This document shows positions 1-64,000 of a stretch of DNA of 64,000 nt, one piece after another. Made by a program: the position numbers and the translations under genes. Position 1 is the first letter of the stretch. Each line of letters starts with the position of its first letter. Source of the DNA: Fidelibacterota bacterium (lineage in GTDB: Bacteria; Fidelibacterota; UBA2242); assembly GCA_049975265.1 (NCBI GenBank), contig JBNGDF010000003.1, positions 103,665 to 167,664 of the forward strand, read 5' to 3'. The notes beneath the pieces were generated by a model. That model was given only the letters and a program-made list of their open reading frames with translations. It was not told the DNA's origin and searched no databases.

Positions 1-2033
1 ATATGGCGATAATCAAAAGTACCATCGCCAAACAGCAGAACATACTCCGGTGGAACCGCCCAGTTGTTGAGGGCATAGCTTAAAAATTGGCGGATAGCAT
101 GTGGATCGACGATATCGGCGTTGAATTCCCGCAGGATTTGACTCTGCAAAACGACAAGAGAACTAAGCCGGTCACTGCTTTTGACCTCTTCTGAATAGAG
201 ATTTGCCAGCTCCTGAGCGGCGTCTTTGAATGGTTCATCGGTGATAATGACATACTGTGCCGCATTCTCCGGTCGCCGCAGGGTAGTCCATTCCGGCTGC
301 TGAATGGCGATAATATTATCCGCTGAAAGGTATTTGGAATTGTGGGTCAGTAGATAGTGCGAGCGCTGGCTGAGTTGATTTTGGGTTTTGAAGGAAAAGG
401 AATGCCCGGCGGTTGGAGGTAGATTGTAATAGGTGACATTGTTCCAGTCGGTGATATCGTATAGAATCGCCTCGCTGAAGCCGATATCACTAAGCCGGTA
501 TTCCACAATCCCGGATCTTGCCGGACCCCAAAAATCCAGCTCGTCGCCCCTCGGTTTCAGCGGCGCTTCGTAGCGGATTTGTACGAAGTCGATATGGGCG
601 GAGGCAGAAGATACATTTGCAGAATAGTGTAGTTTGATAATATTGGGAATGCCCGGTTTTAAAGATATTGATAAGTTCCGCGATGAGACATACCAGTTAC
701 TGGTGGTCCAGGAAGCGACAGGCGATGGTGAATTGTTTAAGAAAATCTTATAGGTATGGGCAGTTGAATTAGTGGTGCCGCGGGTTTTTAGGCTCAGATT
801 TGCCGGATATTGGAATGTCTCCGGGTCTTCATCGGCTTTTTCTGGGAGTTGAAATACAACGGAAATGTTGGCACCGGGGCTGGCAAATTTTTCGCCGTAC
901 CAATCTGTACCCGATCGTAAAAAGTTGGTCATATCCAATTCGTGACGATCGATCCTCTCATATTTCAATACCGCTGTATCAGGAATCGCCGTTGACATGT
1001 CGAGCACCGGCATGCTTTTCGGCTGACCGGTGTCTTCGGCAATCAAAAGCCAGTAGTAATTGACATCCGAATAGGCGTGGCGGTTGAAGTAGAGTCTGCC
1101 GTTGATGTCGGCATCGACGCCGCTGGTGGCGCGTCCATAGAAGATAATGGCGTCTCCGGTGTGGAAAGTACCGTCGTTTGATCCGGAAATTCTTCTGGTA
1201 TTCTCCACAAGGTTGTCAAGAACAGTGATGCCGGGAGTATTGTCGATTGCCCGACCGCCGGTTCCGTTGGAATAGAGAAAAATCCGTTCGTTTTCAATGG
1301 TTTGATTCGGCAGTCCGGCAGCCACCAGGTCCTGGTGGCTGATCGCGTAAATTCCATCTTTTTTAACGGTAATTCGGAACCAGGTTCCGGCTGGATAGGA
1401 GGCTCTCTTTGCCAGTTGTCTCTGCGGACGTTGCTGCCAGGTTTTTAGATATTTAGAGTTGATGAAAGCCGATTTGGCAGGGGCTTTCATCGAAGAAGAG
1501 TGAACAGTATTTTCGGAAGATTTATGAGCGTAGCTGACAGAGACTTCCACTGATCGGATTATCCGAATATGCCGGGAATCCACGACTTTCAGGGGATAGA
1601 TGACCAGTTCACAGACCGGATTGAAGCGGAGATAGCCCACTTCAATGACATCCCAGAGGGGTCGGGCATTAATCTGTTTGATATGCTCGTCGATGAGCGA
1701 TTTTTCCAGCTGAATGATTTCAGAGGTCACATTAAACGTCCGAATGGTGGCGGGTTCGTGGGGAGTTGGCAGGGCGAGCAGAAAGGACCAATAGGGGATT
1801 GCCAGGACGGGATTGATATCCACGATATCTGCTGCTCCCAGAAAAAACATGGAGATTGAGTCGGGATAAGCGTCTGCCCGTCGCCATTCGATTTTGGAAT
1901 CGTCAGCTACCCGGAAATGCAGCCCGCTTTCGGTTTCAGTTAAAATATGTGTCTGATATGCCGTCAGAGGAGTGAAGGTGGTAAACAGCAGGAAAATGAG
2001 GATAAAGGATTTTATGCGGTTAGTGTCTGTCAT
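1..2033 (-). CDS. C25 (gingipain) family cysteine peptidase, PorU-like type IX secretion sortase; 3' end runs off window
   Basis: Not in ORF track (no stop in window). Partial manual translation from ATG at 2033: signal peptide MTDTNRIKSFILIFLLFTTFTPLTA, then FRITVKKDGIYAISHQDL, DAIIFYG, YSDVNYYWL, and C25 domain start YVIIT...REFNADIVDPHAIRQFL...YVLLFGDGTFDYR. Confidence 0.8.
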   Translation of the reverse strand, partial: MTDTNRIKSFILIFLLFTTFTPLTAYQTHILTETESGLHFRVADDSKIEWRRADAYPDSISMFFLGAADIVDINPVLAIPYWSFLLALPTPHEPATIRTFNVTSEIIQLEKSLIDEHIKQINARPLWDVIEVGYLRFNPVCELVIYPLKVVDSRHIRIIRSVEVSVSYAHKSSENTVHSSSMKAPAKSAFINSKYLKTWQQRPQRQLAKRASYPAGTWFRITVKKDGIYAISHQDLVAAGLPNQTIENERIFLYSNGTGGRAIDNTPGITVLDNLVENTRRISGSNDGTFHTGDAIIFYGRATSGVDADINGRLYFNRHAYSDVNYYWLLIAEDTGQPKSMPVLDMSTAIPDTAVLKYERIDRHELDMTNFLRSGTDWYGEKFASPGANISVVFQLPEKADEDPETFQYPANLSLKTRGTTNSTAHTYKIFLNNSPSPVASWTTSNWYVSSRNLSISLKPGIPNIIKLHYSANVSSASAHIDFVQIRYEAPLKPRGDELDFWGPARSGIVEYRLSDIGFSEAILYDITDWNNVTYYNLPPTAGHSFSFKTQNQLSQRSHYLLTHNSKYLSADNIIAIQQPEWTTLRRPENAAQYVIITDEPFKDAAQELANLYSEEVKSSDRLSSLVVLQSQILREFNADIVDPHAIRQFLSYALNNWAVPPEYVLLFGDGTFDYRH

Positions 2034-2199
2034 TCGTTTTGGAAATTTAATTGTGAAAAGGTTGAATCGCAATATACGAAATGGAAACCGACAAATTTTC
2101 AATCGTCAGTTGCTCAAATTGTTCCCATCACTGAAAAAATGGAACCATTTTCGGGCTTGTGCAATTCAATTGTATGAACGATCAGGTCTGTAATTTACC

Positions 2200-2228
2200 T
2201 TGCATAAGCAGTTGTGAAAAAGTAAATT
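2200..2228 (+). promoter_or_regulatory. Putative sigma70-type promoter of ffh operon (TTGCAT-17-TAAATT)
   Basis: Hexamers with 17-nt spacer 30 nt upstream of ffh ATG. Confidence 0.4.
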
Positions 2229-2258
2229 TACCTGCTTTATTGAATACGAAAATCAGCG

Positions 2259-3581
2259 ATGCTAGATCAGTTACAAAATAGTCTCGGAAAAATAGTAAAA
2301 GCCTTGCGCAGTGAGGGTAAAATCACGGAAAGTAATATCCGCGACACGCTTCGCGAGGTTCGTCGTGCGTTGCTGGAAGCCGATGTCAATTATAAAGTCG
2401 TAAAAGAATTTATCGATAATGTACAGGAAAAGGCGGTCGGTGTTACAGTGACCAGGAGTTTAACGCCGGGTCAGCAGGTCGTCAAGATTTTTCACGACGA
2501 ATTGAGCAGGATTTTAGGAGCTCAACAGTATCGTCTGAAAACCGCTGCTGTTCCGCCCACCGTGATTCTGCTGGCGGGTCTGCAAGGATGCGGTAAAACC
2601 ACCTTTGCGGCAAAACTGGCGCTGATGTTAAAAAGGCAGAACCATAAGCCGCTGCTGGTATCCGTCGATGTTTATCGCCCGGCGGCTGTGAAACAACTGC
2701 AGGTACTGGGAGAACAGATCGATGTTCCGGTGTTTTCCGAGAAATCCAAGGTTGTCAAACGTGCGGTCGAAGCCATCAATTATGCCCGCAAGCAGCATCT
2801 CGACACCGTGATTGTCGATACCGCCGGACGCCTGCATATCGACAAGGAAATGATGAAAGAGCTGGAGGCGCTGAAAAAGAATCTGAAACCCCACAACATC
2901 CTCTTTGTTGCCGACGGATTAACAGGGCAGGATGCCGTCAACACCGCATCGGCATTCAATGATCAACTGGGCTTCGACGGAATTATTCTGACAAAAATGG
3001 ACAGCGATACCCGCGGCGGTGCGGCACTTTCCATTGTCAGCGTTACCGGGAAGCCGATCATGTACATTGGTACCGGGGAGAAACCGGAAAATATCGAAGC
3101 CTTCCATCCGGATCGGATCGCCAACCGCATTCTGGGAATGGGAGATGTGGTTTCACTGGTGGAAAAGGTACAGGCTTCCGTAGATGCAGAGCAGGCGGCA
3201 ACACTGGAGAAAAAGCTGCTGAAACAGCAATTTACCCTTGAAGACTACCTGGACCAGCTGCACCAGATAAAAAAGATGGGACCGCTGGGTGATATTCTGG
3301 AGATGATCCCCGGTTTATCGAAGCTGAAGTCGAAGAATATCAAAGTTGATGATAAAGAGTTGTTGCGGGCGGAGGTGATTATCCAGTCGATGACCCGCCA
3401 GGAGCGACAGAAACCGGCGATTATCAACGGCAGCCGCCGGAAACGAATTGCCCGGGGCAGTGGAACATCGGCAAATGACGTCAACCGCCTCTTGAATCAG
3501 TATTGGCAACTGGTGAAAATGAGTAAACAGATGGGCAAAATGAAAATTCCGGGCAATCTATCTGCTTTCGGAATACATTAA
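2259..3581 (+). CDS. ffh: Signal recognition particle protein Ffh
   Basis: [31 protein letters not shown]ase motifs, Met-rich M domain; canonical operon. Confidence 0.98.
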
Positions 3582-3600
3582 CAACACAAAGGAGGAATCA

Positions 3601-4344
3601 TTGGCAGTTAGAATCAGATTACTTCGGACAGGAAGAAAAAAGAAACCATCTTACCGGATTGTGGTAATGGACTCACGGGTGCGTCGTGACGGGCGCTATC
3701 TGGAAAAAGTGGGTACTTACTATCCCCTAAACAAACCGGCTGAAGTGAATATTGACAAGGAAAAAGTCTTGAAATGGCTGGAGAAAGGCGCCGAACCCTC
3801 AAAGACGGTATTTAATCTGCTGCAAAAAGAGGGCATCGCTCTGGATTGGCATCTGATCCGCAATAAAGCCGGTGAGCAGGTGCGAAACGTGGAAATGCAG
3901 AAGTTTGAACTGGCAAAAAAGGTCCGTGAAGAGAAAAAATCGAGCGCCAAAGCGAAACCGGAAACTGGGAAGGAACCGACTCCTCCCACACAACCCGAAG
4001 AGGAAGCGGCTGAAAAGCCTGTGACCACCGAAGAACCGGTCGCTGAAACCATCAGTGCAAAAGAGACAGCTGATGAGGAAAAAGCGACAGAAGCGACTCC
4101 GGAAGATGAGCAAAAAACGGAGAGCGATGCAGAAGAGACTGCAGAAGAGTCAGTGAAGGACAAAGACGCCCCCGAAACCGTTCCGGAGACAGAAGAAAAA
4201 GCAGTGGAAGAACCGGAAACGAAGCCAGCCGAAGAGCCGGTTTCTAAAGTAAATGAAGTCATTGAAAAGGTAGAGGAGACCACTGCTGAGGAAAAAGCCG
4301 CAGAATCCGATGAAATTGATGAAAAGAAAAAGGAAGCAGAATAG
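3601..4344 (+). CDS. rpsP: 30S ribosomal protein S16 with long acidic C-terminal extension
   Basis: [36 protein letters not shown] start after AAGGAGG. Confidence 0.96.
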
Positions 4345-4460
4345 CGGATCGAAGGTAGACACATTTATTTTGGATTTTCTTGATAATTTTGTATTAAATT
4401 CTTACGATTACCGGATATTGAAATGATGTTCACAGAAACCAGTAATAAGGAGTAGCAGTT

Positions 4461-4694
4461 ATGAAAGACTTCATCGAGTACATTGTCAAGAAATTGGTGG
4501 ATCATCCAGATGAGGTACGGGTTTCTCAGATCGACAGTGAAAAAACTGTCATTATGGAATTGCAGGTAAAAGAAGGTGATCTGGGGAAGGTAATTGGTAA
4601 AAAAGGACGCACAGCCAAAGCCTTGCGGACTCTTCTGACGGCTGCTGCAGCGAAGCAGGGGCAGAAACGCGCGATATTGGAAATTATTGAGTAA
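4461..4694 (+). CDS. khpA: KH-domain RNA-binding protein KhpA
   Basis: DLGKVIGKKGRTAKALR; position between rpsP and rimM. Confidence 0.93.
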   Translation: MKDFIEYIVKKLVDHPDEVRVSQIDSEKTVIMELQVKEGDLGKVIGKKGRTAKALRTLLTAAAAKQGQKRAILEIIE

Positions 4695-4696
4695 TT

Positions 4697-5203
4697 GTGG
4701 ATGTTAAAAGCAGCAAAATCCGGATCGGGTATGTTCAGAAGGGTCGGGGTTTAAAAGGCGAGCTGCTGGTTGCGCTGACATCTGCAGAGATTGAGATTGA
4801 AAAAGGAATAAGGACAGTCTGGTTAGGAGATGATTCTGACCGGATGAATCCTTGGGAAGTGGAATACGTGTGCCCAAGGGGTTCAAACGCTATTTTAAAA
4901 TTGAAGGATGTAACATCGCGGGAACAGACCGATTTTCTGAGGGGAATGGCTCTCTATGTTGAGATCAAAGAGGTTTCGATAAACGCCCCGGTCGATATGT
5001 TGGGATATGCTGCCATTTCCGCCGGTGATAACACGCGGATTGGAACTGTAACCGGAATAGAAGCATCTGATTTTCAGCAGCGGTTGATTGTTCAGAACGG
5101 TGAAAAAACCGTGGAAATTCCGGCAGTAGATGAATTTATCAAGAGCGTTGACCACAACGACAAAGTTGTCAAAATCGTGTTAATCGACGGAATGGAAAGT
5201 TAG
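4697..5203 (+). CDS. rimM: 16S rRNA processing protein RimM
   Basis: IGYVQKGRGLKGEL N-terminus, PRC-barrel IPAVDEFI C-terminus; operon position. Confidence 0.92.
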   Translation: MDVKSSKIRIGYVQKGRGLKGELLVALTSAEIEIEKGIRTVWLGDDSDRMNPWEVEYVCPRGSNAILKLKDVTSREQTDFLRGMALYVEIKEVSINAPVDMLGYAAISAGDNTRIGTVTGIEASDFQQRLIVQNGEKTVEIPAVDEFIKSVDHNDKVVKIVLIDGMES

Positions 5204-5902
5204 ATGAAGATCTGGTTCGTAACTGTATTTCCGGAAATGATCGCGGCGTACTTGAACGAGAGCATGTTCCGAAAAGCCGTCGAACAGCAGTTGGTCTGTT
5301 TTGAGGTCTGGGATTTGCGGGATTTTACCACGGACAGACATCGACAGGTGGATGACAAACCTTTTGGCGGCGGAGCCGGTATGGTGCTGAAAGCGGAGCC
5401 CTTTTTTCGTGCCTACGACCGGTTGAAAAAGATGCATCCGGATACACCTTTTCGGATTATCTGTCCGTCACCTCAGGGGCATCTCCTTAATCACCGGCGT
5501 GCGGTGGATTTAGCCGGGGGATCAGACCTTGTATTTTTCTGCGGGCATTACAAGGGCATTGATGAGCGGGTGATGGAGAATCTGGTGGATGAAGAGATCA
5601 GTATCGGTGATTACGTATTAACCGGTGGCGAACTGCCGGCACTGGTGATTGCCGATTCTATTATTCGGCATATTCCCGGTGTGTTGCACTCCTACGAATC
5701 GGCAGAAACGGATTCCTTTGCAGACGAATTGCTGGAAGGCCCGATTTACACTCAGCCGCGGGAATACCGCGGACTCAAGGTTCCGGACATTTTGCTGAGT
5801 GGGAATCATCAAAAGATTGAAGAATGGCGTCAACAGCAACGCCTTGAAAGGACAAAGCAAAAACGTAGTGAATTGCTGAATGAGAAAAATGAAAAAAAAT
5901 GA
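5204..5902 (+). CDS. trmD: tRNA (guanine37-N1)-methyltransferase
   Basis: [34 protein letters not shown] motifs. Confidence 0.98.
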
Positions 5903-6258
5903 TATTGGAGGAAAAAATGGATAAACTCGCTGCAGCCAGCGCAGAACAGATTCGCACGGATATTCCCGATTTCAAAGCCGGGGATACCGTAGCGGTTGAA
6001 TACAAAATTATTGAAGGCAACCGGGAGAGAACACAGCGTTTCCAGGGAGTCGTAATCGCCAGGAGTGGTGGCGGTATCAACGAGACCTTTACGGTACGGA
6101 AGATATCAAACGGAATCGGCGTGGAGCGGATTTTCCCGCTGCATTCGCCCAAAATAAGCAGTATCGAACGGATTTCCGTTGGTAAAGTTCGACGCGCTAA
6201 ACTCTACTATCTGCGCGGACTCAAAGGGAAAGCGGCAAGAATCAAGGAGAAGCGCTAA
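5899..6258 (+). CDS. rplS: 50S ribosomal protein L19 (start may be 5917)
   Basis: [38 protein letters not shown]. Confidence 0.98.
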
Positions 6259-6284
6259 GCCCTCCCGTTCCGGTTTAAGAATAT

Positions 6285-6315
6285 AAAAAAGCCCCGGTTT
6301 TTTCCGGGGCTTTTT
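6285..6315. terminator. Bidirectional intrinsic terminator between rplS and pruA
   Basis: AAAAAA-GCCCCGG-TTTTTT-CCGGGGC-TTTTT between convergent genes. Confidence 0.88.
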
Positions 6316-6335
6316 CACACAAAGAAACGTTTCAT

Positions 6336-7964
6336 TTACTCTTCCATAAAAGGATAACGATAATCCTTCGGCGGAATGAAATTTTCCTTAATTGTGCGGG
6401 GTGAGACCCAGCGCAGCAGGTTGATCATGCTGCCGGCTTTATCGTTGGTACCGGACGCCCGGCTGCCACCGAAAGGCTGCTGTCCGACGACGGCGCCGGT
6501 GGGTTTGTCATTGATGTAGAAATTGCCGGCGGCATGCCGCAGCACCTCGGAAGCAAGGGAGATCGCCTGCCGGTCATGGGCAAAGACAGCGCCGGTAAGG
6601 GCGTAAGGTGAGGTCTCATCGCAGAGTTTTAAGGTTTTTTCGTAATCACTGTCTGCATATACATAGATCGTCAGAACAGGACCGAATATTTCCTCTTCCA
6701 TTGTCTTAAAATGCGGATTGCTGGTAACAATGATGGTCGGTTCGATAAAATAGCCTTTGGAATCATCGGCTATCCCGCCGGCTATGATTTCGGCGTCGAC
6801 AGCGTTTCGGGCAAAATCAATATAGGTGCGGATATTTTCAAAAGCGACCCGATCGATGACGGCATTGAAGAAGTTGCGGAAATCACGCACATCGCCGATG
6901 GTGATAGTCTGGATCGTGTCCAGCAGTTTTGTTTTCAGTTCAGACCAGGTGGATTGCGGAACATAGGCGCGGGAAACTGCCGAGCATTTCTGACCTTGAT
7001 ATTCGTATGCACCGCGGATCAGAGCAGTATTCAGCTCATCGAGATCGCAGCTGTTATGAGCGAAAACAAAATCCTTACCGCCGGTTTCACCGACGATTCG
7101 GGGATAGCTCCTGTAGGAAGCGATGTTCTCACCGATGGTTTTCCACATGCTTTGAAAGACAGCCGTACTGCCGGTGAAATGGACGCCTGCCAGTTTTGGG
7201 TGGGAGAGTACTTTGGGTCCGACATCTCTGCCGCTGCCGGGTATGAAATTGATGACGCCCGGAGGCAGACCCGCTTCTTCGAGCAGTTTGATCAAATAGT
7301 AGGCGGTGAACACGGCTGACGACGCCGGTTTCCAAAGGACAGTATTGCCCATCATGGCGGGCGCGGTGGGGAGATTGCCGGCGATAGAGGTGAAATTGAA
7401 CGGAGTTACCGCAAAGACAAAACCTTCCAGCGCACGCTGTTCGACCCGGTTCCACTGACCGGGTGGAGAGAACGGCTGCTGTTCATAAATCTTCTCCATA
7501 AATTTAACGTTGAAATTCCAGAAGTCGATCAGCTCGCAGGCAGAATCGATCTCCGCCTGAAAGACGTTTTTACTCTGGTTCAACATGGTTGCCGCATTGA
7601 GAATCGCCCGCCAGGGACCAGCCAGCAGAGCTGCTGCTTTTTTAAAAATGCCGGCGCGTTCCCACCAAGGCAGATTTGACCAGATATGCCAGGCTTTTTG
7701 AGAGGCTTCCACAGCCATTTCAACCTCCGTTGGACCAGCCTGATGAAATGTTGCCAGAACCTGTTGAAAATCGTGGGGCATGACCGCTTTCCCAAGCTTG
7801 CCGGTTTTGACTTCTTTGCCTCCGATGATCAGGGGAATCTCAATCTGCTCACCGGACATTTTTTCCAGAATGCCTTGCAGCTCTGCACGCTCGGCACTGC
7901 CCGGAAGATAATCTTTGACCGGTTCATTTATGGGCTCAGGTAGTGAAAAAATGGCATTCGACAT
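6336..7964 (-). CDS. pruA: L-glutamate gamma-semialdehyde (1-pyrroline-5-carboxylate) dehydrogenase
   Basis: AEIDSACELIDF, TPFNFTSIAGNL, GETGGKDF, EYQGQKCSA, GQQPFGGSRASGTNDKAG. Confidence 0.95.
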   Translation of the reverse strand: MSNAIFSLPEPINEPVKDYLPGSAERAELQGILEKMSGEQIEIPLIIGGKEVKTGKLGKAVMPHDFQQVLATFHQAGPTEVEMAVEASQKAWHIWSNLPWWERAGIFKKAAALLAGPWRAILNAATMLNQSKNVFQAEIDSACELIDFWNFNVKFMEKIYEQQPFSPPGQWNRVEQRALEGFVFAVTPFNFTSIAGNLPTAPAMMGNTVLWKPASSAVFTAYYLIKLLEEAGLPPGVINFIPGSGRDVGPKVLSHPKLAGVHFTGSTAVFQSMWKTIGENIASYRSYPRIVGETGGKDFVFAHNSCDLDELNTALIRGAYEYQGQKCSAVSRAYVPQSTWSELKTKLLDTIQTITIGDVRDFRNFFNAVIDRVAFENIRTYIDFARNAVDAEIIAGGIADDSKGYFIEPTIIVTSNPHFKTMEEEIFGPVLTIYVYADSDYEKTLKLCDETSPYALTGAVFAHDRQAISLASEVLRHAAGNFYINDKPTGAVVGQQPFGGSRASGTNDKAGSMINLLRWVSPRTIKENFIPPKDYRYPFMEE

Positions 7965-8152
7965 GGGGCACCTTCCTTTTTATGAGTTAGACCTGTTCTT
8001 TGCGTGTAAACTTAAAATAAGTGCTGTTTGTACGATTGAATTATTCACTTTTTTAAGTTAATAAATCCAATTGAAGGGTGGTAGGATAAAATTTCCGCTT
8101 TTCCGGTTTTTTGATTGTTCTATAATTCAAAAAATATTTGCTATATTTGGTC

Positions 8153-9328
8153 ATGCGGAGAGTTGTTACTTGTTGGAAATTATGTTACTTCGGGGTGGTC
8201 ATCACCATATTCCTTTTGAGCTTACCGATTACGGCTCAAATTCAGTTGCAGCGGATTTCAATCATTGGCAATCGGAATAACGCTCCTTACTGGTCGAATT
8301 CGGCAATCATTGCCGATGCCGGAGACAATCTGCGGTTGTCCTATCTGCTGGAGGTTCGACCCGCGCATCTATACTCCACGGTCTATATTTCACCTTATCG
8401 GAATATCATCGCTGATGGTGATACGCTCGAGCAGAATTCTATTTATGCACCGGAAGACCTCTTGACCGAAGCCACCTCAATCGTATGGTACCGGGTTGAG
8501 CCGGCGAACCTGGATACCGTTTATAAAAACCATCTGAGACTCGTGACCCCTTTTGCGGTGATTCATTACCGTGAATCAGGTATCGCTGAGTGGCAGGACA
8601 AAGAGGAAATCCGGTTGAATTCCACAGCCCTTGCCCGGCAGGTTTTTCCCGGAACTGTCTGGCTGAAAATTGAATTGCGACACGGGACCGACTTTGTCGG
8701 TTCGGCGGGTGCCGAACGGCGTTGCCTCACGGATCGGGGTGACGATTTCGCTGGTTTAGGTGATGCGGTGTTTCGGGTCAGCTGCCGGGGGCGGACCGGC
8801 TCAAAACTACTGGATAATGTGTTGCTTTACCGCAACCTCCCATTCATCGTAAACCCCGTTTCATTTGACCGTGATTGGAATAATCACCAGACAAGCCGGT
8901 GGATCGGCGGCAATCTGAGTACTTTCATTGTTGCAGCGGCATTGCAGCTGGATGTTTTTTTATTGGATTATATCGAAAAACTACCCCTGCCGGAGTATAA
9001 CTATTTTACGGTGACGGAATATGTACACAGGGGGCTCGTGCGGCAATCCGATTTTTACCTGTCACCCGACGACTGCAAAGAGGTTGCACTGGATAATCAC
9101 CTTTTTAACCAGGGCGATATTATTATCAGCCGGTCAGAGGCAGCCCTGTTTTATCAGGACCGCAGTGCGCCGGATTCGGAGTACGCCGGTGAAGGGAATC
9201 AGCGGCTGGACCGCTTCGACCTTGTTCTGGAATGCAATGACGGATCACTGCGATGGGGCACGTTGCAGGAGACGCTGGGGGATACCATCAGCCTGATCCG
9301 CTGGAAACGACGCTGGTTACGGTATTAG
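8153..9328 (+). CDS. Hypothetical exported protein
   Basis: ~390-aa ORF with hydrophobic N-terminal segment ending ITAQ; no recognised motif; start uncertain (8138/8153). Confidence 0.6.
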   Translation: MRRVVTCWKLCYFGVVITIFLLSLPITAQIQLQRISIIGNRNNAPYWSNSAIIADAGDNLRLSYLLEVRPAHLYSTVYISPYRNIIADGDTLEQNSIYAPEDLLTEATSIVWYRVEPANLDTVYKNHLRLVTPFAVIHYRESGIAEWQDKEEIRLNSTALARQVFPGTVWLKIELRHGTDFVGSAGAERRCLTDRGDDFAGLGDAVFRVSCRGRTGSKLLDNVLLYRNLPFIVNPVSFDRDWNNHQTSRWIGGNLSTFIVAAALQLDVFLLDYIEKLPLPEYNYFTVTEYVHRGLVRQSDFYLSPDDCKEVALDNHLFNQGDIIISRSEAALFYQDRSAPDSEYAGEGNQRLDRFDLVLECNDGSLRWGTLQETLGDTISLIRWKRRWLRY

Positions 9329-9354
9329 GATTGTTGTATAGATGTGATGATATA

Positions 9355-9693
9355 TTACTGAAGAATCTTCTGGGCGGCGGTTTCCGGATCATTTACGATC
9401 GGGAAAATCGGTAACAATCCGGCGATTTCAAAGACCTCTTTAATGTCATCCTTCACCGAACACAAAATCATTTTACCGCCGAACTGATTTAGTTTTTTTG
9501 CCGCACCAAGCAGCACTCTCAAACCGGCACTGCTGATATAGTTGAGTTCGGAAAAATCAAGGATGAATTTGGTATTATTTGGATCAATTACCGGAATTAA
9601 TTTTTTTTCCAAATCACCCGACGTATTAGAATCCAAACTTCCTTCAATTGCATAAATGTAAATGTTTTCAATTTTTTCGATATTTACCTGCAT
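9355..9693 (-). CDS. STAS-domain anti-sigma factor antagonist (RsbV/SpoIIAA-like)
   Basis: LDFSELNYISSAGLRVL with phosphoacceptor Ser; EVFEIAGL. Confidence 0.93.
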   Translation of the reverse strand: MQVNIEKIENIYIYAIEGSLDSNTSGDLEKKLIPVIDPNNTKFILDFSELNYISSAGLRVLLGAAKKLNQFGGKMILCSVKDDIKEVFEIAGLLPIFPIVNDPETAAQKILQ

Positions 9694-9717
9694 TCCCTAC
9701 CCTTTTTTTCTTATCGG

Positions 9718-10140
9718 TTACTTATATTCACGTTTCTTGGTTAAAACTAAGGTATTTTTCCCATTTTTGGAACTGTAATTTATCTCATCCATCATATTTT
9801 TAATCAGGTAGATACCCAGCCCGCCGATTTTCCGCTCAGTCAGATCACTCTGCACGTCCGGTTCCGGAGCATCCGCCGGGTCAAAGGGGTGGCTATCGTC
9901 GATAATCTCTAATTTCTGGTAGTCCTTTTCCAGGGTGTAGTGGATATCGATGAAGTGTTCTTTTTTATCTGAATAGCCATACGAGATGATATTGGTCAGG
10001 ATTTCGTCGATTGCCAGATGCAGGGTAAAGATTTCCTTATCCGGCACGGTATGTGCACGACTAAACCGGTCGATCTCGTCGCAGACATGCTCGATTTCAG
10101 GAATTTTATTGGCTATGTGAATTTCGATAGAGTTGGCCAC
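9718..10140 (-). CDS. Anti-sigma factor/serine kinase, RsbW-like (HATPase_c_2)
   Basis: LAIDEILTNIISYG, IIDDSHPFDP, IGGLGIYLI. Confidence 0.93.
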   Translation of the reverse strand: MANSIEIHIANKIPEIEHVCDEIDRFSRAHTVPDKEIFTLHLAIDEILTNIISYGYSDKKEHFIDIHYTLEKDYQKLEIIDDSHPFDPADAPEPDVQSDLTERKIGGLGIYLIKNMMDEINYSSKNGKNTLVLTKKREYK

Positions 10141-10157
10141 ATTTACCGCCTGCTGTT

Positions 10158-11108
10158 TTAGAGCTTGACTTCCAGACCTTCCACTGCCAGGAAAATGTCC
10201 AGATTACAATCGGGATAATTTATGTTGCTGTAGTCGATGGATTTTTGGAGAATGGCTTCAATCTCGAAATCGTCCCGTTCCGGTTCATGGTGAAAGAGGG
10301 CGAGACGTTTGACATCCGCCTGGACGGCGAAGTCGATACCCACCAGCGCCGAACTGTGTCCCCAATCCTCTTTATGAATCGCCTCTTCGAAGGTATATTG
10401 CGCATCAAAAACCAGCAGACCGGCGTTTTTAAAAAATTCCAAATATTTTTTTGTATTATTACTGGTTAAATCTTTATACTCCGAGTCGGTGGCGTACACA
10501 AAGGATTTGTCTTCGTAATCCACCCGGAATCCGAAGCAGCCGCCGGGGTGATACAGCGGAAAGTTCGTGATTTTTACTTCGCCAATATGGATACTGCCGT
10601 TATGCTCCAATTGAATAAACTCTTTTTTAGCGCCCATCTGGTTCAGGGCAACCGGGAAAAAGCGGTAATCCTGCTGGATTTCGAGCCGCTCTTTTAAGTT
10701 TGGATGACCGCTGTAGAAGTGGATAGTGTTATTGGGCAGAAAAGCCGGCGCAAAAAAAGGAAAACCGGACAGATGATCCCAGTGAGTATGAGTAATAAAA
10801 ATATGAAGATCTAGTCCTTCGGTCGTTTGATCATTTTTCATAATGTAGTTGCCGAGATTTTTTATCCCACTCCCCATATCGAAAATGATCAGCTGATTGT
10901 CCGCCCGAACTTCAATACAGGCGGTATTTCCGCCGATTGTGCCTACTTCCACGGGCGACAGGCTATCGATATAGCGATTGATTGCCGCCGGATCGGACAA
11001 CTGTTTTTCATTGATTTTATGGAGGATACGCTGGATTTTCTGTTTTATCTGAAGGCTGGTTTGAGGTGTAGGTATGGACCCTCTCACGCCCCAAAATTTG
11101 ACTTTCAT
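10158..11108 (-). CDS. MBL-fold metallo-hydrolase (phosphodiesterase-like)
   Basis: VKFWGVRGSIP, GGNTAC, THTHWDH, HPGG, DAQY, WGHS, FHHEP; start moved to ATG 11108 after GGAG. Confidence 0.88.
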   Translation of the reverse strand: MKVKFWGVRGSIPTPQTSLQIKQKIQRILHKINEKQLSDPAAINRYIDSLSPVEVGTIGGNTACIEVRADNQLIIFDMGSGIKNLGNYIMKNDQTTEGLDLHIFITHTHWDHLSGFPFFAPAFLPNNTIHFYSGHPNLKERLEIQQDYRFFPVALNQMGAKKEFIQLEHNGSIHIGEVKITNFPLYHPGGCFGFRVDYEDKSFVYATDSEYKDLTSNNTKKYLEFFKNAGLLVFDAQYTFEEAIHKEDWGHSSALVGIDFAVQADVKRLALFHHEPERDDFEIEAILQKSIDYSNINYPDCNLDIFLAVEGLEVKL

Positions 11109-11415
11109 CGGATTCTCCAATCGCTGACTGCTTGCTGATGTTGCCGCATTCTTCATTGTATGAAGACAATTTATCTTTTGGCAGAACATATTGCAATAAA
11201 AATTATGACCATTCGGAAAGGTTGTAAAAAGAGGAACGGCTCGTTATAAAAGCGGGACCGGTTTGGCTTCAGAAGTGATCCAGATTACACATTGTGAGTG
11301 GTGGGAACGAAGTTGTTGGAAATATTACTCACCGATGGCAATGCTTGGAATAAATGTAAAAACCGGCTAAATTTTTCCATGTTTTTCATCAATATTATGC
11401 AGAAAAGAGGAACCT

Positions 11416-13095
11416 ATGAAATACATGTTCATTCTCTTGCTGGTCGGGTTGGCGGTTTCCTGCTCTGACAAATCGGCGCAGGTGGAAATGGACGCCCGGC
11501 AATTGATCGATAGTCTGACGGTAGTAGTAAAGCCTCTTCAAAAAGAGAGCGCCCTGGCATATTGGAATGCCTCCGCCAGCGGTGAGGATCAATACTATGA
11601 CCGTTATGCGGAGTTGAACATGGAATTAACGGAAGTCTTTTCCAATCCGCAGACTTTCAAGAAGCTGGAACGTTTTAAAAGCGCCAAAATCAGGAATCCG
11701 GAGTTAGCCCGGCAGGTCGAGCTGCTCTATTTGCAGTTTTTAGCCAATCAGACCGATCCCGAACTGCTCAATCAAATCACGCGGTTATCTACACAGGTGG
11801 AGCAACGGTTCAATACTTTCCGGGCAGTCGTGGATGGTAAACAATTAAGTACGAACGAGATTAAAGAGATCTTATCAAGCAGCAAAGACCAGGAGCTGCG
11901 TAGAAAGGTCTGGGAGGCGTCGAAGCAGGTTGGTCCGTTGGTGGAGAAGGATTTTATCAGGTTGGTGGAATTACGTAACCAATCCGCCCGGGCTGTCGGA
12001 TTCGACAATTTTTATGAAATGCAATTAATTCTCGGAGAACAGGAACCGGCGGAAATTGAACGCATTTTTACAGAGTTGGATGAGACTACCCGTCAACCCT
12101 TTGTTGAAATAAAGCAAGAGATCGATCAGAATCTGGCGGAACAGTTCGGAATCTCACCTGCGGAGCTGCGCCCCTGGCACTATTCGGATCCCTTTTTTCA
12201 GGAGGCTCCGGTGGTGACAGAGGTCAATCTTGATCAGTACTATCAGGATCAGGATGTGGTTGAATTAGCCCGCCAGTTTTATAACAGCATCGGTATAAAT
12301 GTGGATACAATCCTTGAAAACAGTGATCTGTACGAACGGGAGAATAAATATCCCCACGCCTACTGTACCAACATCGATCATGAGGGGGACGTCCGGGTAA
12401 TGATGAATGTCAATCCGACTGAAGCCTGGATGTCGACGGCGTTGCATGAACTGGGGCACGCCGTTTATGATCTGAAACAGGATTTCAGTGCGCCCTATTT
12501 TTTGCGGGGACCGACACACGCCTTTACAACCGAGGCAGTGGCGATTTTCTTCGAGCGCCTGTCCAAAAATCCCAACTGGATGCAGCAAGCGCTGAATCTG
12601 ACGGATCAACAGAAGCGGGCTATTAGCGATTTGACCGCCAAAACACTCCGGATGGAAAAACTGGTCTTTGCGCGCTGGTCTCTGGTGATGCTGAATTTCG
12701 AGAAGGAATTGTATGCCGATCCCACTCAGGATTTGAATGTATTATGGTGGGACCTGGTGGAGAAATACCAGATGGTAAACCGTCCGGAGGGGCGAAATAT
12801 GCCCGATTATGCCGCCAAGATTCACATCTGTCTCTATCCGGTCTATTATCACAACTACCAGCTGGGTGGTCTGCTAGAGGCACAATTTCGGAAGGCACTG
12901 GCACGCAGTCAGGACCTGAAAAATGTACAGGATATTCGTTATATGAATAATCCCGAAGTTGGTCGCTTTTTTGTCGAAAAGGTCTTTTTTCCCGGCAAGC
13001 GCTACCGCTGGGACGAGATGATTATCCGTGCCACTGGCGAGAGGCTGACTTCCCGCTATTTTACTGAGCAGTTGAGATCGGCGGTTGGAAATTGA
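11416..13095 (+). CDS. M2/M3-family zinc metallopeptidase, lipoprotein
   Basis: Lipobox LAVSC; LHELGHAVY zinc motif plus downstream E (TTEAVA); YYHNY. Confidence 0.85.
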   Translation: MKYMFILLLVGLAVSCSDKSAQVEMDARQLIDSLTVVVKPLQKESALAYWNASASGEDQYYDRYAELNMELTEVFSNPQTFKKLERFKSAKIRNPELARQVELLYLQFLANQTDPELLNQITRLSTQVEQRFNTFRAVVDGKQLSTNEIKEILSSSKDQELRRKVWEASKQVGPLVEKDFIRLVELRNQSARAVGFDNFYEMQLILGEQEPAEIERIFTELDETTRQPFVEIKQEIDQNLAEQFGISPAELRPWHYSDPFFQEAPVVTEVNLDQYYQDQDVVELARQFYNSIGINVDTILENSDLYERENKYPHAYCTNIDHEGDVRVMMNVNPTEAWMSTALHELGHAVYDLKQDFSAPYFLRGPTHAFTTEAVAIFFERLSKNPNWMQQALNLTDQQKRAISDLTAKTLRMEKLVFARWSLVMLNFEKELYADPTQDLNVLWWDLVEKYQMVNRPEGRNMPDYAAKIHICLYPVYYHNYQLGGLLEAQFRKALARSQDLKNVQDIRYMNNPEVGRFFVEKVFFPGKRYRWDEMIIRATGERLTSRYFTEQLRSAVGN

Positions 13096-13274
13096 GTAAA
13101 ACCTCGATAAAGAACCTCTTTCGGTATCTTTTTCTGCTGTGGGGAGCTCTGGAGTGTACGAAAGTGCTTGACAGTTAGAAATTTATCCATAATTTTCAAG
13201 CTACATTTTAAATGGGGAGGGGGAACCAGGTAAACATCCCGCAATATGTATCAACAAACCATTTTTAGGAAAAA

Positions 13275-15608
13275 TTGATTTTTATGCTACTGGGAGCGTG
13301 CCGGAAAAAGACTGTACGGACCAACAGGTTCATATTTTGTTTCAAAAGCTTATTATTTGCATTAGTATTGGCGTTATTACATTTTCAAACTCCCGCTGCC
13401 GATAAGGTCGTTACCGTAGTCATGAAAGGTGATGAGACTCTGCGTTCCCTGGCGGTGAAATATTTTGGGGAGCCGAACGATTGGGAGGTGATTCTTTTTT
13501 ACAACGGATATAAATCTGCCGGTGAGGTGAACATTGGCGCTTCTTTGAAAATCCCGATCGGTTTGTATAAGAAGCTGGTTGCGAAATTGGCTGAAGTCCA
13601 GCAAGTCATCACGCAGGCGAACTCGGAAGGTGCCGGTATTCTGGCAAGGGAATTAATTGAAGCTGCCACACTTGCCCAGAAGGAGGCGATCGAGCTGAAA
13701 AAAAAGGGCAAACTCGATTCGGCATTTGAAAAGGTGCTGACGGCGGCAAGTTCCGCCAACGAAGCCATCCGGCAGACGAAAGCGAAGCGGATTCAGGCGA
13801 TCAGCGCCATTCTTTCGGAAAAGAAAGGGAAAGTCCAATCGCGCAAAAAAGATCAGACCATTTGGTACGATGCGAATAAAGACCAGGAATTGATCGAGAA
13901 AGAACATATCCGAACCATGAGTGGTGCAGCGGGTGAAATATCTTTTATTGACGGCAGCAAACTAAATTTAAGTGAAAATTCTCTGGCGGTGATTGAAGCC
14001 ATGAAACAGGACTTGGTAAAAAATACGAATACCTCGAGTGTCGTTGTCCTGCAGGGCGATATCATGGCTTATCTGTCGTCCCAAAGCAAGAAAAACCAGG
14101 TAAACGTATCCGCACCGGGTGTGGAGACCGATATCCGGTCGCGCAGCTTTAGAGCATCCCGGGATGCAAACAACGTGACCAAATTCGCCAACTATGATGG
14201 TGAAATCGACGTTAAAGCCGCCGGCGCCCAGGTTACCATCCACAAGAATGAAGGAACCTCGATTGCGCCCGGTCAGAAACCGAAAGAGGTTCGAAAACTG
14301 CTCGATCCGCCCAAAATTATTACACCGACATCAAGGCAGAAATTTTTTACCGACCAGGTCCCGCTGAAATGGGAGGCGGTACCGGAAGCGCTGGCATATC
14401 AACTGCAAATTGCCACCGCCCGTTCATTTTCTGATAGAATTGTTGATCAGAATGTTCGTGGTAATCCGGAATTTCAATGGCGTTCCGGTGGAACCGGGGT
14501 GTTTTATGCCCGCCTAGCCTCCATTGACCGGGAGAACTTCACCGGTGCTTTCTCAAACGTTGTCGAATTTTATGTGGATCGGGATGTCACACCACCGTTT
14601 TTACTGGTTGATAAACCCGATAACAATGTTAGTGTTTTTCAACCGGTCATTACGGTGTCCGGGGATGCGGAGTACGGCGCCGCTCTTTTCATCGGCAAGG
14701 ATTCGGTTGTGATTGCCGAAAATGGACAATTCAGCCATCAGTACAGCTTGATGCCGGGGGAAAACAGGCTTCTTATCCAGGCGGTTGATCAGGCTGGCAA
14801 TAAATCCCGGACCGAGCGGATTGTTCATTATAATGCCGATGATAATTTAATTCACCTGAATAGCGAAAAGACGATTGTCACCAATCGCGCCGAATATGCC
14901 ATTATGGGTTCGACAAAACCGGGCTCGGTCATCCAGATCGACGGTCAGGCGGTGAATCTGGCTGGTAACGACTTCAATCACATCGTATATTTAAAAGAGG
15001 GTGTGAACAACGTTACTATTCAGGCGACTTCCGCCAAAGGAGATACCCAGTCACTGACCCTGACGCTGACTCTGGATCAATCGGAGCCCGAAATCGATCT
15101 CGGCGATATTCCTTCGTTCACTCGGGAAGCGAATATTGAAATCGTGGGGACCGTGAGTGAGGAGAGCCGGGTTTTGGTAAATAAAAAGGAGTTTCCGGTG
15201 ACCAATTTCCGGTTTAGCGCGGGACTGTCACTGGCGGAGGGTGAAAACCTTGTGGAGCTCGTTGCGGAGGATGTGGCGGGAAATCAGACAATGATCGAAA
15301 TCGAGATATTTCGGGATACCGAAAAGCCGGAAATTATCCGGACAGATCTGACTCCGGAGAGCGTCAAAGGTGGCGAGCTGATTCAAATATCTGTCGCTGC
15401 CTGCGACGAAGGTGTTGGTCTGGCGCGCAACGGAAAGTACAATCTGGAAATCAGTGGCGGAGGGCAGAGTTTTTCAGGCATGTTGAGTCTTAGTTCCGGA
15501 AATAATTATACCGGTACTCTCATGATTCCGCCGGGTGTCCAGGGAAAATTGATCATCAATGAACTGGTTATTCAGGATTATCTGGGCAATCAGGCGGATT
15601 ATCCATAA
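13275..15608 (+). CDS. LysM + FecR domain protein with C-terminal Ig/FN3-like repeats
   Basis: KGDETLRSLAVKYFG..WEVILFYN (LysM-like); IRTMSGAAGEISFIDGSKLNLSENS and YDGEIDV (FecR); repeated GxN...A.D.AGN Ig modules; start uncertain. Confidence 0.8.
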   Translation: MIFMLLGACRKKTVRTNRFIFCFKSLLFALVLALLHFQTPAADKVVTVVMKGDETLRSLAVKYFGEPNDWEVILFYNGYKSAGEVNIGASLKIPIGLYKKLVAKLAEVQQVITQANSEGAGILARELIEAATLAQKEAIELKKKGKLDSAFEKVLTAASSANEAIRQTKAKRIQAISAILSEKKGKVQSRKKDQTIWYDANKDQELIEKEHIRTMSGAAGEISFIDGSKLNLSENSLAVIEAMKQDLVKNTNTSSVVVLQGDIMAYLSSQSKKNQVNVSAPGVETDIRSRSFRASRDANNVTKFANYDGEIDVKAAGAQVTIHKNEGTSIAPGQKPKEVRKLLDPPKIITPTSRQKFFTDQVPLKWEAVPEALAYQLQIATARSFSDRIVDQNVRGNPEFQWRSGGTGVFYARLASIDRENFTGAFSNVVEFYVDRDVTPPFLLVDKPDNNVSVFQPVITVSGDAEYGAALFIGKDSVVIAENGQFSHQYSLMPGENRLLIQAVDQAGNKSRTERIVHYNADDNLIHLNSEKTIVTNRAEYAIMGSTKPGSVIQIDGQAVNLAGNDFNHIVYLKEGVNNVTIQATSAKGDTQSLTLTLTLDQSEPEIDLGDIPSFTREANIEIVGTVSEESRVLVNKKEFPVTNFRFSAGLSLAEGENLVELVAEDVAGNQTMIEIEIFRDTEKPEIIRTDLTPESVKGGELIQISVAACDEGVGLARNGKYNLEISGGGQSFSGMLSLSSGNNYTGTLMIPPGVQGKLIINELVIQDYLGNQADYP

Positions 15609-15631
15609 TATACTACTGAGGGGGTATCTTT

Positions 15632-17494
15632 TTGAATTTTCATAAACTTTTTCGATCGTCACTTCTGAAAAAATTTCTACTGGCGTTTTTTATCGTTACC
15701 CTGGTACCGCTGATCATTGCCGAATATTTCACCATGAAAATGGCAGAAGATGAGCTGAAATCGGTTCTCAACGAGGAGTATTATTTGATCGTTGACCAGC
15801 TTCGGCGGGTTGTGGACGAGGTGTATATCGGCAACTGGTTATCCAATCTGAAATCCACCGCCGAATTTATCCGGAAAGATCCCTATATGTCAATGGAGCT
15901 GATCAACTCGCTTCTCAACTCAAAACTGCACCAGATTGATGATATGATCATTCTGATTTTAAAGTTGGAGGATTCCGGCGAGCAGCTTTCGACAATGAAG
16001 AATGAGGATGTAGTAGCGCTGTATCAGCAGGACCCTGACAAAGTCGCTGAATTGATCCAGTTTTCCGGGCTGTCGGGCGACGCCGGTTTTATCATTCACG
16101 CGCCGATCTTACTCCCTGTTAGTGGCAATTCCTATCTGCCTATTGAGGTGCCGATCGTATGGGCAGACGGACAGCGTGCGGTACTGCGCGGGGTGTTTAA
16201 TTTGAACTCCATCCTGGAATTCATCTCCACCGAAATAACCATCGGGGCAAGGGAACTCTATATCGTGAATGAAAACGGGTCGGTGGTCTTTAGTAATAAT
16301 ACGAAATTTGCGTCGGGTGACACGCTGCTTTATCCAATTATGGCGATGGTGAAAAATGGATTGAGCGGCGAAGCCCGGATTTCCAGGATCGAGCCTTTTG
16401 CCTATCAGGATGTTGGCTATCTCAGTAATTTTGCTGTTTCTCAGTATGTCAAATGGGGGATCATCGTTGCCGATGAATCCAGCCGTGCCTATGCTATGGT
16501 GGAGCAGGCGAAGCGGGACATAGTTAAGTGGGTAGCCCTTGCCATCGCCCTGTGCGTTGTATTTTCTGTCATTTTTGCCCGCTACTTTTCCAATGCCATC
16601 CGCTATCTGACGCGAGTCGCCAAAAAAATCGGGGGTGGACAATTTGATGTAGAGGTCAATGTAAAATCAAAGGACGAACTCGGTCAACTGGGTGAATCGC
16701 TGCAGGAGATGGCGGTTAGTTTGGGTGAAGCGGTCAAGGTGAAAGAGGAGCTGTTTGCGATTCAGGCGGAGGTAAAGATTGCCAGTCGGATTCAGCAATC
16801 TATTTTACCGGTAGGCGGACCGAATCTGCAAGGGCTTGGTTTCGCCGCGCGCTATATTCCCATGGAGGGCGTCGCCGGTGATTTTTACGATTTCCATGTC
16901 ATTGATGATAAAAGCGTAGGCGTGCTGGTAGCGGACGTTTCGGGACACGGTATTCCGGCGGCAATGATCAGCACCATGGTCAAGGTGACCTTCTCCCAGC
17001 AGGGGAGTATCGGTACTGATGCCTCGATGGTGCTGAATGAAATGAATCGCTTATTGACCGGTAAGATGGAGGATCAGTTTCTGACCGCTATGTATCTGTA
17101 TATCGATTTGGCGGCGAAAAAACTGGTCACCGCCGATGCTGGTCACTGTCCGCTGTACATCTGGCGGCGTAAAGAGCGGGAGATGCTGCGCGTCAAACCG
17201 AAAGGGATGATCATCGGCTTTCTACCCGATATTAATTGCCCGACCGAGGAGACGCCGCTGAAAGCGGGCGACCGGCTGGTCATGTACACGGACGGGATTG
17301 TGGAAGCCGCCAATCCGCAAGGGGAGCTTTTCGGCGATGAACGATTGATTGAGCTGATTAAAACTCATCAGCAGGCAGAGCCGGAAGTGTTTATTGATCT
17401 GGTAATGGACAGATTAAAAGGCTGGGTCGGTGCGGATAAGAGGACCTTTGAAGATGATCTGACGATGGTGGTGATGGACATTAACAGGAAATAA
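15632..17494 (+). CDS. Membrane-bound SpoIIE/RsbU PP2C phosphatase with Cache-like sensor and HAMP domains
   Basis: Two TM helices around a periplasmic region, HAMP (SKDELGQL), ASRIQQSILP, AGDFYD, ADVSGHG, YTDGIVE, EDDLT. Confidence 0.92.
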   Translation: MNFHKLFRSSLLKKFLLAFFIVTLVPLIIAEYFTMKMAEDELKSVLNEEYYLIVDQLRRVVDEVYIGNWLSNLKSTAEFIRKDPYMSMELINSLLNSKLHQIDDMIILILKLEDSGEQLSTMKNEDVVALYQQDPDKVAELIQFSGLSGDAGFIIHAPILLPVSGNSYLPIEVPIVWADGQRAVLRGVFNLNSILEFISTEITIGARELYIVNENGSVVFSNNTKFASGDTLLYPIMAMVKNGLSGEARISRIEPFAYQDVGYLSNFAVSQYVKWGIIVADESSRAYAMVEQAKRDIVKWVALAIALCVVFSVIFARYFSNAIRYLTRVAKKIGGGQFDVEVNVKSKDELGQLGESLQEMAVSLGEAVKVKEELFAIQAEVKIASRIQQSILPVGGPNLQGLGFAARYIPMEGVAGDFYDFHVIDDKSVGVLVADVSGHGIPAAMISTMVKVTFSQQGSIGTDASMVLNEMNRLLTGKMEDQFLTAMYLYIDLAAKKLVTADAGHCPLYIWRRKEREMLRVKPKGMIIGFLPDINCPTEETPLKAGDRLVMYTDGIVEAANPQGELFGDERLIELIKTHQQAEPEVFIDLVMDRLKGWVGADKRTFEDDLTMVVMDINRK

Positions 17495-17524
17495 ATCCAA
17501 ATTTTTTCAAATTTTGAATACAAA

Positions 17525-20500
17525 ATGACGGGTAACTTTATGAAAATGATAAAAATTCTGCTGCTGTGTTTCATTCCGCTGTTGATGAATGCCCAGATCA
17601 TAGATCAGAATTTTATAATCACCGCCGGGATTGAAGCTGGTCTTGATAAGGGAGACAGTCTCTGTCGAACGGTAATCAATGTGGAAGTTCCGGCTACGTA
17701 TCCCGGAATGGTGCATTTCCGGGTCTTTGATGCCGATCTGGGCGATACTTATGATAATCCGGGACGTGATTCCCGGACCCGTTATCTGGTATTCGGTGAA
17801 CGGGGCATTTTCGAATCCATATTTTCCATCAGAGATTCCATAGACGTAAATACAGCGCTGGTAAATCTGATTCTGGGTCAGGATACCTATTATGATAACC
17901 GCTGGCGAACGATTGGAAGTTTTCAGACTAGCCGGGGGCACGTCAGGGAAGATAGGGCTCGCTTTCAGATAGTGGTCGACGGTATTAGTGGTTCCGGTCG
18001 CAATCGCTATCAGATATTTGTATCGGCGGATGACAAGCGCAACGAATTCATTGAAGGTGCTATTATAAGCTCACCGGCAATGTCTCTGCGGATGGCGACA
18101 AACCCCACCATGAGCACGCAGATCACTTTTCCCATCCCGTCCGGCTGCGACACAATTTTCGTAAATAATTTTGATGGCGATTTGGAGCGAAGTCCGAATA
18201 AAATCGTTTTCGAATCCAATTTCCGCAACAGCATCCCGATCAAAGGTTCGGGCGACGGCGAACTCGTCACAACGGTTATCCCGGTGCAGAACGAGGAGCA
18301 GGGTCGTACCGCCGCAATCGTAATTGAGGGAAATATTGCCACCAATAATATTCAGCTGTGGATTACAGATAAAGCCGGTAAAATTCTCGAATTCAATTAT
18401 CCACCCCGGCTGGCACGCCGTAATACTCTGCCGGAACCAAAATTTAAGGTCATTCCGCTGGCAGATTGCAATACATTGATTCTTGATGCGACGGAATCCT
18501 CCGATGCCGACGGAGATGAGCTATCCTTTCAGTGGTATTTTGAAGACGGTACATCAGAGGAGGGTGTCCGAATCGCCCATGACTTCAAGAAGCCCGGCAA
18601 GCATGCGGTAAAACTGCTGGTGATTGATAATTCCATCTACGTTGCCAATACCTCCCGATTGACACAGATGGTTGTCATTAATGAGCCGCCGAGAGCAGCA
18701 ATCGAGGCTCCGGAAAAGGCGGCACCCTATCAGACGGTGTACTTTGATGCCCATAAGTCCTATGACACCGACGGCAATATACTTGCTTACCAGTGGAATA
18801 TGGGTGACGGCAGCGCAAAGTCCGGTGTCCGGGTCAGTCACCGCTATACGCGTCCGGGAAATTATTCCGTTACACTCACGGTGGAAGACGATGGGACGAC
18901 CCTCTGTACGAAAGGAAAAACATCTACCAGTATCTGGATCAATCGCTCGCCGCAGGCTCGTTTTAATCTGGTGAAAAATCTGATCGCAGTCGACGAATCG
19001 GTTTCCATGGATGCTAACGGATCCATTGACAGCGACGGCGAAATTGTCGGATATTATTGGGATTTTGGCGACGGCAATAAAGCCGAAGGTATCAGCACGA
19101 GTCACCGCTACAGCCAGCCGGGAAAATATACAGTTCAGTTAACGGTGCGTGATGATTCCGATCTGGCGAATGCCGAGTCCTATTTGCGCGAGGAGATCAC
19201 CGTCAATGCGCCACCAGTGGCACAAGCCGAGATTCCAGCCGTGGTAGCCGTCAATGAACTGGTGGTTATGGACGCCACAGAATCCGTAGACCCTGATGGT
19301 CAGCTGTCAGAATATCGCTGGAGTCTGGGCGACGGTTCAGTGAAAGCCGGTTCCAAAATCAGTCATCAATATACAGAATCCGGAACATATCCGATTACAT
19401 TAACGGTTATTGACAATACCACTACATTGAACAATTCGGACGAGGCACACTATTCAATCCGGGTGAACGATCCACCGGTTCCCGACGCCGGCGGTGATCG
19501 TCTGGTGAACGAAAGCGTTGTGGAATTTGATGCCGGCGGGTCCCGGGACAGTGATGATGATATTATCGAATACCGTTGGGATTTTGGCGACGGGCAGACC
19601 GGTAACGGAATAAAGGTGTCACATGTTTATGCCTCTCCCGGAACCTATGAAGTCACTCTGACGATTAAAGATGCATCGGGGACAAAAACCGCCATTCAAT
19701 CCCAAAACGTCACGGTTACCGTTAATAGTCCGCCGGTGGCTGATGCCGGGCGTGAACAGATTGTGGCTGTTGGCGAAAAAGTCCGATTTAGAGGTGGATT
19801 TTCCAGCGATGCCGACGGAAAAATCGTGACCTACCGGTGGACAGTCGATGAAGGAGTCGTTCTGGAAGGCAAAAATGTTACCCATGTTTATGAGAAACCG
19901 GGAATATACCAGGCACAACTGCTGGTCATTGATAATGATGGAGCGGAGGATATTCACACCGTTACGGTCTGGGTGAATACGCCTCCAGTGGCGAAAATTC
20001 CACCCTTGCCCCGCCTTGCACCGGGTCAGGTAATTACATTTGACGGCGGCATGTCCTATGATATTGACGGACAACTGGAGCTCTATAAGTGGGATTTTGG
20101 AGACGGAAGTCTGGTGAAAGAAGGTCGAGCAGTCAAATACAGTTTCAAAGAGCCTGGTCGTTTTACCGTCACCCTGACGGTGAAGGATAATTCCAATGCG
20201 GCAAACGGGATCAGTAAGGCGAGCCGGACGGTGGCGGTCAATTATCCCCCGAAACCCGATTGTGGTGACGACATTGTGACCTGTGATCAGACCATTCTCT
20301 TTGATGCAAGTAACAGCTCCGACGCCGATAAAGACCAGCTGACCTATTTCTGGGATTTCGGTGACGGTAATGTTGGTTCGGGTATGAAATATAAGTACAT
20401 TTATCAGCAGCCGGGAGTCTATCCGGTTACGCTGCGGGTGAATGACGGTCAGGGTCTGGCAAATTCAATCCAGCAGCAGATTATCCGGGTTCAGATCAAT

Positions 20501-22357
20501 TCGGCACCTGTAGCAGTGGCGGAAGTCAACCGGGATACGGTCTGTGCGGGTAAACCGGTCATGTTCGATGCCAGTAAATCGAAAGATAATGAAAAGGATC
20601 TGATGCGCTACCAGTGGGATTTTGGTGATGCCACAACGACTGAAGGCATTAATCCGATTCATTCCTTTAAACGGGGTGGAAATTACCGCGTGCGCCTGAC
20701 GGTATCGGACGACAGCAACCTGCCGTGCAATACGTCGGTGGCGGATTTACTGATTCATGTTATTGATGCGCCGGTTGCCGATGCCGGTAAAGACCAGACC
20801 GTTTGTGCCAATACGGTGGTTCAATTCGACGGTTCCAAATCCCGTGGCGGGGATCGCCTGATCAAGAGCTATGAGTGGGATTTTGGCGACGGCGAACAGG
20901 GGGGTGGTATTAATCCTACCCATGTCTACACAAAAGCCGGTCTCTACAGTGTGCGGCTGGTGATTACCGTTCCCGAAATCGGTGATTGTGAAAATACATC
21001 GGAGAGCGAGATCACCGTCAAAGTTGTAGCCGCACCCACCGCCCGCTTCACCATGATTGAGCGGGGTTGTATCGGTGAAGAGATTCTGTTTGATGCCACC
21101 GGTTCATCTGCGGCAAACTCCGATATCGTACGTTATACCTGGGAATTCGGAGACGGCAGTAGCGGCACCGGTGAAAAGACAACTCATAAATACACATCGC
21201 ACGGACAATACACGGTGAAATTGACAATCGAAACCGATTCGGATCAGGGATGTAACCGGGCAGAAGCCAGCCATGTCATTACGATTAATGCTCCACCGAC
21301 GGCAGCCATAACGGTTTTTACTTCCAATGATCAGCCAGCCGGGCAAAAAGTTTACCGTTGTTACCGCAATACCGTTCTTACTTTTTCCGGAGAGAAGAGT
21401 GATGACAGGGACGGTCATATTAAGGAATATCTTTGGGATTTCGGCGATGGACAAAAAGCCGATGGACTGACCGTCCAGCACCAGTATCCGACAGTCGGTT
21501 CCTATCAGATACGTCTCTACGTAGTAGATAACAGCAACACCTACTGCGATTTTGCGCTGGATAGTATTATGGTTGATGTGCTGGATTATTCGGAAATTGC
21601 CATCACTGGACCGGAAGCTGCTTTCGTCGGGATATCTCTGGAATATAAATTGACTACCACGAAAAAGATTACGCCGAGTGCAGAAAACACGGTCTGGTTT
21701 TTCAGCGACGGTACGACAGTTCAGGGATTGACCGCCAGCAAAGTCTTTGCGACTGCCGGAAATTACCAGGTGCAGGCGAAGTGCGGTGAGCTCTGGAGTC
21801 AGGCGCAGAAGATCGTTATCGATGATCTTCCGGAAGTGAAAATGCCGGACGACCGGATCGTTGATCTGGGGCAAACCGTTCAGATCATCCCCGCTGTGTC
21901 CAATCCATTCAAAGTACCGGTTGAGTTTGAATGGGATTTTGGCGACGGCGAAAAGGGGAATGGATTAAAAGGTGAGCATCAATATACCGCGGCTGGTGAC
22001 TACACGACTACGCTTATGGTCTGGTATAAAGAGATTGATTTCGGGCAGCCGCAAAAATATACGTCGACCATCACCGTGTTACCTGCGCCGGTAGTGGAGA
22101 TTGAGGTAAAGCCTGAAAAATTGTATGTTGGTGGAGCCCGGGATGCGGTCTTCTTTGAAAGTAAAACACAACCCTACAGCCGAAAACTCGCCTACCAGTG
22201 GGATTTTGGCGACGGGATAACGGCGGTAGGTAAAACGGCTAAACATGCCTACATGCTGCCGGGTGATTATACCGTAAAGCTGACGGTATATGACGCCTCA
22301 CGATTGGATGCAAAGCGGTATGAATTCACCAGACGTATCTCCGTACTAAAGCGCTGA
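17525..22357 (+). CDS. Secreted multi-PKD-domain protein (~15 PKD repeats)
   Basis: Signal peptide, ~290-aa unique N-terminus, repeated DxDG...Y.WDFGDG...H.Y..PG.Y.V.LTV units. Confidence 0.9.
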   Translation: MTGNFMKMIKILLLCFIPLLMNAQIIDQNFIITAGIEAGLDKGDSLCRTVINVEVPATYPGMVHFRVFDADLGDTYDNPGRDSRTRYLVFGERGIFESIFSIRDSIDVNTALVNLILGQDTYYDNRWRTIGSFQTSRGHVREDRARFQIVVDGISGSGRNRYQIFVSADDKRNEFIEGAIISSPAMSLRMATNPTMSTQITFPIPSGCDTIFVNNFDGDLERSPNKIVFESNFRNSIPIKGSGDGELVTTVIPVQNEEQGRTAAIVIEGNIATNNIQLWITDKAGKILEFNYPPRLARRNTLPEPKFKVIPLADCNTLILDATESSDADGDELSFQWYFEDGTSEEGVRIAHDFKKPGKHAVKLLVIDNSIYVANTSRLTQMVVINEPPRAAIEAPEKAAPYQTVYFDAHKSYDTDGNILAYQWNMGDGSAKSGVRVSHRYTRPGNYSVTLTVEDDGTTLCTKGKTSTSIWINRSPQARFNLVKNLIAVDESVSMDANGSIDSDGEIVGYYWDFGDGNKAEGISTSHRYSQPGKYTVQLTVRDDSDLANAESYLREEITVNAPPVAQAEIPAVVAVNELVVMDATESVDPDGQLSEYRWSLGDGSVKAGSKISHQYTESGTYPITLTVIDNTTTLNNSDEAHYSIRVNDPPVPDAGGDRLVNESVVEFDAGGSRDSDDDIIEYRWDFGDGQTGNGIKVSHVYASPGTYEVTLTIKDASGTKTAIQSQNVTVTVNSPPVADAGREQIVAVGEKVRFRGGFSSDADGKIVTYRWTVDEGVVLEGKNVTHVYEKPGIYQAQLLVIDNDGAEDIHTVTVWVNTPPVAKIPPLPRLAPGQVITFDGGMSYDIDGQLELYKWDFGDGSLVKEGRAVKYSFKEPGRFTVTLTVKDNSNAANGISKASRTVAVNYPPKPDCGDDIVTCDQTILFDASNSSDADKDQLTYFWDFGDGNVGSGMKYKYIYQQPGVYPVTLRVNDGQGLANSIQQQIIRVQINSAPVAVAEVNRDTVCAGKPVMFDASKSKDNEKDLMRYQWDFGDATTTEGINPIHSFKRGGNYRVRLTVSDDSNLPCNTSVADLLIHVIDAPVADAGKDQTVCANTVVQFDGSKSRGGDRLIKSYEWDFGDGEQGGGINPTHVYTKAGLYSVRLVITVPEIGDCENTSESEITVKVVAAPTARFTMIERGCIGEEILFDATGSSAANSDIVRYTWEFGDGSSGTGEKTTHKYTSHGQYTVKLTIETDSDQGCNRAEASHVITINAPPTAAITVFTSNDQPAGQKVYRCYRNTVLTFSGEKSDDRDGHIKEYLWDFGDGQKADGLTVQHQYPTVGSYQIRLYVVDNSNTYCDFALDSIMVDVLDYSEIAITGPEAAFVGISLEYKLTTTKKITPSAENTVWFFSDGTTVQGLTASKVFATAGNYQVQAKCGELWSQAQKIVIDDLPEVKMPDDRIVDLGQTVQIIPAVSNPFKVPVEFEWDFGDGEKGNGLKGEHQYTAAGDYTTTLMVWYKEIDFGQPQKYTSTITVLPAPVVEIEVKPEKLYVGGARDAVFFESKTQPYSRKLAYQWDFGDGITAVGKTAKHAYMLPGDYTVKLTVYDASRLDAKRYEFTRRISVLKR

Positions 22358-22482
22358 TGACATGGGTTCAATTCTGTAATTTTAAAAAATATACGGCTTT
22401 TCTATTTTGTTTATTTGCCGTAATATTAATAGCTTACTTGCAGATCATTTAGTTTTATTCTGATCTGGAATAATGATTGTTC

Positions 22483-22524
22483 TTGACAGAAACGTTTTAG
22501 TTTTATTAAATTGCAAACGTTTGC
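22483..22524 (+). promoter_or_regulatory. Promoter with two LacI-family operator-like sites
   Basis: TTGACA at 22483, TAAATT at 22507; perfect palindrome GCAAACGTTTGC (22513-22524) and GAAACGTTTT (22489-22498), both with the central CG typical of LacI operators. Confidence 0.7.
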
Positions 22525-22561
22525 GATAGATTTTGGCAAACTTATAGCAGAGGGACCAAAA

Positions 22562-23572
22562 GTGGAAAAAACACATGTCACTATCAAAGATATTGCCCGT
22601 AAACTAAACCTTTCCGCATCGACTGTATCGCGAGCCCTGCGCAATCACCCCGATATCAAAGAGGAGACAAAAAAGAGAGTGCGTGCCCTGGCGGAGGAGC
22701 TGGATTATCAACCGGATACCATTGCCCAGAGTCTGAAAAACCGGCGTACCAATATGATTGGAGTCATCGTACCGGAGATACGGCATGAATTTTTTTCGGG
22801 AGTCATCAGTGGTATCGAGGATGTCGCCTATAAATCGGGCTATGCGATCATTGTTTCCCAGTCGAACGAAAATTATGAGAGAGAGCGGATTAATGTCAAC
22901 GCCCTGATATCCAATCGGGTTGCCGGTTTGCTGATCTCCATTTCACAATCTACCAGGAACAGTGACCATTTCCGGCTGCTGGAGCGACAGGGGATTCCCT
23001 TTGTGTTTTTCGACCGGGTTTGTGAGGATATTGACGCCAGTAAAGTGGTGGTGGATGACTACGATGGGGCTATGCAGGCAGTCGGGCATTTAATTGAGCG
23101 CGGCTACAGGAAAATCGCTCATCTGGCGGGACCAAGTCACCTTTCCATAACCCAGCAGCGGCTGGAGGGGTATCTTTCGGCATTAAACAAGCATAACATA
23201 TCGCCGGATGAACGGCTTATCGTATACGGCGGTCTCAATGAAGAGGACGGCTATACCGGTTTTGAGAGCTTATGGGCGTCCAACCGTCAGCCCGATGCCG
23301 TATTTGCCGTAAATGACCCGGTGGCAATCGGTGCATTTTCAAAAATTAAGGAGCTGAAATTACGGATTCCTCAGGATGTGGCGCTGGTCGGTTTTTCCGA
23401 CAACCCGATCACGGCGCTCGTCGATCCGCCAATATCAACCGTAAGTCAGCCGGTGTTTCAGCTGGGTCAGACCGCAGCGGAGATTTTAATTAAGCAGATC
23501 CAACTGGGTGAAGAGTTTGTACCCCGTCGGGAAATTCTCAAGACGAGACTGATCGTTCGCCATTCGACCTAA
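22562..23572 (+). CDS. LacI-family transcriptional regulator of the galactose operon
   Basis: VTIKDIARKLNLSASTVSRAL HTH plus sugar-binding domain; GTG start after AGAGGGA. Confidence 0.95.
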   Translation: MEKTHVTIKDIARKLNLSASTVSRALRNHPDIKEETKKRVRALAEELDYQPDTIAQSLKNRRTNMIGVIVPEIRHEFFSGVISGIEDVAYKSGYAIIVSQSNENYERERINVNALISNRVAGLLISISQSTRNSDHFRLLERQGIPFVFFDRVCEDIDASKVVVDDYDGAMQAVGHLIERGYRKIAHLAGPSHLSITQQRLEGYLSALNKHNISPDERLIVYGGLNEEDGYTGFESLWASNRQPDAVFAVNDPVAIGAFSKIKELKLRIPQDVALVGFSDNPITALVDPPISTVSQPVFQLGQTAAEILIKQIQLGEEFVPRREILKTRLIVRHST

Positions 23573-23607
23573 AGTGCATGTAATACTAATCATAAAGGAT
23601 TTTAGAG

Positions 23608-25215
23608 ATGGATCAACTGGTATTTAACTGGTACGACAGCCTTATTTTTCTGGTCTTTTTTGTTGTGGTGGTTGGTTTTAGCCTGTATAAGAGCCGCCGG
23701 GAACAGACCGGAGAGGATTATTTTCTCGCCGGGCGTGGTTTAATCTGGCCACTCATCGGTTTATCCATGATTGCCGCCAATATTTCCACGGAACAGTTTG
23801 TGGGGATGTCCGGGCAGGGAGCCGGGATTGCCGGCTTGGCGATTGCTTCCTACGAGTGGATGGCGGCGATTACCATGGTGATCGTGGCGATATTTTTATT
23901 ACCTCACTTCCTGAAAGCCGGTATCTATACCTTTCCTGAGTATCTGGAATATCGCTATTCACCAGTCGCTCGTAATATCATGGCTTTTTATACGATTCTG
24001 ATTTATGTATTTGTGCTTGTAGCGTCGGTGCTCTATACCGGCGGTTTGACCATCGTCACACTCTTTCAGAATGCAACCCTTTTTGGTGCCGAAGTTACTC
24101 TGGTGAAGGCGGTCTGGATCGTTGCGATCATCACGGCGGTTTATACTGTTTGGGGTGGACTGAAGGGGATTGCCTGGGCGGATTTATTTTTCGGATCGAG
24201 CCTGATTATCGGCGGTGTTATTACTTTGGTTATCGGACTGGATCGAGTAGGTGGATTCGGCGAATTTTACGCTGCCAATCAGGATAAGATGCATATGATT
24301 TTACCAGCGGATCATCCGGTATTGCCCTGGACGGCGCTGGTGCTGGGTTTGTGGTTGCCGAATTTCTATTACTGGAGCGTCAACCAGTTCATCACCCAGC
24401 GAACTCTGGCAGCAAAGAGTCTCAAAGAGGGACAATTGGGCGTCATTTTTGCCGCATTTCTGAAAATTTTAACCCCTTTTATCATTATCATTCCGGGGAT
24501 TATTGCATGGCAACTCTTCAGGGATCAGATGACCGGGACGGGGGGCACGGATGCCGCCTTCCCGCTGATTATCCGGAATCTGATTCCGGGCGGGATTCGG
24601 GGATTCATTTTTGCCGCCATCGGCGGTGCCGTGATTAGCTCTCTGGCATCGATGCTGAACTCCGCATCCACGATTTTTACCATGGACATCTATTCCAGAT
24701 TATATAAAAAAGATGTTGCCCAGAAAGAGATTGTCCTGACCGGGCGGATTTCCACATTTGTGTTTCTGATTATCGGTTGTTTGATCGCCCCGGTGTTAAC
24801 CAATCCGGCGCTGCAGGGGATTTTCACCTATCTGCAGGAATTTCAGGGATTTATATCTCCTGGCATTTTTGCGGCTTTCGCTTTTGGCATGATCGTTAAA
24901 AAAGCGCCCAAATCCGCCGGAGTTACAGCACTTGTGCTAAATCCGGTTATTTATGGGTTATTGCTGATCTTTGGTGGTTCGCTGCCGGTTTTCGAGAAAG
25001 TTCAAATTGTCCAGATTGCATTCCTGAACCGCATGGCGATTACCTTTATCATGATTATTATTGTGATGACAGTGATAACATACCTGAAGCCGCTGGCGCA
25101 GCCGGTCGAGATGCCGGTGAGGAAGGAATTCGATACTCAGGCGACACCGATTATCAAGTGGTTGGGAGCCGCGATTGTCCTTATCATTATTTTACTGTAT
25201 GTAATATTTTGGTAA
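23608..25215 (+). CDS. Sodium:solute symporter (SGLT-like, probably galactose)
   Basis: YFLAGR, AANISTEQFVGMSG, NQFITQRTL; upstream of galMTK. Confidence 0.92.
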   Translation: MDQLVFNWYDSLIFLVFFVVVVGFSLYKSRREQTGEDYFLAGRGLIWPLIGLSMIAANISTEQFVGMSGQGAGIAGLAIASYEWMAAITMVIVAIFLLPHFLKAGIYTFPEYLEYRYSPVARNIMAFYTILIYVFVLVASVLYTGGLTIVTLFQNATLFGAEVTLVKAVWIVAIITAVYTVWGGLKGIAWADLFFGSSLIIGGVITLVIGLDRVGGFGEFYAANQDKMHMILPADHPVLPWTALVLGLWLPNFYYWSVNQFITQRTLAAKSLKEGQLGVIFAAFLKILTPFIIIIPGIIAWQLFRDQMTGTGGTDAAFPLIIRNLIPGGIRGFIFAAIGGAVISSLASMLNSASTIFTMDIYSRLYKKDVAQKEIVLTGRISTFVFLIIGCLIAPVLTNPALQGIFTYLQEFQGFISPGIFAAFAFGMIVKKAPKSAGVTALVLNPVIYGLLLIFGGSLPVFEKVQIVQIAFLNRMAITFIMIIIVMTVITYLKPLAQPVEMPVRKEFDTQATPIIKWLGAAIVLIIILLYVIFW

Positions 25216-25240
25216 TTAACCGAAAAAATTGGAGTGGAAA

Positions 25241-26434
25241 ATGAGCAAAAAGATCAATCAATATCGTGATATTGTTGCGATTTTGTTGGCTGTTTTCATG
25301 GGTTTTACCGGGATGAAGTGCGGAGATAAATGCAGACAGGAACCGTTTCACAAGCAAAAAGGAAATGCGGAAATGACAATTAATAAAGAGGTTTTTGGGA
25401 AATTGCCGGACGGACGAGTGGTGGATCTGTATACTTTGGAGAATCCAAAAGGGCTCAAGGTAAAAATTATGACCTACGGCGCCACGATTGTTGCGCTCGA
25501 GGCTCCCGACCGCAACGGTAACAGGCAGGACATTGTGCTGGGGCATGATAATCTGGAGGGCTATCTCACTGAATCGCCCTATTTTGGGGCGGTAGTCGGG
25601 CGGTATGCCAATCGCATTAAGAGAGGTCGCTTTTCCCTGTCAAAGACATCTTCGATGGATAATGTTACCTATCAGCTGACCATCAATGATGGGCGAAATC
25701 ACCTGCACGGCGGAGTCAGGGGATTTGATAAGGTGCTCTGGACGGCTGAGCCGGTAAAAGAGAAAGGTGCGGTCGGTCTGCGGTTATGTTACACCAGTCC
25801 GGATGGTGAGCAGGGGTATCCGGGTGAACTGAATGCAGTGGCGATCTACACCCTGACGGCGAATGACCACCTGAAAGTGGAGTTTCAGGCGACCACAGAC
25901 AAGCCGACGATTGTCAACCTCTCGAATCATAGCTATTTCAATCTGTCGGGACAGGGCAGCGGTGATATTTTGGAGCATGAGCTAATGCTGAACTGCGACC
26001 ATTATCTGCCGGTGGATGAGGAATTGATCCCGACGGGAGAGATTAGAAGCGTGGAGGGCACCGCCTTTGATTTTACAACGTCGCAAGCGATAGGCGCCCG
26101 GATTGCCGAAGTGCCGGGCGGATATGACCATAACTACGTCATTGACGGTGAAATCGACGAGCTGAAATTAGCCGCGATCGTGACCGAAAAGCAGAGCGGT
26201 CGGACGTTGAAATTGTCCACAACCTGTCCCGGAGTGCAGTTTTATTCAGGTAATTTTCTCGATGGTACGATTTGTGGAAAAGGGGGGAAAATATATCAGA
26301 AGCATGGAGCCTTGTGTCTCGAGCCGCAGTTCTTTCCCGATTCTCCCAATCATCCGAACTTTCCTGATGTCCGCCTGAATCCGGGTGAACAATTCCATCA
26401 GTATTCGATCTATGAGTTTGGAATTCAGAAATGA
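25241..26434 (+). CDS. galM: Aldose 1-epimerase (galactose mutarotase), possible lipoprotein
   Basis: GRYANRI, NHLHGG, NHSYFNL, GYDHNY, LEPQFFPDSPN; N-terminal hydrophobic stretch ending in Cys. Confidence 0.93.
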   Translation: MSKKINQYRDIVAILLAVFMGFTGMKCGDKCRQEPFHKQKGNAEMTINKEVFGKLPDGRVVDLYTLENPKGLKVKIMTYGATIVALEAPDRNGNRQDIVLGHDNLEGYLTESPYFGAVVGRYANRIKRGRFSLSKTSSMDNVTYQLTINDGRNHLHGGVRGFDKVLWTAEPVKEKGAVGLRLCYTSPDGEQGYPGELNAVAIYTLTANDHLKVEFQATTDKPTIVNLSNHSYFNLSGQGSGDILEHELMLNCDHYLPVDEELIPTGEIRSVEGTAFDFTTSQAIGARIAEVPGGYDHNYVIDGEIDELKLAAIVTEKQSGRTLKLSTTCPGVQFYSGNFLDGTICGKGGKIYQKHGALCLEPQFFPDSPNHPNFPDVRLNPGEQFHQYSIYEFGIQK

Positions 26435-26462
26435 TCATTTCGCAGGTATAAAAAAGAAAAAC

Positions 26463-27500
26463 TTGAGTATCGGTATCAGTAAATCGGATAAACCCCACCG
26501 CCGTTATAATCCTCTGACCGGAGAATGGGTACTGGTGACTTCGCACCGCACATCCCGTCCCTGGTTGGGTCAGGAGGAAGAGCCTTCGGAAAGCCCAAAG
26601 GTCGAATACGATCCCGACTGCTTTCTCTGTCCCGGCAATGTCCGGGCAAGCGGCGAACGCAACGCGAATTATCGCAAAATATTCGTCTTCACCAACGATT
26701 TTTCGGCGCTGCTGCCTGACATTCCGGAAAGGCGGCGCGAACAATCACCACTGATTCAGGTGGATCAGGTACGAGGAATCTGTAAAGTGATCTGTTTTTC
26801 GCCGCACCACAGCAAGACGCTGGCGGAATTGCCCGAAGAGGGCATTGTGGCTGTGGTTGACGCCTGGATCGAACAGAGTCAGCTATTGGGGCAAACCTAT
26901 CGCTGGGTGCAGATTTTCGAAAATAAAGGGGAGATCATGGGTTGTTCCAACCCCCATCCCCACTGTCAGATTTGGGCGACCGGCTCCTTACCAAATGAAG
27001 CCCGGAAAGAGGATATAAATCAAAGTGAATATTTTCGAAAATATAGATCGCCAATGCTGCTGGATTATCTGAAATACGAAATCGGCGAGAAAAAGCGGAT
27101 CGTGGCTGAAAACGGGGATTGGGTGGTGGTGGTTCCGTTTTGGGCGGTCTGGCCTTTTGAGACGCTGTTATTGCCCCGCCGGCATGTGCTGCGACTGGCT
27201 GAAATTCACGATTCAGAGAAAGTGACATTAGCGGAAATTTTGAAGGTATTGCTGAGTAAATATGATAACCTGTTCAGGGTAGAATTTCCTTACTCCATGG
27301 GCTGGCATGGCGCGCCGCATGACGAGAACGCCAATTCACATTGGCAATTGCATGCGCACTACTATCCGCCGTTGTTAAGGTCGAGTACAGTAAAAAAGTT
27401 TATGGTAGGGTATGAGATGCTAGCCGAGCCGCAGCGGGATATCAGCCCGGAGACTGCCGCTCAACGATTGCGAAATCTGGCGGATACGAGAACTTTTTGA
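26463..27500 (+). CDS. galT: Galactose-1-phosphate uridylyltransferase
   Basis: HRRYNPLTGEW, CFLCPGN, MGCSNPHPHCQ, KFMVGYEML; start placed at TTG 26463 (uncertain). Confidence 0.96.
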   Translation: MSIGISKSDKPHRRYNPLTGEWVLVTSHRTSRPWLGQEEEPSESPKVEYDPDCFLCPGNVRASGERNANYRKIFVFTNDFSALLPDIPERRREQSPLIQVDQVRGICKVICFSPHHSKTLAELPEEGIVAVVDAWIEQSQLLGQTYRWVQIFENKGEIMGCSNPHPHCQIWATGSLPNEARKEDINQSEYFRKYRSPMLLDYLKYEIGEKKRIVAENGDWVVVVPFWAVWPFETLLLPRRHVLRLAEIHDSEKVTLAEILKVLLSKYDNLFRVEFPYSMGWHGAPHDENANSHWQLHAHYYPPLLRSSTVKKFMVGYEMLAEPQRDISPETAAQRLRNLADTRTF

Positions 27501-27521
27501 TTAGAATGAATTGGAAAAAGG

Positions 27522-28829
27522 ATGAGCTTGAGAGAATTATTGAGAACCGCTGAGTGTCGGCAGCTTTTTGCAAAATTATACGGAACCGAAGAAGACTGTT
27601 ATCAATCACAGTTGGATCGCTACGAAACCTTAATTCAAAATTATACAGACCATTTTAATGAAGAACCACTGTCGCTGTTCAGTTCACCCGGTCGTACCGA
27701 AATCGGTGGTAATCATACCGATCATAACCGGGGGCTGGTGCTGGCGGCTTCGATCAATCTTGACACCATTGCTGCTGTGAAAAAGAGTGATTCCGGAGTG
27801 ATCAGAGTCTTTTCGGAAGGTTATCCGGATACCTTCTCTATCTCGCTGAATGACCTTTCCAAAAAGGGGTCGGAAAGAGAAACAACCACCTCTATCATCC
27901 GTGGTATTGCGGCAAAATTGAAAGATGAAGGTTATAAAATCGGTGGTTTTAATGCCTATCTATCCAGCGATGTCTATGTCGGATCGGGTTTGAGTTCGTC
28001 CGCCTCATTTGAAGTGATGATCGGGACGATTTTAAATGATCTTTATAACAATTCCCGAATCGAGCCGGAAAAAATCGCCCGCATCGGGCAATATGCCGAG
28101 AACGAATATTTCGGGAAACCCTGCGGTTTGATGGACCAGCTGGCGATTGCTGTCGGGAATACCGTCATGATCGATTTTCAAGATTCGATCAGTCCCAGGA
28201 TAAAAAAGGTTCCTTTCGATCTTGCGCAGTTCGGCTACTCTCTGGTATTGGTAAATACCGGTGGTAATCATGTGGATCTGAACGATGAATACACAAATGT
28301 TTACCGGGAGATGCAGTCGGTCGCCAGGCAATTTGCTTTGAATGACTGTCGTGATCTGACATATCCTGAAATTCTCAGTCGGATACCGGACCTGCGTGAA
28401 AAGGTCGGTGACCGGGCGATTCTGCGGGCGCTCCATTTCTTGAATGATAATGAACGGGTGCTCGCGGAGGTTGCCGCTCTTGAGAAGGGAGATATTAAGC
28501 GGTTTTTGGAGATGGTCAATGAGTCGGGCGATTCGTCGTGTAAATATTTGCAAAATTGTTACAGCAGCAGGAATCCGGGAGAGCAGGGAATTCCTCTGGC
28601 ACTGGCGATAACGGAGATGTTTTTCAAAAACGGCACAAAAAAATCCGCCTGTCGGGTGCACGGCGGTGGCTTCGCCGGAACGATTCAGGCGTTTATTCCG
28701 AATGAGGATGTTCCTGCCTATGTGGCATTGACGACGTCTGTATTCGGTGAAGATGCGGTGTCGGTGTTAGCCATCCGACCGGTTGGTGCGGTTCGGATTG
28801 ATCGGCAGATCAGCAAGTCCGCAGCGTAG
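27522..28829 (+). CDS. galK: Galactokinase
   Basis: PGRTEIGGNHTDH, GSGLSSSA, CGLMDQ, RVHGGGFAG. Confidence 0.95.
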   Translation: MSLRELLRTAECRQLFAKLYGTEEDCYQSQLDRYETLIQNYTDHFNEEPLSLFSSPGRTEIGGNHTDHNRGLVLAASINLDTIAAVKKSDSGVIRVFSEGYPDTFSISLNDLSKKGSERETTTSIIRGIAAKLKDEGYKIGGFNAYLSSDVYVGSGLSSSASFEVMIGTILNDLYNNSRIEPEKIARIGQYAENEYFGKPCGLMDQLAIAVGNTVMIDFQDSISPRIKKVPFDLAQFGYSLVLVNTGGNHVDLNDEYTNVYREMQSVARQFALNDCRDLTYPEILSRIPDLREKVGDRAILRALHFLNDNERVLAEVAALEKGDIKRFLEMVNESGDSSCKYLQNCYSSRNPGEQGIPLALAITEMFFKNGTKKSACRVHGGGFAGTIQAFIPNEDVPAYVALTTSVFGEDAVSVLAIRPVGAVRIDRQISKSAA

Positions 28830-28856
28830 TTTTTATCACCCAATCCAGTTTTTAAT

Positions 28857-28888
28857 AAAAAAGGGCAGACCAAAATGATCTGCCCTTT
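28857..28888. terminator. Intrinsic terminator between convergent galK and pepF
   Basis: AAAGGGCAGA...TCTGCCCTTT stem with A-run on the left (U-tail for pepF). Confidence 0.8.
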
Positions 28889-28914
28889 GATATTTCGCTA
28901 TTCAAAGATCCGAC

Positions 28915-30798
28915 TCAGAGTTCTTTTTGTGCCATGATCTTCTCAATCTCGTCCATAGCCCAGTTCATCATTTTCATTGTTTTGTCAAAGGGGACCGGGC
29001 TGGTCATATCCACACCGGCATCTTTCAGCAGCTCGATGGGGTATTTTGAGCCACCGGCGGATAAAAAGCTCATATACTTATCAATGGCACCGGTTTCTTT
29101 GTTCAGGATTCCCTCAGCCAGAGCAGTGGAAGCGGTGAAGGAGGTGGAATACTGATACACGTAGTAGTTGTAATAAAAATGCGGGATGTACGCCCATTCG
29201 ACATTGATATAATCAGGTACAATACAAATACCTTTATCATGTCCGTAATAAGCTCTGACGATATCTTTATAAAGTTCCGTCATGGAATCACCGGTGATCT
29301 GTTCGCCCTTTTCAGCCATTGCATGCATGCGCAGTTCGAATTCCGCAAACTGGGTTTGCCTGAAGAGGGTGCCCTTGACGCCGTCGAGATATTCCATCAG
29401 AAGTGCCAGTTTCACCTTATCATCGGTTGTTTTGTCATAAACATGGTTGAAAAGCAAAATCTCATTCAGTGTCGATGCCACTTCGGCAACGAAAATTGGA
29501 TACATGGCAGTGGGAAACGGCTGTGATTGATTGGACAGATAGCTCTGCATGGTATGTCCCAGTTCGTGCACCAGCGTAGAGACGTCATTATACAAATTAT
29601 TGTAGTTGAGCAGAATATAGGGATGAACGTCATAGGCGCTGCCGGATGAGTAAGCGCCGGAGCGCTTGCCGGGTGTTGGGTAGACATCGATCCAGCGATT
29701 ATCGAACGCCTCCCTGATGATGTTGACATAGTCATCACCCAGCGGTTTGAGAGCCGCCAGGATCATTTTCCGGGCTTCTTTGTAATCATATTCCGTATCG
29801 ATACCCTCAACTGCCGGGGCATAGAGATCGTAATAATAGAGTGTATCCAATCCCATCATGCGGCGTTTAATATCAAGATACCGGTGAAAGGAATCCAGGT
29901 TTTTATTAACATTCTCAATCAGGGAATGGTAGACCTCTACGGGGATATTGTTGGCATCCAGGGCACGTTCAAGGGTATTTTCGTAATGACGGACATTGGC
30001 ATAAAAGATATGGGATTTGACATTGGCGTCCATCTGGGTGCCGAAGGAGCGTCGAAAATCATTGAATTTTCCAAAAAAGGCTTCGAAAACGATTTTCCGG
30101 TCAGTGCGATTGGGCACGGCACGATAGCGACCATAACCAGCCTGATCAACGAGCACCTTTTCACCGCTGGACAGCGTGACGGTCGGATAGGGCATATCGG
30201 CGTTCTTGAAAATACCGTAGATGGATGCCGCCGCACCGGAGATCAAGCCCGCCTCCGCAACGATTTTTTCCTCTTTTTCCGAAAGCATGTGCTCTTTGCT
30301 GCGGAGCAGATCGTACAGATAGAACCGGTAGACTTCCAGCTCCGGTTCCCGGGCTAAATATTTATCAATTTTTTTCTGATTCATGGTCAGAATTTCCGGA
30401 TCGATGAAGGAGGATTTCGTACCGTATTGCGTAAATAGCTGATCAATTTCCTGTTTCATGGCTAAATATTTCGAATCCCGGGTGTCGAGGTCCGATCTTT
30501 TTCCGGCATAGGAGGAAAGTCGCAGCATCTCCCTGTAAATTGCATAGTGGTAATTTAATCCCTCCAGCAAGTTAGCGGGCGATTTGGTGAGTTTTCCTTT
30601 GAATTCAAGAATGCCGTCAAATTTTTTGACTGTTTCCTCTTTGGCTTTATGGTATGCCTCATCGGAGGGATAGAGATCACTCAGATCCCATTTGTACTGG
30701 TCGGGAATTTCCGCCCGATCCCGGGTTTGTGACAAAACCTGCTGGCTGAAAGAATTAAACAGCGTCAGCATCAGCGCTACTCCAATCATTTTTTGCAT
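28915..30798 (-). CDS. pepF: Oligoendopeptidase F (M3B) with signal peptide
   Basis: KWDLSDLY, GKRSGAYS, TLVHELGHTMQS, IFVAEVAST, YYVYQY. Confidence 0.93.
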   Translation of the reverse strand: MQKMIGVALMLTLFNSFSQQVLSQTRDRAEIPDQYKWDLSDLYPSDEAYHKAKEETVKKFDGILEFKGKLTKSPANLLEGLNYHYAIYREMLRLSSYAGKRSDLDTRDSKYLAMKQEIDQLFTQYGTKSSFIDPEILTMNQKKIDKYLAREPELEVYRFYLYDLLRSKEHMLSEKEEKIVAEAGLISGAAASIYGIFKNADMPYPTVTLSSGEKVLVDQAGYGRYRAVPNRTDRKIVFEAFFGKFNDFRRSFGTQMDANVKSHIFYANVRHYENTLERALDANNIPVEVYHSLIENVNKNLDSFHRYLDIKRRMMGLDTLYYYDLYAPAVEGIDTEYDYKEARKMILAALKPLGDDYVNIIREAFDNRWIDVYPTPGKRSGAYSSGSAYDVHPYILLNYNNLYNDVSTLVHELGHTMQSYLSNQSQPFPTAMYPIFVAEVASTLNEILLFNHVYDKTTDDKVKLALLMEYLDGVKGTLFRQTQFAEFELRMHAMAEKGEQITGDSMTELYKDIVRAYYGHDKGICIVPDYINVEWAYIPHFYYNYYVYQYSTSFTASTALAEGILNKETGAIDKYMSFLSAGGSKYPIELLKDAGVDMTSPVPFDKTMKMMNWAMDEIEKIMAQKEL

Positions 30799-30938
30799 GA
30801 TAACCTCTCTGTATTGTAAAGCAATTCACGGGTTTTTGGATAAAGTGCTCTAAAATATATGATTACTATTTCATATTTTCGCTACAAATCAAATATACAA
30901 TAAACCTGATAAATTCACAAACCGACGGACGGCATCTT

Positions 30939-32375
30939 TCAAACACCATAATAGAGTAAATATTCATAGGGCGTCGGACGATTGCGGTTATTGAGGATGT
31001 CATTTTCGGTTTTGTATTGAATCCATGTATCGATGATTGTGTCCGGGAAAATCCCGTTTTCCGTCAAAAACCGGTGATCGCTATTGAGGTATTCCAGGGC
31101 GGAACCGAGAGAGTCGGGAATCGACTGAATGGATGCCAGAATGGATGCGTTCTCGGGTGCGAAGAGATTGATATCATAGGGACCGAAACCCTCTTTTGTC
31201 AAATCCGGTTGTTTCTGAATGCCATCGATACCAGCCAGCAGCATGGCGGACATCGCCAGGTAGGGGTTGCAACTGGCATCCGGCGGTCGGTATTCGATCC
31301 GTTTGTCGGATGGGGCGGTGGCATATTTCGGAATACGGACCGCCGAACTGCGATTGCCGAGGCTGAAGAACAGCGCCACCGGTGCCTCAAAACCGGGGAT
31401 CAGACGTTTATAGGAATTGGTGGACGGATTGGTGAATGCCGTCAGTGCCGGTGCATGTTTCAGAAGCCCGGCGACATAGGCTTGGGCTAAATCACTGAGA
31501 CCACCATACCCTTGCGGATCGTAGAACAGCGGTTGACCGTTTTTAAAGAGATGCTGATGAAAGTGCATACCGCTGCCGGGCTCATTATAGAGCGGCTTGG
31601 GCATAAAGGTGGCGGTTTTATCGTATTTTTTGGCGGTCATTTTGATAATGTATTTTCCCAGAATGACGGCATCCGCCATCTGTCTCAGCGAACCTTCGAC
31701 CACTTCGATCTCCACCTGCCCCGAACTACCGACTTCGTGATGGTGATATTTAACCGGAATCCCGCAGCTTTCCATATTTTTAACGGTTTCCGAACGGATG
31801 TTCTGGAATACATCGTAGGGTGGTGCGGCGTGATAGCCCTGCTGGTTGACCATCTGATAGCCGTCCCGCCGGTTGCCTTCCTCGTAACCGTCCCGGACTG
31901 CCTCATTCGATCGGATTTTAAAAAAGGAGCAGAAGGAATCGGTGCGTATGTCGACCGAATCAAAGATATAGTATTCGAATTCCGGTCCCCACTGACTATC
32001 GGTGGCGATTCCCGTGGATATCAGATACTCTTCGGCTCTGCCGGCGATATGGCGCGGATCTTTATTAAACGCCTTTCTGGTATCGGCTTCGGCGATATTG
32101 CACAAAAAACTGAGGGTTTTATGTTCGAAAAAGGGATCAACGAAACCGGTTGTCAAATCCGGAATCAGTACCATATCACCGGATTCGATACTCTTAAACC
32201 CTGACGTGGAAGATGCGTCGAATCCGATTCCGGTTTCCACGATTCCCTTGTCAAATTGAGCCGCAGGCAGAGTCAAATGATGTAGATTCCCGATTAAATC
32301 AACATATTTTATATCTATAAAATCAATCTCATTCTTCCGGAGATACGTCGACAGCTCTGCCACCGAAGCAAACAT
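30939..32375 (-). CDS. glnA: Type I glutamine synthetase
   Basis: FDASS, GPEFEY, HHHEV, ATFMPKP, GSGMHFH, NSYKRLIPGFEAP, NRSSAVRIP, RIEYR. Confidence 0.96.
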   Translation of the reverse strand: MFASVAELSTYLRKNEIDFIDIKYVDLIGNLHHLTLPAAQFDKGIVETGIGFDASSTSGFKSIESGDMVLIPDLTTGFVDPFFEHKTLSFLCNIAEADTRKAFNKDPRHIAGRAEEYLISTGIATDSQWGPEFEYYIFDSVDIRTDSFCSFFKIRSNEAVRDGYEEGNRRDGYQMVNQQGYHAAPPYDVFQNIRSETVKNMESCGIPVKYHHHEVGSSGQVEIEVVEGSLRQMADAVILGKYIIKMTAKKYDKTATFMPKPLYNEPGSGMHFHQHLFKNGQPLFYDPQGYGGLSDLAQAYVAGLLKHAPALTAFTNPSTNSYKRLIPGFEAPVALFFSLGNRSSAVRIPKYATAPSDKRIEYRPPDASCNPYLAMSAMLLAGIDGIQKQPDLTKEGFGPYDINLFAPENASILASIQSIPDSLGSALEYLNSDHRFLTENGIFPDTIIDTWIQYKTENDILNNRNRPTPYEYLLYYGV

Positions 32376-32564
32376 AAAAAACCTCTGAATACTTAATTAA
32401 TGTTCATTACAAGGGTAATATAAAATAAATAATTTAAGAAATCCAATATTTATTAAGATTGCAGATTAAATATATTAAGAGATCATGCTGAGAGCGAAAG
32501 TAAAGAGAAATTTGGGATTTACCGCCGATTCTGTTTATATTTGCTGCGTAATAAAAGGGAGAGT

Positions 32565-33074
32565 GTGGTGGAAAAGGTCACAAAACGTCGGGATTACATC
32601 AGTTGGGATGAATACTTCATGGGTGTGGCGTTGTTGTCGGCGCAGCGGAGCAAGGACCCGAATACGCAGGTGGGTGCCTGTATTGTGAACAGAGATAAAA
32701 AGATCGTCGGTGTGGGCTATAACGGTTTTCCCACCGGCTGCTCCGATGATCAATTGCCCTGGAACCGGGAAGGCGAATTTCTGGATACCAAGTATCCCTA
32801 TATCTGCCATGCCGAGCTGAATGCCATCTTAAACAGCATCTCCCGGGATCTGAAAAATGCGACCATATATGTGGCGCTCTTTCCCTGTAATGAGTGTGCC
32901 AAGGCGATTATTCAGGCGGGTATTAAAGAGGTGGTTTATCTGTCGGATAAATATCGGGATTCCAATGAGGTGAAAGCCTCAAAAATCATGTTTGCGCAGG
33001 CGGGTGTGTCGCTGCGAAAAATGCAGACGGAGCGGCATGCACTGGAGATTCACTTCGACGAGTCTAACGTCTGA
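32565..33074 (+). CDS. dCMP deaminase family protein
   Basis: [33 protein letters not shown] zinc motifs. Confidence 0.93.
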
Positions 33075-33083
33075 GCTACAATT

Positions 33084-33761
33084 TTAAATAACTATTTTCA
33101 ATAAATCGGTCATGCGATCGATCAGATAATCGGGATTCTGTGCCCGGAGAGTCTCTTTGGGGGATAATCCGAAAGTTACGGCGCAAACCGGTATACCGGC
33201 GTTTTTTGCGGCGATAATGTCTTTTTCACTGTCGCCGACCATCAGGCAGTGCTGCGGCTCAATGCGGAACCGGCGGGCGGCATGCAGAAGAGGTTGCGGG
33301 TCCGGTTTCTTTCGGGGCAATGAATCGCCGCCGAGGATTAATGAGAAATATCTATCCATTCCAAAATGTGTCAGGATGGCTTGTGTATAGACAAACGCCT
33401 TGTTTGAGATAACCGCCAGCGGAATTTCAATGAGTCGGACGAGGGTTTCAGCCACGAAAGGATAGGGCAGCGTCGTATCCAGCATGTGTTTCCGGTACAT
33501 TTTGTGGTATAATTTCTCAGCCCGGTCGAGCAGAGTGCCGTCTACTTCGGTTTCCGGCTTGCCGGATTGAGCATAAGCCAGGGCTCTTTTGATCAGCATC
33601 TGTATGCCGTCACCAATAAAAGGCACGCCCGTGGTGTAGTCGATTGCCGGAAAATTGAGTTGCCTCAATGTCAAGTTCAGGGAATGGATGAGATCGCGGC
33701 TGGAATCGATCAATGTTCCATCAAGGTCAAATAAAATGGCGTGGCAGCGGTTCGTTTTCAT
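33084..33761 (-). CDS. HAD-family hydrolase, phosphoglycolate phosphatase-like
   Basis: FDLDGTLIDS, SNK, KKPDP, MVGDSEKD. Confidence 0.9.
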   Translation of the reverse strand: MKTNRCHAILFDLDGTLIDSSRDLIHSLNLTLRQLNFPAIDYTTGVPFIGDGIQMLIKRALAYAQSGKPETEVDGTLLDRAEKLYHKMYRKHMLDTTLPYPFVAETLVRLIEIPLAVISNKAFVYTQAILTHFGMDRYFSLILGGDSLPRKKPDPQPLLHAARRFRIEPQHCLMVGDSEKDIIAAKNAGIPVCAVTFGLSPKETLRAQNPDYLIDRMTDLLKIVI

Positions 33762-33908
33762 GGGGGTAATATACGGGGATTTCGGTTATTCGCAATCCCG
33801 AATTCAGACTCCGTAAAACAATTTTTATTTTTGCGCCATGTTTTGTATCATACACAGAGTGTACACTTAAATTAATTAAGCAATAGATTGGAAAAACGGG
33901 AGTAGTGA

Positions 33909-35498
33909 ATGGCGTCAAATGAACCAATTGAAAACCGAAGCGAGGGGCAGGGATTGCTGAAACGGATATTCAGGAGAAAACGGGACCCGAATAAGCGTCC
34001 GTTCAGTTTGAGAGCGCTGGATGTCATCGAAAAAATCGGCAACAAACTGCCCCATCCGGCGACGCTGTTTGCCATTTTTGCTCTGTTAACCCTGGTTTTT
34101 TCATACATTATCGACCGTATGGGAGCGACGGCGATTCACCCCGGAACCGGTGAGACCATCCGGGTGATCAATCTGCTCAGTGGCGACGGTTTTCGGTTTA
34201 TCTGGTCCAGTGCGACAGATAATTTCGTCAATTTCCCACCGCTCGGGATAGTGCTGGTTGCCATGATCGGTGTCGGGGTAGCAGAAGGTTCCGGTTTACT
34301 GACGGCGCTGCTGAGGCACCTGGTGACCTCCGCACCAAAGCGCCTGATCACGGCGGCGGTGGTTGCTGCGGGAGTACTCTCGCACCTGGCATCCAGTGCC
34401 GGGTATGTAATTCTGATACCGCTGGGTGCCATGGTATTTGCGGCAGTCAAACGACATCCTCTGGCGGGTTTGGCGGCGGCGTTTTGTGGTGTTTCCGCCG
34501 GCTTTGGCGCCAATTTTCTGATTGGCACCATTGACCCGATTCTGTCCGGTTTGACAGAGTCGGCGGCGAATATCATAGACCCCGATATGCACCTGAGTGC
34601 CGCAATCAATGTCTATTTTATGATGGCATCAGCGTTTATGGTGACCATCGCGGGCACCTGGATTACGGAAAAGTTCGTCGAGCCGCGGCTTGGGGAATAC
34701 AAAGGCGAACTCGAAAAGTTTGACACCATCGATGCCAACGAGCGGAAGGGACTGCGCTGGGCGGGAATCGCTGCGCTGTTCACCATTGCCCTGTTTCTGG
34801 TGTTGACGGTGCCGCACAATGCACTGCTGCGCGACCCGGTGACTCATTCCATCCTGAAATCGCCCTTCATGACCGGTCTGATCACCGGAATCCTGGTCTT
34901 TTTCTTCATTCCCGGTTTGGTCTACGGAATTGTCGTCGGTACGGTAAAAAACGACAAAGATGCCATCAAACACATGACCAATTCCATGAAGGGGCTCAGC
35001 AGCTATATCGTCCTGGTCTTTTTCGCCGCTCAGTTCGTCTTTTATTTTAAAAAGAGCAATATCGGCGTAATGATCGCCATCAAGGGGGCGGAGCTGCTGG
35101 AGTCCATCGGATTTACGGGTATCGGTCTGGTGATCGCCTTTGTGTTCGTTTCCGCGTTCATCAATCTGTTTATGGGGAGTGCATCCGCCAAGTGGGCAAT
35201 TATAGCACCGATTTTTGTACCCATGTTCATGCTGCTGGGGTACTATCCGGCGATTACCCAGGCGGCGTTTCGAATCGGGGATTCGGTGACCAATGTGATT
35301 ACCCCGATGATGAGCTATTTCGCGCTGATTGTCGCCTTTGCCCAGAAATACGATGAAAAAGCCGGACTTGGAACCATCATCGCCACGATGTTACCCTACA
35401 CGGTCTTTTTGACGATTGCCTGGATTCTGTTGCTGGTCATTTGGATGCTGCTGGGATTGCCCATCGGTCCCGGTGCGCCGATTTATATGCCGCAATAG
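33909..35498 (+). CDS. AbgT-family transporter
   Basis: IEKIGNKLPHP, NFPPLG, GSASAKW, RIGDSVTNVITP. Confidence 0.93.
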   Translation: MASNEPIENRSEGQGLLKRIFRRKRDPNKRPFSLRALDVIEKIGNKLPHPATLFAIFALLTLVFSYIIDRMGATAIHPGTGETIRVINLLSGDGFRFIWSSATDNFVNFPPLGIVLVAMIGVGVAEGSGLLTALLRHLVTSAPKRLITAAVVAAGVLSHLASSAGYVILIPLGAMVFAAVKRHPLAGLAAAFCGVSAGFGANFLIGTIDPILSGLTESAANIIDPDMHLSAAINVYFMMASAFMVTIAGTWITEKFVEPRLGEYKGELEKFDTIDANERKGLRWAGIAALFTIALFLVLTVPHNALLRDPVTHSILKSPFMTGLITGILVFFFIPGLVYGIVVGTVKNDKDAIKHMTNSMKGLSSYIVLVFFAAQFVFYFKKSNIGVMIAIKGAELLESIGFTGIGLVIAFVFVSAFINLFMGSASAKWAIIAPIFVPMFMLLGYYPAITQAAFRIGDSVTNVITPMMSYFALIVAFAQKYDEKAGLGTIIATMLPYTVFLTIAWILLLVIWMLLGLPIGPGAPIYMPQ

Positions 35499-35550
35499 AA
35501 TAACCAGTGGTATATTTGAGGTGTAATTTCATTGGAAAGGCGGGTATGCT

Positions 35551-36753
35551 ATGAATAAACCAATTCAAATCAGCGGGACGACCTGGTGGGTCGGTGTCAA
35601 TGACCGGGAAACCGACATCTTTGAGGCGCTCTGGCCTATTCCCAAAGGAATCTCCTATAATGCCTATCTGGTCATTGATGAGAAAGTCGCCCTGATCGAT
35701 ACGGTGAAAAATTGCTATACGCCGTTGTTGCTGGATAAAATCCGGGAACTGGTTGGTGCCGGGAAACCGGTAGACTACCTGATTATCAACCACATGGAGC
35801 CGGACCATTCCGGAGCGATTGAAATCATTGCGCAAGTCTATCCGGAGATTACCATCGTTGGTAATGCCAAAACAGTTGAATATCTGGAGGGCTATTACGG
35901 GATCCGGCAGAATGTCAAGGTCATCAATGATGGCGACACGCTCGATCTGGGTGAACACAGACTTTCCTTTCACCTGACACCCATGGTGCACTGGCCGGAA
36001 ACCATGATGACCTACGATATTCAGGACCAGCTGCTCTTCAGCGGCGACGCATTCGGCGGATTCGGTGCGCTGACCGGCGGGCTCTTTGACGATGAACTGA
36101 ATCCGGCTGAGTTGGAGGATGAAACTCTGCGCTATTATTCGAATATCGTCGGTAAATTCAGCCCCATGGTTCAGAAGGCGTTTGAGAAACTCGGGAGCCT
36201 GGAGATAAAAACAGTGGCTTCGACACACGGTCCTGTCTGGCGCACAAATCCCGATTGGATTATTGATCGATATGACCGCTGGAGTTGCTATGCAAGCGAG
36301 CCCGGGGTGGTTCTGGCGTATGCATCAATGTACGGTAACACGAAGCGGATGGCGGAGATGGTCGCGCGGGGGCTTGTTGAGGGCAGCATAAAAGAAATCC
36401 GCATGTATGACGTTTCACGGACCCACATCTCCTACATGCTGAAGGATTGCTGGCGCTATCAGGGGATTATCCTCGGCAGCGTCACCTACGACATGAATCC
36501 GCTGATTACCATGAAACACCTGACCGATCTGCTCGAAGCCAAGCAGCTGAAAAACCGGACGCTGGGGATTTTTGGCTCCTACGGCTGGAGTGGCGGCGGG
36601 GTGAAATATCTGCGCGGCTTTGCCGAACGCACCGGATGGGAATTGGTGGAACCGGTAGTTGAGGCTGAGCGCCGACCGTCAATGGACATTCTGGAGCAGT
36701 GCCGGCAGTTAGGTCGGAATATGGCGGCGCAAATCAGCGATAATGAGCACTAA
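35551..36753 (+). CDS. FprA-family flavodiiron protein
   Basis: GISYNAYL, NHMEPDHSG, HWPE, SGDAFG; flavodoxin YASMYGNT and FGSYGWSGG. Confidence 0.93.
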   Translation: MNKPIQISGTTWWVGVNDRETDIFEALWPIPKGISYNAYLVIDEKVALIDTVKNCYTPLLLDKIRELVGAGKPVDYLIINHMEPDHSGAIEIIAQVYPEITIVGNAKTVEYLEGYYGIRQNVKVINDGDTLDLGEHRLSFHLTPMVHWPETMMTYDIQDQLLFSGDAFGGFGALTGGLFDDELNPAELEDETLRYYSNIVGKFSPMVQKAFEKLGSLEIKTVASTHGPVWRTNPDWIIDRYDRWSCYASEPGVVLAYASMYGNTKRMAEMVARGLVEGSIKEIRMYDVSRTHISYMLKDCWRYQGIILGSVTYDMNPLITMKHLTDLLEAKQLKNRTLGIFGSYGWSGGGVKYLRGFAERTGWELVEPVVEAERRPSMDILEQCRQLGRNMAAQISDNEH

Positions 36754-37285
36754 AGTATACGACGGCTCCGTCGAGCGTCTGCGCCGGGCAGAGCGCCTCC
36801 GGGTGATGCAGGTCGAGCGGGTCGTGGAAATCTGCCTGAAACAGAGTGATTTTCAAACCGTTCTGGATTGCGGAACCGGCAGCGGCGTGTTTGCGGAAGA
36901 ATTTTTAAGAAAGGGACTGACGGTCACAGGAATTGACCTGAATCCCGCTATGATCGCGGAGGCGGGCGAGCTGGTGCCCGGCAGCAAATTCGGTATTGGG
37001 CGGATTGAACAGCTGCCCTTTGTGAATAAGGCTTTCGATCTGGTTTTTTATGCGCACAGTCTGCACGAAGCCGGTGATCTGGGTCTGGCGCTTGGCGAGG
37101 CAAAGCGGGTGGCTCGCAGCCATGTCATAGCTCTGGAATGGCAGCCGCGGATCAGGCGGCATGGACCTCCCGCCGATCACCGTATCCGGGTCGGAGAACT
37201 GCGTCGGATTCTTCGACGCTGGCAATTTCGACAACTGACAATCGAATCCGTCGGCGGGCAGAATCTGTACATTATGGCAGTTTAA
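36743..37285 (+). CDS. Class I SAM-dependent methyltransferase
   Basis: VLDCGTGSG, GID, LPF..KAFDLV. Confidence 0.85.
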   Translation: MSTKVYDGSVERLRRAERLRVMQVERVVEICLKQSDFQTVLDCGTGSGVFAEEFLRKGLTVTGIDLNPAMIAEAGELVPGSKFGIGRIEQLPFVNKAFDLVFYAHSLHEAGDLGLALGEAKRVARSHVIALEWQPRIRRHGPPADHRIRVGELRRILRRWQFRQLTIESVGGQNLYIMAV

Positions 37286-37385
37286 ACGAGAGAGACCGGA
37301 GTTGGGAAATCGTCTTCTCTGGTCGTATCGAACCTCCAGCGACACCTATATTATTCGCCGGAATGAGACACATTTTTGCAGGCGG

Positions 37386-37964
37386 TTATGAGGCACTCTC
37401 AGGGTTATACTTTTTTTTCTTACTATTTTTTACGATTAAAAAGACACCCATTACAATAATCCACAAAAATTCCAGATAAATGAAAATCGAACGCAAAATA
37501 TAACTACCGTCTATAAAACAGGTTGTAAAGTCTGAAATGAGGTCAGGCTTTTTAATTACTATTAAAAATGTAATTGACGGTAATATATCCAATAGCGCGA
37601 TTATCATTACAATAACCGGGAAAATGAAAGATATTTTGTACAATTTTGAATCTTTGGTGATTGATCGGGCGATAATTAGAGTAAGAGAAAACAAAATTAA
37701 CGCAACACCGATAACAGACACGATATTCAATAAATAGACAGTAAAGAAATCATTCAATTGTCCTCTTTGACCGATGGAGGAAATAACCTCTTTGAAATAG
37801 TCTGTGTCAAAGGATGTCAATAATTTGGTCAAAACATCAGATTCTAATATTTTTGATAGTGTCAGATAATTTAAATAATAAACCGGGATAAAAATGATTA
37901 TCCCGATTATAAGAAAAAGGCGGTTCATTTTTTTCGATGGCTTATTTTCTAAATATTTTAGCAT
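37386..37964 (-). CDS. Hypothetical membrane protein, AT-rich
   Basis: About four hydrophobic helices; ATG at 37964 preceded by GGAGAAGGAG. Confidence 0.7.
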   Translation of the reverse strand: MLKYLENKPSKKMNRLFLIIGIIIFIPVYYLNYLTLSKILESDVLTKLLTSFDTDYFKEVISSIGQRGQLNDFFTVYLLNIVSVIGVALILFSLTLIIARSITKDSKLYKISFIFPVIVMIIALLDILPSITFLIVIKKPDLISDFTTCFIDGSYILRSIFIYLEFLWIIVMGVFLIVKNSKKKKYNPESAS

Positions 37965-38073
37965 AACGACTCCTTCTCCATGAATTTCCAAACGCTGAAT
38001 TATATATAAGTTTCGAAAACAAGTCAATACCTTTTTAAGTATTTACGGCGAAATCCATTGCGGCGCATTGATT

Positions 38074-38327
38074 CACCGGGTTGCACCTGGCGCTGTTCAG
38101 ATTCAATCCCTCCAGGGGTTGTTATCATGGTAAAACCCTGTTTCACAGTCCGTCACGTCGCGGGAGCGACGTGACGAGTAGTAAGGTTTTTGCAAAACCA
38201 AACGGTTTTTTTGGATTGATTTTAGATGGTGGACAGCGCCGGGAGGCGCTGAATACTGATTAGCCACGGGTAGCAACCCGTGGAAGGGAATTCAACCGAA
38301 TCAGAAACAACCCTGAAGGGGTTGAAC
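38074..38327. repeat. Cluster of REP-like palindromes with imperfect terminal inverted repeat
   Basis: TTCAATCCCTCCAGGGGTTG (38102-38121) is an imperfect inverse of CAACCCTGAAGGGGTTGAA (38308-38326); internal hairpins at 38151-38176, 38234-38251, 38264-38283. Confidence 0.65.
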
Positions 38328-39161
38328 TCAGGCAATCTTATACCAGACGTTCATGCTTTCCAGTTGACCGGAAATATTGGTATTATTGACCAACGTACCG
38401 CTGTATTTGTACCCCCGTTTGGCGAAGGTGATATTCATGCCGTAGGACATCGCCCGGGCAATGGTATGGAAGCAGCGGATATCGGTTTTTTTCATCACCG
38501 TTTCCATTTGATACAGGAGGTAAAGTGCAAAGCCCATTCCCCGGTATTCCGGCAGCGTGGCAAAGTCGGTCATCTCCACGTTTTTACCCTGGAAATCGAT
38601 TTCCGCCGAGGAGACGGCGACCGCCTGTTCATCTTTGCAAATCAGGAAATAGCGGACATTGCGATTCATCGTCTTCTTGATATATTCCGGATCGTGAATG
38701 GGGAAGGGGTAGGTGGCAAAGACTTGCTTGAAGACGGCGACCATCTGCGGGATATCATCTTCGGTGGCGACCTGAAAGGAAAACTGGGGTGCCAGCTTCA
38801 CCCGGTCAACTGCCGCGGCTTTTGCTTTGGCGGTCTTGAGGACATTTTTGATTCGCTCCAGATTGGGATCGGTTTTACGGTCTTCATTCAGAAATTTTGC
38901 CATAAAGCAGACCGGTTCCTGCAATTGGTAAAACTGCGGGATAAACGCCTCCTGAACATAATCATCCGCTTCAAAATCGTACTTCAGCCTGCCCGGTATC
39001 TTGGCGAAGATTTTCGTATAGCCGTGGCTTTTCGCCAGTTGATTCAGATAGGGAATAATCTCTTTCCCGTCGGCGTCCGCCAGTTTCATGAGATAGACAC
39101 GGTTGTTGTATTCTCCGTGCTGCAGCAGCGAGGACCGCCATTTTTCCACAATATCGGTCAT
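38328..39161 (-). CDS. ablB: Beta-lysine N-acetyltransferase
   Basis: [61 protein letters not shown]; in operon with ablA. Confidence 0.9.
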
Positions 39162-40582
39162 GATTTTGCTCCTTTCTGATCGGGAAAAAGTAACGAAACA
39201 GTGATAAAAACGATACCCGACAAAATGATGCCGAACAGAGTTGCATCCAGCCCGAAAGGTAATTTGACATTCGCCAGGATCAGAAAAAGGGTCAGGCTGC
39301 CGCCGCTGAGCATGCCCCAGAAAGCCCCGGTGGCGCTGCGTCGCTTCCAGAAATAGGCACCCAGAGTCGGGATGAACAAGCCGGACACCATGAAAGCATA
39401 GGCATAGAGGATCGCATCGAGAACCATGGTGAAGCGGCTGGCGAGGATGATAGCGCTGACGCCGATCATCAGGGTAACCAGCTGCGAGATTTTGATGTAA
39501 TGCTTCTCACTCTTTTTCGAGCTGAAAAAGCCGCGGTAGAGGTCATTGACGATATTGCCGGAGGAAGCCATCAGGCAGCTGTCGGCGGTGGACATAATCG
39601 CGGAAAAATAGGAGGCGATCACGATTCCCGTGACCCCGATGGGCAGGACGGTTTTGATGGTCAGCGGCAATCCCATTTCCGGGTCCACTTCGGGGAAGAG
39701 AATCCGACCACACATGCCCAGAAAGACACCCATGAATGCCATAATCGGATATTCGAAAAAACCGGCGATGTACCAGGCTTTTTTGGCGTCTTTGACATCT
39801 TTGACGGAAAACATCCGCTGATAGAGCGTCATGGCGATCAGCCAGATCGGCACGATCGTGACCAGCCAGTTGATGAATTGCACCGGACGGATATTGGTCA
39901 ATGAGAAAAATTCACGTGGCAGTGCCGCCCGGATACTGTGGAATCCGCCGATCTTGACGACGGTGAGTGGAATCGCCAGAAGGATCAGTCCGCTCAGCAG
40001 GACGATCCACTGGACTGTATCGGTGTAAATAACCGCCTTGATGCCGCCCAGTACCGTATATGCGATGATGATAAATCCGATGAAATAGAGTGAAAATTGC
40101 AGCGGCGGCAGACCGAAGACGGCTTTTTCAAAAAGTGTGGCGGACATCAGCTTGGCGCCCGCCAGCACCTGGGCGCCGGTAAAGCCCATATAGCCGATGC
40201 CCGAAATCAGCGCCGCCAGCGTCGCTACCCTTTTGTTATAAATCAAATGCAGAAAGTCGGGATAGGTCAGCAGATTATTTTCGAGATCGAGTTTCTTTAT
40301 TTTTGGAATAATAAACACCGCTGACAGCCAGGCGCCCACCAAGCCGGTGAACAGCAGCCAGCTGCCCGCCAGTCCCATTACGAATCCCAGACCGCCCAGC
40401 CCGATGGAAAATCCGCCGCCTACATCGGTGGCGACGATGGATATTCCCACATGAGAGGGGGGCACATTGCGACCGCCGACATAGTAATCCTCCATATCCT
40501 TATTGCGCCGGTAGAAGTGGAATCCGATGTAGAGAATTCCGATCATATAGAGAGTGAAGATCAGATAATCCAGAAAAGCCAT
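39158..40582 (-). CDS. Sodium:solute symporter family protein
   Basis: [26 protein letters not shown]; ~13 TM helices; overlaps both neighbours at start/stop codons. Confidence 0.9.
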
Positions 40583-41898
40583 CAGTCCTGTCCGTTTCGT
40601 CGGGTGTATCGTTCGGTATTTTCGGGCGTCAGGGTATAGGTTTTATCATAATCCGAGAGCAGTTTTTCAATGCCGATCGCCTTGGTCTCGGCGGGGCTCT
40701 CCAGCTTCAGTTGCAGATTACAGTTTTCGCAATCCCGATCGCAAAAATAGGGTTCGTAAGAATCCGGCTCTTTATAGGTGGTGATGACGCCCTCGTAATT
40801 TCGCAGAATGACCTTGTTGGTGGACCAGCTGATGATGTAGTTGGGCATCAGCGGTATTTTTCCGCCCCCGCCCGGCGCATCCACCACATAAGTGGGCACG
40901 GCGAAACCGCTGGTATGACCGATCAGGCTCTCCATAATCTCAATGCCTTTGCCCACTGGTGTCCGGAAATGGGTCAAACCTTCTGAGAGGTCACACTGAT
41001 ACAGATAGTAGGGTCGGACCCGGTTCTGCACCAGTTTGTGCACCAGACTGCGCATGATGCGGGGACAGTCGTTGACACCTGCCAGCAGGACGCTCTGATT
41101 GCCCAGCGGAAAGCCGGCATCCGCCAGTTTTGCCAGGGCTTCACGGGAAGATGCGGTGATTTCACGCGGGTGATTGAAATGGGTGTTGATCCAGAGCGGT
41201 TGATGTTTTTTGAGCATTTTAACCAGTTTGTCGGTGATGCGGTAAGGAAGTACCACCGGTGTGCGGGTGCCGATCCGCACCACTTCAAGATGCGGAATTT
41301 TCCAGAGCTCCGTCAGAATCCAGTCCAGATAGTTATCGGATAATAAGAAAGGATCGCCACCGGAGAGCAGCACATCCCGCACACGGGGTGTCTCGGCGAT
41401 GTATTTGATGCCGTTCATGATTTCGGCTTTGTTGGGGATGGAGTCCCGGTCGCCGACCTTTCGTTTGCGGGTGCAATGCCGACAGTACATGGAGCAGGTA
41501 TTGCTGATATGAAACAGAACCCGGTCAGGGTAGCGGTGGGTGATCAGCGGAACCGGGCTGTCTTTGTCTTCCGCCAGCGGGTCCAACATGTCGTGTTTGC
41601 TGATGATCAGCTCCGACGGGGATGGAAAGGACTGTTTAAAAACCGGATCATATTGATAATCTTCGGTGTCGATCAGGGAAAAGTAGTAAGGGGTGATAGA
41701 GAGTGGAAATTTTTCGATGGTTTTCTCAATCTGTTGTCGCTCTTCGGTGGGAAAACGGATTCCCAGGAGTGTTTCAAAGGTATCGATACTCCGGATGGAA
41801 TGTTTCAACTGCCATTTCCAGTCCCGCCAGTTCTTAATGCGGGCTTCGGCGTCGATCTTTTCCGTCAGGGCTTTCTGTTTTTCATTGAATATAGTCAT
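40582..41898 (-). CDS. ablA: Lysine 2,3-aminomutase (radical SAM)
   Basis: [40 protein letters not shown]-terminal CDRDCENC. Confidence 0.95.
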
Positions 41899-42208
41899 GA
41901 ATTGATCCTCTTATGGGGGTTAAACGGATAAATACAACTGATCCGGACGGTTACCGCAGGTCGAAACCATCCCCGCCGGTGTGCATCCGTTGTTATTACT
42001 CTTTTTTGCAGCTAATTCATTCCGAAGTCAGGCAAATCTTATTAAATTTCATTATTATTAATAACTTACGATTAAATATACGGATTATTCCGATTAACTT
42101 CAACGATTTTTCCGGATTCCCTGACACCGGCGGATTAATCATTGGAAAAAAATGCCTGAAATGATATATTCCCAATGCTGAACATCGACGAGTATTGAGG
42201 AGGAAATC

Positions 42209-44230
42209 ATGATGAGCAGAGGGCTGAAAATCATTCATTTGCTACTGGTTTGTCTTTTGGTGAAATCGGTGCAGGCAGAGATTGTCCTGAATCCGGTTTT
42301 CGGGGATAATATGGTGCTGCAACAGGATGCCGCGGCGCCGGTCTGGGGCAAGGGCAATCCCGGCTCGACGATCACGGTTACGGCGGACTGGGGCGTGGAA
42401 TCGTCGACAATCTGCCGGTCGGATTCATCTTGGATGACGACGCTGCAGACCCCGTCCGCGGGAGGTCCGTACAGCGTCCTTATCCGCGACGAAGAGTCGC
42501 AGCGGAAACTGAATAACGTCCTGATCGGCGAGGTCTGGCTCTGCTCCGGTCAGTCTAATATGGAGATGCCGTTAAAGGGCTGGCTGCCGAAAGACACAAT
42601 CATGTACTCCGCCACAGAGATCAGCAGGGCGCAATATCCGAAAATTCGCTTTTTTACCGTAGCGAAGAAGATAGCGATCAGCCCTGAACGAAAATGTGAT
42701 GGTGCCTGGCTGGAGTGCTCACCGAAAACCGCCGCGAACTTCAGTGCCACTGCCTATTTCTTTGGTAAAAAATTGCATCAGGAGCTCAATATACCTGTCG
42801 GGCTGATTCACACCAGCTGGGGCGGTACTCCGGCGGAAGCCTGGACCGGCAAAGAATACCTTTCAAAGATAGAGGACTTTCAGGAGACGTTGAAGATGAT
42901 CGACGCCGGTAAACCGGCGCTGGAAGCGCTTGAGAACTGGCTTTCCCGATTTCCCCAGATATCTGTGAAAAGTCGAACCGGCAAGAATGTCTGGGCGGGA
43001 CTGGAATTTCAGGACAGCGAGTGCAAAATGATTGATTTTGATGATGCCGGCTGGGCGCGAATGAATCTGCCGACATTGTGGGAAGCGACGGATTTCGGGG
43101 CGTTTGACGGCGTCATCTGGTTCCGCAAGAAGGTGGAGATTCCCGATAACTGGCTGGGAAAAGAACTCCGGGTCCGGCTCGGTCCGATTGACGATTTTGA
43201 CCGGACGTATGTGAACGGCGAACTGGTGGGCGCCATTGAAGAGGAGGGGCAGTACCAGACCTTCCGCAGTTATGATATTCCCGCAGAACTGAATCATCAA
43301 AGTGTCATTACGCTGGCGGTGCGGGTCAATGATATCCAGGGAGGCGGCGGAATTTATGGAAAAAGGGAAGATCTGCAACTGGTGCTGAAAGAAACCGGCG
43401 CAGCGGTTTCCATTGCCGGGGAGTGGAAATATCTGCCGGTGGCGGAGTACCGCGGCTCGGTCTATACGGTCTTCGGCGCCGCGGGTCAGAAATACCGGGA
43501 ACGCCCACATCTGCCCATTGAACTGACATATAAGACGCCAACCGTTTTATATAACGGTATGATCGCTCCGCTGATTCCTTTTGCCATCCAGGGTGCGATC
43601 TGGTATCAGGGGGAATCCAATACCGGCGATCCACTCCAGTATGAGACGCTCTTTCCCACAATGATCGCCAACTGGCGTGCCGACTGGGGCTATGAGTTTC
43701 CCTTCTATTATGTTCAGATTGCACCTTACGATTACGGCAACGGAACGCATTCGGAACTGCTGCGCGATGTGCAGCGGAAATCACTCATGATACCGAATAC
43801 CGGCATGGCGGTGACCCTGGATATTGGGACGGTGAACAACATTCATCCGCCGAACAAGCAGGCGGTCGGTGAGCGACTCGCCCGCTGGGCGCTGGCGCAG
43901 CGGTACGGCAAAGATATCGTCCCCAGCGGTCCTCTTTATAAGGATCATCGGGTTAAGGGCAAAAAGGTCATAATTCGCTTCGATTATGCCGATGGTTTGC
44001 ATCTGAAACCGGGTGTACCGGCGGAATTTCTGATCGCCGGTAAGGATAAAGTGTTCTATCCGGCTGATGTAAAAATCAGGAGCGACCGGCTGATTGTCTC
44101 TTCTAAAAAGGTCAAAGCGCCGGTGGCGGTACGCTACTCCTGGAGCAATACCTCCGGAGCCAGCCTGTTCAATGCCGCCGGTCTGCCGGCGTCAACTTTC
44201 CGCACGGATCAGTGGGTGATTGAAAAATAG
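42209..44230 (+). CDS. Sialate O-acetylesterase family carbohydrate esterase (SGNH)
   Basis: GEVWLCSGQSNME, WGGT, WYQGESN, NIHP; inserted carbohydrate-binding-like domain; signal peptide. Confidence 0.9.
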   Translation: MMSRGLKIIHLLLVCLLVKSVQAEIVLNPVFGDNMVLQQDAAAPVWGKGNPGSTITVTADWGVESSTICRSDSSWMTTLQTPSAGGPYSVLIRDEESQRKLNNVLIGEVWLCSGQSNMEMPLKGWLPKDTIMYSATEISRAQYPKIRFFTVAKKIAISPERKCDGAWLECSPKTAANFSATAYFFGKKLHQELNIPVGLIHTSWGGTPAEAWTGKEYLSKIEDFQETLKMIDAGKPALEALENWLSRFPQISVKSRTGKNVWAGLEFQDSECKMIDFDDAGWARMNLPTLWEATDFGAFDGVIWFRKKVEIPDNWLGKELRVRLGPIDDFDRTYVNGELVGAIEEEGQYQTFRSYDIPAELNHQSVITLAVRVNDIQGGGGIYGKREDLQLVLKETGAAVSIAGEWKYLPVAEYRGSVYTVFGAAGQKYRERPHLPIELTYKTPTVLYNGMIAPLIPFAIQGAIWYQGESNTGDPLQYETLFPTMIANWRADWGYEFPFYYVQIAPYDYGNGTHSELLRDVQRKSLMIPNTGMAVTLDIGTVNNIHPPNKQAVGERLARWALAQRYGKDIVPSGPLYKDHRVKGKKVIIRFDYADGLHLKPGVPAEFLIAGKDKVFYPADVKIRSDRLIVSSKKVKAPVAVRYSWSNTSGASLFNAAGLPASTFRTDQWVIEK

Positions 44231-44270
44231 CAAACCTGTGCACCGCTTTTTTAAGAAAGGAATTTGTGAC

Positions 44271-46241
44271 ATGAAAAATTTTATCCAGAGGGGTGTCCTT
44301 ATGTCGGTAATTGTCAGCCTGAGCACCGTCGCTCAGGATTTTCAGGTCCGGTCACCGGATGGAAGGATGGCGGTCAATGTTTCGCTGGCAGATGGACTGA
44401 CTGCATCCGTTTATTACAAAAACCAGACGGTCATAAACTCTCTGAAAATTGATCTGCTCATTGAAAATTCAAAATGTTTCGCCGATCATCCGGCGGTTGC
44501 TCGTTCCGCTAAGCAGGAGATTCGACAAACAGTTACAGTTGCGGTACCGCTGAAAAACCGCACAATTGAAGATCATTACAACCAGTTACAGATTGAATTT
44601 GATAATCATTATACACTCTGTTTACGGGTTTTTAACGACGGATTTGCCTATCGTCTGGCAACCGCTCTGGACGGTGAAATAAAGGTCCGCAAAGAGCAGC
44701 TGCATCTGAATTTGAGTCCTGACGTTGTTTCTTATTTCCCTGAAGAGCAGAGCCTGATGTCCCACTATGAACGCAGTTACGCGGTCAGGAAAATATCCGA
44801 TATCGAAGCGGGCAGATTTTGTTCATTGCCGGTTCTATTCCAGACCGGAAGGGGTGTAAACATCCTGTTTTCGGAAACCGATCTGCGCGATTATCCGGGG
44901 CTCTTTTTAGCAAAAGCAGATAATGGCTTCGAGGCGCTTTTCCCGAAAGTCGTTCTGGAAACCTCCCCAAACCCGGATAGACCGGACCGGAGTGAGATTA
45001 TTAAAAAAGAGAGTGAAAATATCGCCCACACACAGGGCGACCGAGAATTTCCCTGGCGGGTTTTTATCATTTCCGATGATGATCGGGACCTTTTGGCAAG
45101 TTCGCTGATGTATCAGCTGGCGTCGGAACCGGAAATCCGCTCGACAAAATGGATTCAGCCGGGTAAGGTTGCCTGGGACTGGTGGAATGCGAACAATATC
45201 ATCGGTGTGGATTTTAATGCGGGGATCAATACCGCCACATATAAGTACTATATTGATTTTGCCTCGGAATTCGGACTGGAGTACATCATTTTGGATGAGG
45301 GCTGGTCTAAGAGCACCACCGAACTGCTGGAATCCAATCCGGACATCGATCTGGCAGAACTGATTCGCTACGGCAGGGAGAAAAATGTGGGTGTTATTCT
45401 CTGGGTACTCTGGCAACCTCTGGACCGGAATATGGACAAAATCCTGAAGACCTATGCAAAATGGGGTGCGAAGGGTGTCAAGGTGGATTTCATGCAGCGG
45501 GCGGATCAGGCGATGGTGAATTATTATGAAAAAACCGCCCGTACCGCCGCAAAATATAAATTACTGGTGGATTTTCACGGCGCCTTTAAGCCCGCCGGTC
45601 TGCACCGGCTGTATCCCAACGTCGTCAGTTTCGAAGGCGTAAAGGGACTGGAGCACAGTAAGTGGAGTCGCGATATTACTCCGGAGCACGATGTGACGCT
45701 GCCCTTTATCCGCATGGTTGCCGGACCGATGGATTATACGCCGGGCGCCATGGACAACGCTTCTGAGAAAAACTTTGCTATTCGCTTTGAACGCCCGATG
45801 AGTCAGGGGACCCGCTGTCATCAGGTGGCGATGTATGTGGTTTATGAGAGCCCGCTGCAGATGCTCTGCGACTCTCCGTCGAATTATTACCGGGAGAGGG
45901 AGACGGCGGATTTCATCGCCCGGATTCCGACGGTTTGGGATGAAACGGTGGTGCTGGAAGCAGCGGTGGCGGAGTATCTCGTCATGGCGCGCCGCAATGG
46001 CGAAAAGTGGTATATCGGCGCTCTGACAGATTGGACGCCCCGGGAATTTGAACTCGATTTTTCCTTTCTGGCGGAAGGTGAGTACCGGATGGAGATCATG
46101 CAGGATGGCGTCAATGCCCACCGGCATGCCCAGGATTATCAAAAGGTAATCACAAGGATAAAAAACACCGATAATATGAAGATTAAACTGGCTGCCGGCG
46201 GCGGCTGGGCGGCGATTATTTCGAAAAAGCAGGATAATTAA
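44271..46241 (+). CDS. Glycoside hydrolase family 97
   Basis: WIQPGKVAWDWW, YIDFA, ILDEGW, GVKVDF, VDFHG, EGVKGLE, AGPMDYTPG. Confidence 0.93.
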   Translation: MKNFIQRGVLMSVIVSLSTVAQDFQVRSPDGRMAVNVSLADGLTASVYYKNQTVINSLKIDLLIENSKCFADHPAVARSAKQEIRQTVTVAVPLKNRTIEDHYNQLQIEFDNHYTLCLRVFNDGFAYRLATALDGEIKVRKEQLHLNLSPDVVSYFPEEQSLMSHYERSYAVRKISDIEAGRFCSLPVLFQTGRGVNILFSETDLRDYPGLFLAKADNGFEALFPKVVLETSPNPDRPDRSEIIKKESENIAHTQGDREFPWRVFIISDDDRDLLASSLMYQLASEPEIRSTKWIQPGKVAWDWWNANNIIGVDFNAGINTATYKYYIDFASEFGLEYIILDEGWSKSTTELLESNPDIDLAELIRYGREKNVGVILWVLWQPLDRNMDKILKTYAKWGAKGVKVDFMQRADQAMVNYYEKTARTAAKYKLLVDFHGAFKPAGLHRLYPNVVSFEGVKGLEHSKWSRDITPEHDVTLPFIRMVAGPMDYTPGAMDNASEKNFAIRFERPMSQGTRCHQVAMYVVYESPLQMLCDSPSNYYRERETADFIARIPTVWDETVVLEAAVAEYLVMARRNGEKWYIGALTDWTPREFELDFSFLAEGEYRMEIMQDGVNAHRHAQDYQKVITRIKNTDNMKIKLAAGGGWAAIISKKQDN

Positions 46242-46258
46242 AATCAGGGGATAGAGCT

Positions 46259-47587
46259 GTGAATAGGAGAGATTTGAGATTATCTGGAAGTATCATCCTG
46301 TTGATGGGCTGTCTGTTTAATGCCGCATTGTCTGCCACCGGTTCAGCGGACATTCATGTCTGGGAGATGCAGGAAATTGTCCTGAAAGCGGAAAAGGTAT
46401 ATGATAATTATTATACCGATGTCTGCTGCTGGGTTGACCTGCAGGGTCCCGATTTTTCCCTGCGGATTTACGGCTTCTGGGACGGTGAAAATATTTTCAG
46501 GGTACGCTTTGTTGCGACTAAGCCGGGAAAATGGCATTGGCGCAGCGGCTCAAACCAGGCGGATGATCCCGGACTCAACGATATTGCCGGGCAATTCACC
46601 GCCGTCGAGTGGACGGAGATGGAGAAACAGGAGAATCCCAACCGGCGCGGATTCGTGCGCCCGACACCGAACGGGCATGCCCTGCAGTACGCAGACGGGA
46701 CACCCTTTTTTATGGTGGGCGATACCTGGCTGGCAGGGTCCACCTGGCGACTGCCTTTTCGTAACGCAACGCCCCCTGATAAGTATGAACCGGTTCCGGG
46801 AATCGGTTTTGAGGACGCCGTACAATATCGGAAAAAACAGGGATTTAATTCGGTGAGTATGATCTCCTGCTTCCCGAATTGGGATTCCGATGGCAAGCCG
46901 AGCACCTATGCCGATTCAAACGGAATCTTCGTCAGAAATGCCTGGGAAAAATTCGGCTATGACGTTTCCGATGCAATTGATCCGGATGATTTAGGTGAAT
47001 TAAGCTACTGGGGCACTTTGACGGCAAAGGATATGCGCGATGAATCCGGGAATTTGCCCTTTGCAATGTCCCGCGATCACCGCGGCGTTTCTGATTTTAA
47101 CCGGATCAACCCGAAATATTTTCAGAGTCTCGATCAGAAAATGGACTACCTGTCAGGGGAGGGTTTTGTGCCGTTGCTGGAAACAGTGCGCAGGGATGTG
47201 GGACCATCCTGGAACGCCTATTTTGATTTCAATGAAACCTTTGCCCGCTTTGTGCAGTATCTGATTTCCCGCTACGGCGCCTATAATATGATTTTCAGCG
47301 GAATTCATCTCGACTGGATACCACGGGATTTCAGTCTGACGGCGGAGGAGTTTAACGAAGCATTGACGTATCATTTACACAAGTACGGACCGCTGCCGTT
47401 TGGTCAACCGGTTTCGACGCTGATCAGCAGCTCGACCTATTCGGTGTTTGGTCATCATGAAGATTGTCCCTGGCTGACGATGCACAGCGTGGGTAATAAA
47501 CCCCGGGACCATCGGGTCGCCGATTCGCTTGAAATCATTTTCCGGCTGGAGCCACCGTTCCCGGTCATCAACAGTAAAATCAAATAA
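46259..47587 (+). CDS. DUF5060/DUF4038 (apiosidase/GH140-like) protein, probably C-terminally truncated
   Basis: GFWDGENIFRVRF..PGKW, LQYADGTPFFMVGDTW, RKKQGFN, INPKYFQSLD, ISRYGAY; ends abruptly at PVIN-SKIK inside the opposite gene. Confidence 0.75.
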   Translation: MNRRDLRLSGSIILLMGCLFNAALSATGSADIHVWEMQEIVLKAEKVYDNYYTDVCCWVDLQGPDFSLRIYGFWDGENIFRVRFVATKPGKWHWRSGSNQADDPGLNDIAGQFTAVEWTEMEKQENPNRRGFVRPTPNGHALQYADGTPFFMVGDTWLAGSTWRLPFRNATPPDKYEPVPGIGFEDAVQYRKKQGFNSVSMISCFPNWDSDGKPSTYADSNGIFVRNAWEKFGYDVSDAIDPDDLGELSYWGTLTAKDMRDESGNLPFAMSRDHRGVSDFNRINPKYFQSLDQKMDYLSGEGFVPLLETVRRDVGPSWNAYFDFNETFARFVQYLISRYGAYNMIFSGIHLDWIPRDFSLTAEEFNEALTYHLHKYGPLPFGQPVSTLISSSTYSVFGHHEDCPWLTMHSVGNKPRDHRVADSLEIIFRLEPPFPVINSKIK

Positions 47588-48304
47588 TTGTTCAAGATTC
47601 CGGATCATCATTTTGCTGCGGTACCATGTGCCGCCGGTGGCACTGACAAAGAGTTTACCATTATAGAGGGCGATGCTGTCGTTATAGGCATATACCGTCA
47701 GAAAACGATTATCCGATTCCCGTAACCAATTCGTCAGTTTTTCGCCATGCCGGAGGCTGTCTTCATAACCGTAATTGCTGTCGATAAATGAAATTCTTTC
47801 GACAATGCCGGGGATTTTTTCAGTTCCATGTAGATACCCGAAAATGAAACTGCCGCCGCCGCTGTGACTGTTCAGGGCGATTCTTAAATCCTTCGACGGG
47901 AATCGAGTGGCGACCGAATCAACAATGTCGTGAATTACTACAGAACTGTTGGGATATTTACGCCGCCAGGCCGGCCAGCTTTTAAGATCGTTTTCCAAAT
48001 AAGCAACGACAATGTTGCGATCTTTAATCCGATTTCGGAGGTAACGGGTCTGGGCGGCGATATGCTGGATATTGTAATGCCAGTCGTCGCCATCCTGCAA
48101 CTGTTTGCCCATCGTCCATTCCGTGCTGTTGCCGTTGGGCAAGGCATAGAAGATTAGGAGGGTGGGTTTGCGATGTTTAATTTTCGGTGCATCAATGGTA
48201 ATTTTGACATCTTTGGGATAGCAAAAAGAGCTGATGGTGGTCGATGTACTCCGCGAGCATTGAAGACATTGTAGACCGAGTAATAGAAGGATTATGCGTT
48301 TCAT
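47375..48304 (-). CDS. Putative alpha/beta-hydrolase-like lipoprotein; last ~60 aa probably run-through after truncation
   Basis: Signal ending CLQC; NSHSGGG nucleophile-elbow-like motif; 213-nt convergent overlap with the upstream gene. Confidence 0.6.
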   Translation of the reverse strand: MKRIILLLLGLQCLQCSRSTSTTISSFCYPKDVKITIDAPKIKHRKPTLLIFYALPNGNSTEWTMGKQLQDGDDWHYNIQHIAAQTRYLRNRIKDRNIVVAYLENDLKSWPAWRRKYPNSSVVIHDIVDSVATRFPSKDLRIALNSHSGGGSFIFGYLHGTEKIPGIVERISFIDSNYGYEDSLRHGEKLTNWLRESDNRFLTVYAYNDSIALYNGKLFVSATGGTWYRSKMMIRNLEQLFDFTVDDRERWLQPENDFKRIGDPMVPGFITHAVHRQPGTIFMMTKHRIGRAADQRRNRLTKRQRSVLV

Positions 48305-48308
48305 CGTG

Positions 48309-49976
48309 CTATTTCAAATATAGCACTTTTATTGTTTTTGTGTAAGATGAATTCCTTAAACGGATGAAATACAGTCCGCTGCCGTAATTGCTGTTGAAAT
48401 TCCAGTGAATGGTATGCTTACCCCGATTTTGGACTGAATTGATAATGGATTTGGTATATTTACCATCGAGAGAGAAGATAGATATTTCCGTATGGGCAGT
48501 GACAGGAATCTGATAATGAACCGTTAGGATGGCATTGAAAGGATTCGGAAAACAGGAGATGAGCAAATAATCATCGGGAATGTCTGGATTTTCAAAGGCA
48601 ATTCCAGTATTGACCTGGCGGGTTGAAAGTTGGAAAGATTCAAAACTGTTTAAAAAGTGTAAGCGAGTGTTAACCATACCGGGATGATTGGAATTTTGCG
48701 GATATTTGAAACCGGCATGTGTCATCGTCCCGGTATCCAGAATATAAACCAGTTTATCGGTAGTCAAGATACCGTCACTTGAAATTCTGACATGGCAGTC
48801 ATCGTCCAGATAGATGGCTATATACCCGGGATGATCAGCGGCACCATACATACCGCCAATCCAGCGGTTTTCAAAATAATCAGAATTTGAATACAAGCGA
48901 GGGATAATTATCGATTGGGGAATGTTTTCGTTACCCACAGACTGTTCCAGACGGCCGTACCACGCATTGGTAGCACTGCCTGTTAATTTTGTAATAACGA
49001 CTGCACCATCATACGCAGCTGATTCATCAGAGCCATTAATCGTCAAGGTCTGATAGCGAAATTCGGGTTGGACCTGAAAAACAGCCTTGAGAACATTTTC
49101 GGGATGCAGAACCTGCCGATTGGTAAGATCGTACTCCATCTCATCTATCAATTGATGCAAGCAAAGGTTGGTAAAAACAACTGGTTCATACGGAGTACAG
49201 TGAATAACCGATTTGTCGGTTTTATGAATAATTGTGACCGAACCAATTCCGTAGACCTTTCCTGTCCGGTCAGGCTTCAGACATAACGCCGTTTTTTCAT
49301 CGATGCCGATCCCAACGAGATCTTCATGATAATCCTGGATGCGACGGGCCAGCATCGGAACCAGGCGACCCAGCCGACCGCGGGGATGAAAATGTGAATC
49401 AGTTATAACGCCGGGCAGAATTTGCAGAAAATCATCTTCAAACTGCATGTCCGTGGAATATGGATTGTATGCTGCGTCTTCGGGGTAAAGTGAACCGTAC
49501 TGTGCGGAAAATGATACCGATCCCTCAATTGCCAGACCGGCACTGGTGCCTCCAATAACACCGCCATTTTCGAATACATAGTGAATAGCATCTTCAACTA
49601 AAGTGTTTTTCCAGGTTTTCACATAATCCCATTGATCACCGCCCTCGATAAAAATACCTTTTGCCGAGATAAGCTCTTTAAAGATCGCTGAATCGTTCGC
49701 GGCTGTTCTTGTTGCAATTTGCAATGAGTGGGAAGCCGGATCCGCACCGCAACTGATGAAGTCGTCCGCGTAGCCTTGGGCGACACTGCTGACGTCGATA
49801 TTAATTATTTTTCCGCTGTCAGCCTGCTGCACAAACCAGATATAGACTGGTGCCACCCATGACCCCGGATAATAGGCATCGCTGCCACCGCCCATCATGA
49901 GCAGCGATCCCTGCGGAAATAGAAGCACCGGAATCAAAAGAATCAGAATTGAAAACAATCTAAAGATTTTTTTCAT
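48309..49976 (-). CDS. Secreted cyanophycinase-like S51 peptidase with T9SS C-terminal sorting domain
   Basis: Signal peptide; EGGDQ, GTSAG (Ser), TDSHF..RGRLGRL (His), GIDE (Glu); C-terminal FPNPFN...SGLYFIRL...KVLYLK. Confidence 0.85.
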   Translation of the reverse strand: MKKIFRLFSILILLIPVLLFPQGSLLMMGGGSDAYYPGSWVAPVYIWFVQQADSGKIINIDVSSVAQGYADDFISCGADPASHSLQIATRTAANDSAIFKELISAKGIFIEGGDQWDYVKTWKNTLVEDAIHYVFENGGVIGGTSAGLAIEGSVSFSAQYGSLYPEDAAYNPYSTDMQFEDDFLQILPGVITDSHFHPRGRLGRLVPMLARRIQDYHEDLVGIGIDEKTALCLKPDRTGKVYGIGSVTIIHKTDKSVIHCTPYEPVVFTNLCLHQLIDEMEYDLTNRQVLHPENVLKAVFQVQPEFRYQTLTINGSDESAAYDGAVVITKLTGSATNAWYGRLEQSVGNENIPQSIIIPRLYSNSDYFENRWIGGMYGAADHPGYIAIYLDDDCHVRISSDGILTTDKLVYILDTGTMTHAGFKYPQNSNHPGMVNTRLHFLNSFESFQLSTRQVNTGIAFENPDIPDDYLLISCFPNPFNAILTVHYQIPVTAHTEISIFSLDGKYTKSIINSVQNRGKHTIHWNFNSNYGSGLYFIRLRNSSYTKTIKVLYLK

Positions 49977-51457
49977 TTGAACACTCTGTAAATGGGGAAA
50001 CGATTTTTTTTATCGATACTCTCTCGAAAAAATGTGTCGGAGAACAGGCTGTACATCATCGAAGGTTCAAGGAGGAGTACCACTTTCCAGGGAAATTTCT
50101 GTTCAACGGGGATTAACAATGATCCCTTTTCCACGGTTATAGATTCAGGCTTCTGAACTTCGCTAATGACCCGGTTTTCATAACGATTATAGACGTCGTC
50201 AAATTCCGTTTCAAACCGAATATATTTAACTGCTTCAAGCTCAATCTGTCTGCCTTTTTTAAGTGTTTTATATTCAATCGCATGTCGATCCAGAAGGGGG
50301 GTAAACACATCAATATATTCACGGGGGATTAGGTATTTTTCCGGCCGGCGAACGCTGTTTTTGACAATTCGCCGATGCATGAAATTTGCCGTTTTCACTC
50401 TGATTGTCTGATCTGTTTCTTTATCAATGACGTTAACATCGTGAACTGAACCGGGCTGTGATCCCCAGAAATAGTTCGTCGGAATAAAATCTTGCAGGGT
50501 TGCTTTCCGGGCATTTTCGACGATTTGGATGTCATGTTCATATCTTTCGGAAGCGTGAATAAACTGGTCGAAAATTGTTAGATAAGCCTCGATTCTCTCC
50601 GTCAGGTTGGCATCCGGATTGGCAGCATTTCGAAAAATCCCGGATTCGATGATAAAAGACAGAACACTATAGGCACCGATGCCGTTGCGTCCGTCGTCCG
50701 GCTCCAGAGTGCTGAAACGGAGTTCATCATCCGGTGGAAGACCACCGACATAATAGCGGGTGTAATTGATATTTTTCTCATGCATTACCGGTTTGATTCG
50801 ATCAATCCATTCAACACCGGTCTCGTAAAGACATTGTGAGTAAAGCGGATTATTGGCGCAATCCATCATGATCAACGGCCATTTCTGCCAGCCGTGGTCA
50901 GCGTAATCTTTATTATCCCGCGTGAATTCATGACAATCGATGGCAACGTGAGGCATGATCTTCCGAGCCGTTTCGTGAAGAGTCTGGATTTCCGGTTGTG
51001 AAAGCAGGCGATGATCGCGGTTAAGGTCCATATCGTTGGCATTCCGCCGCTGATTGTGTTCTGCTCCATCGGGATTCACCATTGGCATGATCCACAAATC
51101 AACATAGTCGGGCAGATAGGCAGGATCTTCTTTTATTTTTTTAATCAGATAAATTAGGGCATCTTTGCCGGCTGGTTCGTTGCCATGTTGCTGGGCATAG
51201 AAAAACAGTTTCAATTTTTTCAGTTGATTATTGTGAAACAGATGAACCAGATGAAGAGATCGTCCCTCAACCGATTTTCCGGCTTCAGTCAATTCAATAA
51301 AACCGGGTTTCTCAATTGCGGTTAAGTAATTTGTTAATGTCTGATAATTAATTGGTTTCTTGATATTTTGATAATTGGAAGGAATCTGACCATTGAGCGG
51401 ACAAAGAGTAAGCCGCAGGATCAGCAAAGAGATTATCAGATGGTGTTTATTGATCAT
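49973..51457 (-). CDS. M14-family zinc carboxypeptidase, exported
   Basis: GKSVEGR, QQHGNEPAG, PMVNPDG, RRNANDMDLNRD, DCHE; signal peptide. Confidence 0.88.
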   Translation of the reverse strand: MINKHHLIISLLILRLTLCPLNGQIPSNYQNIKKPINYQTLTNYLTAIEKPGFIELTEAGKSVEGRSLHLVHLFHNNQLKKLKLFFYAQQHGNEPAGKDALIYLIKKIKEDPAYLPDYVDLWIMPMVNPDGAEHNQRRNANDMDLNRDHRLLSQPEIQTLHETARKIMPHVAIDCHEFTRDNKDYADHGWQKWPLIMMDCANNPLYSQCLYETGVEWIDRIKPVMHEKNINYTRYYVGGLPPDDELRFSTLEPDDGRNGIGAYSVLSFIIESGIFRNAANPDANLTERIEAYLTIFDQFIHASERYEHDIQIVENARKATLQDFIPTNYFWGSQPGSVHDVNVIDKETDQTIRVKTANFMHRRIVKNSVRRPEKYLIPREYIDVFTPLLDRHAIEYKTLKKGRQIELEAVKYIRFETEFDDVYNRYENRVISEVQKPESITVEKGSLLIPVEQKFPWKVVLLLEPSMMYSLFSDTFFRESIDKKNRFPIYRVFK

Positions 51458-51484
51458 AATAAAATATATGTAAAAAATGTTAAA

Positions 51485-52903
51485 TCAACTACCTGGTATG
51501 GTTTCATCATCGTTGATTTTCGGCGCCATGGTAATTGTGGTTATTCCGAATACCATCAGGATTACCACTGATATATAATTCATAAATGCATAAGGCAGAT
51601 ACGCAAATGTGGATACCCCAATGGTTCCGGTAATGTAGACTCCGGCCATGCTCCAGGGGATCAGGGGGACGATTATTGCCCCGGATTCTTGGATAATGCG
51701 GGATAAATTTTTTGCCGCCAGGTTTTTCTTTTTATAAATCGGTGCCAGCAATTCGCCGGGAATGATCATTGACAAATAAGAGCTTCCGGTAACAAGTGCC
51801 GTGGCCAGTGATGTGATGATGGTAGTGGCAACCAAACTCCAGACTTTATCGGCAAATTTCATGACCCGGTCCAGAAGAGCATTCAATAAACCGGTTTTTT
51901 GCATAATACCACCAAAAGCGAAGGCAGTGAAAGCCACCAGTTGAGTTTCCATCATGCTCATCATGCCGCCTCTTGAAAGCAGGTTATCAACTAACGGTAC
52001 GCCGGTGTGCGCGGGATATCCGCTGTTCAGTGCTTTGCTGATCACAGCAATTGATTCATGCTGGAAAATGATGCTTAAAAATACAGCGATGAATGACGAT
52101 AACAACATCCCGGGAATAACCGGTTTTTTCGTAAATGCGCAATAAAAGACAATAATAATTGGCAGTAATAACAGAATATTAAATTGAAAACCGTTTCTTA
52201 AGGTTGTCATAATTAAGGTGATATTGGCTGATTCAACAGTATCGGGTTGGTATTTCAGTCCGATAAAGAAGTAAAAAACTAAGCCAATCAACCATGCCGG
52301 TCCCGCCGACCAGATCATGTGTTTGATATGGTCAAAAAGATTTGATCCGGCAGCGACCGGGGCCAAATTTGTTACATCTGAAAAAGGGGACATTTTATCA
52401 CCGAAATATGCACCTGCAACAATTGCACCTGCAGCTGCTCCAAGTGGGATTCCTTGAGCCATTGCAATCCCAATAAATGCCACTCCAAGTGTCCCGATCG
52501 TACCCCAGGAAGTACCAGTAGCAATTGATGAAACAGAACAAACAATGCAGGCCGTCACCAGGAAAAACTTGGGTGAAATCAGTTTCAGTCCGTAATAGAT
52601 AATGAGCTGTATTGTACCAGAACATAACCATGAACCAATCAGAATACCGACACAGATCATAATCAGCAATGCGGGAAGTGCTTTATGAATACTTTCAACA
52701 ATACCATCCTGCATTTCCTGCCAGGATAATCCCAGATAAAGAGCAACGCATCCTGAAATTACCGCCGCGCATACCAACAGAACCTGAGGTTTGATCTTAT
52801 AGATACCATAACCAACAATTAGCAGCAGTGCCATAGCCAGAATTGGGATTAGCGCGACAATAATTGTTGGTTCGGATTTTCGTTTTCTTTTTCGCTTTGT
52901 CAT
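51485..52903 (-). CDS. NhaC-family antiporter (family includes amino-acid antiporters)
   Basis: GTSWGTIGTLG, GAYFGDKMSPFSD, SRGGMMSM, LIPW; start moved to ATG 52903. Confidence 0.9.
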   Translation of the reverse strand: MTKRKRKRKSEPTIIVALIPILAMALLLIVGYGIYKIKPQVLLVCAAVISGCVALYLGLSWQEMQDGIVESIHKALPALLIMICVGILIGSWLCSGTIQLIIYYGLKLISPKFFLVTACIVCSVSSIATGTSWGTIGTLGVAFIGIAMAQGIPLGAAAGAIVAGAYFGDKMSPFSDVTNLAPVAAGSNLFDHIKHMIWSAGPAWLIGLVFYFFIGLKYQPDTVESANITLIMTTLRNGFQFNILLLLPIIIVFYCAFTKKPVIPGMLLSSFIAVFLSIIFQHESIAVISKALNSGYPAHTGVPLVDNLLSRGGMMSMMETQLVAFTAFAFGGIMQKTGLLNALLDRVMKFADKVWSLVATTIITSLATALVTGSSYLSMIIPGELLAPIYKKKNLAAKNLSRIIQESGAIIVPLIPWSMAGVYITGTIGVSTFAYLPYAFMNYISVVILMVFGITTITMAPKINDDETIPGS

Positions 52904-52920
52904 TGCTTGTTCCCGTGAAT

Positions 52921-52964
52921 ACAAAGAACAGACCTCCCGATAAGGGATACCGGAAGGCCTGTCC
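52921..52964 (-). terminator. Internal terminator or stabilising hairpin in the locus
   Basis: Minus strand ACAGGCCTTCCGGTA-TCCCT-TATCGGGAGGTCTGT (15-bp stem with G-U pairs) followed by TCTTTGT. Confidence 0.65.
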
Positions 52965-52980
52965 AATACTTCATTGATTA

Positions 52981-54024
52981 CTAAAGTTGAATCAGATTTT
53001 CAATCATAACGATGCCTTCGGTTTCTGTAGCGATCCAGATAACATCATCATAAATTTCCAGCTCAATCAGGACGTCTTCCGGTAAAGCTCCACCAGTTGA
53101 TTCAGTGGTGAATTGCTCAAATGTCATATCCGGCAGAATTTTCAAAAGTCCGCCACCTGACAAGGCACACCAGATATTACCGTATTTATCGGCTTCCAGA
53201 TCGTTCATGGGATATTTTAAAGGCTCAATATCCGTTGAATCATAAGTTGCTGCAACAGTCGATCCTGTAATTTTATACAGGTTATTGTTACCAGCATCAG
53301 TAACCCAGGCGTTATCATCAGGATCGAGGGTCAGTGCAAAGGTGTACTCTCCCGACAGCGCTGATACTTCAGTCCAAGTTGTTCCAGTTCGATAGACGAC
53401 ACCGTAAAAGGTACAGATCCACATTCTGCCTTGTGAATCTTCCTTCAAATCATATATTTCCGGACGACCGGTTGACAAATTGATATCGTCCGCTGTCCAG
53501 AGGGTCCAGTTTGCACCATGATCGGTCGAAACATAAATCCCCTTCACCGTTCTGTCACTGATGTAAATATTCCCGTCGGAATCGGTCTGGACACTACGAG
53601 TATAATCGTTAAAGCAGGTATCGACCTCGCCGGAGGTACCGTCGGCTTTCAGATATCCAACGCCATAATGGGTACAGAACCACTTGGTGTTCTGATTGTC
53701 TACAGCCATATAGAAAACACGATCTTCCATATTGCCGAGACCGATATCATCGGCGTTGTAGACAGTCCAGCTCGCCAGATCATTGGATAACTTGGAGACA
53801 TTTGCAACGCCGGTGGCCGCGTCTTTCTGACCACCAAACCAGATGTTTCCGTTGTTGTCAAAATCGATACAATATACGGCATTGTAAGGCAGATCGCTGT
53901 TTGTGTTGTTAAATACCGTATAAACAGGCTCTTTCACTTCATCTTTGTTATCATCGCCATCGCAGGACATGAACGGCAAAGACATCAGTGCAAGTGCCAC
54001 GAGCAAAATAGTGAGTTTTTTCAT
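52981..54024 (-). CDS. Beta-propeller lipoprotein
   Basis: Lipobox FMSC after AAGGAGG RBS; repeated D..GNIW / D..GRMW blade motifs. Confidence 0.8.
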   Translation of the reverse strand: MKKLTILLVALALMSLPFMSCDGDDNKDEVKEPVYTVFNNTNSDLPYNAVYCIDFDNNGNIWFGGQKDAATGVANVSKLSNDLASWTVYNADDIGLGNMEDRVFYMAVDNQNTKWFCTHYGVGYLKADGTSGEVDTCFNDYTRSVQTDSDGNIYISDRTVKGIYVSTDHGANWTLWTADDINLSTGRPEIYDLKEDSQGRMWICTFYGVVYRTGTTWTEVSALSGEYTFALTLDPDDNAWVTDAGNNNLYKITGSTVAATYDSTDIEPLKYPMNDLEADKYGNIWCALSGGGLLKILPDMTFEQFTTESTGGALPEDVLIELEIYDDVIWIATETEGIVMIENLIQL

Positions 54025-54065
54025 AATAACCCTCCTTAATTGGTTAATTTTCCATCTCACGTTAT

Positions 54066-55052
54066 TTACATTCGAAAGTTTATTCCAAACTGATGAACAT
54101 TATTCAGATACTGTTTTCCCGTGAAAGCGTAGGAAATTGAGCTGTTTATTCCCGAAATCCGGATATTCAGACCACCACCCAGGGAGAAATTCGTTACATC
54201 ACTGTTGAGTGTGTAGGCTACTCGTATAAAGGCAATATCGGAGAAATTGTATTCACCACCAATGACCAGTCTTTCGGTGTTATCGGATGGAACAATAACA
54301 TCGATGACGGTAGTCAGGTTGGGCAATGGATCCAAAGCAATTCCTAACTGAAGTACCTCCGGTAACCGAAAGCCCGGTGTCAATCGTTCTATTCTTGGAT
54401 TATCTTTCTGATTCCGGGCCAATTCTTCATTAATTCGATCTGTTACATCGTCACCTTTCAGAGAATCAATTTTTACCCCGATGTTGCGGATGGCCATTCC
54501 CAGCCGAAGATTCAGAAAATCCGTGCGATAAATAGAGCCAATATCAAATGCAATCTGTCCCGCTGACTCGTTCCAGATATATTCGTAAGCATATTTTGCT
54601 GTCAGCCCGAAAGAGAACCGGTCAGTCATTCGCCTGGCATAACTGATTCCGCCAGCCATGTTCCCCGAACTGTAATATTCATCAGTTCCATCCGGTTCAT
54701 AGACTGTAGTGATTTCCATATCATCCATATAGAATGATGTAAAAGATAAGCCGATAGCGTTATTCGAACCGATTTGCATTGCCATGCCAACGTATGATAA
54801 TTTTGTGTCGAAAAACCAATTAGTCTGTGACAAATTTATATCGAATTTACCGTTGTTGATTGTTCCGGCAGGATTCCAGTAAAGAGCTGCTGCACCATTG
54901 GCAATTGAAACAGCTGCACCACCCATTGCCGCTCCCCGCGGTTCGACTGGTATTTGCAGAAAGTTCATTCCTGATTGTCCTAGATTTCCCTGAGCAGTCA
55001 GAACATTGATCAGGCTTAGAATCAATATTAATAGTATTTTAAATATTTTCAT
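54066..55052 (-). CDS. PorV/PorQ-family outer-membrane beta-barrel
   Basis: FLQIPVEPRGAAMGG, ALYWNPAG, FSFGLTAK, FDIG; C-terminal beta-strand. Confidence 0.85.
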   Translation of the reverse strand: MKIFKILLILILSLINVLTAQGNLGQSGMNFLQIPVEPRGAAMGGAAVSIANGAAALYWNPAGTINNGKFDINLSQTNWFFDTKLSYVGMAMQIGSNNAIGLSFTSFYMDDMEITTVYEPDGTDEYYSSGNMAGGISYARRMTDRFSFGLTAKYAYEYIWNESAGQIAFDIGSIYRTDFLNLRLGMAIRNIGVKIDSLKGDDVTDRINEELARNQKDNPRIERLTPGFRLPEVLQLGIALDPLPNLTTVIDVIVPSDNTERLVIGGEYNFSDIAFIRVAYTLNSDVTNFSLGGGLNIRISGINSSISYAFTGKQYLNNVHQFGINFRM

Positions 55053-55065
55053 GATTCAATCTCCT

Positions 55066-56970
55066 TTACCTGATTACCGCAAAACGGCCGATTTTATCAC
55101 CAATTTTTGACTCAACATGAAAGAAATACATACCCGAAACAATCGGGCGCCTTTCCGAAGTCAGCAGATTCCATTCTTCCCGGCCATAATCACCGGTATG
55201 GTCAATTGTCTGAACAAGGTCTCCATCGATAGTAAATATTCGGATAGTACAAGGGGAGGGAAGATTGGTAAATGCAATATTCCGGATTGGTTCGCCAAAA
55301 ACCGTATTCCCAAGCCGGGATTCATCCCAGGGTGCTGAGACCACGTATGGATTTGGGACGACTCGGATTTTATCCAAATCTGCTTTCGCCTCAGCCGGAA
55401 GTGTCTGGGGCTTGGCCTGTTGGGTACTGGGTTGGTTCAGGATATTGTTGATATCGGCCAATTTCAGCGATTCTATCAGATTTCCATCGACGACTTTATA
55501 GGTTGTCAAATTGTAGTAATAGTTGAATCCGTTATATACATTCTGATCAGTAAATTCATACTTATCTTCAATGACGGTGGGATCGTTTTTATAGATCATC
55601 GGAATGGTATCCAGCACATCCCAGCTGCGGAGAGTAGGATCGGTTGTGCGGTACAGAATATACCCTTCGAGGTCATTTGCTGGCGGATTCAGTGATTCAT
55701 TCAGATAGGTAACATCAATTTCATTACTCCATGAAAGTTGAACCTGCTGATCAGCGACATTGACTACCAGTTCAGGCACCGGTGGTGGAATGAGGCTGTT
55801 GAAGCCGTCAGCATAGTGTGCAAGCAGATTGTCAGTTACCTCGAGAAGATCAGTCTCATTATCACCAACAGTACAACCTACCCAGATTTCAGCCTTTTCA
55901 CCGGGTTGAATAGAGAATGGACCGTTGCAGATATAGGCGACCATAGCACCACCGATCAGATTGCCGCTTGCGTCCCTAATCCGGGTTGTAGCCGGGTCAT
56001 CGAAATGCGTCCCATTGATTGGATTATCACCCAGGTGAAAGTAATCATCAACATTCAGAAGCGGGTGTCGATGAAAAAAGGAGGTATCGCTCTTCATGAG
56101 ATACCAACTGACCGAATCCCAGAATGCACTGTTAACGGCCACTTCATCAATTGTGACATCAATCCAGTGCCAGTCAGTGATTCCCAGATTATTCGGAGTT
56201 TTCAGGAAAGTTATTCCTGATAGAAAAGGATCGTCTTCATCCCATTCATTAGAGTAATTGTCCGAATCATAGAAATAGACCGTTTCTCGGGATTTATCAA
56301 AATTGATACAGTCGTCCGCCCATTCGTTGTATTCATTTCCAATACCACCAATATCCAGGTCGGAGTAGAAGTTGAAATACATGCTGTCAAGAGCGAAGCT
56401 GTTCTGATTCTCAATTTCGAATTTCAGGATGATGAATTTATCTGCGGTTGGTAATCCCCAGGAATAAATCGTCTGATAGACCCGGATATTCATCAGTTTA
56501 TCTTGTTCTCCATTGTTGGCATAGCGCCAGTTTGTTGAATCGCTATACGCGCAGTAGCTGTCCTGTTGAGACATAAAAATTGGATTTCCGTCATTATCTT
56601 TTATAGGCCACCCCGATTCCGGCCAGGTTTCCGGATTATCACTCATGGCAATTTCACCATTGCCGGCATCAAATCCGCCGATAGCATCAAATTCCTCGTA
56701 ACGGCCATCGGCCGCACTGATCACATTTACCGGTTGACCGATCATCAGACATTGGCGGTACATACAGATGTGACCGGAATTGATTGGATATTCCAGTGTT
56801 TTCTCAAATTGCCCACCATAGGGATAAAACTGACCAATGTTTGTTGTAAAATAACCTACTTTACCGACATTATGAGTCCCGAATACCCGATCCTCCAGGC
56901 CGGCGAAAACCGGATGAATTAAAACAAAGGTGAGTAAAATAAGAACAAATATATTAAGTGATTTCTTCAT
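55066..56970 (-). CDS. Surface protein with T9SS-type C-terminal domain (putative substrate-binding partner of the TonB receptor)
   Basis: Signal peptide; C-terminal IRVVPNPY..IAFTNLP..CTIRIFTIDGDLV..WNL...SGMYFFHV..GRFAVIR. Confidence 0.8.
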   Translation of the reverse strand: MKKSLNIFVLILLTFVLIHPVFAGLEDRVFGTHNVGKVGYFTTNIGQFYPYGGQFEKTLEYPINSGHICMYRQCLMIGQPVNVISAADGRYEEFDAIGGFDAGNGEIAMSDNPETWPESGWPIKDNDGNPIFMSQQDSYCAYSDSTNWRYANNGEQDKLMNIRVYQTIYSWGLPTADKFIILKFEIENQNSFALDSMYFNFYSDLDIGGIGNEYNEWADDCINFDKSRETVYFYDSDNYSNEWDEDDPFLSGITFLKTPNNLGITDWHWIDVTIDEVAVNSAFWDSVSWYLMKSDTSFFHRHPLLNVDDYFHLGDNPINGTHFDDPATTRIRDASGNLIGGAMVAYICNGPFSIQPGEKAEIWVGCTVGDNETDLLEVTDNLLAHYADGFNSLIPPPVPELVVNVADQQVQLSWSNEIDVTYLNESLNPPANDLEGYILYRTTDPTLRSWDVLDTIPMIYKNDPTVIEDKYEFTDQNVYNGFNYYYNLTTYKVVDGNLIESLKLADINNILNQPSTQQAKPQTLPAEAKADLDKIRVVPNPYVVSAPWDESRLGNTVFGEPIRNIAFTNLPSPCTIRIFTIDGDLVQTIDHTGDYGREEWNLLTSERRPIVSGMYFFHVESKIGDKIGRFAVIR

Positions 56971-56988
56971 GAGATAATATCCTTGTTT

Positions 56989-59520
56989 TTAGAATTTGAA
57001 ATTTAGACCGAGGTATATAATGCGCGGCATACCCCAATTCAGCGGATTTGCGGCATATTCTTTTGTCCGACCGATCATTTCATCGGGTTTACCTGTATAG
57101 GGATCAACACGAACAACATTTCTCCGATCGGTCAGGTTTTTAATCTCCAAATAAGGTGTGATGCTCATAGTGTTGAATAATTTTAATTGATAGTCCATTT
57201 TCAGATCCAAAGTCCAGTTTTCAGGCAGTCGTTTGTTATTGATTTCATAGGGCTCGGTGACACCGCGAATACCTTTTGTATAGGGCAGACCGCTGCCGTA
57301 CTGGAATAGTAGGGTTGTTCTGAAATTGAAAAATCTGAATATCCCAGTTGCATTGACGGTGTGCCGTTGATCAAAGTTCAAGGGGAAAAATTTAAGTGTC
57401 TGGCGGTTGGCTTCTTCAACGCCAACCCGTTCAAGAGGTCCGGAGCTACTACCTTCGGCAACAGCATATGTATAGGCGATTTCACCGGTCAAATGAGTAC
57501 CATATATTTTCCGAAATTGAAATTCAATGCCATTATTGTATGCAAAATCCTCATTGATATGAAGCGTAAAGGTTTCCCACCAGTCCGGATTATCACCGGC
57601 AAAGAAGGTCCGTGTTCCCAGCAGATTGGTAATCTTTTTACTATATACGGAAATTTTTAAAAGATAATTATCGAACAACTGCTGGTTCAAGCCGAATTCA
57701 TATGTGATGGTTTTTTCCGGTTTCAAATCACCGTTGCCGTAGCGACCATTTCCATCTTTTAAGGAGATCAGGATGTTATCCTTATAGTCGATTTTGCCAT
57801 CGGATTTTGCATCATAGCTGAGGGGGGGATTATCGTCAGACTGAGACTTGTAAAGAATCTCATAGTCGGGACGCTGAAAGTAGTGTCCGTAACCGAAGTG
57901 AAATACTGTTTTGTCACTGACTGGATAGGATGCTGCCAGCCGGGGACTGAGTTGGGTGTGAACTTTTGATTTTTTATAACTCATGGTGTTCCCGTTTACT
58001 GCATCGAACGGATTTTCCCAGTAGTGCGTATTGGCTGCTGCTAAGTCAAAGCGTAGACCGGCACTGATGATGATACTTGAGAAATTCAGTTTGTCTTGAA
58101 TATAGGCAGCAGCTTCATATGGATTTCTGGTGTAGTAATCCATTTGGTGATTGGCATAATAGGGCGGATTGACATAAAACCGGTATATCTCGTGCTGTTT
58201 GAAATAGACGCCCGCTTTGATTTCATTGGATGAATTTGCCTGCCAGAGGACATCACTTTTAATCCCCAATGTTTTCTGCTCATGTTCTTCATAGTCATTG
58301 ACATAATTTAAAGTATAGAATTCTTTGTTTTCATCCCGGGCATATGCAGCACTCAGGTCACTATAATCATAGTCACCGGAATCGTAATGATATTGATTAA
58401 AATGTACATTTACGCTATAATAAAGATTTGAGCGGAGAGTATGTGTCATTGATAGATTGGAGATTTGAGAATTTCTACGTGGTTTCCACCACATCATGTC
58501 CGGAATATAACGCCAGCTATGGTAATAATTCTGATGAATATGGTCAGAAATGCTGGCAGACAGGCCGAGCTTGATGTTGTTGATATGGCGGTCGCTGATT
58601 TTGACAAAATAATTCTGATCTTTACGGAAACCGAAAGGATTACCCATGGCATCCAGCAGGTAACTATCCCGATCATCAAAGGTTGTTGTGAAGAGAAAGT
58701 TTGTTTTTTTCGAAAAGAGTGGTCCGTTTAATCCGAACCGGATGATATTCCGGTTATAATTTTTACTGTCTGTCTCAACCCCGACCTTCGATGATTTTAT
58801 ATCAACATTTCCGTTCAGGTGACTGCTGCCTTCGCGGGTGGTAATGTTGATAATGCCACTCAGGGCATTTCCATATTCAGCACTGTACGTGCCGCTGATT
58901 ACCTGCATTTCGGCAATGGCATTTAGGTTGATGATTTCCGAGGAGGATATATCTGCAAATTGAGGAACAATCACGGCAATCCCATCAACCATATAAGTGA
59001 TCTCTCCCGAACGACCACCCCGAAAATGAAGTCCGTTCCGGCTGACGACACCGGGTTGGGTTACCAATACATCACTTATTGTCGTCGTTGGCAGGGTTTC
59101 GATATCTTCGGAACTAACGCTGTGAGTTGTGGCGCCAATATCCTGTTCAATGATTCGTTTTTGAGCGACGACTACCACTTCATCCATATCAAGAACTGTT
59201 GCCTCCAGCGGGAACTGAACAGTTGCGATCCGACCTGCAAACACCTCGACATTCTCGATCTTCATTGGTTTGTATCCCATCATTTCACAACGGACGTTGT
59301 ATCTTCCCGGAGGAACTTGTAGAATCACATAATTTCCATTTTTATCGCTGGCGGCACCCAGTGAACTGTTTTCGATCAGAATATTTGCACCGACAAGAGG
59401 TGTTGTCTTTTTGCTATCAAAAACAGTCCCGGTAATTTTTCCGTAGTTTGCTGCCTGAAGGGAGAAAACCGAGAAAATCAGCATCATTAAACACCTATTT
59501 CTCATTGAAAAATTAAACAT
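56989..59520 (-). CDS. TonB-dependent outer-membrane receptor
   Basis: N-terminal carboxypeptidase-regulatory-like domain, plug HFRGGRSGEITYMVDG, SAEYGNALSGIINITT, LKPEKT, terminal Phe. Confidence 0.93.
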   Translation of the reverse strand: MFNFSMRNRCLMMLIFSVFSLQAANYGKITGTVFDSKKTTPLVGANILIENSSLGAASDKNGNYVILQVPPGRYNVRCEMMGYKPMKIENVEVFAGRIATVQFPLEATVLDMDEVVVVAQKRIIEQDIGATTHSVSSEDIETLPTTTISDVLVTQPGVVSRNGLHFRGGRSGEITYMVDGIAVIVPQFADISSSEIINLNAIAEMQVISGTYSAEYGNALSGIINITTREGSSHLNGNVDIKSSKVGVETDSKNYNRNIIRFGLNGPLFSKKTNFLFTTTFDDRDSYLLDAMGNPFGFRKDQNYFVKISDRHINNIKLGLSASISDHIHQNYYHSWRYIPDMMWWKPRRNSQISNLSMTHTLRSNLYYSVNVHFNQYHYDSGDYDYSDLSAAYARDENKEFYTLNYVNDYEEHEQKTLGIKSDVLWQANSSNEIKAGVYFKQHEIYRFYVNPPYYANHQMDYYTRNPYEAAAYIQDKLNFSSIIISAGLRFDLAAANTHYWENPFDAVNGNTMSYKKSKVHTQLSPRLAASYPVSDKTVFHFGYGHYFQRPDYEILYKSQSDDNPPLSYDAKSDGKIDYKDNILISLKDGNGRYGNGDLKPEKTITYEFGLNQQLFDNYLLKISVYSKKITNLLGTRTFFAGDNPDWWETFTLHINEDFAYNNGIEFQFRKIYGTHLTGEIAYTYAVAEGSSSGPLERVGVEEANRQTLKFFPLNFDQRHTVNATGIFRFFNFRTTLLFQYGSGLPYTKGIRGVTEPYEINNKRLPENWTLDLKMDYQLKLFNTMSITPYLEIKNLTDRRNVVRVDPYTGKPDEMIGRTKEYAANPLNWGMPRIIYLGLNFKF

Positions 59521-59545
59521 TCACACCTCCACACATTTTATTTCC

Positions 59546-60397
59546 TTATTCAGAAATGGTTATATCTTTGGATAAACGTTCCAGATTTGTGATCATCTTT
59601 TCGGCTTTTTCTCGATCCTGCATCGCACACTCAGTCGAGATGGCATTGATCAGCACTGATACAGCTGCGATTGAATTGGTGTACAGGAGATTTTCACTTT
59701 TCACCACCAGAGTTTTATCAGCATAAAAACTCGCTGGAGCCGCTGGTTTATTTGTTATCGCTATTACCTTGCTTCCTTTTTCATGGGCCACTTTCGCCAG
59801 CTCAATTGTTTCAGTCGAATAGGGTGGGAAACTGAAAACAATCATCAGATCTTCTTTATTGATTAATAAGGCTTGTTCGAGAAAAGTTGTAAAATTGTGA
59901 TTATAACAAATGGCATCGATACCGACCTGCATTAATTGATAAGCAAGAATTTGCGACAGGAGGTAAGAAATCCCCAACCCGGCTGTATACACCCGGTGTG
60001 CATGATTAATTAATTCGGTGGCTTCCTTGAAATCTGAAGCATCGATTATCTGTAAAGTTTCATTAATGTTCTTGATGTCCTGATTTGCAACTCTTACCAG
60101 CAGATTAACTAATTCCGAATCGTTAATCAGGGGAAATCTAGCATTATTTTTTAATTGAGATTGAAGACTGTTCGCAACGGTTTCGCGGATTTCACTGAAT
60201 CCTGAAAAACCGACACTTTGTGAAAAACGTACGACCGATGCAACGCTGGTGCCAGTGGCCGTGGCGATCTCGTGAACACTCATAAAGGGAATTTTGTCCG
60301 AATTCTCAATGAAGTAATCAGCGACTTTTTTTAAGTTTTTTGATAAATTAGAATAATATTCACGAATTTGAGCTCTGATTTCAGTTGAATTCATCAT
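59546..60397 (-). CDS. MurR/RpiR-family transcriptional regulator (HTH + SIS)
   Basis: LSKNLKKVADY..SVASVVRF..GFSGF; SIS GLGIS, FSFPPYS, IAIT; ATG overlaps the upstream stop. Confidence 0.93.
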   Translation of the reverse strand: MMNSTEIRAQIREYYSNLSKNLKKVADYFIENSDKIPFMSVHEIATATGTSVASVVRFSQSVGFSGFSEIRETVANSLQSQLKNNARFPLINDSELVNLLVRVANQDIKNINETLQIIDASDFKEATELINHAHRVYTAGLGISYLLSQILAYQLMQVGIDAICYNHNFTTFLEQALLINKEDLMIVFSFPPYSTETIELAKVAHEKGSKVIAITNKPAAPASFYADKTLVVKSENLLYTNSIAAVSVLINAISTECAMQDREKAEKMITNLERLSKDITISE

Positions 60398-61800
60398 GAC
60401 CATCCCATGATAAAAGGTGGAACTAATAATAGAAATCCGACCAGTAGAAAAATGATTTCCAGTGGTAGTAGCCATTTTGCCCATTTTTCCCAGGAAATCC
60501 CTGACAGTGTTAATACTCCAATCGTGATTGCTGAGGTCGGCACAATCATATTACTGAAACCGTCACCGAACTGAAATGCCAGTACAGCTGTTTGCCGGGT
60601 CACACCTACGAGGTCAGCAAGTGGAATCATAATCGGCATTGTCAAAGCCGCCTTGGCGCTTCCTGAAGGGACGAAAAAGTTGATGATTGAATGAACGACG
60701 AACATTGCCTGTGATGCAATGATTGGATGAAGACGATCGATTTTATTTGCCAGTGAGTAAAGCATCGTATCGATAATCCGGCCATCCTCAGCAATGATCA
60801 ATATTCCCCTGGCCAGAACAATAATAAGCGCGGTGCTGACCATGTCTTTGGCACCCGCAACAAAGGCATCCGTGAATTCCCTGACAGATAATTTTCCGAC
60901 AATGCCGATCACAATGCCAGTCAGAAAAAACATAGCACAAATCTCCTCGATGTACCATTGAAATTTTAGGACACCGTAAATCATCCCGATTATACCGGTC
61001 GCAAATGTCCAGAGTGCAAATTTGTGACGTCTGGAAATCCCTGAAAAATTTTCCAGATCTCTCATATGCAGATTCTGACGTTTTTCTTCATCCATGTCAA
61101 AGGTGATACTCTTTTCCGGATGTCTTTTAACTTTCGCAGCATACACCATTACGAATGCAATGGCAATCGCGGTACAGATTACCCAGCAGATCAACCGGTA
61201 ACCAATTCCAGAAAAAAGTGGCAGGTCTGCAATTTGCTGTGCAATGCCGATGGTGAAGGGATTCAGAAAAGCCCCGGCGAATCCGGCACCGGCGCCCACG
61301 AACGGAATGGCAACACCAACCACAGAATCGTAACCCAGTGCGAGGGTAAGAGGGACGAAAATAAGGATAAAGGGGATAACTTCTTCACCCATTCCAAAAC
61401 TGCCACCACCGATTGAGAATATCGTCATAAAGATTGGGATGTACAGAATCTCGATAATTCTGGAGCGGCTATGGGCTTTGGCAACCGCTTTGATCGCGGC
61501 ATCGATGGCCTTGGTTTTTTCCAATATAGCAAAGACACCACCGACAATCAGCACAAAACCAACGATCAGCGCTGCACTTTTATCGGTAAATCCCCGGATC
61601 GGCGCTTTCAAAATTGCCCAGATACCTTGAGGATTGGGGGAAACCGGGTGATAAGAGTCTGCAATAACAATTTCCCGGCCATTCAGCTCAGTTCGATCAT
61701 AATTACCGCTGGGAATGATATATGTTAATATCGCCGTAACGATAATAATTGAAAATATGAGCAGGTATGTATTGGGTGCTTTAAGTTTTCCTAGTTTCAA
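60394..61800 (-). CDS. YfcC / basic amino acid antiporter (ArcD-like) family transporter
   Basis: PNTYLLIF, IPSGNY, GMGEE, NPFTIGIAQ, PSGSAKA, AFQFGDG; TTG start overlapping the cyanophycinase stop. Confidence 0.9.
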   Translation of the reverse strand: MKLGKLKAPNTYLLIFSIIIVTAILTYIIPSGNYDRTELNGREIVIADSYHPVSPNPQGIWAILKAPIRGFTDKSAALIVGFVLIVGGVFAILEKTKAIDAAIKAVAKAHSRSRIIEILYIPIFMTIFSIGGGSFGMGEEVIPFILIFVPLTLALGYDSVVGVAIPFVGAGAGFAGAFLNPFTIGIAQQIADLPLFSGIGYRLICWVICTAIAIAFVMVYAAKVKRHPEKSITFDMDEEKRQNLHMRDLENFSGISRRHKFALWTFATGIIGMIYGVLKFQWYIEEICAMFFLTGIVIGIVGKLSVREFTDAFVAGAKDMVSTALIIVLARGILIIAEDGRIIDTMLYSLANKIDRLHPIIASQAMFVVHSIINFFVPSGSAKAALTMPIMIPLADLVGVTRQTAVLAFQFGDGFSNMIVPTSAITIGVLTLSGISWEKWAKWLLPLEIIFLLVGFLLLVPPFIMGWS

Positions 61801-62681
61801 TATATTACACTCCTTTTGACCATATCGAAGCGCTGCCCGGAAGTGAGAATATGCATTTTTATTCCGACACAAGAAAGCTGGTTTGCTAGGTCGGATTCAA
61901 TATGAGTTGCTTTTGATGCATCATAGACAATAACCGCATGTTCTCCAAAAACGCGAAAGGTATTATCCGGATTAACGATAATTGCTGTGGATTCATCAAT
62001 TCCAATTCCCAGAAGTTTCGGATTTTCCAGAACGAGCGAAATTAATCGGTTATGACGTTTGCGGGTGATAAAGTGCTGATCGATTATTGCGTTCTCAATC
62101 AGCCCGAATCCCGGAGTTGTGACAATATTGCCTTTTTGAATGGTATAAAATGAGCGGGTCGAATCCTGATTAATCAATTCGTCGCCAATAATCATAATTT
62201 TACTCATTACTGCCGCGCCGGCACTTGTTCCGGCGATTACGGCGCCATTGTAGTATCGTTCTTTGATCGCAGACAGAAGACGTGTTCCGTTTAAATCTGC
62301 CGTTAGTCGGCGCTGGTCTCCGCCTGAGAAAAAGAGTATATCGGCTTTTGAAATCTGATCAAGAACATCATCAGAGTTAGCTGAGTCATGAACAACATAT
62401 AAAAAGCTGCAGTCATTAATGCCGAGTTTTTTAAATTGTCCGACCTGATACTCCGCCGTGGTAACAGGACAGCTACTGGCATTGGGAATGACGATGACTT
62501 TTGGTTGAGCATTATTTGATAGCGAGATCATCTTTTCCATGAGATAATCCGGTCGATTACCACCACCGATAATAAATAAATGGCCTGTTGGTCTATCCGG
62601 TTTTGAACAATGACTTAATGATAATATAACAAACGCGAAAATGAACGAATATCTGCGAAATTTAAATACCATAGTCAGCAC
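61797..62681 (-). CDS. cphB: Cyanophycinase (peptidase S51), predicted lipoprotein
   Basis: FIIGGG, FFSGGDQ, AGTSAGAA, IDQHF..RKRHNRL, GIGIDEST; lipobox-like LSHC. Confidence 0.9.
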   Translation of the reverse strand: MLTMVFKFRRYSFIFAFVILSLSHCSKPDRPTGHLFIIGGGNRPDYLMEKMISLSNNAQPKVIVIPNASSCPVTTAEYQVGQFKKLGINDCSFLYVVHDSANSDDVLDQISKADILFFSGGDQRRLTADLNGTRLLSAIKERYYNGAVIAGTSAGAAVMSKIMIIGDELINQDSTRSFYTIQKGNIVTTPGFGLIENAIIDQHFITRKRHNRLISLVLENPKLLGIGIDESTAIIVNPDNTFRVFGEHAVIVYDASKATHIESDLANQLSCVGIKMHILTSGQRFDMVKRSVIY

Positions 62682-63767
62682 TTACTTTTTGATTAATTCC
62701 CAGAGAATCCTGGCGCTGTTTATTAAATCCTCGACAAGAATAAACTCGTTGTTGGCATGTGGATTTTGGGCGCCGATTCCAATATTTATCGTGATTATGC
62801 CCTTTTCATTCAATGAATTTGCATCGCTGCCTCCTGCAGAGACAATGGGTTCCGGTTTTAGGCCAACGGCCAGCAGAGCATTGGTGATACGTTGAAACGT
62901 AAATGATGATTCAGGGACTTCATAAGGTTTAAAATCCCAGTGCGATTCAAACTCGACAGTTGCGTTTTCAGCACTGGCCTGTTTAATGAATACATCTTTA
63001 ATTTCTTTGATTTTCCTGTCGACCTTGGGAATTTTTAATGAACGCACTTCACCTTCCAGTTCCACTAGTTCTGGAATCACATTGATGGCTGTACCACCGT
63101 TAAATTTTCCGATGTTGGCGGTTGTTTCATGATCAACACGTCCAAGTTTCATCGTCGCTATCGCTTTCGCGGCAACCTGGATTGCACTTATCCCGTTTTC
63201 CGGATGTATTCCGGCATGTGATGCTTTCCCGTGAATTTTTGTGGTGAATCCTTTTGCTCCATAAGTCTTATTAATAAATTTTCCGGGTCTTAGCGATGAA
63301 TCAAATACAAAACCGTGTTTGATCTGTTCCGGCAGAACCAGAAATTGAGAACCAAAAACGTCCAGTTCCTCACGGATTGTAAATGCAATTGTAAAATCTT
63401 TAATAGGAACATTGTTGGTGAATGCTTTTTCCAGACAGAATAAAATTGTGGCAATTCCGGCCCGGTTATCTGCCCCTAATATCGTGGTCCCATCGGATGT
63501 AATTCTGTCATCAGTTACGATCGGTTTGATATTTTTGGTGCTCCGAGCGGTATCCATATGGGATAGAATAACAAAATTTCCACCATTGCCAATTCTGACC
63601 TGCAAATTACCGGAATTTCCGTTAGATGATACGCCAGCCCGATCTTCACTGGCTGATAAGTTAAGTTCATTGAGGAATGCCTGAATATAATGGTTGACCG
63701 GGGCTTCCTGTTTAGAAAGGGCATCGATTTTAACCAGTTCCAGAAACAGTTCAATCAGACGGTTCAT
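62682..63767 (-). CDS. M20 family metallopeptidase, peptidase T-like
   Basis: SHMDT, SDGTTILGADNRAG, REE, GKASHAG, ETTANIG, GGSDAN, C-terminal H..NE; start 63767 or 63782. Confidence 0.9.
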   Translation of the reverse strand: MNRLIELFLELVKIDALSKQEAPVNHYIQAFLNELNLSASEDRAGVSSNGNSGNLQVRIGNGGNFVILSHMDTARSTKNIKPIVTDDRITSDGTTILGADNRAGIATILFCLEKAFTNNVPIKDFTIAFTIREELDVFGSQFLVLPEQIKHGFVFDSSLRPGKFINKTYGAKGFTTKIHGKASHAGIHPENGISAIQVAAKAIATMKLGRVDHETTANIGKFNGGTAINVIPELVELEGEVRSLKIPKVDRKIKEIKDVFIKQASAENATVEFESHWDFKPYEVPESSFTFQRITNALLAVGLKPEPIVSAGGSDANSLNEKGIITINIGIGAQNPHANNEFILVEDLINSARILWELIKK

Positions 63768-63801
63768 TGCTGTTTGTTCCATAAATGAAAACCTTATTAC
63801 G

Positions 63802-63859
63802 AATGTATAAAAATACGTAACATTTATTACAATATAGTTGATATATTGAGTCAAATCAA
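63802..63859 (-). promoter_or_regulatory. Putative promoter and operators of the cyanophycinase locus
   Basis: Minus strand TTGATT-17-TATATT (63859-63831), followed by GTAA-N6-TTAC palindrome (63817-63830) and ARG-box-like AATGTATAAAAATACGTA (63802-63819). Confidence 0.5.
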
Positions 63860-64000
63860 GATATTTTTTCGAAAAATTTTAACTTTTAAATTGAATCGGG
63901 ATTAGCCACCCCCCGAAAAAGGGCAAGTCTAATAATGTAACTAATTGATAAATATGGTATTTATTAGGAGAAAAGGTTTAAAAATAACGTCTCCTTTTCT

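Follow-up and report, generated by a model that had tools for sequence, protein, structure and literature searches.

A cyanophycinase-like protein with a predicted half-deleted S51 twin and a T9SS sorting tail, encoded in a likely cyanophycin-scavenging cluster of a Fidelibacterota bacterium

Cyanophycin is a nitrogen-storage polymer made by bacteria. In the window, a stretch of 64,000 nucleotides of contig JBNGDF010000003.1 (assembly GCA_049975265.1) from a Fidelibacterota bacterium, the gene at 48309-49976 on the minus strand is a 555-aa open reading frame and the eleventh of a co-directional run starting at 63854 (Table 1). The run reads M20 peptidase, second cyanophycinase, YfcC, RpiR, TonB receptor, 634-aa protein, PorV-family barrel, propeller, NhaC/ArcD-like transporter, M14 peptidase and the target, and the stop of the M14 gene overlaps the start of the target gene. 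Promoter and terminator scans gave counts at chance level (45 vs 43 and 18 vs 16). The 634-aa protein had no match in Pfam or NCBIfam and ESM Atlas named no family for it; its C-terminal ~110 aa are common to nine other proteins of the host genome (G000). In the M14 protein, the Zn ligands and catalytic and carboxylate-site residues (H91, E94, H176, E271, R137, N146 and R147) are invariant in 11 of 11 cluster copies. An earlier, sequence-only reading of this DNA, directed at the target gene, overlooked these 11 genes as a cluster, although nothing else points as strongly to the substrate.

Table 1. Features at the locus and elsewhere in the window (positions from the first letter of the window)
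Feature	Position	Strand	Basis
PorU sortase gene, 5′ part; 1337 aa, runs off the window; outside the cluster	1..2102	-	NF033707
T9SS type-A C-terminal sorting domain, residues 467-555	48312..48578	-	TIGR04183, PF18962, VIA
Dead, internally deleted second S51 copy (as modelled), residues 309-457	48606..49052	-	Model, Foldseek, VIA
Intact-looking S51 cyanophycinase-type domain, residues 22-292	49101..49913	-	S145, H195, E227; pocket Q115, D193, S194, R199, R201, R204
Catalytic His and Arg-rich substrate segment, residues 195-205 (HFHPRGRLGRL)	49362..49394	-	
Predicted Sec signal peptide, residues 1-21	49914..49976	-	Basic N-terminus and hydrophobic helix; helix 2-19 in model
M14 zinc carboxypeptidase with N-terminal leader; candidate beta-Asp-Arg hydrolase	49973..51457	-	PF00246 E 4e-18
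NhaC-family transporter, also like Arg/Orn antiporter ArcD	51485..52966	-	TIGR00931 462 > 370; NF052307 355.8 < 650
Beta-propeller protein, lipoprotein-like leader	52981..54060	-	PF07494; relatives carry PF18962 (CTD)
PorV/PorQ-family barrel	54066..55052	-	NF033709 183.7 > 90
634-aa protein of TonB receptor/partner/PorV cassette; candidate SusD analogue	55066..56970	-	
TonB-dependent receptor	56989..59520	-	PF00593, PF07715, PF13715
RpiR/MurR-family regulator	59546..60484	-	PF01418 and PF01380
YfcC/DcuC-family transporter (putative basic amino acid antiporter family)	60394..61872	-	PF03606 E 3e-110; NF008611 386 < 500
Second, single-domain cyanophycinase (CphB type), lipoprotein-like leader	61797..62681	-	TIGR02069 198.5 > 126.6
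PepT-like M20 peptidase; second candidate dipeptidase	62682..63854	-	TIGR01883 257.3 < 274.25; PF01546, PF07687

The leader of the 555-aa protein has the features of a Sec signal, judged by sequence inspection and by hydropathy in relatives rather than by a dedicated predictor; a hydrophobic 9-mer occurs in 105 of the 109 listed relatives whose leader is at least 12 aa long. Among 7997 candidates scored, 1574 relatives were found. The best 120 of these all have query coverage of at least 90%, 107 of the 120 carry a CTD-type Pfam domain, and their source names include Calditrichota and KSB1; the architecture is therefore not a product of chance. Residue conservation was taken from an alignment of 119 relatives, the 120 listed minus one near-duplicate. 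The AlphaFold2 model of the whole chain has a pLDDT of 93 and a pTM of 0.80.

The label cyanophycinase-like, given in the sequence-only reading together with a complete Ser-His-Glu motif set and an Arg-rich substrate segment, is borne out. PF03575 matches the catalytic domain over its cut-off (E 5e-9, 36.5 bits against 23.9) and so places it in S51; in the alignment to the Synechocystis cyanophycinase 3EN0, the triad of CphB coincides with S145, H195 and E227, and the Arg-rich segment of that protein with HFHPRGRLGRL. The top folds for the domain in VIA are cyanophycinases (7UQV, Z 28.1, rmsd 1.9 Å over 249 residues; 3EN0, Z 27.3, rmsd 2.1 Å over 253 residues), far over PepE (Z 13-17). The cyanophycinase equivalog model TIGR02069 scores the 555-aa protein at 101.8 bits (E 4e-29), under its cut-off of 126.6, and we therefore file it as cyanophycinase-like and not as a member of the equivalog. 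The six residues given as critical for CphB in the available text of PMC3235067 (Gln101, Asp172, Gln173, Arg178, Arg180 and Arg183) have their counterparts in Q115, D193, S194, R199, R201 and R204; CphE, according to the same source, has Thr for Gln173. Among the 119 aligned relatives listed, Q115, D193 and R201 are kept in all and R199 and R204 in 118, and the place of Gln173 is Ser or Thr throughout.

In both sequence and fold the closest match is 7UQV, a structure whose title reads "pseudo-CphB" and whose aligned sequence has these motifs as well. It is reportedly inactive, so the motifs alone are no proof of hydrolysis. One can envision a target that is itself a pseudo-enzyme, a surface protein that would bind cyanophycin granules or oligomers and feed the TonB receptor while its CphB-type neighbor does the cutting. 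The second cyanophycinase in the same cluster would fit such a role, as would the variability of the triad acid: position 227 is Asp or Glu in 88 of the 119 aligned relatives listed and lost in the other 31, including 12 of the 15 short-form copies that stand as orphans (Tyr or Ile in these 12), orphans that are, however, kin. We nevertheless hold a pseudo-enzyme to be improbable, since Ser145 and His195 are invariant in 119 of 119 aligned relatives listed, since Asp or Glu is kept at 227 in all 16 short-form copies linked to the cassette and the target itself has Glu, and since the third residue varies even among active S51 enzymes, being Asp in MccG according to the part of PMC9239234 available.

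Between the catalytic domain and the tail, the sequence-only reading had placed a region of ~190 aa, either a degenerate second S51 domain or a polymer-binding module, and had proposed structure prediction with Foldseek to settle it. A folded module does exist there, of about 150 aa (309-457) rather than 190. Modelled alone, residues 296-460 (AlphaFold2, pLDDT 95.5) match well only the S51/CphB fold, both in Foldseek (E 5.5e-9 and TMq 0.63 to 7UQV; E 1e-7 to 3EN0) and in VIA, where 7UQV (Z 13.5, rmsd 2.1 Å, 140 residues) and 3EN0 (Z 12.7) lead 48,161 chains and the match after them has a Z of 6.4. These matches bear out the first guess and rule out a new or polymer-binding fold; a binding role may have been added on top of the S51 ancestry. 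The 140 aligned residues are spread over positions 7-268 of the 7UQV chain, so the module corresponds to the first strand plus the C-terminal half, with ~110-120 residues missing. By segment comparison, the deleted part contains the nucleophile elbow. In the aligned relatives, the position of the catalytic His is Leu, Ile, Val or Met, and an Asn-Arg pair that we aligned by eye with the middle arginine of the catalytic domain is almost invariant (N370 in 119 of 119 and R371 in 118 of 119 listed). As modelled, then, the middle module is a degenerate second copy of S51 from which the nucleophile region has been deleted and the His lost.

A profile of the module, built from 54 sequences, found 318 representatives at E <= 0.001, and it also finds plain single-domain S51 proteins of 281-282 aa (P0235, E 4.8e-10; P0244, E 1.9e-9). 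HHalign of the module against the catalytic domain gave a co-linear match over 135 columns at a probability of 3% and E 0.013, with the reversed control at E 0.21; by itself, this profile-profile comparison is too weak to show a duplication. Of the 318 representatives, 146 were classed by script, 43 as long, 48 as short and the rest as fragments; in two of the "short" ones, the profile had hit the C-terminal half of an ordinary single-domain S51 protein. Long-form relatives, of 660-690 aa, carry the entire dead copy. The half-twin is also found without a CTD, as in an Acidobacteriota protein; 39 of the 146 were labelled short without CTD, two of the 39 being plain single-domain proteins. We therefore rejected, as a general rule, the idea that the twin is an adaptation specific to T9SS. 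A quick LG+G4 tree built from 143 catalytic domains unites the short CTD-bearing forms in a single group (42 rows, SH-aLRT 99) and sets every tandem form apart from the CphB-type neighbors (SH-aLRT 100); the base of this tree is without resolution, and its form labels were scripted, several of them wrongly (partial matches as "long," shortened ORFs as "single"), so that the 7 changes of form counted on it are given no weight.

CphB is a homodimer, and the half-copy is predicted to take the position beside the catalytic domain that a second subunit normally has. When residues 22-294 and 303-460 were folded as separate chains with our own alignment, the complex scored 0.93, compared to 0.01 for the best control. 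Of 157 solved complexes, 116 attain this mark, as do 2 of 215 mismatched pairs, counts that are rough because our own alignment was used. The runs had at least 93% of contacts in common, with a partner pLDDT of at least 87. The predicted contacts join equivalent segments (164-170 with 338-339, 197-210 with 362-380, 226 with 391, 244-259 with 408-429 and 264-280 with 431-446), strand 267-274 runs antiparallel to 434-441, and residues 197-202 of the Arg-rich loop are taken into the predicted interface. It would thus be a pseudo-two-fold interface, built solely from the part that the module kept. The high score may stem from likeness to solved CphB dimers, the very likeness that is claimed, and is no demonstration of function; over the 119 relatives, conservation was 0.61 at interface residues and 0.54 elsewhere in the module, not clearly higher (p 0.11). 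Among the references of PMC9239234, one title places the active site of PepE at a dimer interface. Our literature search brought up no description of an exported cyanophycinase whose twin is dead or truncated; core cyanophycinase and CUL papers with their supplements fell outside it and may contain one. The half-deleted twin and its predicted interface are what the present analysis contributes.

The tail had been read as a T9SS-type CTD, with TIGR04183 suggested as the check, and this model does match (37.4 against a cut-off of 23, residues 476-551), as does PF18962 (31.7 against 27). In VIA, the tail resembles the CTDs of PorU (Z 10.8, rmsd 2.4 Å, 87 residues) and mirolase (Z 10.1, rmsd 2.1 Å, 77 residues), with other Ig folds at similar Z. 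Scores over both cut-offs, an Ig-like fold and a host genome that encodes SprA, PorV-family proteins and PorU together mark this as a putative type-A cargo. Export by T9SS is not the different route that it had been thought to be; a Por-domain cyanophycinase is already present in the accessible text of PMC6243061, and the host genome has 86 matches to TIGR04183 over the cut-off, so the tail is a generic export tag. Type-A tails, as stated in the portion of PMC12618676 available, use a general PorV shuttle, and hence the PorV-family barrel of the cluster need not serve the target enzyme. The PorU-like sortase remarked on in the same window is real (NF033707, 695.6 against 420, with the His-Cys dyad present). 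Only its first ~700 codons fall inside the window. Lying 46 kb from the target gene and being one of four C25 genes in the host genome, it is a housekeeping gene and was rejected as a dedicated partner of the locus.

In searches run without a positive control, PorM/GldM was not detected in the host genome, PorL/GldL exceeded the cut-off in 0 of 42 genomes of the order, and GldK gave a weak match in the host (72.6 against 350); in some relatives (L047 and L056), moreover, the tail is swapped for other domains. An active enzyme could in principle stay in the periplasm of a non-Bacteroidota lineage that lacks a working T9SS, the tail serving for folding or anchoring. We find this very hard to believe, as a 2094-aa SprA (824 bits against 200), a PorU with its His-Cys dyad, 12 PorV-like proteins and 86 CTDs would be difficult to explain without export.

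The target family was found in 9 of 201 genomes of the phylum, split or partial in two of the 9. All 11 cluster genes occur in the same order in the host and four others (G000, G105, G033, G081 and G065). A sixth genome, G069, has the cluster without YfcC; in G144 the two ends of the cluster lie on different contigs, G093 has NhaC alone beside the family gene on a short contig, and G063 has an orphan copy. In the first six of these genomes, a CphB over the cut-off lies 12-15 kb upstream of the target homologue. No cphA over the cut-off was found in the six genomes with an intact cluster, and synthesis of cyanophycin by the host was ruled out on this ground; cphA is present in G063 and gave a partial match in G093. 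Neither iadA (TIGR01975, 0 of 9 family-bearing genomes) nor iaaA (PF01112, in the host genome, 95% complete) was found; arginine deiminase was searched for and not found, and one arginase-family gene was found.

More distant context was read from the short-form loci whose flanks reach 7 kb or more, 31 in number once L001 and L043 had been set aside as copies of L039, the host not being counted. A PorV gene occurs at 16 of them, the receptor at 15, M14 at 10, NhaC at 10, YfcC at 8 and CphB at 4, with no cluster gene at 15; these 10-kb flanks miss the far end of the cluster. Three long-form relatives (L095, L096 and L110) have the same TonB receptor/partner/PorV cassette, and two more, relatives of Bacteroidota type (L112 and L113), have true SusC/SusD with CphB and YfcC. 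The L110 locus adds an ornithine aminotransferase. As specific evidence for the substrate, the TonB cassette is weakened by the C-terminal domain of the 634-aa protein, which is present in 10 proteins of the host genome. In the portion of PMC10206079 available, a cyanophycin utilization locus (CUL) combines cyanophycinase genes and a transporter without cphA, all of which we see here, and has iadA or iaaA in the cluster, which we do not see; the cluster is therefore filed as a variant working like a CUL. It is likely a cyanophycin-scavenging locus.

An active, exported S51 peptidase might still have another beta- or iso-aspartyl substrate, such as damaged protein, polyaspartate-like material or other non-ribosomal polymers, with cyanophycin as a minor substrate or none. 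Several findings point this way: the TIGR02069 score under the equivalog cut-off, the ArcD (NF052307) and YfcC (NF008611) scores that also fall short, the lack of iadA or iaaA to complete the known pathway, an OSBS-like enolase-family gene at the L095 locus and, from the available part of PMC9239234, the different substrates of MccG and PepE, S51 members of the same fold. Yet each of the three arginines, as well as Q115 and D193, recurs in at least 118 of the 119 relatives listed, a CphB over its cut-off sits in the same cluster in six genomes, and L112 and L113 have the layout described for cyanophycin scavenging in the consulted sections of PMC10206079. Another substrate thus seems to us possible and rather unlikely.

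We consider it reasonably probable that the 555-aa protein is a surface-exported serine exopeptidase that clips beta-Asp-Arg from the cyanophycin of other microbes, with the dead half-copy predicted to stand in the place of a second subunit. Its anatomy is real and well supported; hydrolysis and secretion remain predicted. We imagine that the protein would leave by Sec and, upon recognition of its CTD, pass through the SprA translocon. The half-copy, retaining only interface-forming parts, may let a single chain act as its own ready-made dimer and steady the Arg-rich substrate loop, while Ser145-His195-Glu227 would cut at the poly-Asp backbone. Given the gene order, the TonB receptor cassette might take up the products, which the CphB-type lipoprotein could then shorten; splitting them to Asp and Arg would fall to the M14 or M20 peptidase, and import of the amino acids to YfcC and NhaC. 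A bolder version, which we put forward tentatively and would not bet on, sees in the cluster a complete cyanophycin harvester of uncultured non-Bacteroidota FCB bacteria, in which a single-chain one-and-a-half enzyme replaces the dimer, the 634-aa protein, delivered by T9SS and held by a PorV-family barrel of its own, acts as SusD on the TonB receptor, and an exported M14 enzyme is an undescribed beta-Asp-Arg hydrolase filling the gap left by iadA and iaaA.

Since T9SS export of a cyanophycinase and scavenging clusters are both already in print, the target is a variant and not a new system. It would add uncultured lineages from beyond Bacteroidota to those that feed on a major nitrogen store of microbes, and the half-copy, shortened by a natural deletion, would show how little of the cyanophycinase fold a dimer interface needs. 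The enzyme that splits beta-Asp-Arg in Firmicutes and Bacteroidota without iadA, iaaA and cphZ is called undiscovered in the part of PMC10206079 available, and the cluster makes that question testable. It also gives the repeated TonB receptor/CTD protein/PorV cassette a nameable substrate, so that the role of the cassette can be tested, and a single-chain secreted cyanophycinase could serve dipeptide production. From the available text of PMC12590107, we take habitat context only.

That leaves the relation to known systems. CYPRO_0608, from Balneolaeota strain Omega, is a cyanophycinase of 670 aa that carries a Por secretion domain, and the same genome has a single-domain S51 partner for it; Salinivirga cyanobacteriivorans has homologues built alike, with the same pair (both from the accessible text of PMC6243061). 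CYPRO_0608 shares with the target the combination of S51 and Por domains and, by eye, the N-terminal, GTSAG and Arg-rich motifs of the family. It is of the long form, compared to 555 aa for the target, and neither a half-deleted twin nor a TonB-CTD protein-PorV cassette is mentioned for it in that text. The CUL of strain L21-Spi-D4, for which PMC10206079 cites Ben Hania 2017 in the portion available, resembles the target cluster in its cyanophycinase genes, its transporter or transporters, a genome without cphA and the logic of scavenging. The target cluster differs in having M14 and M20 peptidases instead of iadA, and an uptake module of TonB receptor, 634-aa protein and PorV family instead of SusC/SusD (which occur in relatives L104 and L113); its host lies outside Bacteroidota. 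CphZ/AotO is, in the available text of PMC9974463, a beta-Asp-Arg hydrolase of the M14 clan; a CphZ is recognized by >30% identity over >70% to AbCphZ together with the D222/E223 Arg pocket. The M14 protein of the cluster has in common with it the Zn-binding residues, the catalytic Glu and an R/N/R site for the carboxylate, as M14 enzymes do in general, and differs in its 494 aa with a leader; no CphZ-named chain was present among 31 PDB sequence matches of the M14 profile, which gave no tie between the gene and CphZ.

CphE of Pseudomonas alcaligenes and P. anguilliseptica (PMC3235067, as far as its text was available) is, like the target, extracellular, with a Sec leader, Ser-His-Glu and a hydroxyl residue for Gln173; at ~420 aa and without a CTD, it is of another type than a 555-aa protein with twin and CTD. 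A CphE-like protein in L117 that we used as a proxy (425 aa; Ser173, His229 and Glu258) is 28% identical to the target, over the catalytic domain only, and had no match to the middle-module profile. CphI of Acinetobacter is said to be a tandem of ~80 kDa with one inactive half, a full-length second copy, and would thus be like the target in fusing a live domain to a dead one. It differs in being intracellular (PMC10206079, in the part available), with no leader or CTD. CphB of Synechocystis PCC 6803 (3EN0 and 7UQW) and the pseudo-CphB of Pseudobacteroides (7UQV) are single-domain, cytoplasmic proteins without leader, twin or CTD, at 25-28% identity, and Gln173 of CphB is Ser in the target. They share with it the fold (Z 27-28), the triad and the pocket, and the middle module of the target is, by its model, a fragment of that same CphB fold.

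The triad-acid position of the enzyme family, residue 227 and Glu in the window copy, is occupied by Tyr or Ile in a set of orphan copies (loci L033, L054, L057, L058, L062, L064, L066-L072, L074, L075 and L078) whose neighborhoods lack the cluster genes. Those sampled group together on the tree, and cphA and cphB are both present in the genome holding L033 (G063). These copies are possibly repurposed or act as a dyad enzyme. Architecture also varies among relatives. Paralogues are paired in tandem at two loci, the first of each pair having another domain in place of the T9SS tail, with no CTD match. A 793-aa protein, P0128, joins the short-form enzyme to a YfcC-like N-terminus; this fusion could stem from a deletion or from an artefact of assembly.

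Eight clusters like that of genome G000 share a ~380-aa protein that bears a CTD and matches no known family; in the G000 cluster the propeller is present and the ~380-aa protein is absent. G000 also has a YfcC paralogue adjoining putative enolase-family-like and receptor-like ORFs. A hairpin overlapping the NhaC gene start could attenuate the last cluster genes, though overall the hairpin scan was no better than chance.

Beside the enzyme gene, the 309-aa ORF matches its L063 counterpart at 58%, the match stopping at residue 290 of the latter, and this break coincides with the end of the DUF5060/apiosidase-like ORF. Both ORFs seem cut at ~47573-47587, likely a deletion junction. Elsewhere in the window, the aminomutase, symporter and acetyltransferase genes resemble the ablAB osmolyte pathway with a transporter inserted, and the gene for a PKD-repeat protein is preceded by genes for a FecR/Ig-domain protein and a SpoIIE phosphatase.

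Features and their locations
Feature	Location	Strand	Remark
309-aa ORF	window 47375-48304	-	match to 359-aa protein of cluster L063
DUF5060/apiosidase-like ORF	window 46259-47587	+	convergent, overlaps 309-aa ORF
~380-aa CTD-bearing protein	L046:11826-12992, L047:3187-4371, L063:4439-5704, L076, L082, L085, L095, L096
Tandem paralogues	L047:9953-13323, L056:984-4311
Hairpin	window 52926-52964	-	17 pairs, T tail
YfcC paralogue	G000 C10:4402-5877 (L128)		79% identical
Lysine 2,3-aminomutase, sodium:solute symporter, GNAT acetyltransferase	window 38328-41898	-	consecutive
1610-aa protein	window 17525-22357	+	~15 PKD repeats

G000 encodes SprA, PorU and PorV, together with 86 CTD cargo matches. 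GldM was undetectable in G000, and across 42 genomes of the order, G000 among them, no GldL scored over the cut-off, the controls being uninformative for both searches; read from these searches, the T9SS motor would be divergent or absent.

Ten G000 proteins (contigs C3, C5 [two], C8 [two], C15, C18, C23, C25 and C47) have in common the C-terminal domain found in the 634-aa protein, most of them encoded with a TonB receptor gene on one side and a PorV-family gene on the other. Pfam and NCBIfam hold no model for this partner. The arrangement of receptor, partner and PorV-family protein is a repeated, SusC/D-like cassette.

Follow-up and report, generated by a model that had tools for sequence, protein, structure and literature searches.

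Cyanophycin, a polymer that stores nitrogen, is broken down in two steps, and three dipeptidases are known. The cyanophycinases recognise beta-Asp-Arg at P1; (beta-Asp-Arg)2 tetrapeptide products were reportedly obtained in an earlier study, on which none of our readings rests. For Firmicutes and Bacteroidota, a passage of PMC10206079 describes the dipeptidase as still undiscovered. Two described systems invite comparison with the locus analysed here. The first is the cyanophycin locus of Salinivirga cyanobacteriivorans (Ben Hania 2017, as summarised in passages of PMC10206079 and PMC6243061), which, according to these summaries, shares with ours cyanophycinases, one of them with a Por-type tail, a transporter and the lack of a synthetase. 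It is described there with iadA, whereas our locus carries an M20 peptidase instead and a predicted exported M14 protein as a constant extra; the passages on it mention neither M20 nor M14. The second is CphZ/AotO of A. baylyi (PDB 8EIN/8EIP), in whose pocket D222/E223 bind Arg (PMC9974463). CphZ and our M14 protein have in common the M14 fold, an H-E-H zinc site, an R/N/R carboxylate anchor, the catalytic Glu and a link to cyanophycin genes. Unlike CphZ, the M14 protein has a predicted signal peptide and another C-terminal domain, and its family occurs mostly outside Proteobacteria.

A cyanophycin locus without a known dipeptidase gene

In the window (the whole 64,000-nucleotide stretch of DNA that was analysed), the locus comprises the following genes, all on the minus strand:

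48309..49976 (-): secreted S51 cyanophycinase-like protein with a T9SS-type C-terminal tail, directly downstream of M14
49973..51457 (-): M14 zinc carboxypeptidase, 494 aa (intact ORF 51457-49973)
51485..52966 (-): NhaC/ArcD-like transporter (TIGR00931 462 bits, over cut-off; NF052307 356 bits, under)
52981..54060 (-): beta-propeller lipoprotein, kept in the Marinisomatota/Calditrichota form of the locus
54066..55052 (-): PorV/PorQ-family outer-membrane barrel (NF033709 183.7 bits)
55066..56970 (-): exported 634-aa protein outside the named families; its place between the TonB-dependent receptor and PorV is conserved
56989..59520 (-): TonB-dependent receptor (profile match)
59546..60484 (-): RpiR-family regulator (profile match)
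60394..61872 (-): YfcC/DcuC-family transporter (profile matches)
61797..62681 (-): cyanophycinase CphB with a lipobox-like N-terminus (TIGR02069 198.5 bits, above the cut-off of 126.6)
62682..63854 (-): PepT-like M20 peptidase without signal peptide (TIGR01883 257 bits, cut-off 274)

The true start of the M20 gene is probably near 63767-63782. Upstream of the operon the contig continues for 146 bp and then ends, and the host organism is uncultured. The downstream S51 protein scored 101.8 bits against TIGR02069, below the cut-off of 126.6, and retains GGDQ, GTSAG and DxHF..R.R..R, which we take to be functional motifs of cyanophycinases.

The initial annotation had found neither IadA nor IaaA at the locus, and this absence extends to the whole genome (95.3% complete), where profile searches returned no iadA match over the cut-off and no PF01112 match for iaaA. 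Four weak iadA matches were two NagA proteins, an adenine deaminase and one protein without an NCBIfam family at 1e-15. Also absent from the genome by profile search were cphA and any CphZ-like gene, the latter with the same profile positive in a control genome (G077). No arginine deiminase family match was found in the genome either, so that Arg/Orn antiport for that pathway is unsupported here. The locus pairs an exported cyanophycinase with a transporter, in a genome without cphA, iadA or iaaA, and the M20 gene occupies the position that iadA or iaaA would have.

The M14 protein has a carboxypeptidase A fold and an intact active site

The TGA stop of the M14 gene (49975-49973) and the ATG of the S51 gene (49976-49974) overlap by 4 bp. 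The protein is divided into a predicted signal peptide (~aa 1-24), a carboxypeptidase-A-fold domain (~25-310) and a C-terminal domain (~315-494). It matched PF00246 with 66.5 bits (cut-off 21.6), and PF24827 with 20.5 bits, under its cut-off of 25. Judged by eye, its N-terminus is a Sec-like signal peptide, as are most of 50 homologue N-termini, some of which carry lipoboxes. The M14 zinc enzyme, predicted to be exported and overlapping the start of the secreted cyanophycinase, is as first described. Two sites within it are relevant here:

50930..51187 (-): zinc ligands H91, E94 and H176 and anchors R137, N146 and R147, from a homologue alignment
50645..50695 (-): pocket helix and catalytic strand (D255, R257, N258, E271), from homologue alignments

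The zinc ligands, the anchors and E271 were invariant in 50 of 50 homologues, and in a larger set of 200 aligned homologues H91, E94, N146, R147 and H176 were kept in all and R137 in 199. E271 aligned with the catalytic Glu270, and R137/N146/R147 correspond to the conserved anchors Arg127/Asn144/Arg145. The predicted model (pLDDT 93.4) has a carboxypeptidase A fold (Z 28.4, rmsd 2.4, 248 residues to 7eqx). Its best sequence and fold matches were Nna1-like CCPs (4A37, 4B6Z, 3K2K) and carboxypeptidases B, A and O (Z ~26-28, rmsd 2.4-3.1, ~250 residues, ~20% identity), the Nna1-like enzymes being closest among the Foldseek matches listed. Nna1 and the CCPs are cytosolic and have a PF18027 N-terminal domain, whereas M14 has no PF18027, predicted export and an extra C-terminal domain. 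An ESM Atlas search returned only M14 clusters without names. For the C-terminal domain of the model, Foldseek gave no match at E<=0.001 (best Z 4.5); it has no clear solved match, which does not in itself imply a new fold.

The analogy to CphZ drawn in the initial annotation is weak. A structural comparison with CphZ had been suggested there: CphZ was not among the matches listed for the model, an absence that excludes nothing. In sequence searches, 8EIN was not matched at E<=1 or E<=10, and hhalign against a CphZ-like alignment reached a probability of 53% over 91 columns. M14 falls short of the cut-off applied in PMC9974463, which asks for >30% identity to AbCphZ with >70% coverage. When profiles were aligned directly with CphZ-like and RimK-associated AstE/AspA proteins, the alignment stopped short of the pocket; by an indirect mapping, uncertain by one residue, D222/E223 of CphZ fall on R257/N258 or G256/R257 of M14, and the Asp/Glu pair was not found at the mapped position. 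CphZ also has D181 at the third zinc ligand H+2, where M14 has F178. On these grounds, we rejected M14 as a CphZ. We found no published account of the MpaA active site.

M14 accompanies cyanophycinases in several phyla

A cyanophycinase over the cut-off was present in 47 of 50 genomes carrying this M14 family and cphA in only five of them, counts that, like the other co-occurrence counts, take in kin and are thus not independent. Among 61 relatives, all nine M14-positive genomes had a cyanophycinase, as opposed to 2 of the 52 others. An S51 gene lay within 10 kb of M14 in 55 of 80 core-family loci, whose neighbour genes were assigned by tblastn, and in 27 of 43 sister-family loci of at least 10 kb. 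M14 was single-copy in 49 of 50 genomes (E<=1e-40). M14 is found almost constantly at cyanophycin-scavenging loci of several bacterial phyla, and we are highly confident that the family is linked to cyanophycin. Geothrix limicola (L082) is a cultured carrier.

The locus, or M14, could instead act on another peptide or poly-amino acid. This would fit the sub-threshold score of the secreted S51 protein, the 25 of 80 core loci without an S51 gene in the stretch examined, the M28, C45 and CapA/MslH-like genes of acidobacterial loci, and the unrelated neighbourhoods of both Alteromonadaceae M14 copies. However, CphB exceeds the curated cut-off with its substrate motifs intact, iadA and iaaA turn up repeatedly at these loci, and cyanophycinases are nearly always present, making another substrate decidedly unlikely.

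An M20 peptidase alternates with iadA

The initial annotation proposed that M14 replaces IadA/IaaA. However, iadA directly adjoins M14 in 31 of the 80 core-family loci (one clade) and lies near it in 12 of 80 sister-family loci (a separate clade). Two genomes (G074 and G077) combine M14 with two iadA genes, an iaaA and a CphZ-like gene. An iaaA-cphB pair in G100 and an iaaA cluster in G067 lie on contigs other than that of M14 and were left out of the same-locus counts. In its strict form, with M14 as the only beta-Asp-Arg hydrolase of the organism, evolved in place of IadA/IaaA, the proposal is contradicted by gene content and highly improbable. Neither iadA nor PF01112 was detected in this genome and in 14 of the 50 M14-positive genomes, but one or the other was present in 36 (PF01112 overcounts IaaA), and of the 14 without both, 8 have M20 and at least three an M42-like gene in the locus. 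That M14 is not the IadA substitute can be held with good confidence.

What changes places with iadA is the M20 gene. Compact operons have the order cphB-yfcC-iadA-M14 (L207, L212, L236) or M20-cphB-yfcC-M14 (L231, L235, L243, L247), with families confirmed for those genes scanned, and iadA and this M20 occurred together in none of 160 loci (80 core, 80 sister). Among the 61 relatives, M20 at E<1e-80 was found in 11 of 11 genomes with cphB vs 0 of 50 without. In all 15 genomes with M20 at E<1e-70, it was adjacent to or one gene from cphB, and 14 of them had no iadA. One relative (G037, 91% complete) retains M20-cphB-yfcC, and its S51 gene comes after NhaC without an intervening M14; no M14-family, iadA, PF01112 or CphZ match was found in it. 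In this single genome, the absence of M14 could be a recent loss. The M20 gene, at the head of the operon, was not a candidate in the initial annotation.

The locus M20 resembles PepT-like M20B peptidases (TIGR01883) over its full length (3GB0, E 1e-56; 3RZA, E 3e-51), and unlike these at large, the subgroup found at such loci goes together with cphB. We found no isoaspartyl activity of PepT-like M20B peptidases in the published literature. IaaA-type genes accompany M20 in several genomes, a point against the pathway proposed below; we consider it somewhat more probable than otherwise that M20 is the beta-Asp-Arg dipeptidase.

The specificity pocket and the bond that M14 may cut

In carboxypeptidases, Arg255 marks acidic and Asp255 basic C-terminal specificity, according to passages in PMC4230590 and PMC9925722. 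Profile alignments of low identity, which disagree by one residue, equate M14 R257 with position 255 or 254 of the carboxypeptidases; in the same alignments, position 255 has no Asp/Glu and position 207 is Asn/Thr. R257 is a possible counterpart of the Arg255 of CPO and the CCPs. It is not universal: in M14 numbering, 19 of 199 homologues (L116 is an example of the state) have Leu at 257 and Gly/Ser at 255. D255 and R257 covary, and the Leu257 state had two origins (AU p=0.006, for a group chosen after a first tree; FastTree and a quick tree). Since this state arose twice yet stays in cyanophycin loci, the D255-R257 pair may, judging from the alignments, be a structural salt bridge. Three conserved acids (E245, E/D252, D254) are possible binding residues for an Arg side chain.

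We tentatively favour trimming of backbone ends by M14, for which the placement of R257 speaks and against which the Leu257 homologues and the three conserved acids do. Release of Arg, all forms taken together, is possible though somewhat improbable, so that while the dedication of an exported M14 to cyanophycin scavenging held up, Arg cleavage outside the cytoplasm, as originally suggested, is not the best-supported reading. One form would make M14 a periplasmic beta-Asp-Arg isopeptidase, CphZ-like in action without being a CphZ and parallel to cytoplasmic IadA/M20, freeing Arg and Asp, which NhaC/ArcD or YfcC would then take up. In the dipeptide, Arg presents a free carboxylate to R137/N146/R147, as in CphZ, and P. 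aeruginosa ArcD is unable to import the dipeptide (PMC9974463). Along with the three acids, E177, at the third zinc ligand H+1, is conserved in the core family and invariant. An NhaC/ArcD-like transporter lies directly beside M14 in 10 of 80 core loci, which is compatible with release of free amino acids. Against this, such an isopeptidase would be redundant with same-operon iadA in two clades, the mapped positions 255 and 207 lack Asp/Glu, E245 is Arg in 46 of 70 sister-family proteins, and the genome without other known dipeptidases (G037) has no M14. We regard this form as rather unlikely.

Quite improbable, in our view, is debranching of cyanophycin or its oligomers, in which M14 would take off side-chain Arg and leave poly-aspartate to clan MH aminopeptidases (M20, M28, M42). 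Most forms of the locus include a clan MH peptidase, the nearest listed fold matches are Nna1-like, and many conserved charged or aromatic residues away from the catalytic core (R180, R288, K366, D420, Y423, R425, R429) suggest an extended binding surface. However, the C-terminal ones are not preserved in the sister family, M20 has no signal peptide, once Arg was gone, the co-encoded cyanophycinases would be left without their substrate, and cyanophycin is not attacked by carboxypeptidase B, as stated in a passage of PMC2043089.

A candidate scavenging pathway

The pathway we propose, plausible but short of probable, has M14 as a periplasmic carboxypeptidase removing C-terminal backbone Asp from cyanophycin oligomers and M20 as the missing beta-Asp-Arg dipeptidase. 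The secreted S51 enzyme would attack cyanophycin granules at the cell surface, and oligomers would enter through the TonB-dependent receptor. In the periplasm, CphB would free beta-Asp-Arg, and M14 would act where CphB does poorly, cutting the alpha-peptide bond at chain ends formed by bare Asp or by Asp with its Arg still attached. YfcC, which likely imports the dipeptide or a basic amino acid, would take up the dipeptide for cleavage by a cytoplasmic enzyme. This would be IadA in Holophagae and at part of the sister-family loci; in this genome it would be the PepT-like M20, and Sumerlaeota and Planctomycetota may use an M42-like enzyme. A passage of PMC3235067 reports that characterised CphE enzymes yield Asp-Arg dipeptides unaided, so the need for end-trimming is not established.

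The locus thus offers two candidates, an M20 peptidase that takes turns with iadA in operons of otherwise equal make-up, and a conserved M14, predicted to be exported, which implies a pathway step so far missing. It is unlikely that both are undescribed enzymes of scavengers in Marinisomatota, Calditrichota, KSB1, Acidobacteriota, Sumerlaeota, Planctomycetota and Bacteroidales, with M14 as a periplasmic zinc exo-cyanophycinase and M20 as a beta-Asp-Arg dipeptidase. If M14 releases whole beta-Asp-Arg units, it would be the first non-serine cyanophycinase; the PepT-like M20 would be a fourth, independent type of beta-Asp-Arg dipeptidase and would partly fill the Bacteroidota gap named in the passage of PMC10206079. 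Whichever enzyme does what, the locus also extends cyanophycin scavenging to several uncultured phyla.

The M14 family and its tie to cyanophycin scavenging

The gene under study encodes a predicted exported zinc carboxypeptidase of 494 aa (51457–49973; PF00246 match, 66.5 bits). As the initial annotation held, it overlaps the start of the secreted cyanophycinase: its stop shares 4 bp with the start of a cyanophycinase-family (S51) gene with a T9SS-type tail. Both belong to a run of minus-strand genes:

62682–63854, minus strand, PepT-like M20 peptidase
61797–62681, minus strand, cphB, lipobox-type cyanophycinase
minus strand, yfcC
minus strand, rpiR
minus strand, TonB-dependent receptor
55066–56970, minus strand, exported protein of 634 aa
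minus strand, PorV
minus strand, propeller protein
minus strand, NhaC
49973–51457, minus strand, M14
48309–49976, minus strand, secreted S51

The 634-aa protein, without a Pfam or NCBIfam match, is 58–87% identical across nine related loci, always lies between the TonB-dependent receptor and PorV, and is a candidate polymer-binding surface protein. Directly after the secreted S51 gene lies an ORF of 309 aa (47375–48304) that looks like a lipoprotein, carries an HSGGG motif and overlaps the end of an opposite-strand DUF5060 gene; the ORF matched no family, and none of the 80 core loci contained a homologue. At 38328–41898 lie ablA, a sodium:solute symporter gene and ablB. Lysine 2,3-aminomutase (AblA) and beta-lysine acetyltransferase (AblB) each scored above cut-off and likely serve N-acetyl-beta-lysine osmolyte synthesis.

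H91, E94, H176, N146, R147 and E177 were conserved in all 200 aligned M14 homologues, R137 in 199 of 200, and E271 in all 199 reaching that position. Residues 21–310 of the predicted model (pLDDT 93.4) matched carboxypeptidases B and A and bacterial Nna1-like enzymes (Z 26–28); the C-terminal domain had no clear match among solved structures. Judged by eye, most of 50 homologues had signal-peptide-like N-termini. In a profile search, a break in the scores set a core family apart from a sister family; of ten clusters looked up in the latter, two were named Bacteroidales.

In the core set (best 80 of 373 relatives in GTDB loci), M14 neighbours included S51 (55/80), a TonB-dependent receptor (50/80), yfcC (43/80) and rpiR (33/80). 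The sister set (best 80 of 256 metagenome loci) had an S51 gene in 30 loci, and in 27 of the 43 loci of at least 10 kb. Genome-wide searches covered 50 core loci, the other 30 being Holophagae-type, 29 of them with iadA beside M14; cyanophycinase exceeded the cut-off in 47 of these 50 M14-positive genomes and a cphA-like gene was present in 5. The phylum of the window was represented by 61 genomes: nine carried M14 (E<1e-100), all with cphB, which was found in 2 of the 52 M14-negative ones. The link spans several phyla and differing gene orders, with counts that include non-independent kin. We are confident that M14 represents an uncharacterised family, predicted to be exported, whose role is in cyanophycin scavenging.

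Several loci showed further features. In two Alteromonadaceae (L055, L058), M14 is flanked by rpoD and dnaG and is not near the cyanophycin genes, and the genomes also carry cphA, iadA, iaaA and a CphZ-like gene. In Acidobacteriota (L076–L121), an M28 peptidase (25/80 loci) and a CapA/MslH-like gene (22/80) accompany the locus in two gene orders. A C45 hydrolase occurs in five core and six sister loci. L249 (G000:C10:3189–5874) holds another yfcC copy, whose product shares 79% identity with the YfcC of the window; this copy is oriented divergently to a gene resembling L-Ala-D/L-Glu epimerases, with a product that looks exported.

A cyanophycin utilization locus with cyanophycinase, iadA and a transporter was reportedly described by Ben Hania in 2017. 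Two papers likewise describe such loci (PMC10206079, PMC6243061), the former still counting the Firmicutes/Bacteroidota cyanophycin dipeptidase as undiscovered. Secreted cyanophycinases are known in Thermoanaerobaculia, with M14 unmentioned in the available part of that report (PMC8528874). Our search of openly available main texts returned nothing on this M14 family or on an M20 in cyanophycin loci.

M14 and the known isoaspartyl dipeptidases

The lack of iadA and iaaA first noted at the locus extended to the genome (95.3% complete, 66 contigs), where no iadA scored above cut-off and PF01112, cphA and a CphZ-like gene were absent. The weak iadA hits were two NagA proteins, an adenine deaminase and a fourth protein without family assignment. 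Only 146 bp of contig precede M20, so the missing iadA could reflect an assembly gap, but iadA and PF01112 were also absent from five same-order relatives (82–97% complete; order range 75–97%).

The proposal that M14 replaces IadA/IaaA is not supported by comparison across loci. iadA (TIGR01975, 500.6 bits) was the next gene in 31 of the 80 core loci, and these 31 form one clade in the tree; it lay near M14 in 12 of the 80 sister loci, a second, separate case. The 50 M14-positive genomes comprised 10 with iadA, 31 with PF01112 (which overcounts IaaA, as it takes in glycosylasparaginases), 36 with either and 14 with neither. An iaaA-type gene sits inside the M14 locus in L059 and L181, and two genomes (G074, G077) combine M14, iadA, iaaA and a CphZ-like gene. 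M14 is thus probably not the IadA substitute, and the strict form of the proposal, M14 as sole beta-Asp-Arg hydrolase evolved to replace IadA/IaaA, is highly improbable.

M20 alternates with iadA

Sister-family operons read cphB-yfcC-iadA-M14 (L207, L212, L236) or M20-cphB-yfcC-M14 (L231, L235, L243, L247), and iadA and PepT-like M20 occurred together in none of the 160 core and sister loci (80 each). M20 was found at E<1e-80 in 11 of 11 cphB-positive relatives versus 0 of 50 others. In all 15 genomes scoring E<1e-70 it adjoins cphB or lies one gene away; one of these has a partial, unlinked iadA. No signal peptide was seen in 16 of 18 M20 rows, those read in frame. Beta-Asp-Arg resembles beta-alanyl dipeptides, which are substrates of some M20 enzymes. 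One genome (G037) keeps M20-cphB-yfcC and lacks M14, both in its slot and genome-wide, with no iadA, PF01112 or CphZ match; a short unrelated ORF fragment (L165:2107–2613) fills the position that M14 would take, with NhaC on one side and the secreted S51 on the other.

M20 (62682–63854) is the strongest candidate for the replacement of IadA, its predicted activity being that of the missing beta-Asp-Arg dipeptidase. Against this, IaaA-type genes co-occur with M20 in 6 of 15 genomes, and Thermoanaerobaculia loci have neither iadA nor M20. A divergent M42-like peptidase with no obvious signal peptide recurs beside S51, yfcC or NhaC in Sumerlaeota/Planctomycetota (L054, L059, L067, L075, L083, L090, L158), possibly as a third occupant of the iadA/M20 slot.

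Predicted pocket and proposed role of M14

CphZ is reported to hold Arg through D222 and E223, with D181 binding the amine of Asp (PMC9974463). CphZ-like proteins were recovered and tied to 8EIN, but their hhalign comparison with the M14 family reached a probability of only 53% over 91 columns. The initial reading is partly supported: M14 belongs to a predicted exported family linked to cyanophycin use, but is probably not the IadA substitute. Nor does it appear to be a CphZ.

In carboxypeptidase numbering, indirect mapping aligned N202 with position 207 and R257 either with 255, when one bacterial family was the ungapped reference, or with 254, when CPD-like proteins were used. Both canonical basic-residue determinants would then be missing. 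Arg255 is described in two papers as a mark of acidic specificity (PMC4230590, PMC9925722). D255 and R257 occur together in 180 of 199 homologues and are replaced by Gly/Ser and Leu in 19; the latter state arose twice (AU p = 0.006, for a group chosen after inspection of a first tree), and both types are found in cyanophycin loci. The pair may therefore be structural, against a simple acidic-specificity reading.

Given a predicted cytoplasmic dipeptidase and YfcC in the locus, the most plausible task for an exported enzyme is one on oligomers. We consider periplasmic dipeptide hydrolysis by M14 unlikely. Action on another substrate appears less likely again, and polymer debranching the least probable of these three. 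A step on oligomers favours C-terminal backbone cleavage: tentatively, and ahead of all four rivals, we propose that M14 would cut the C-terminal backbone bond of cyanophycin oligomers.
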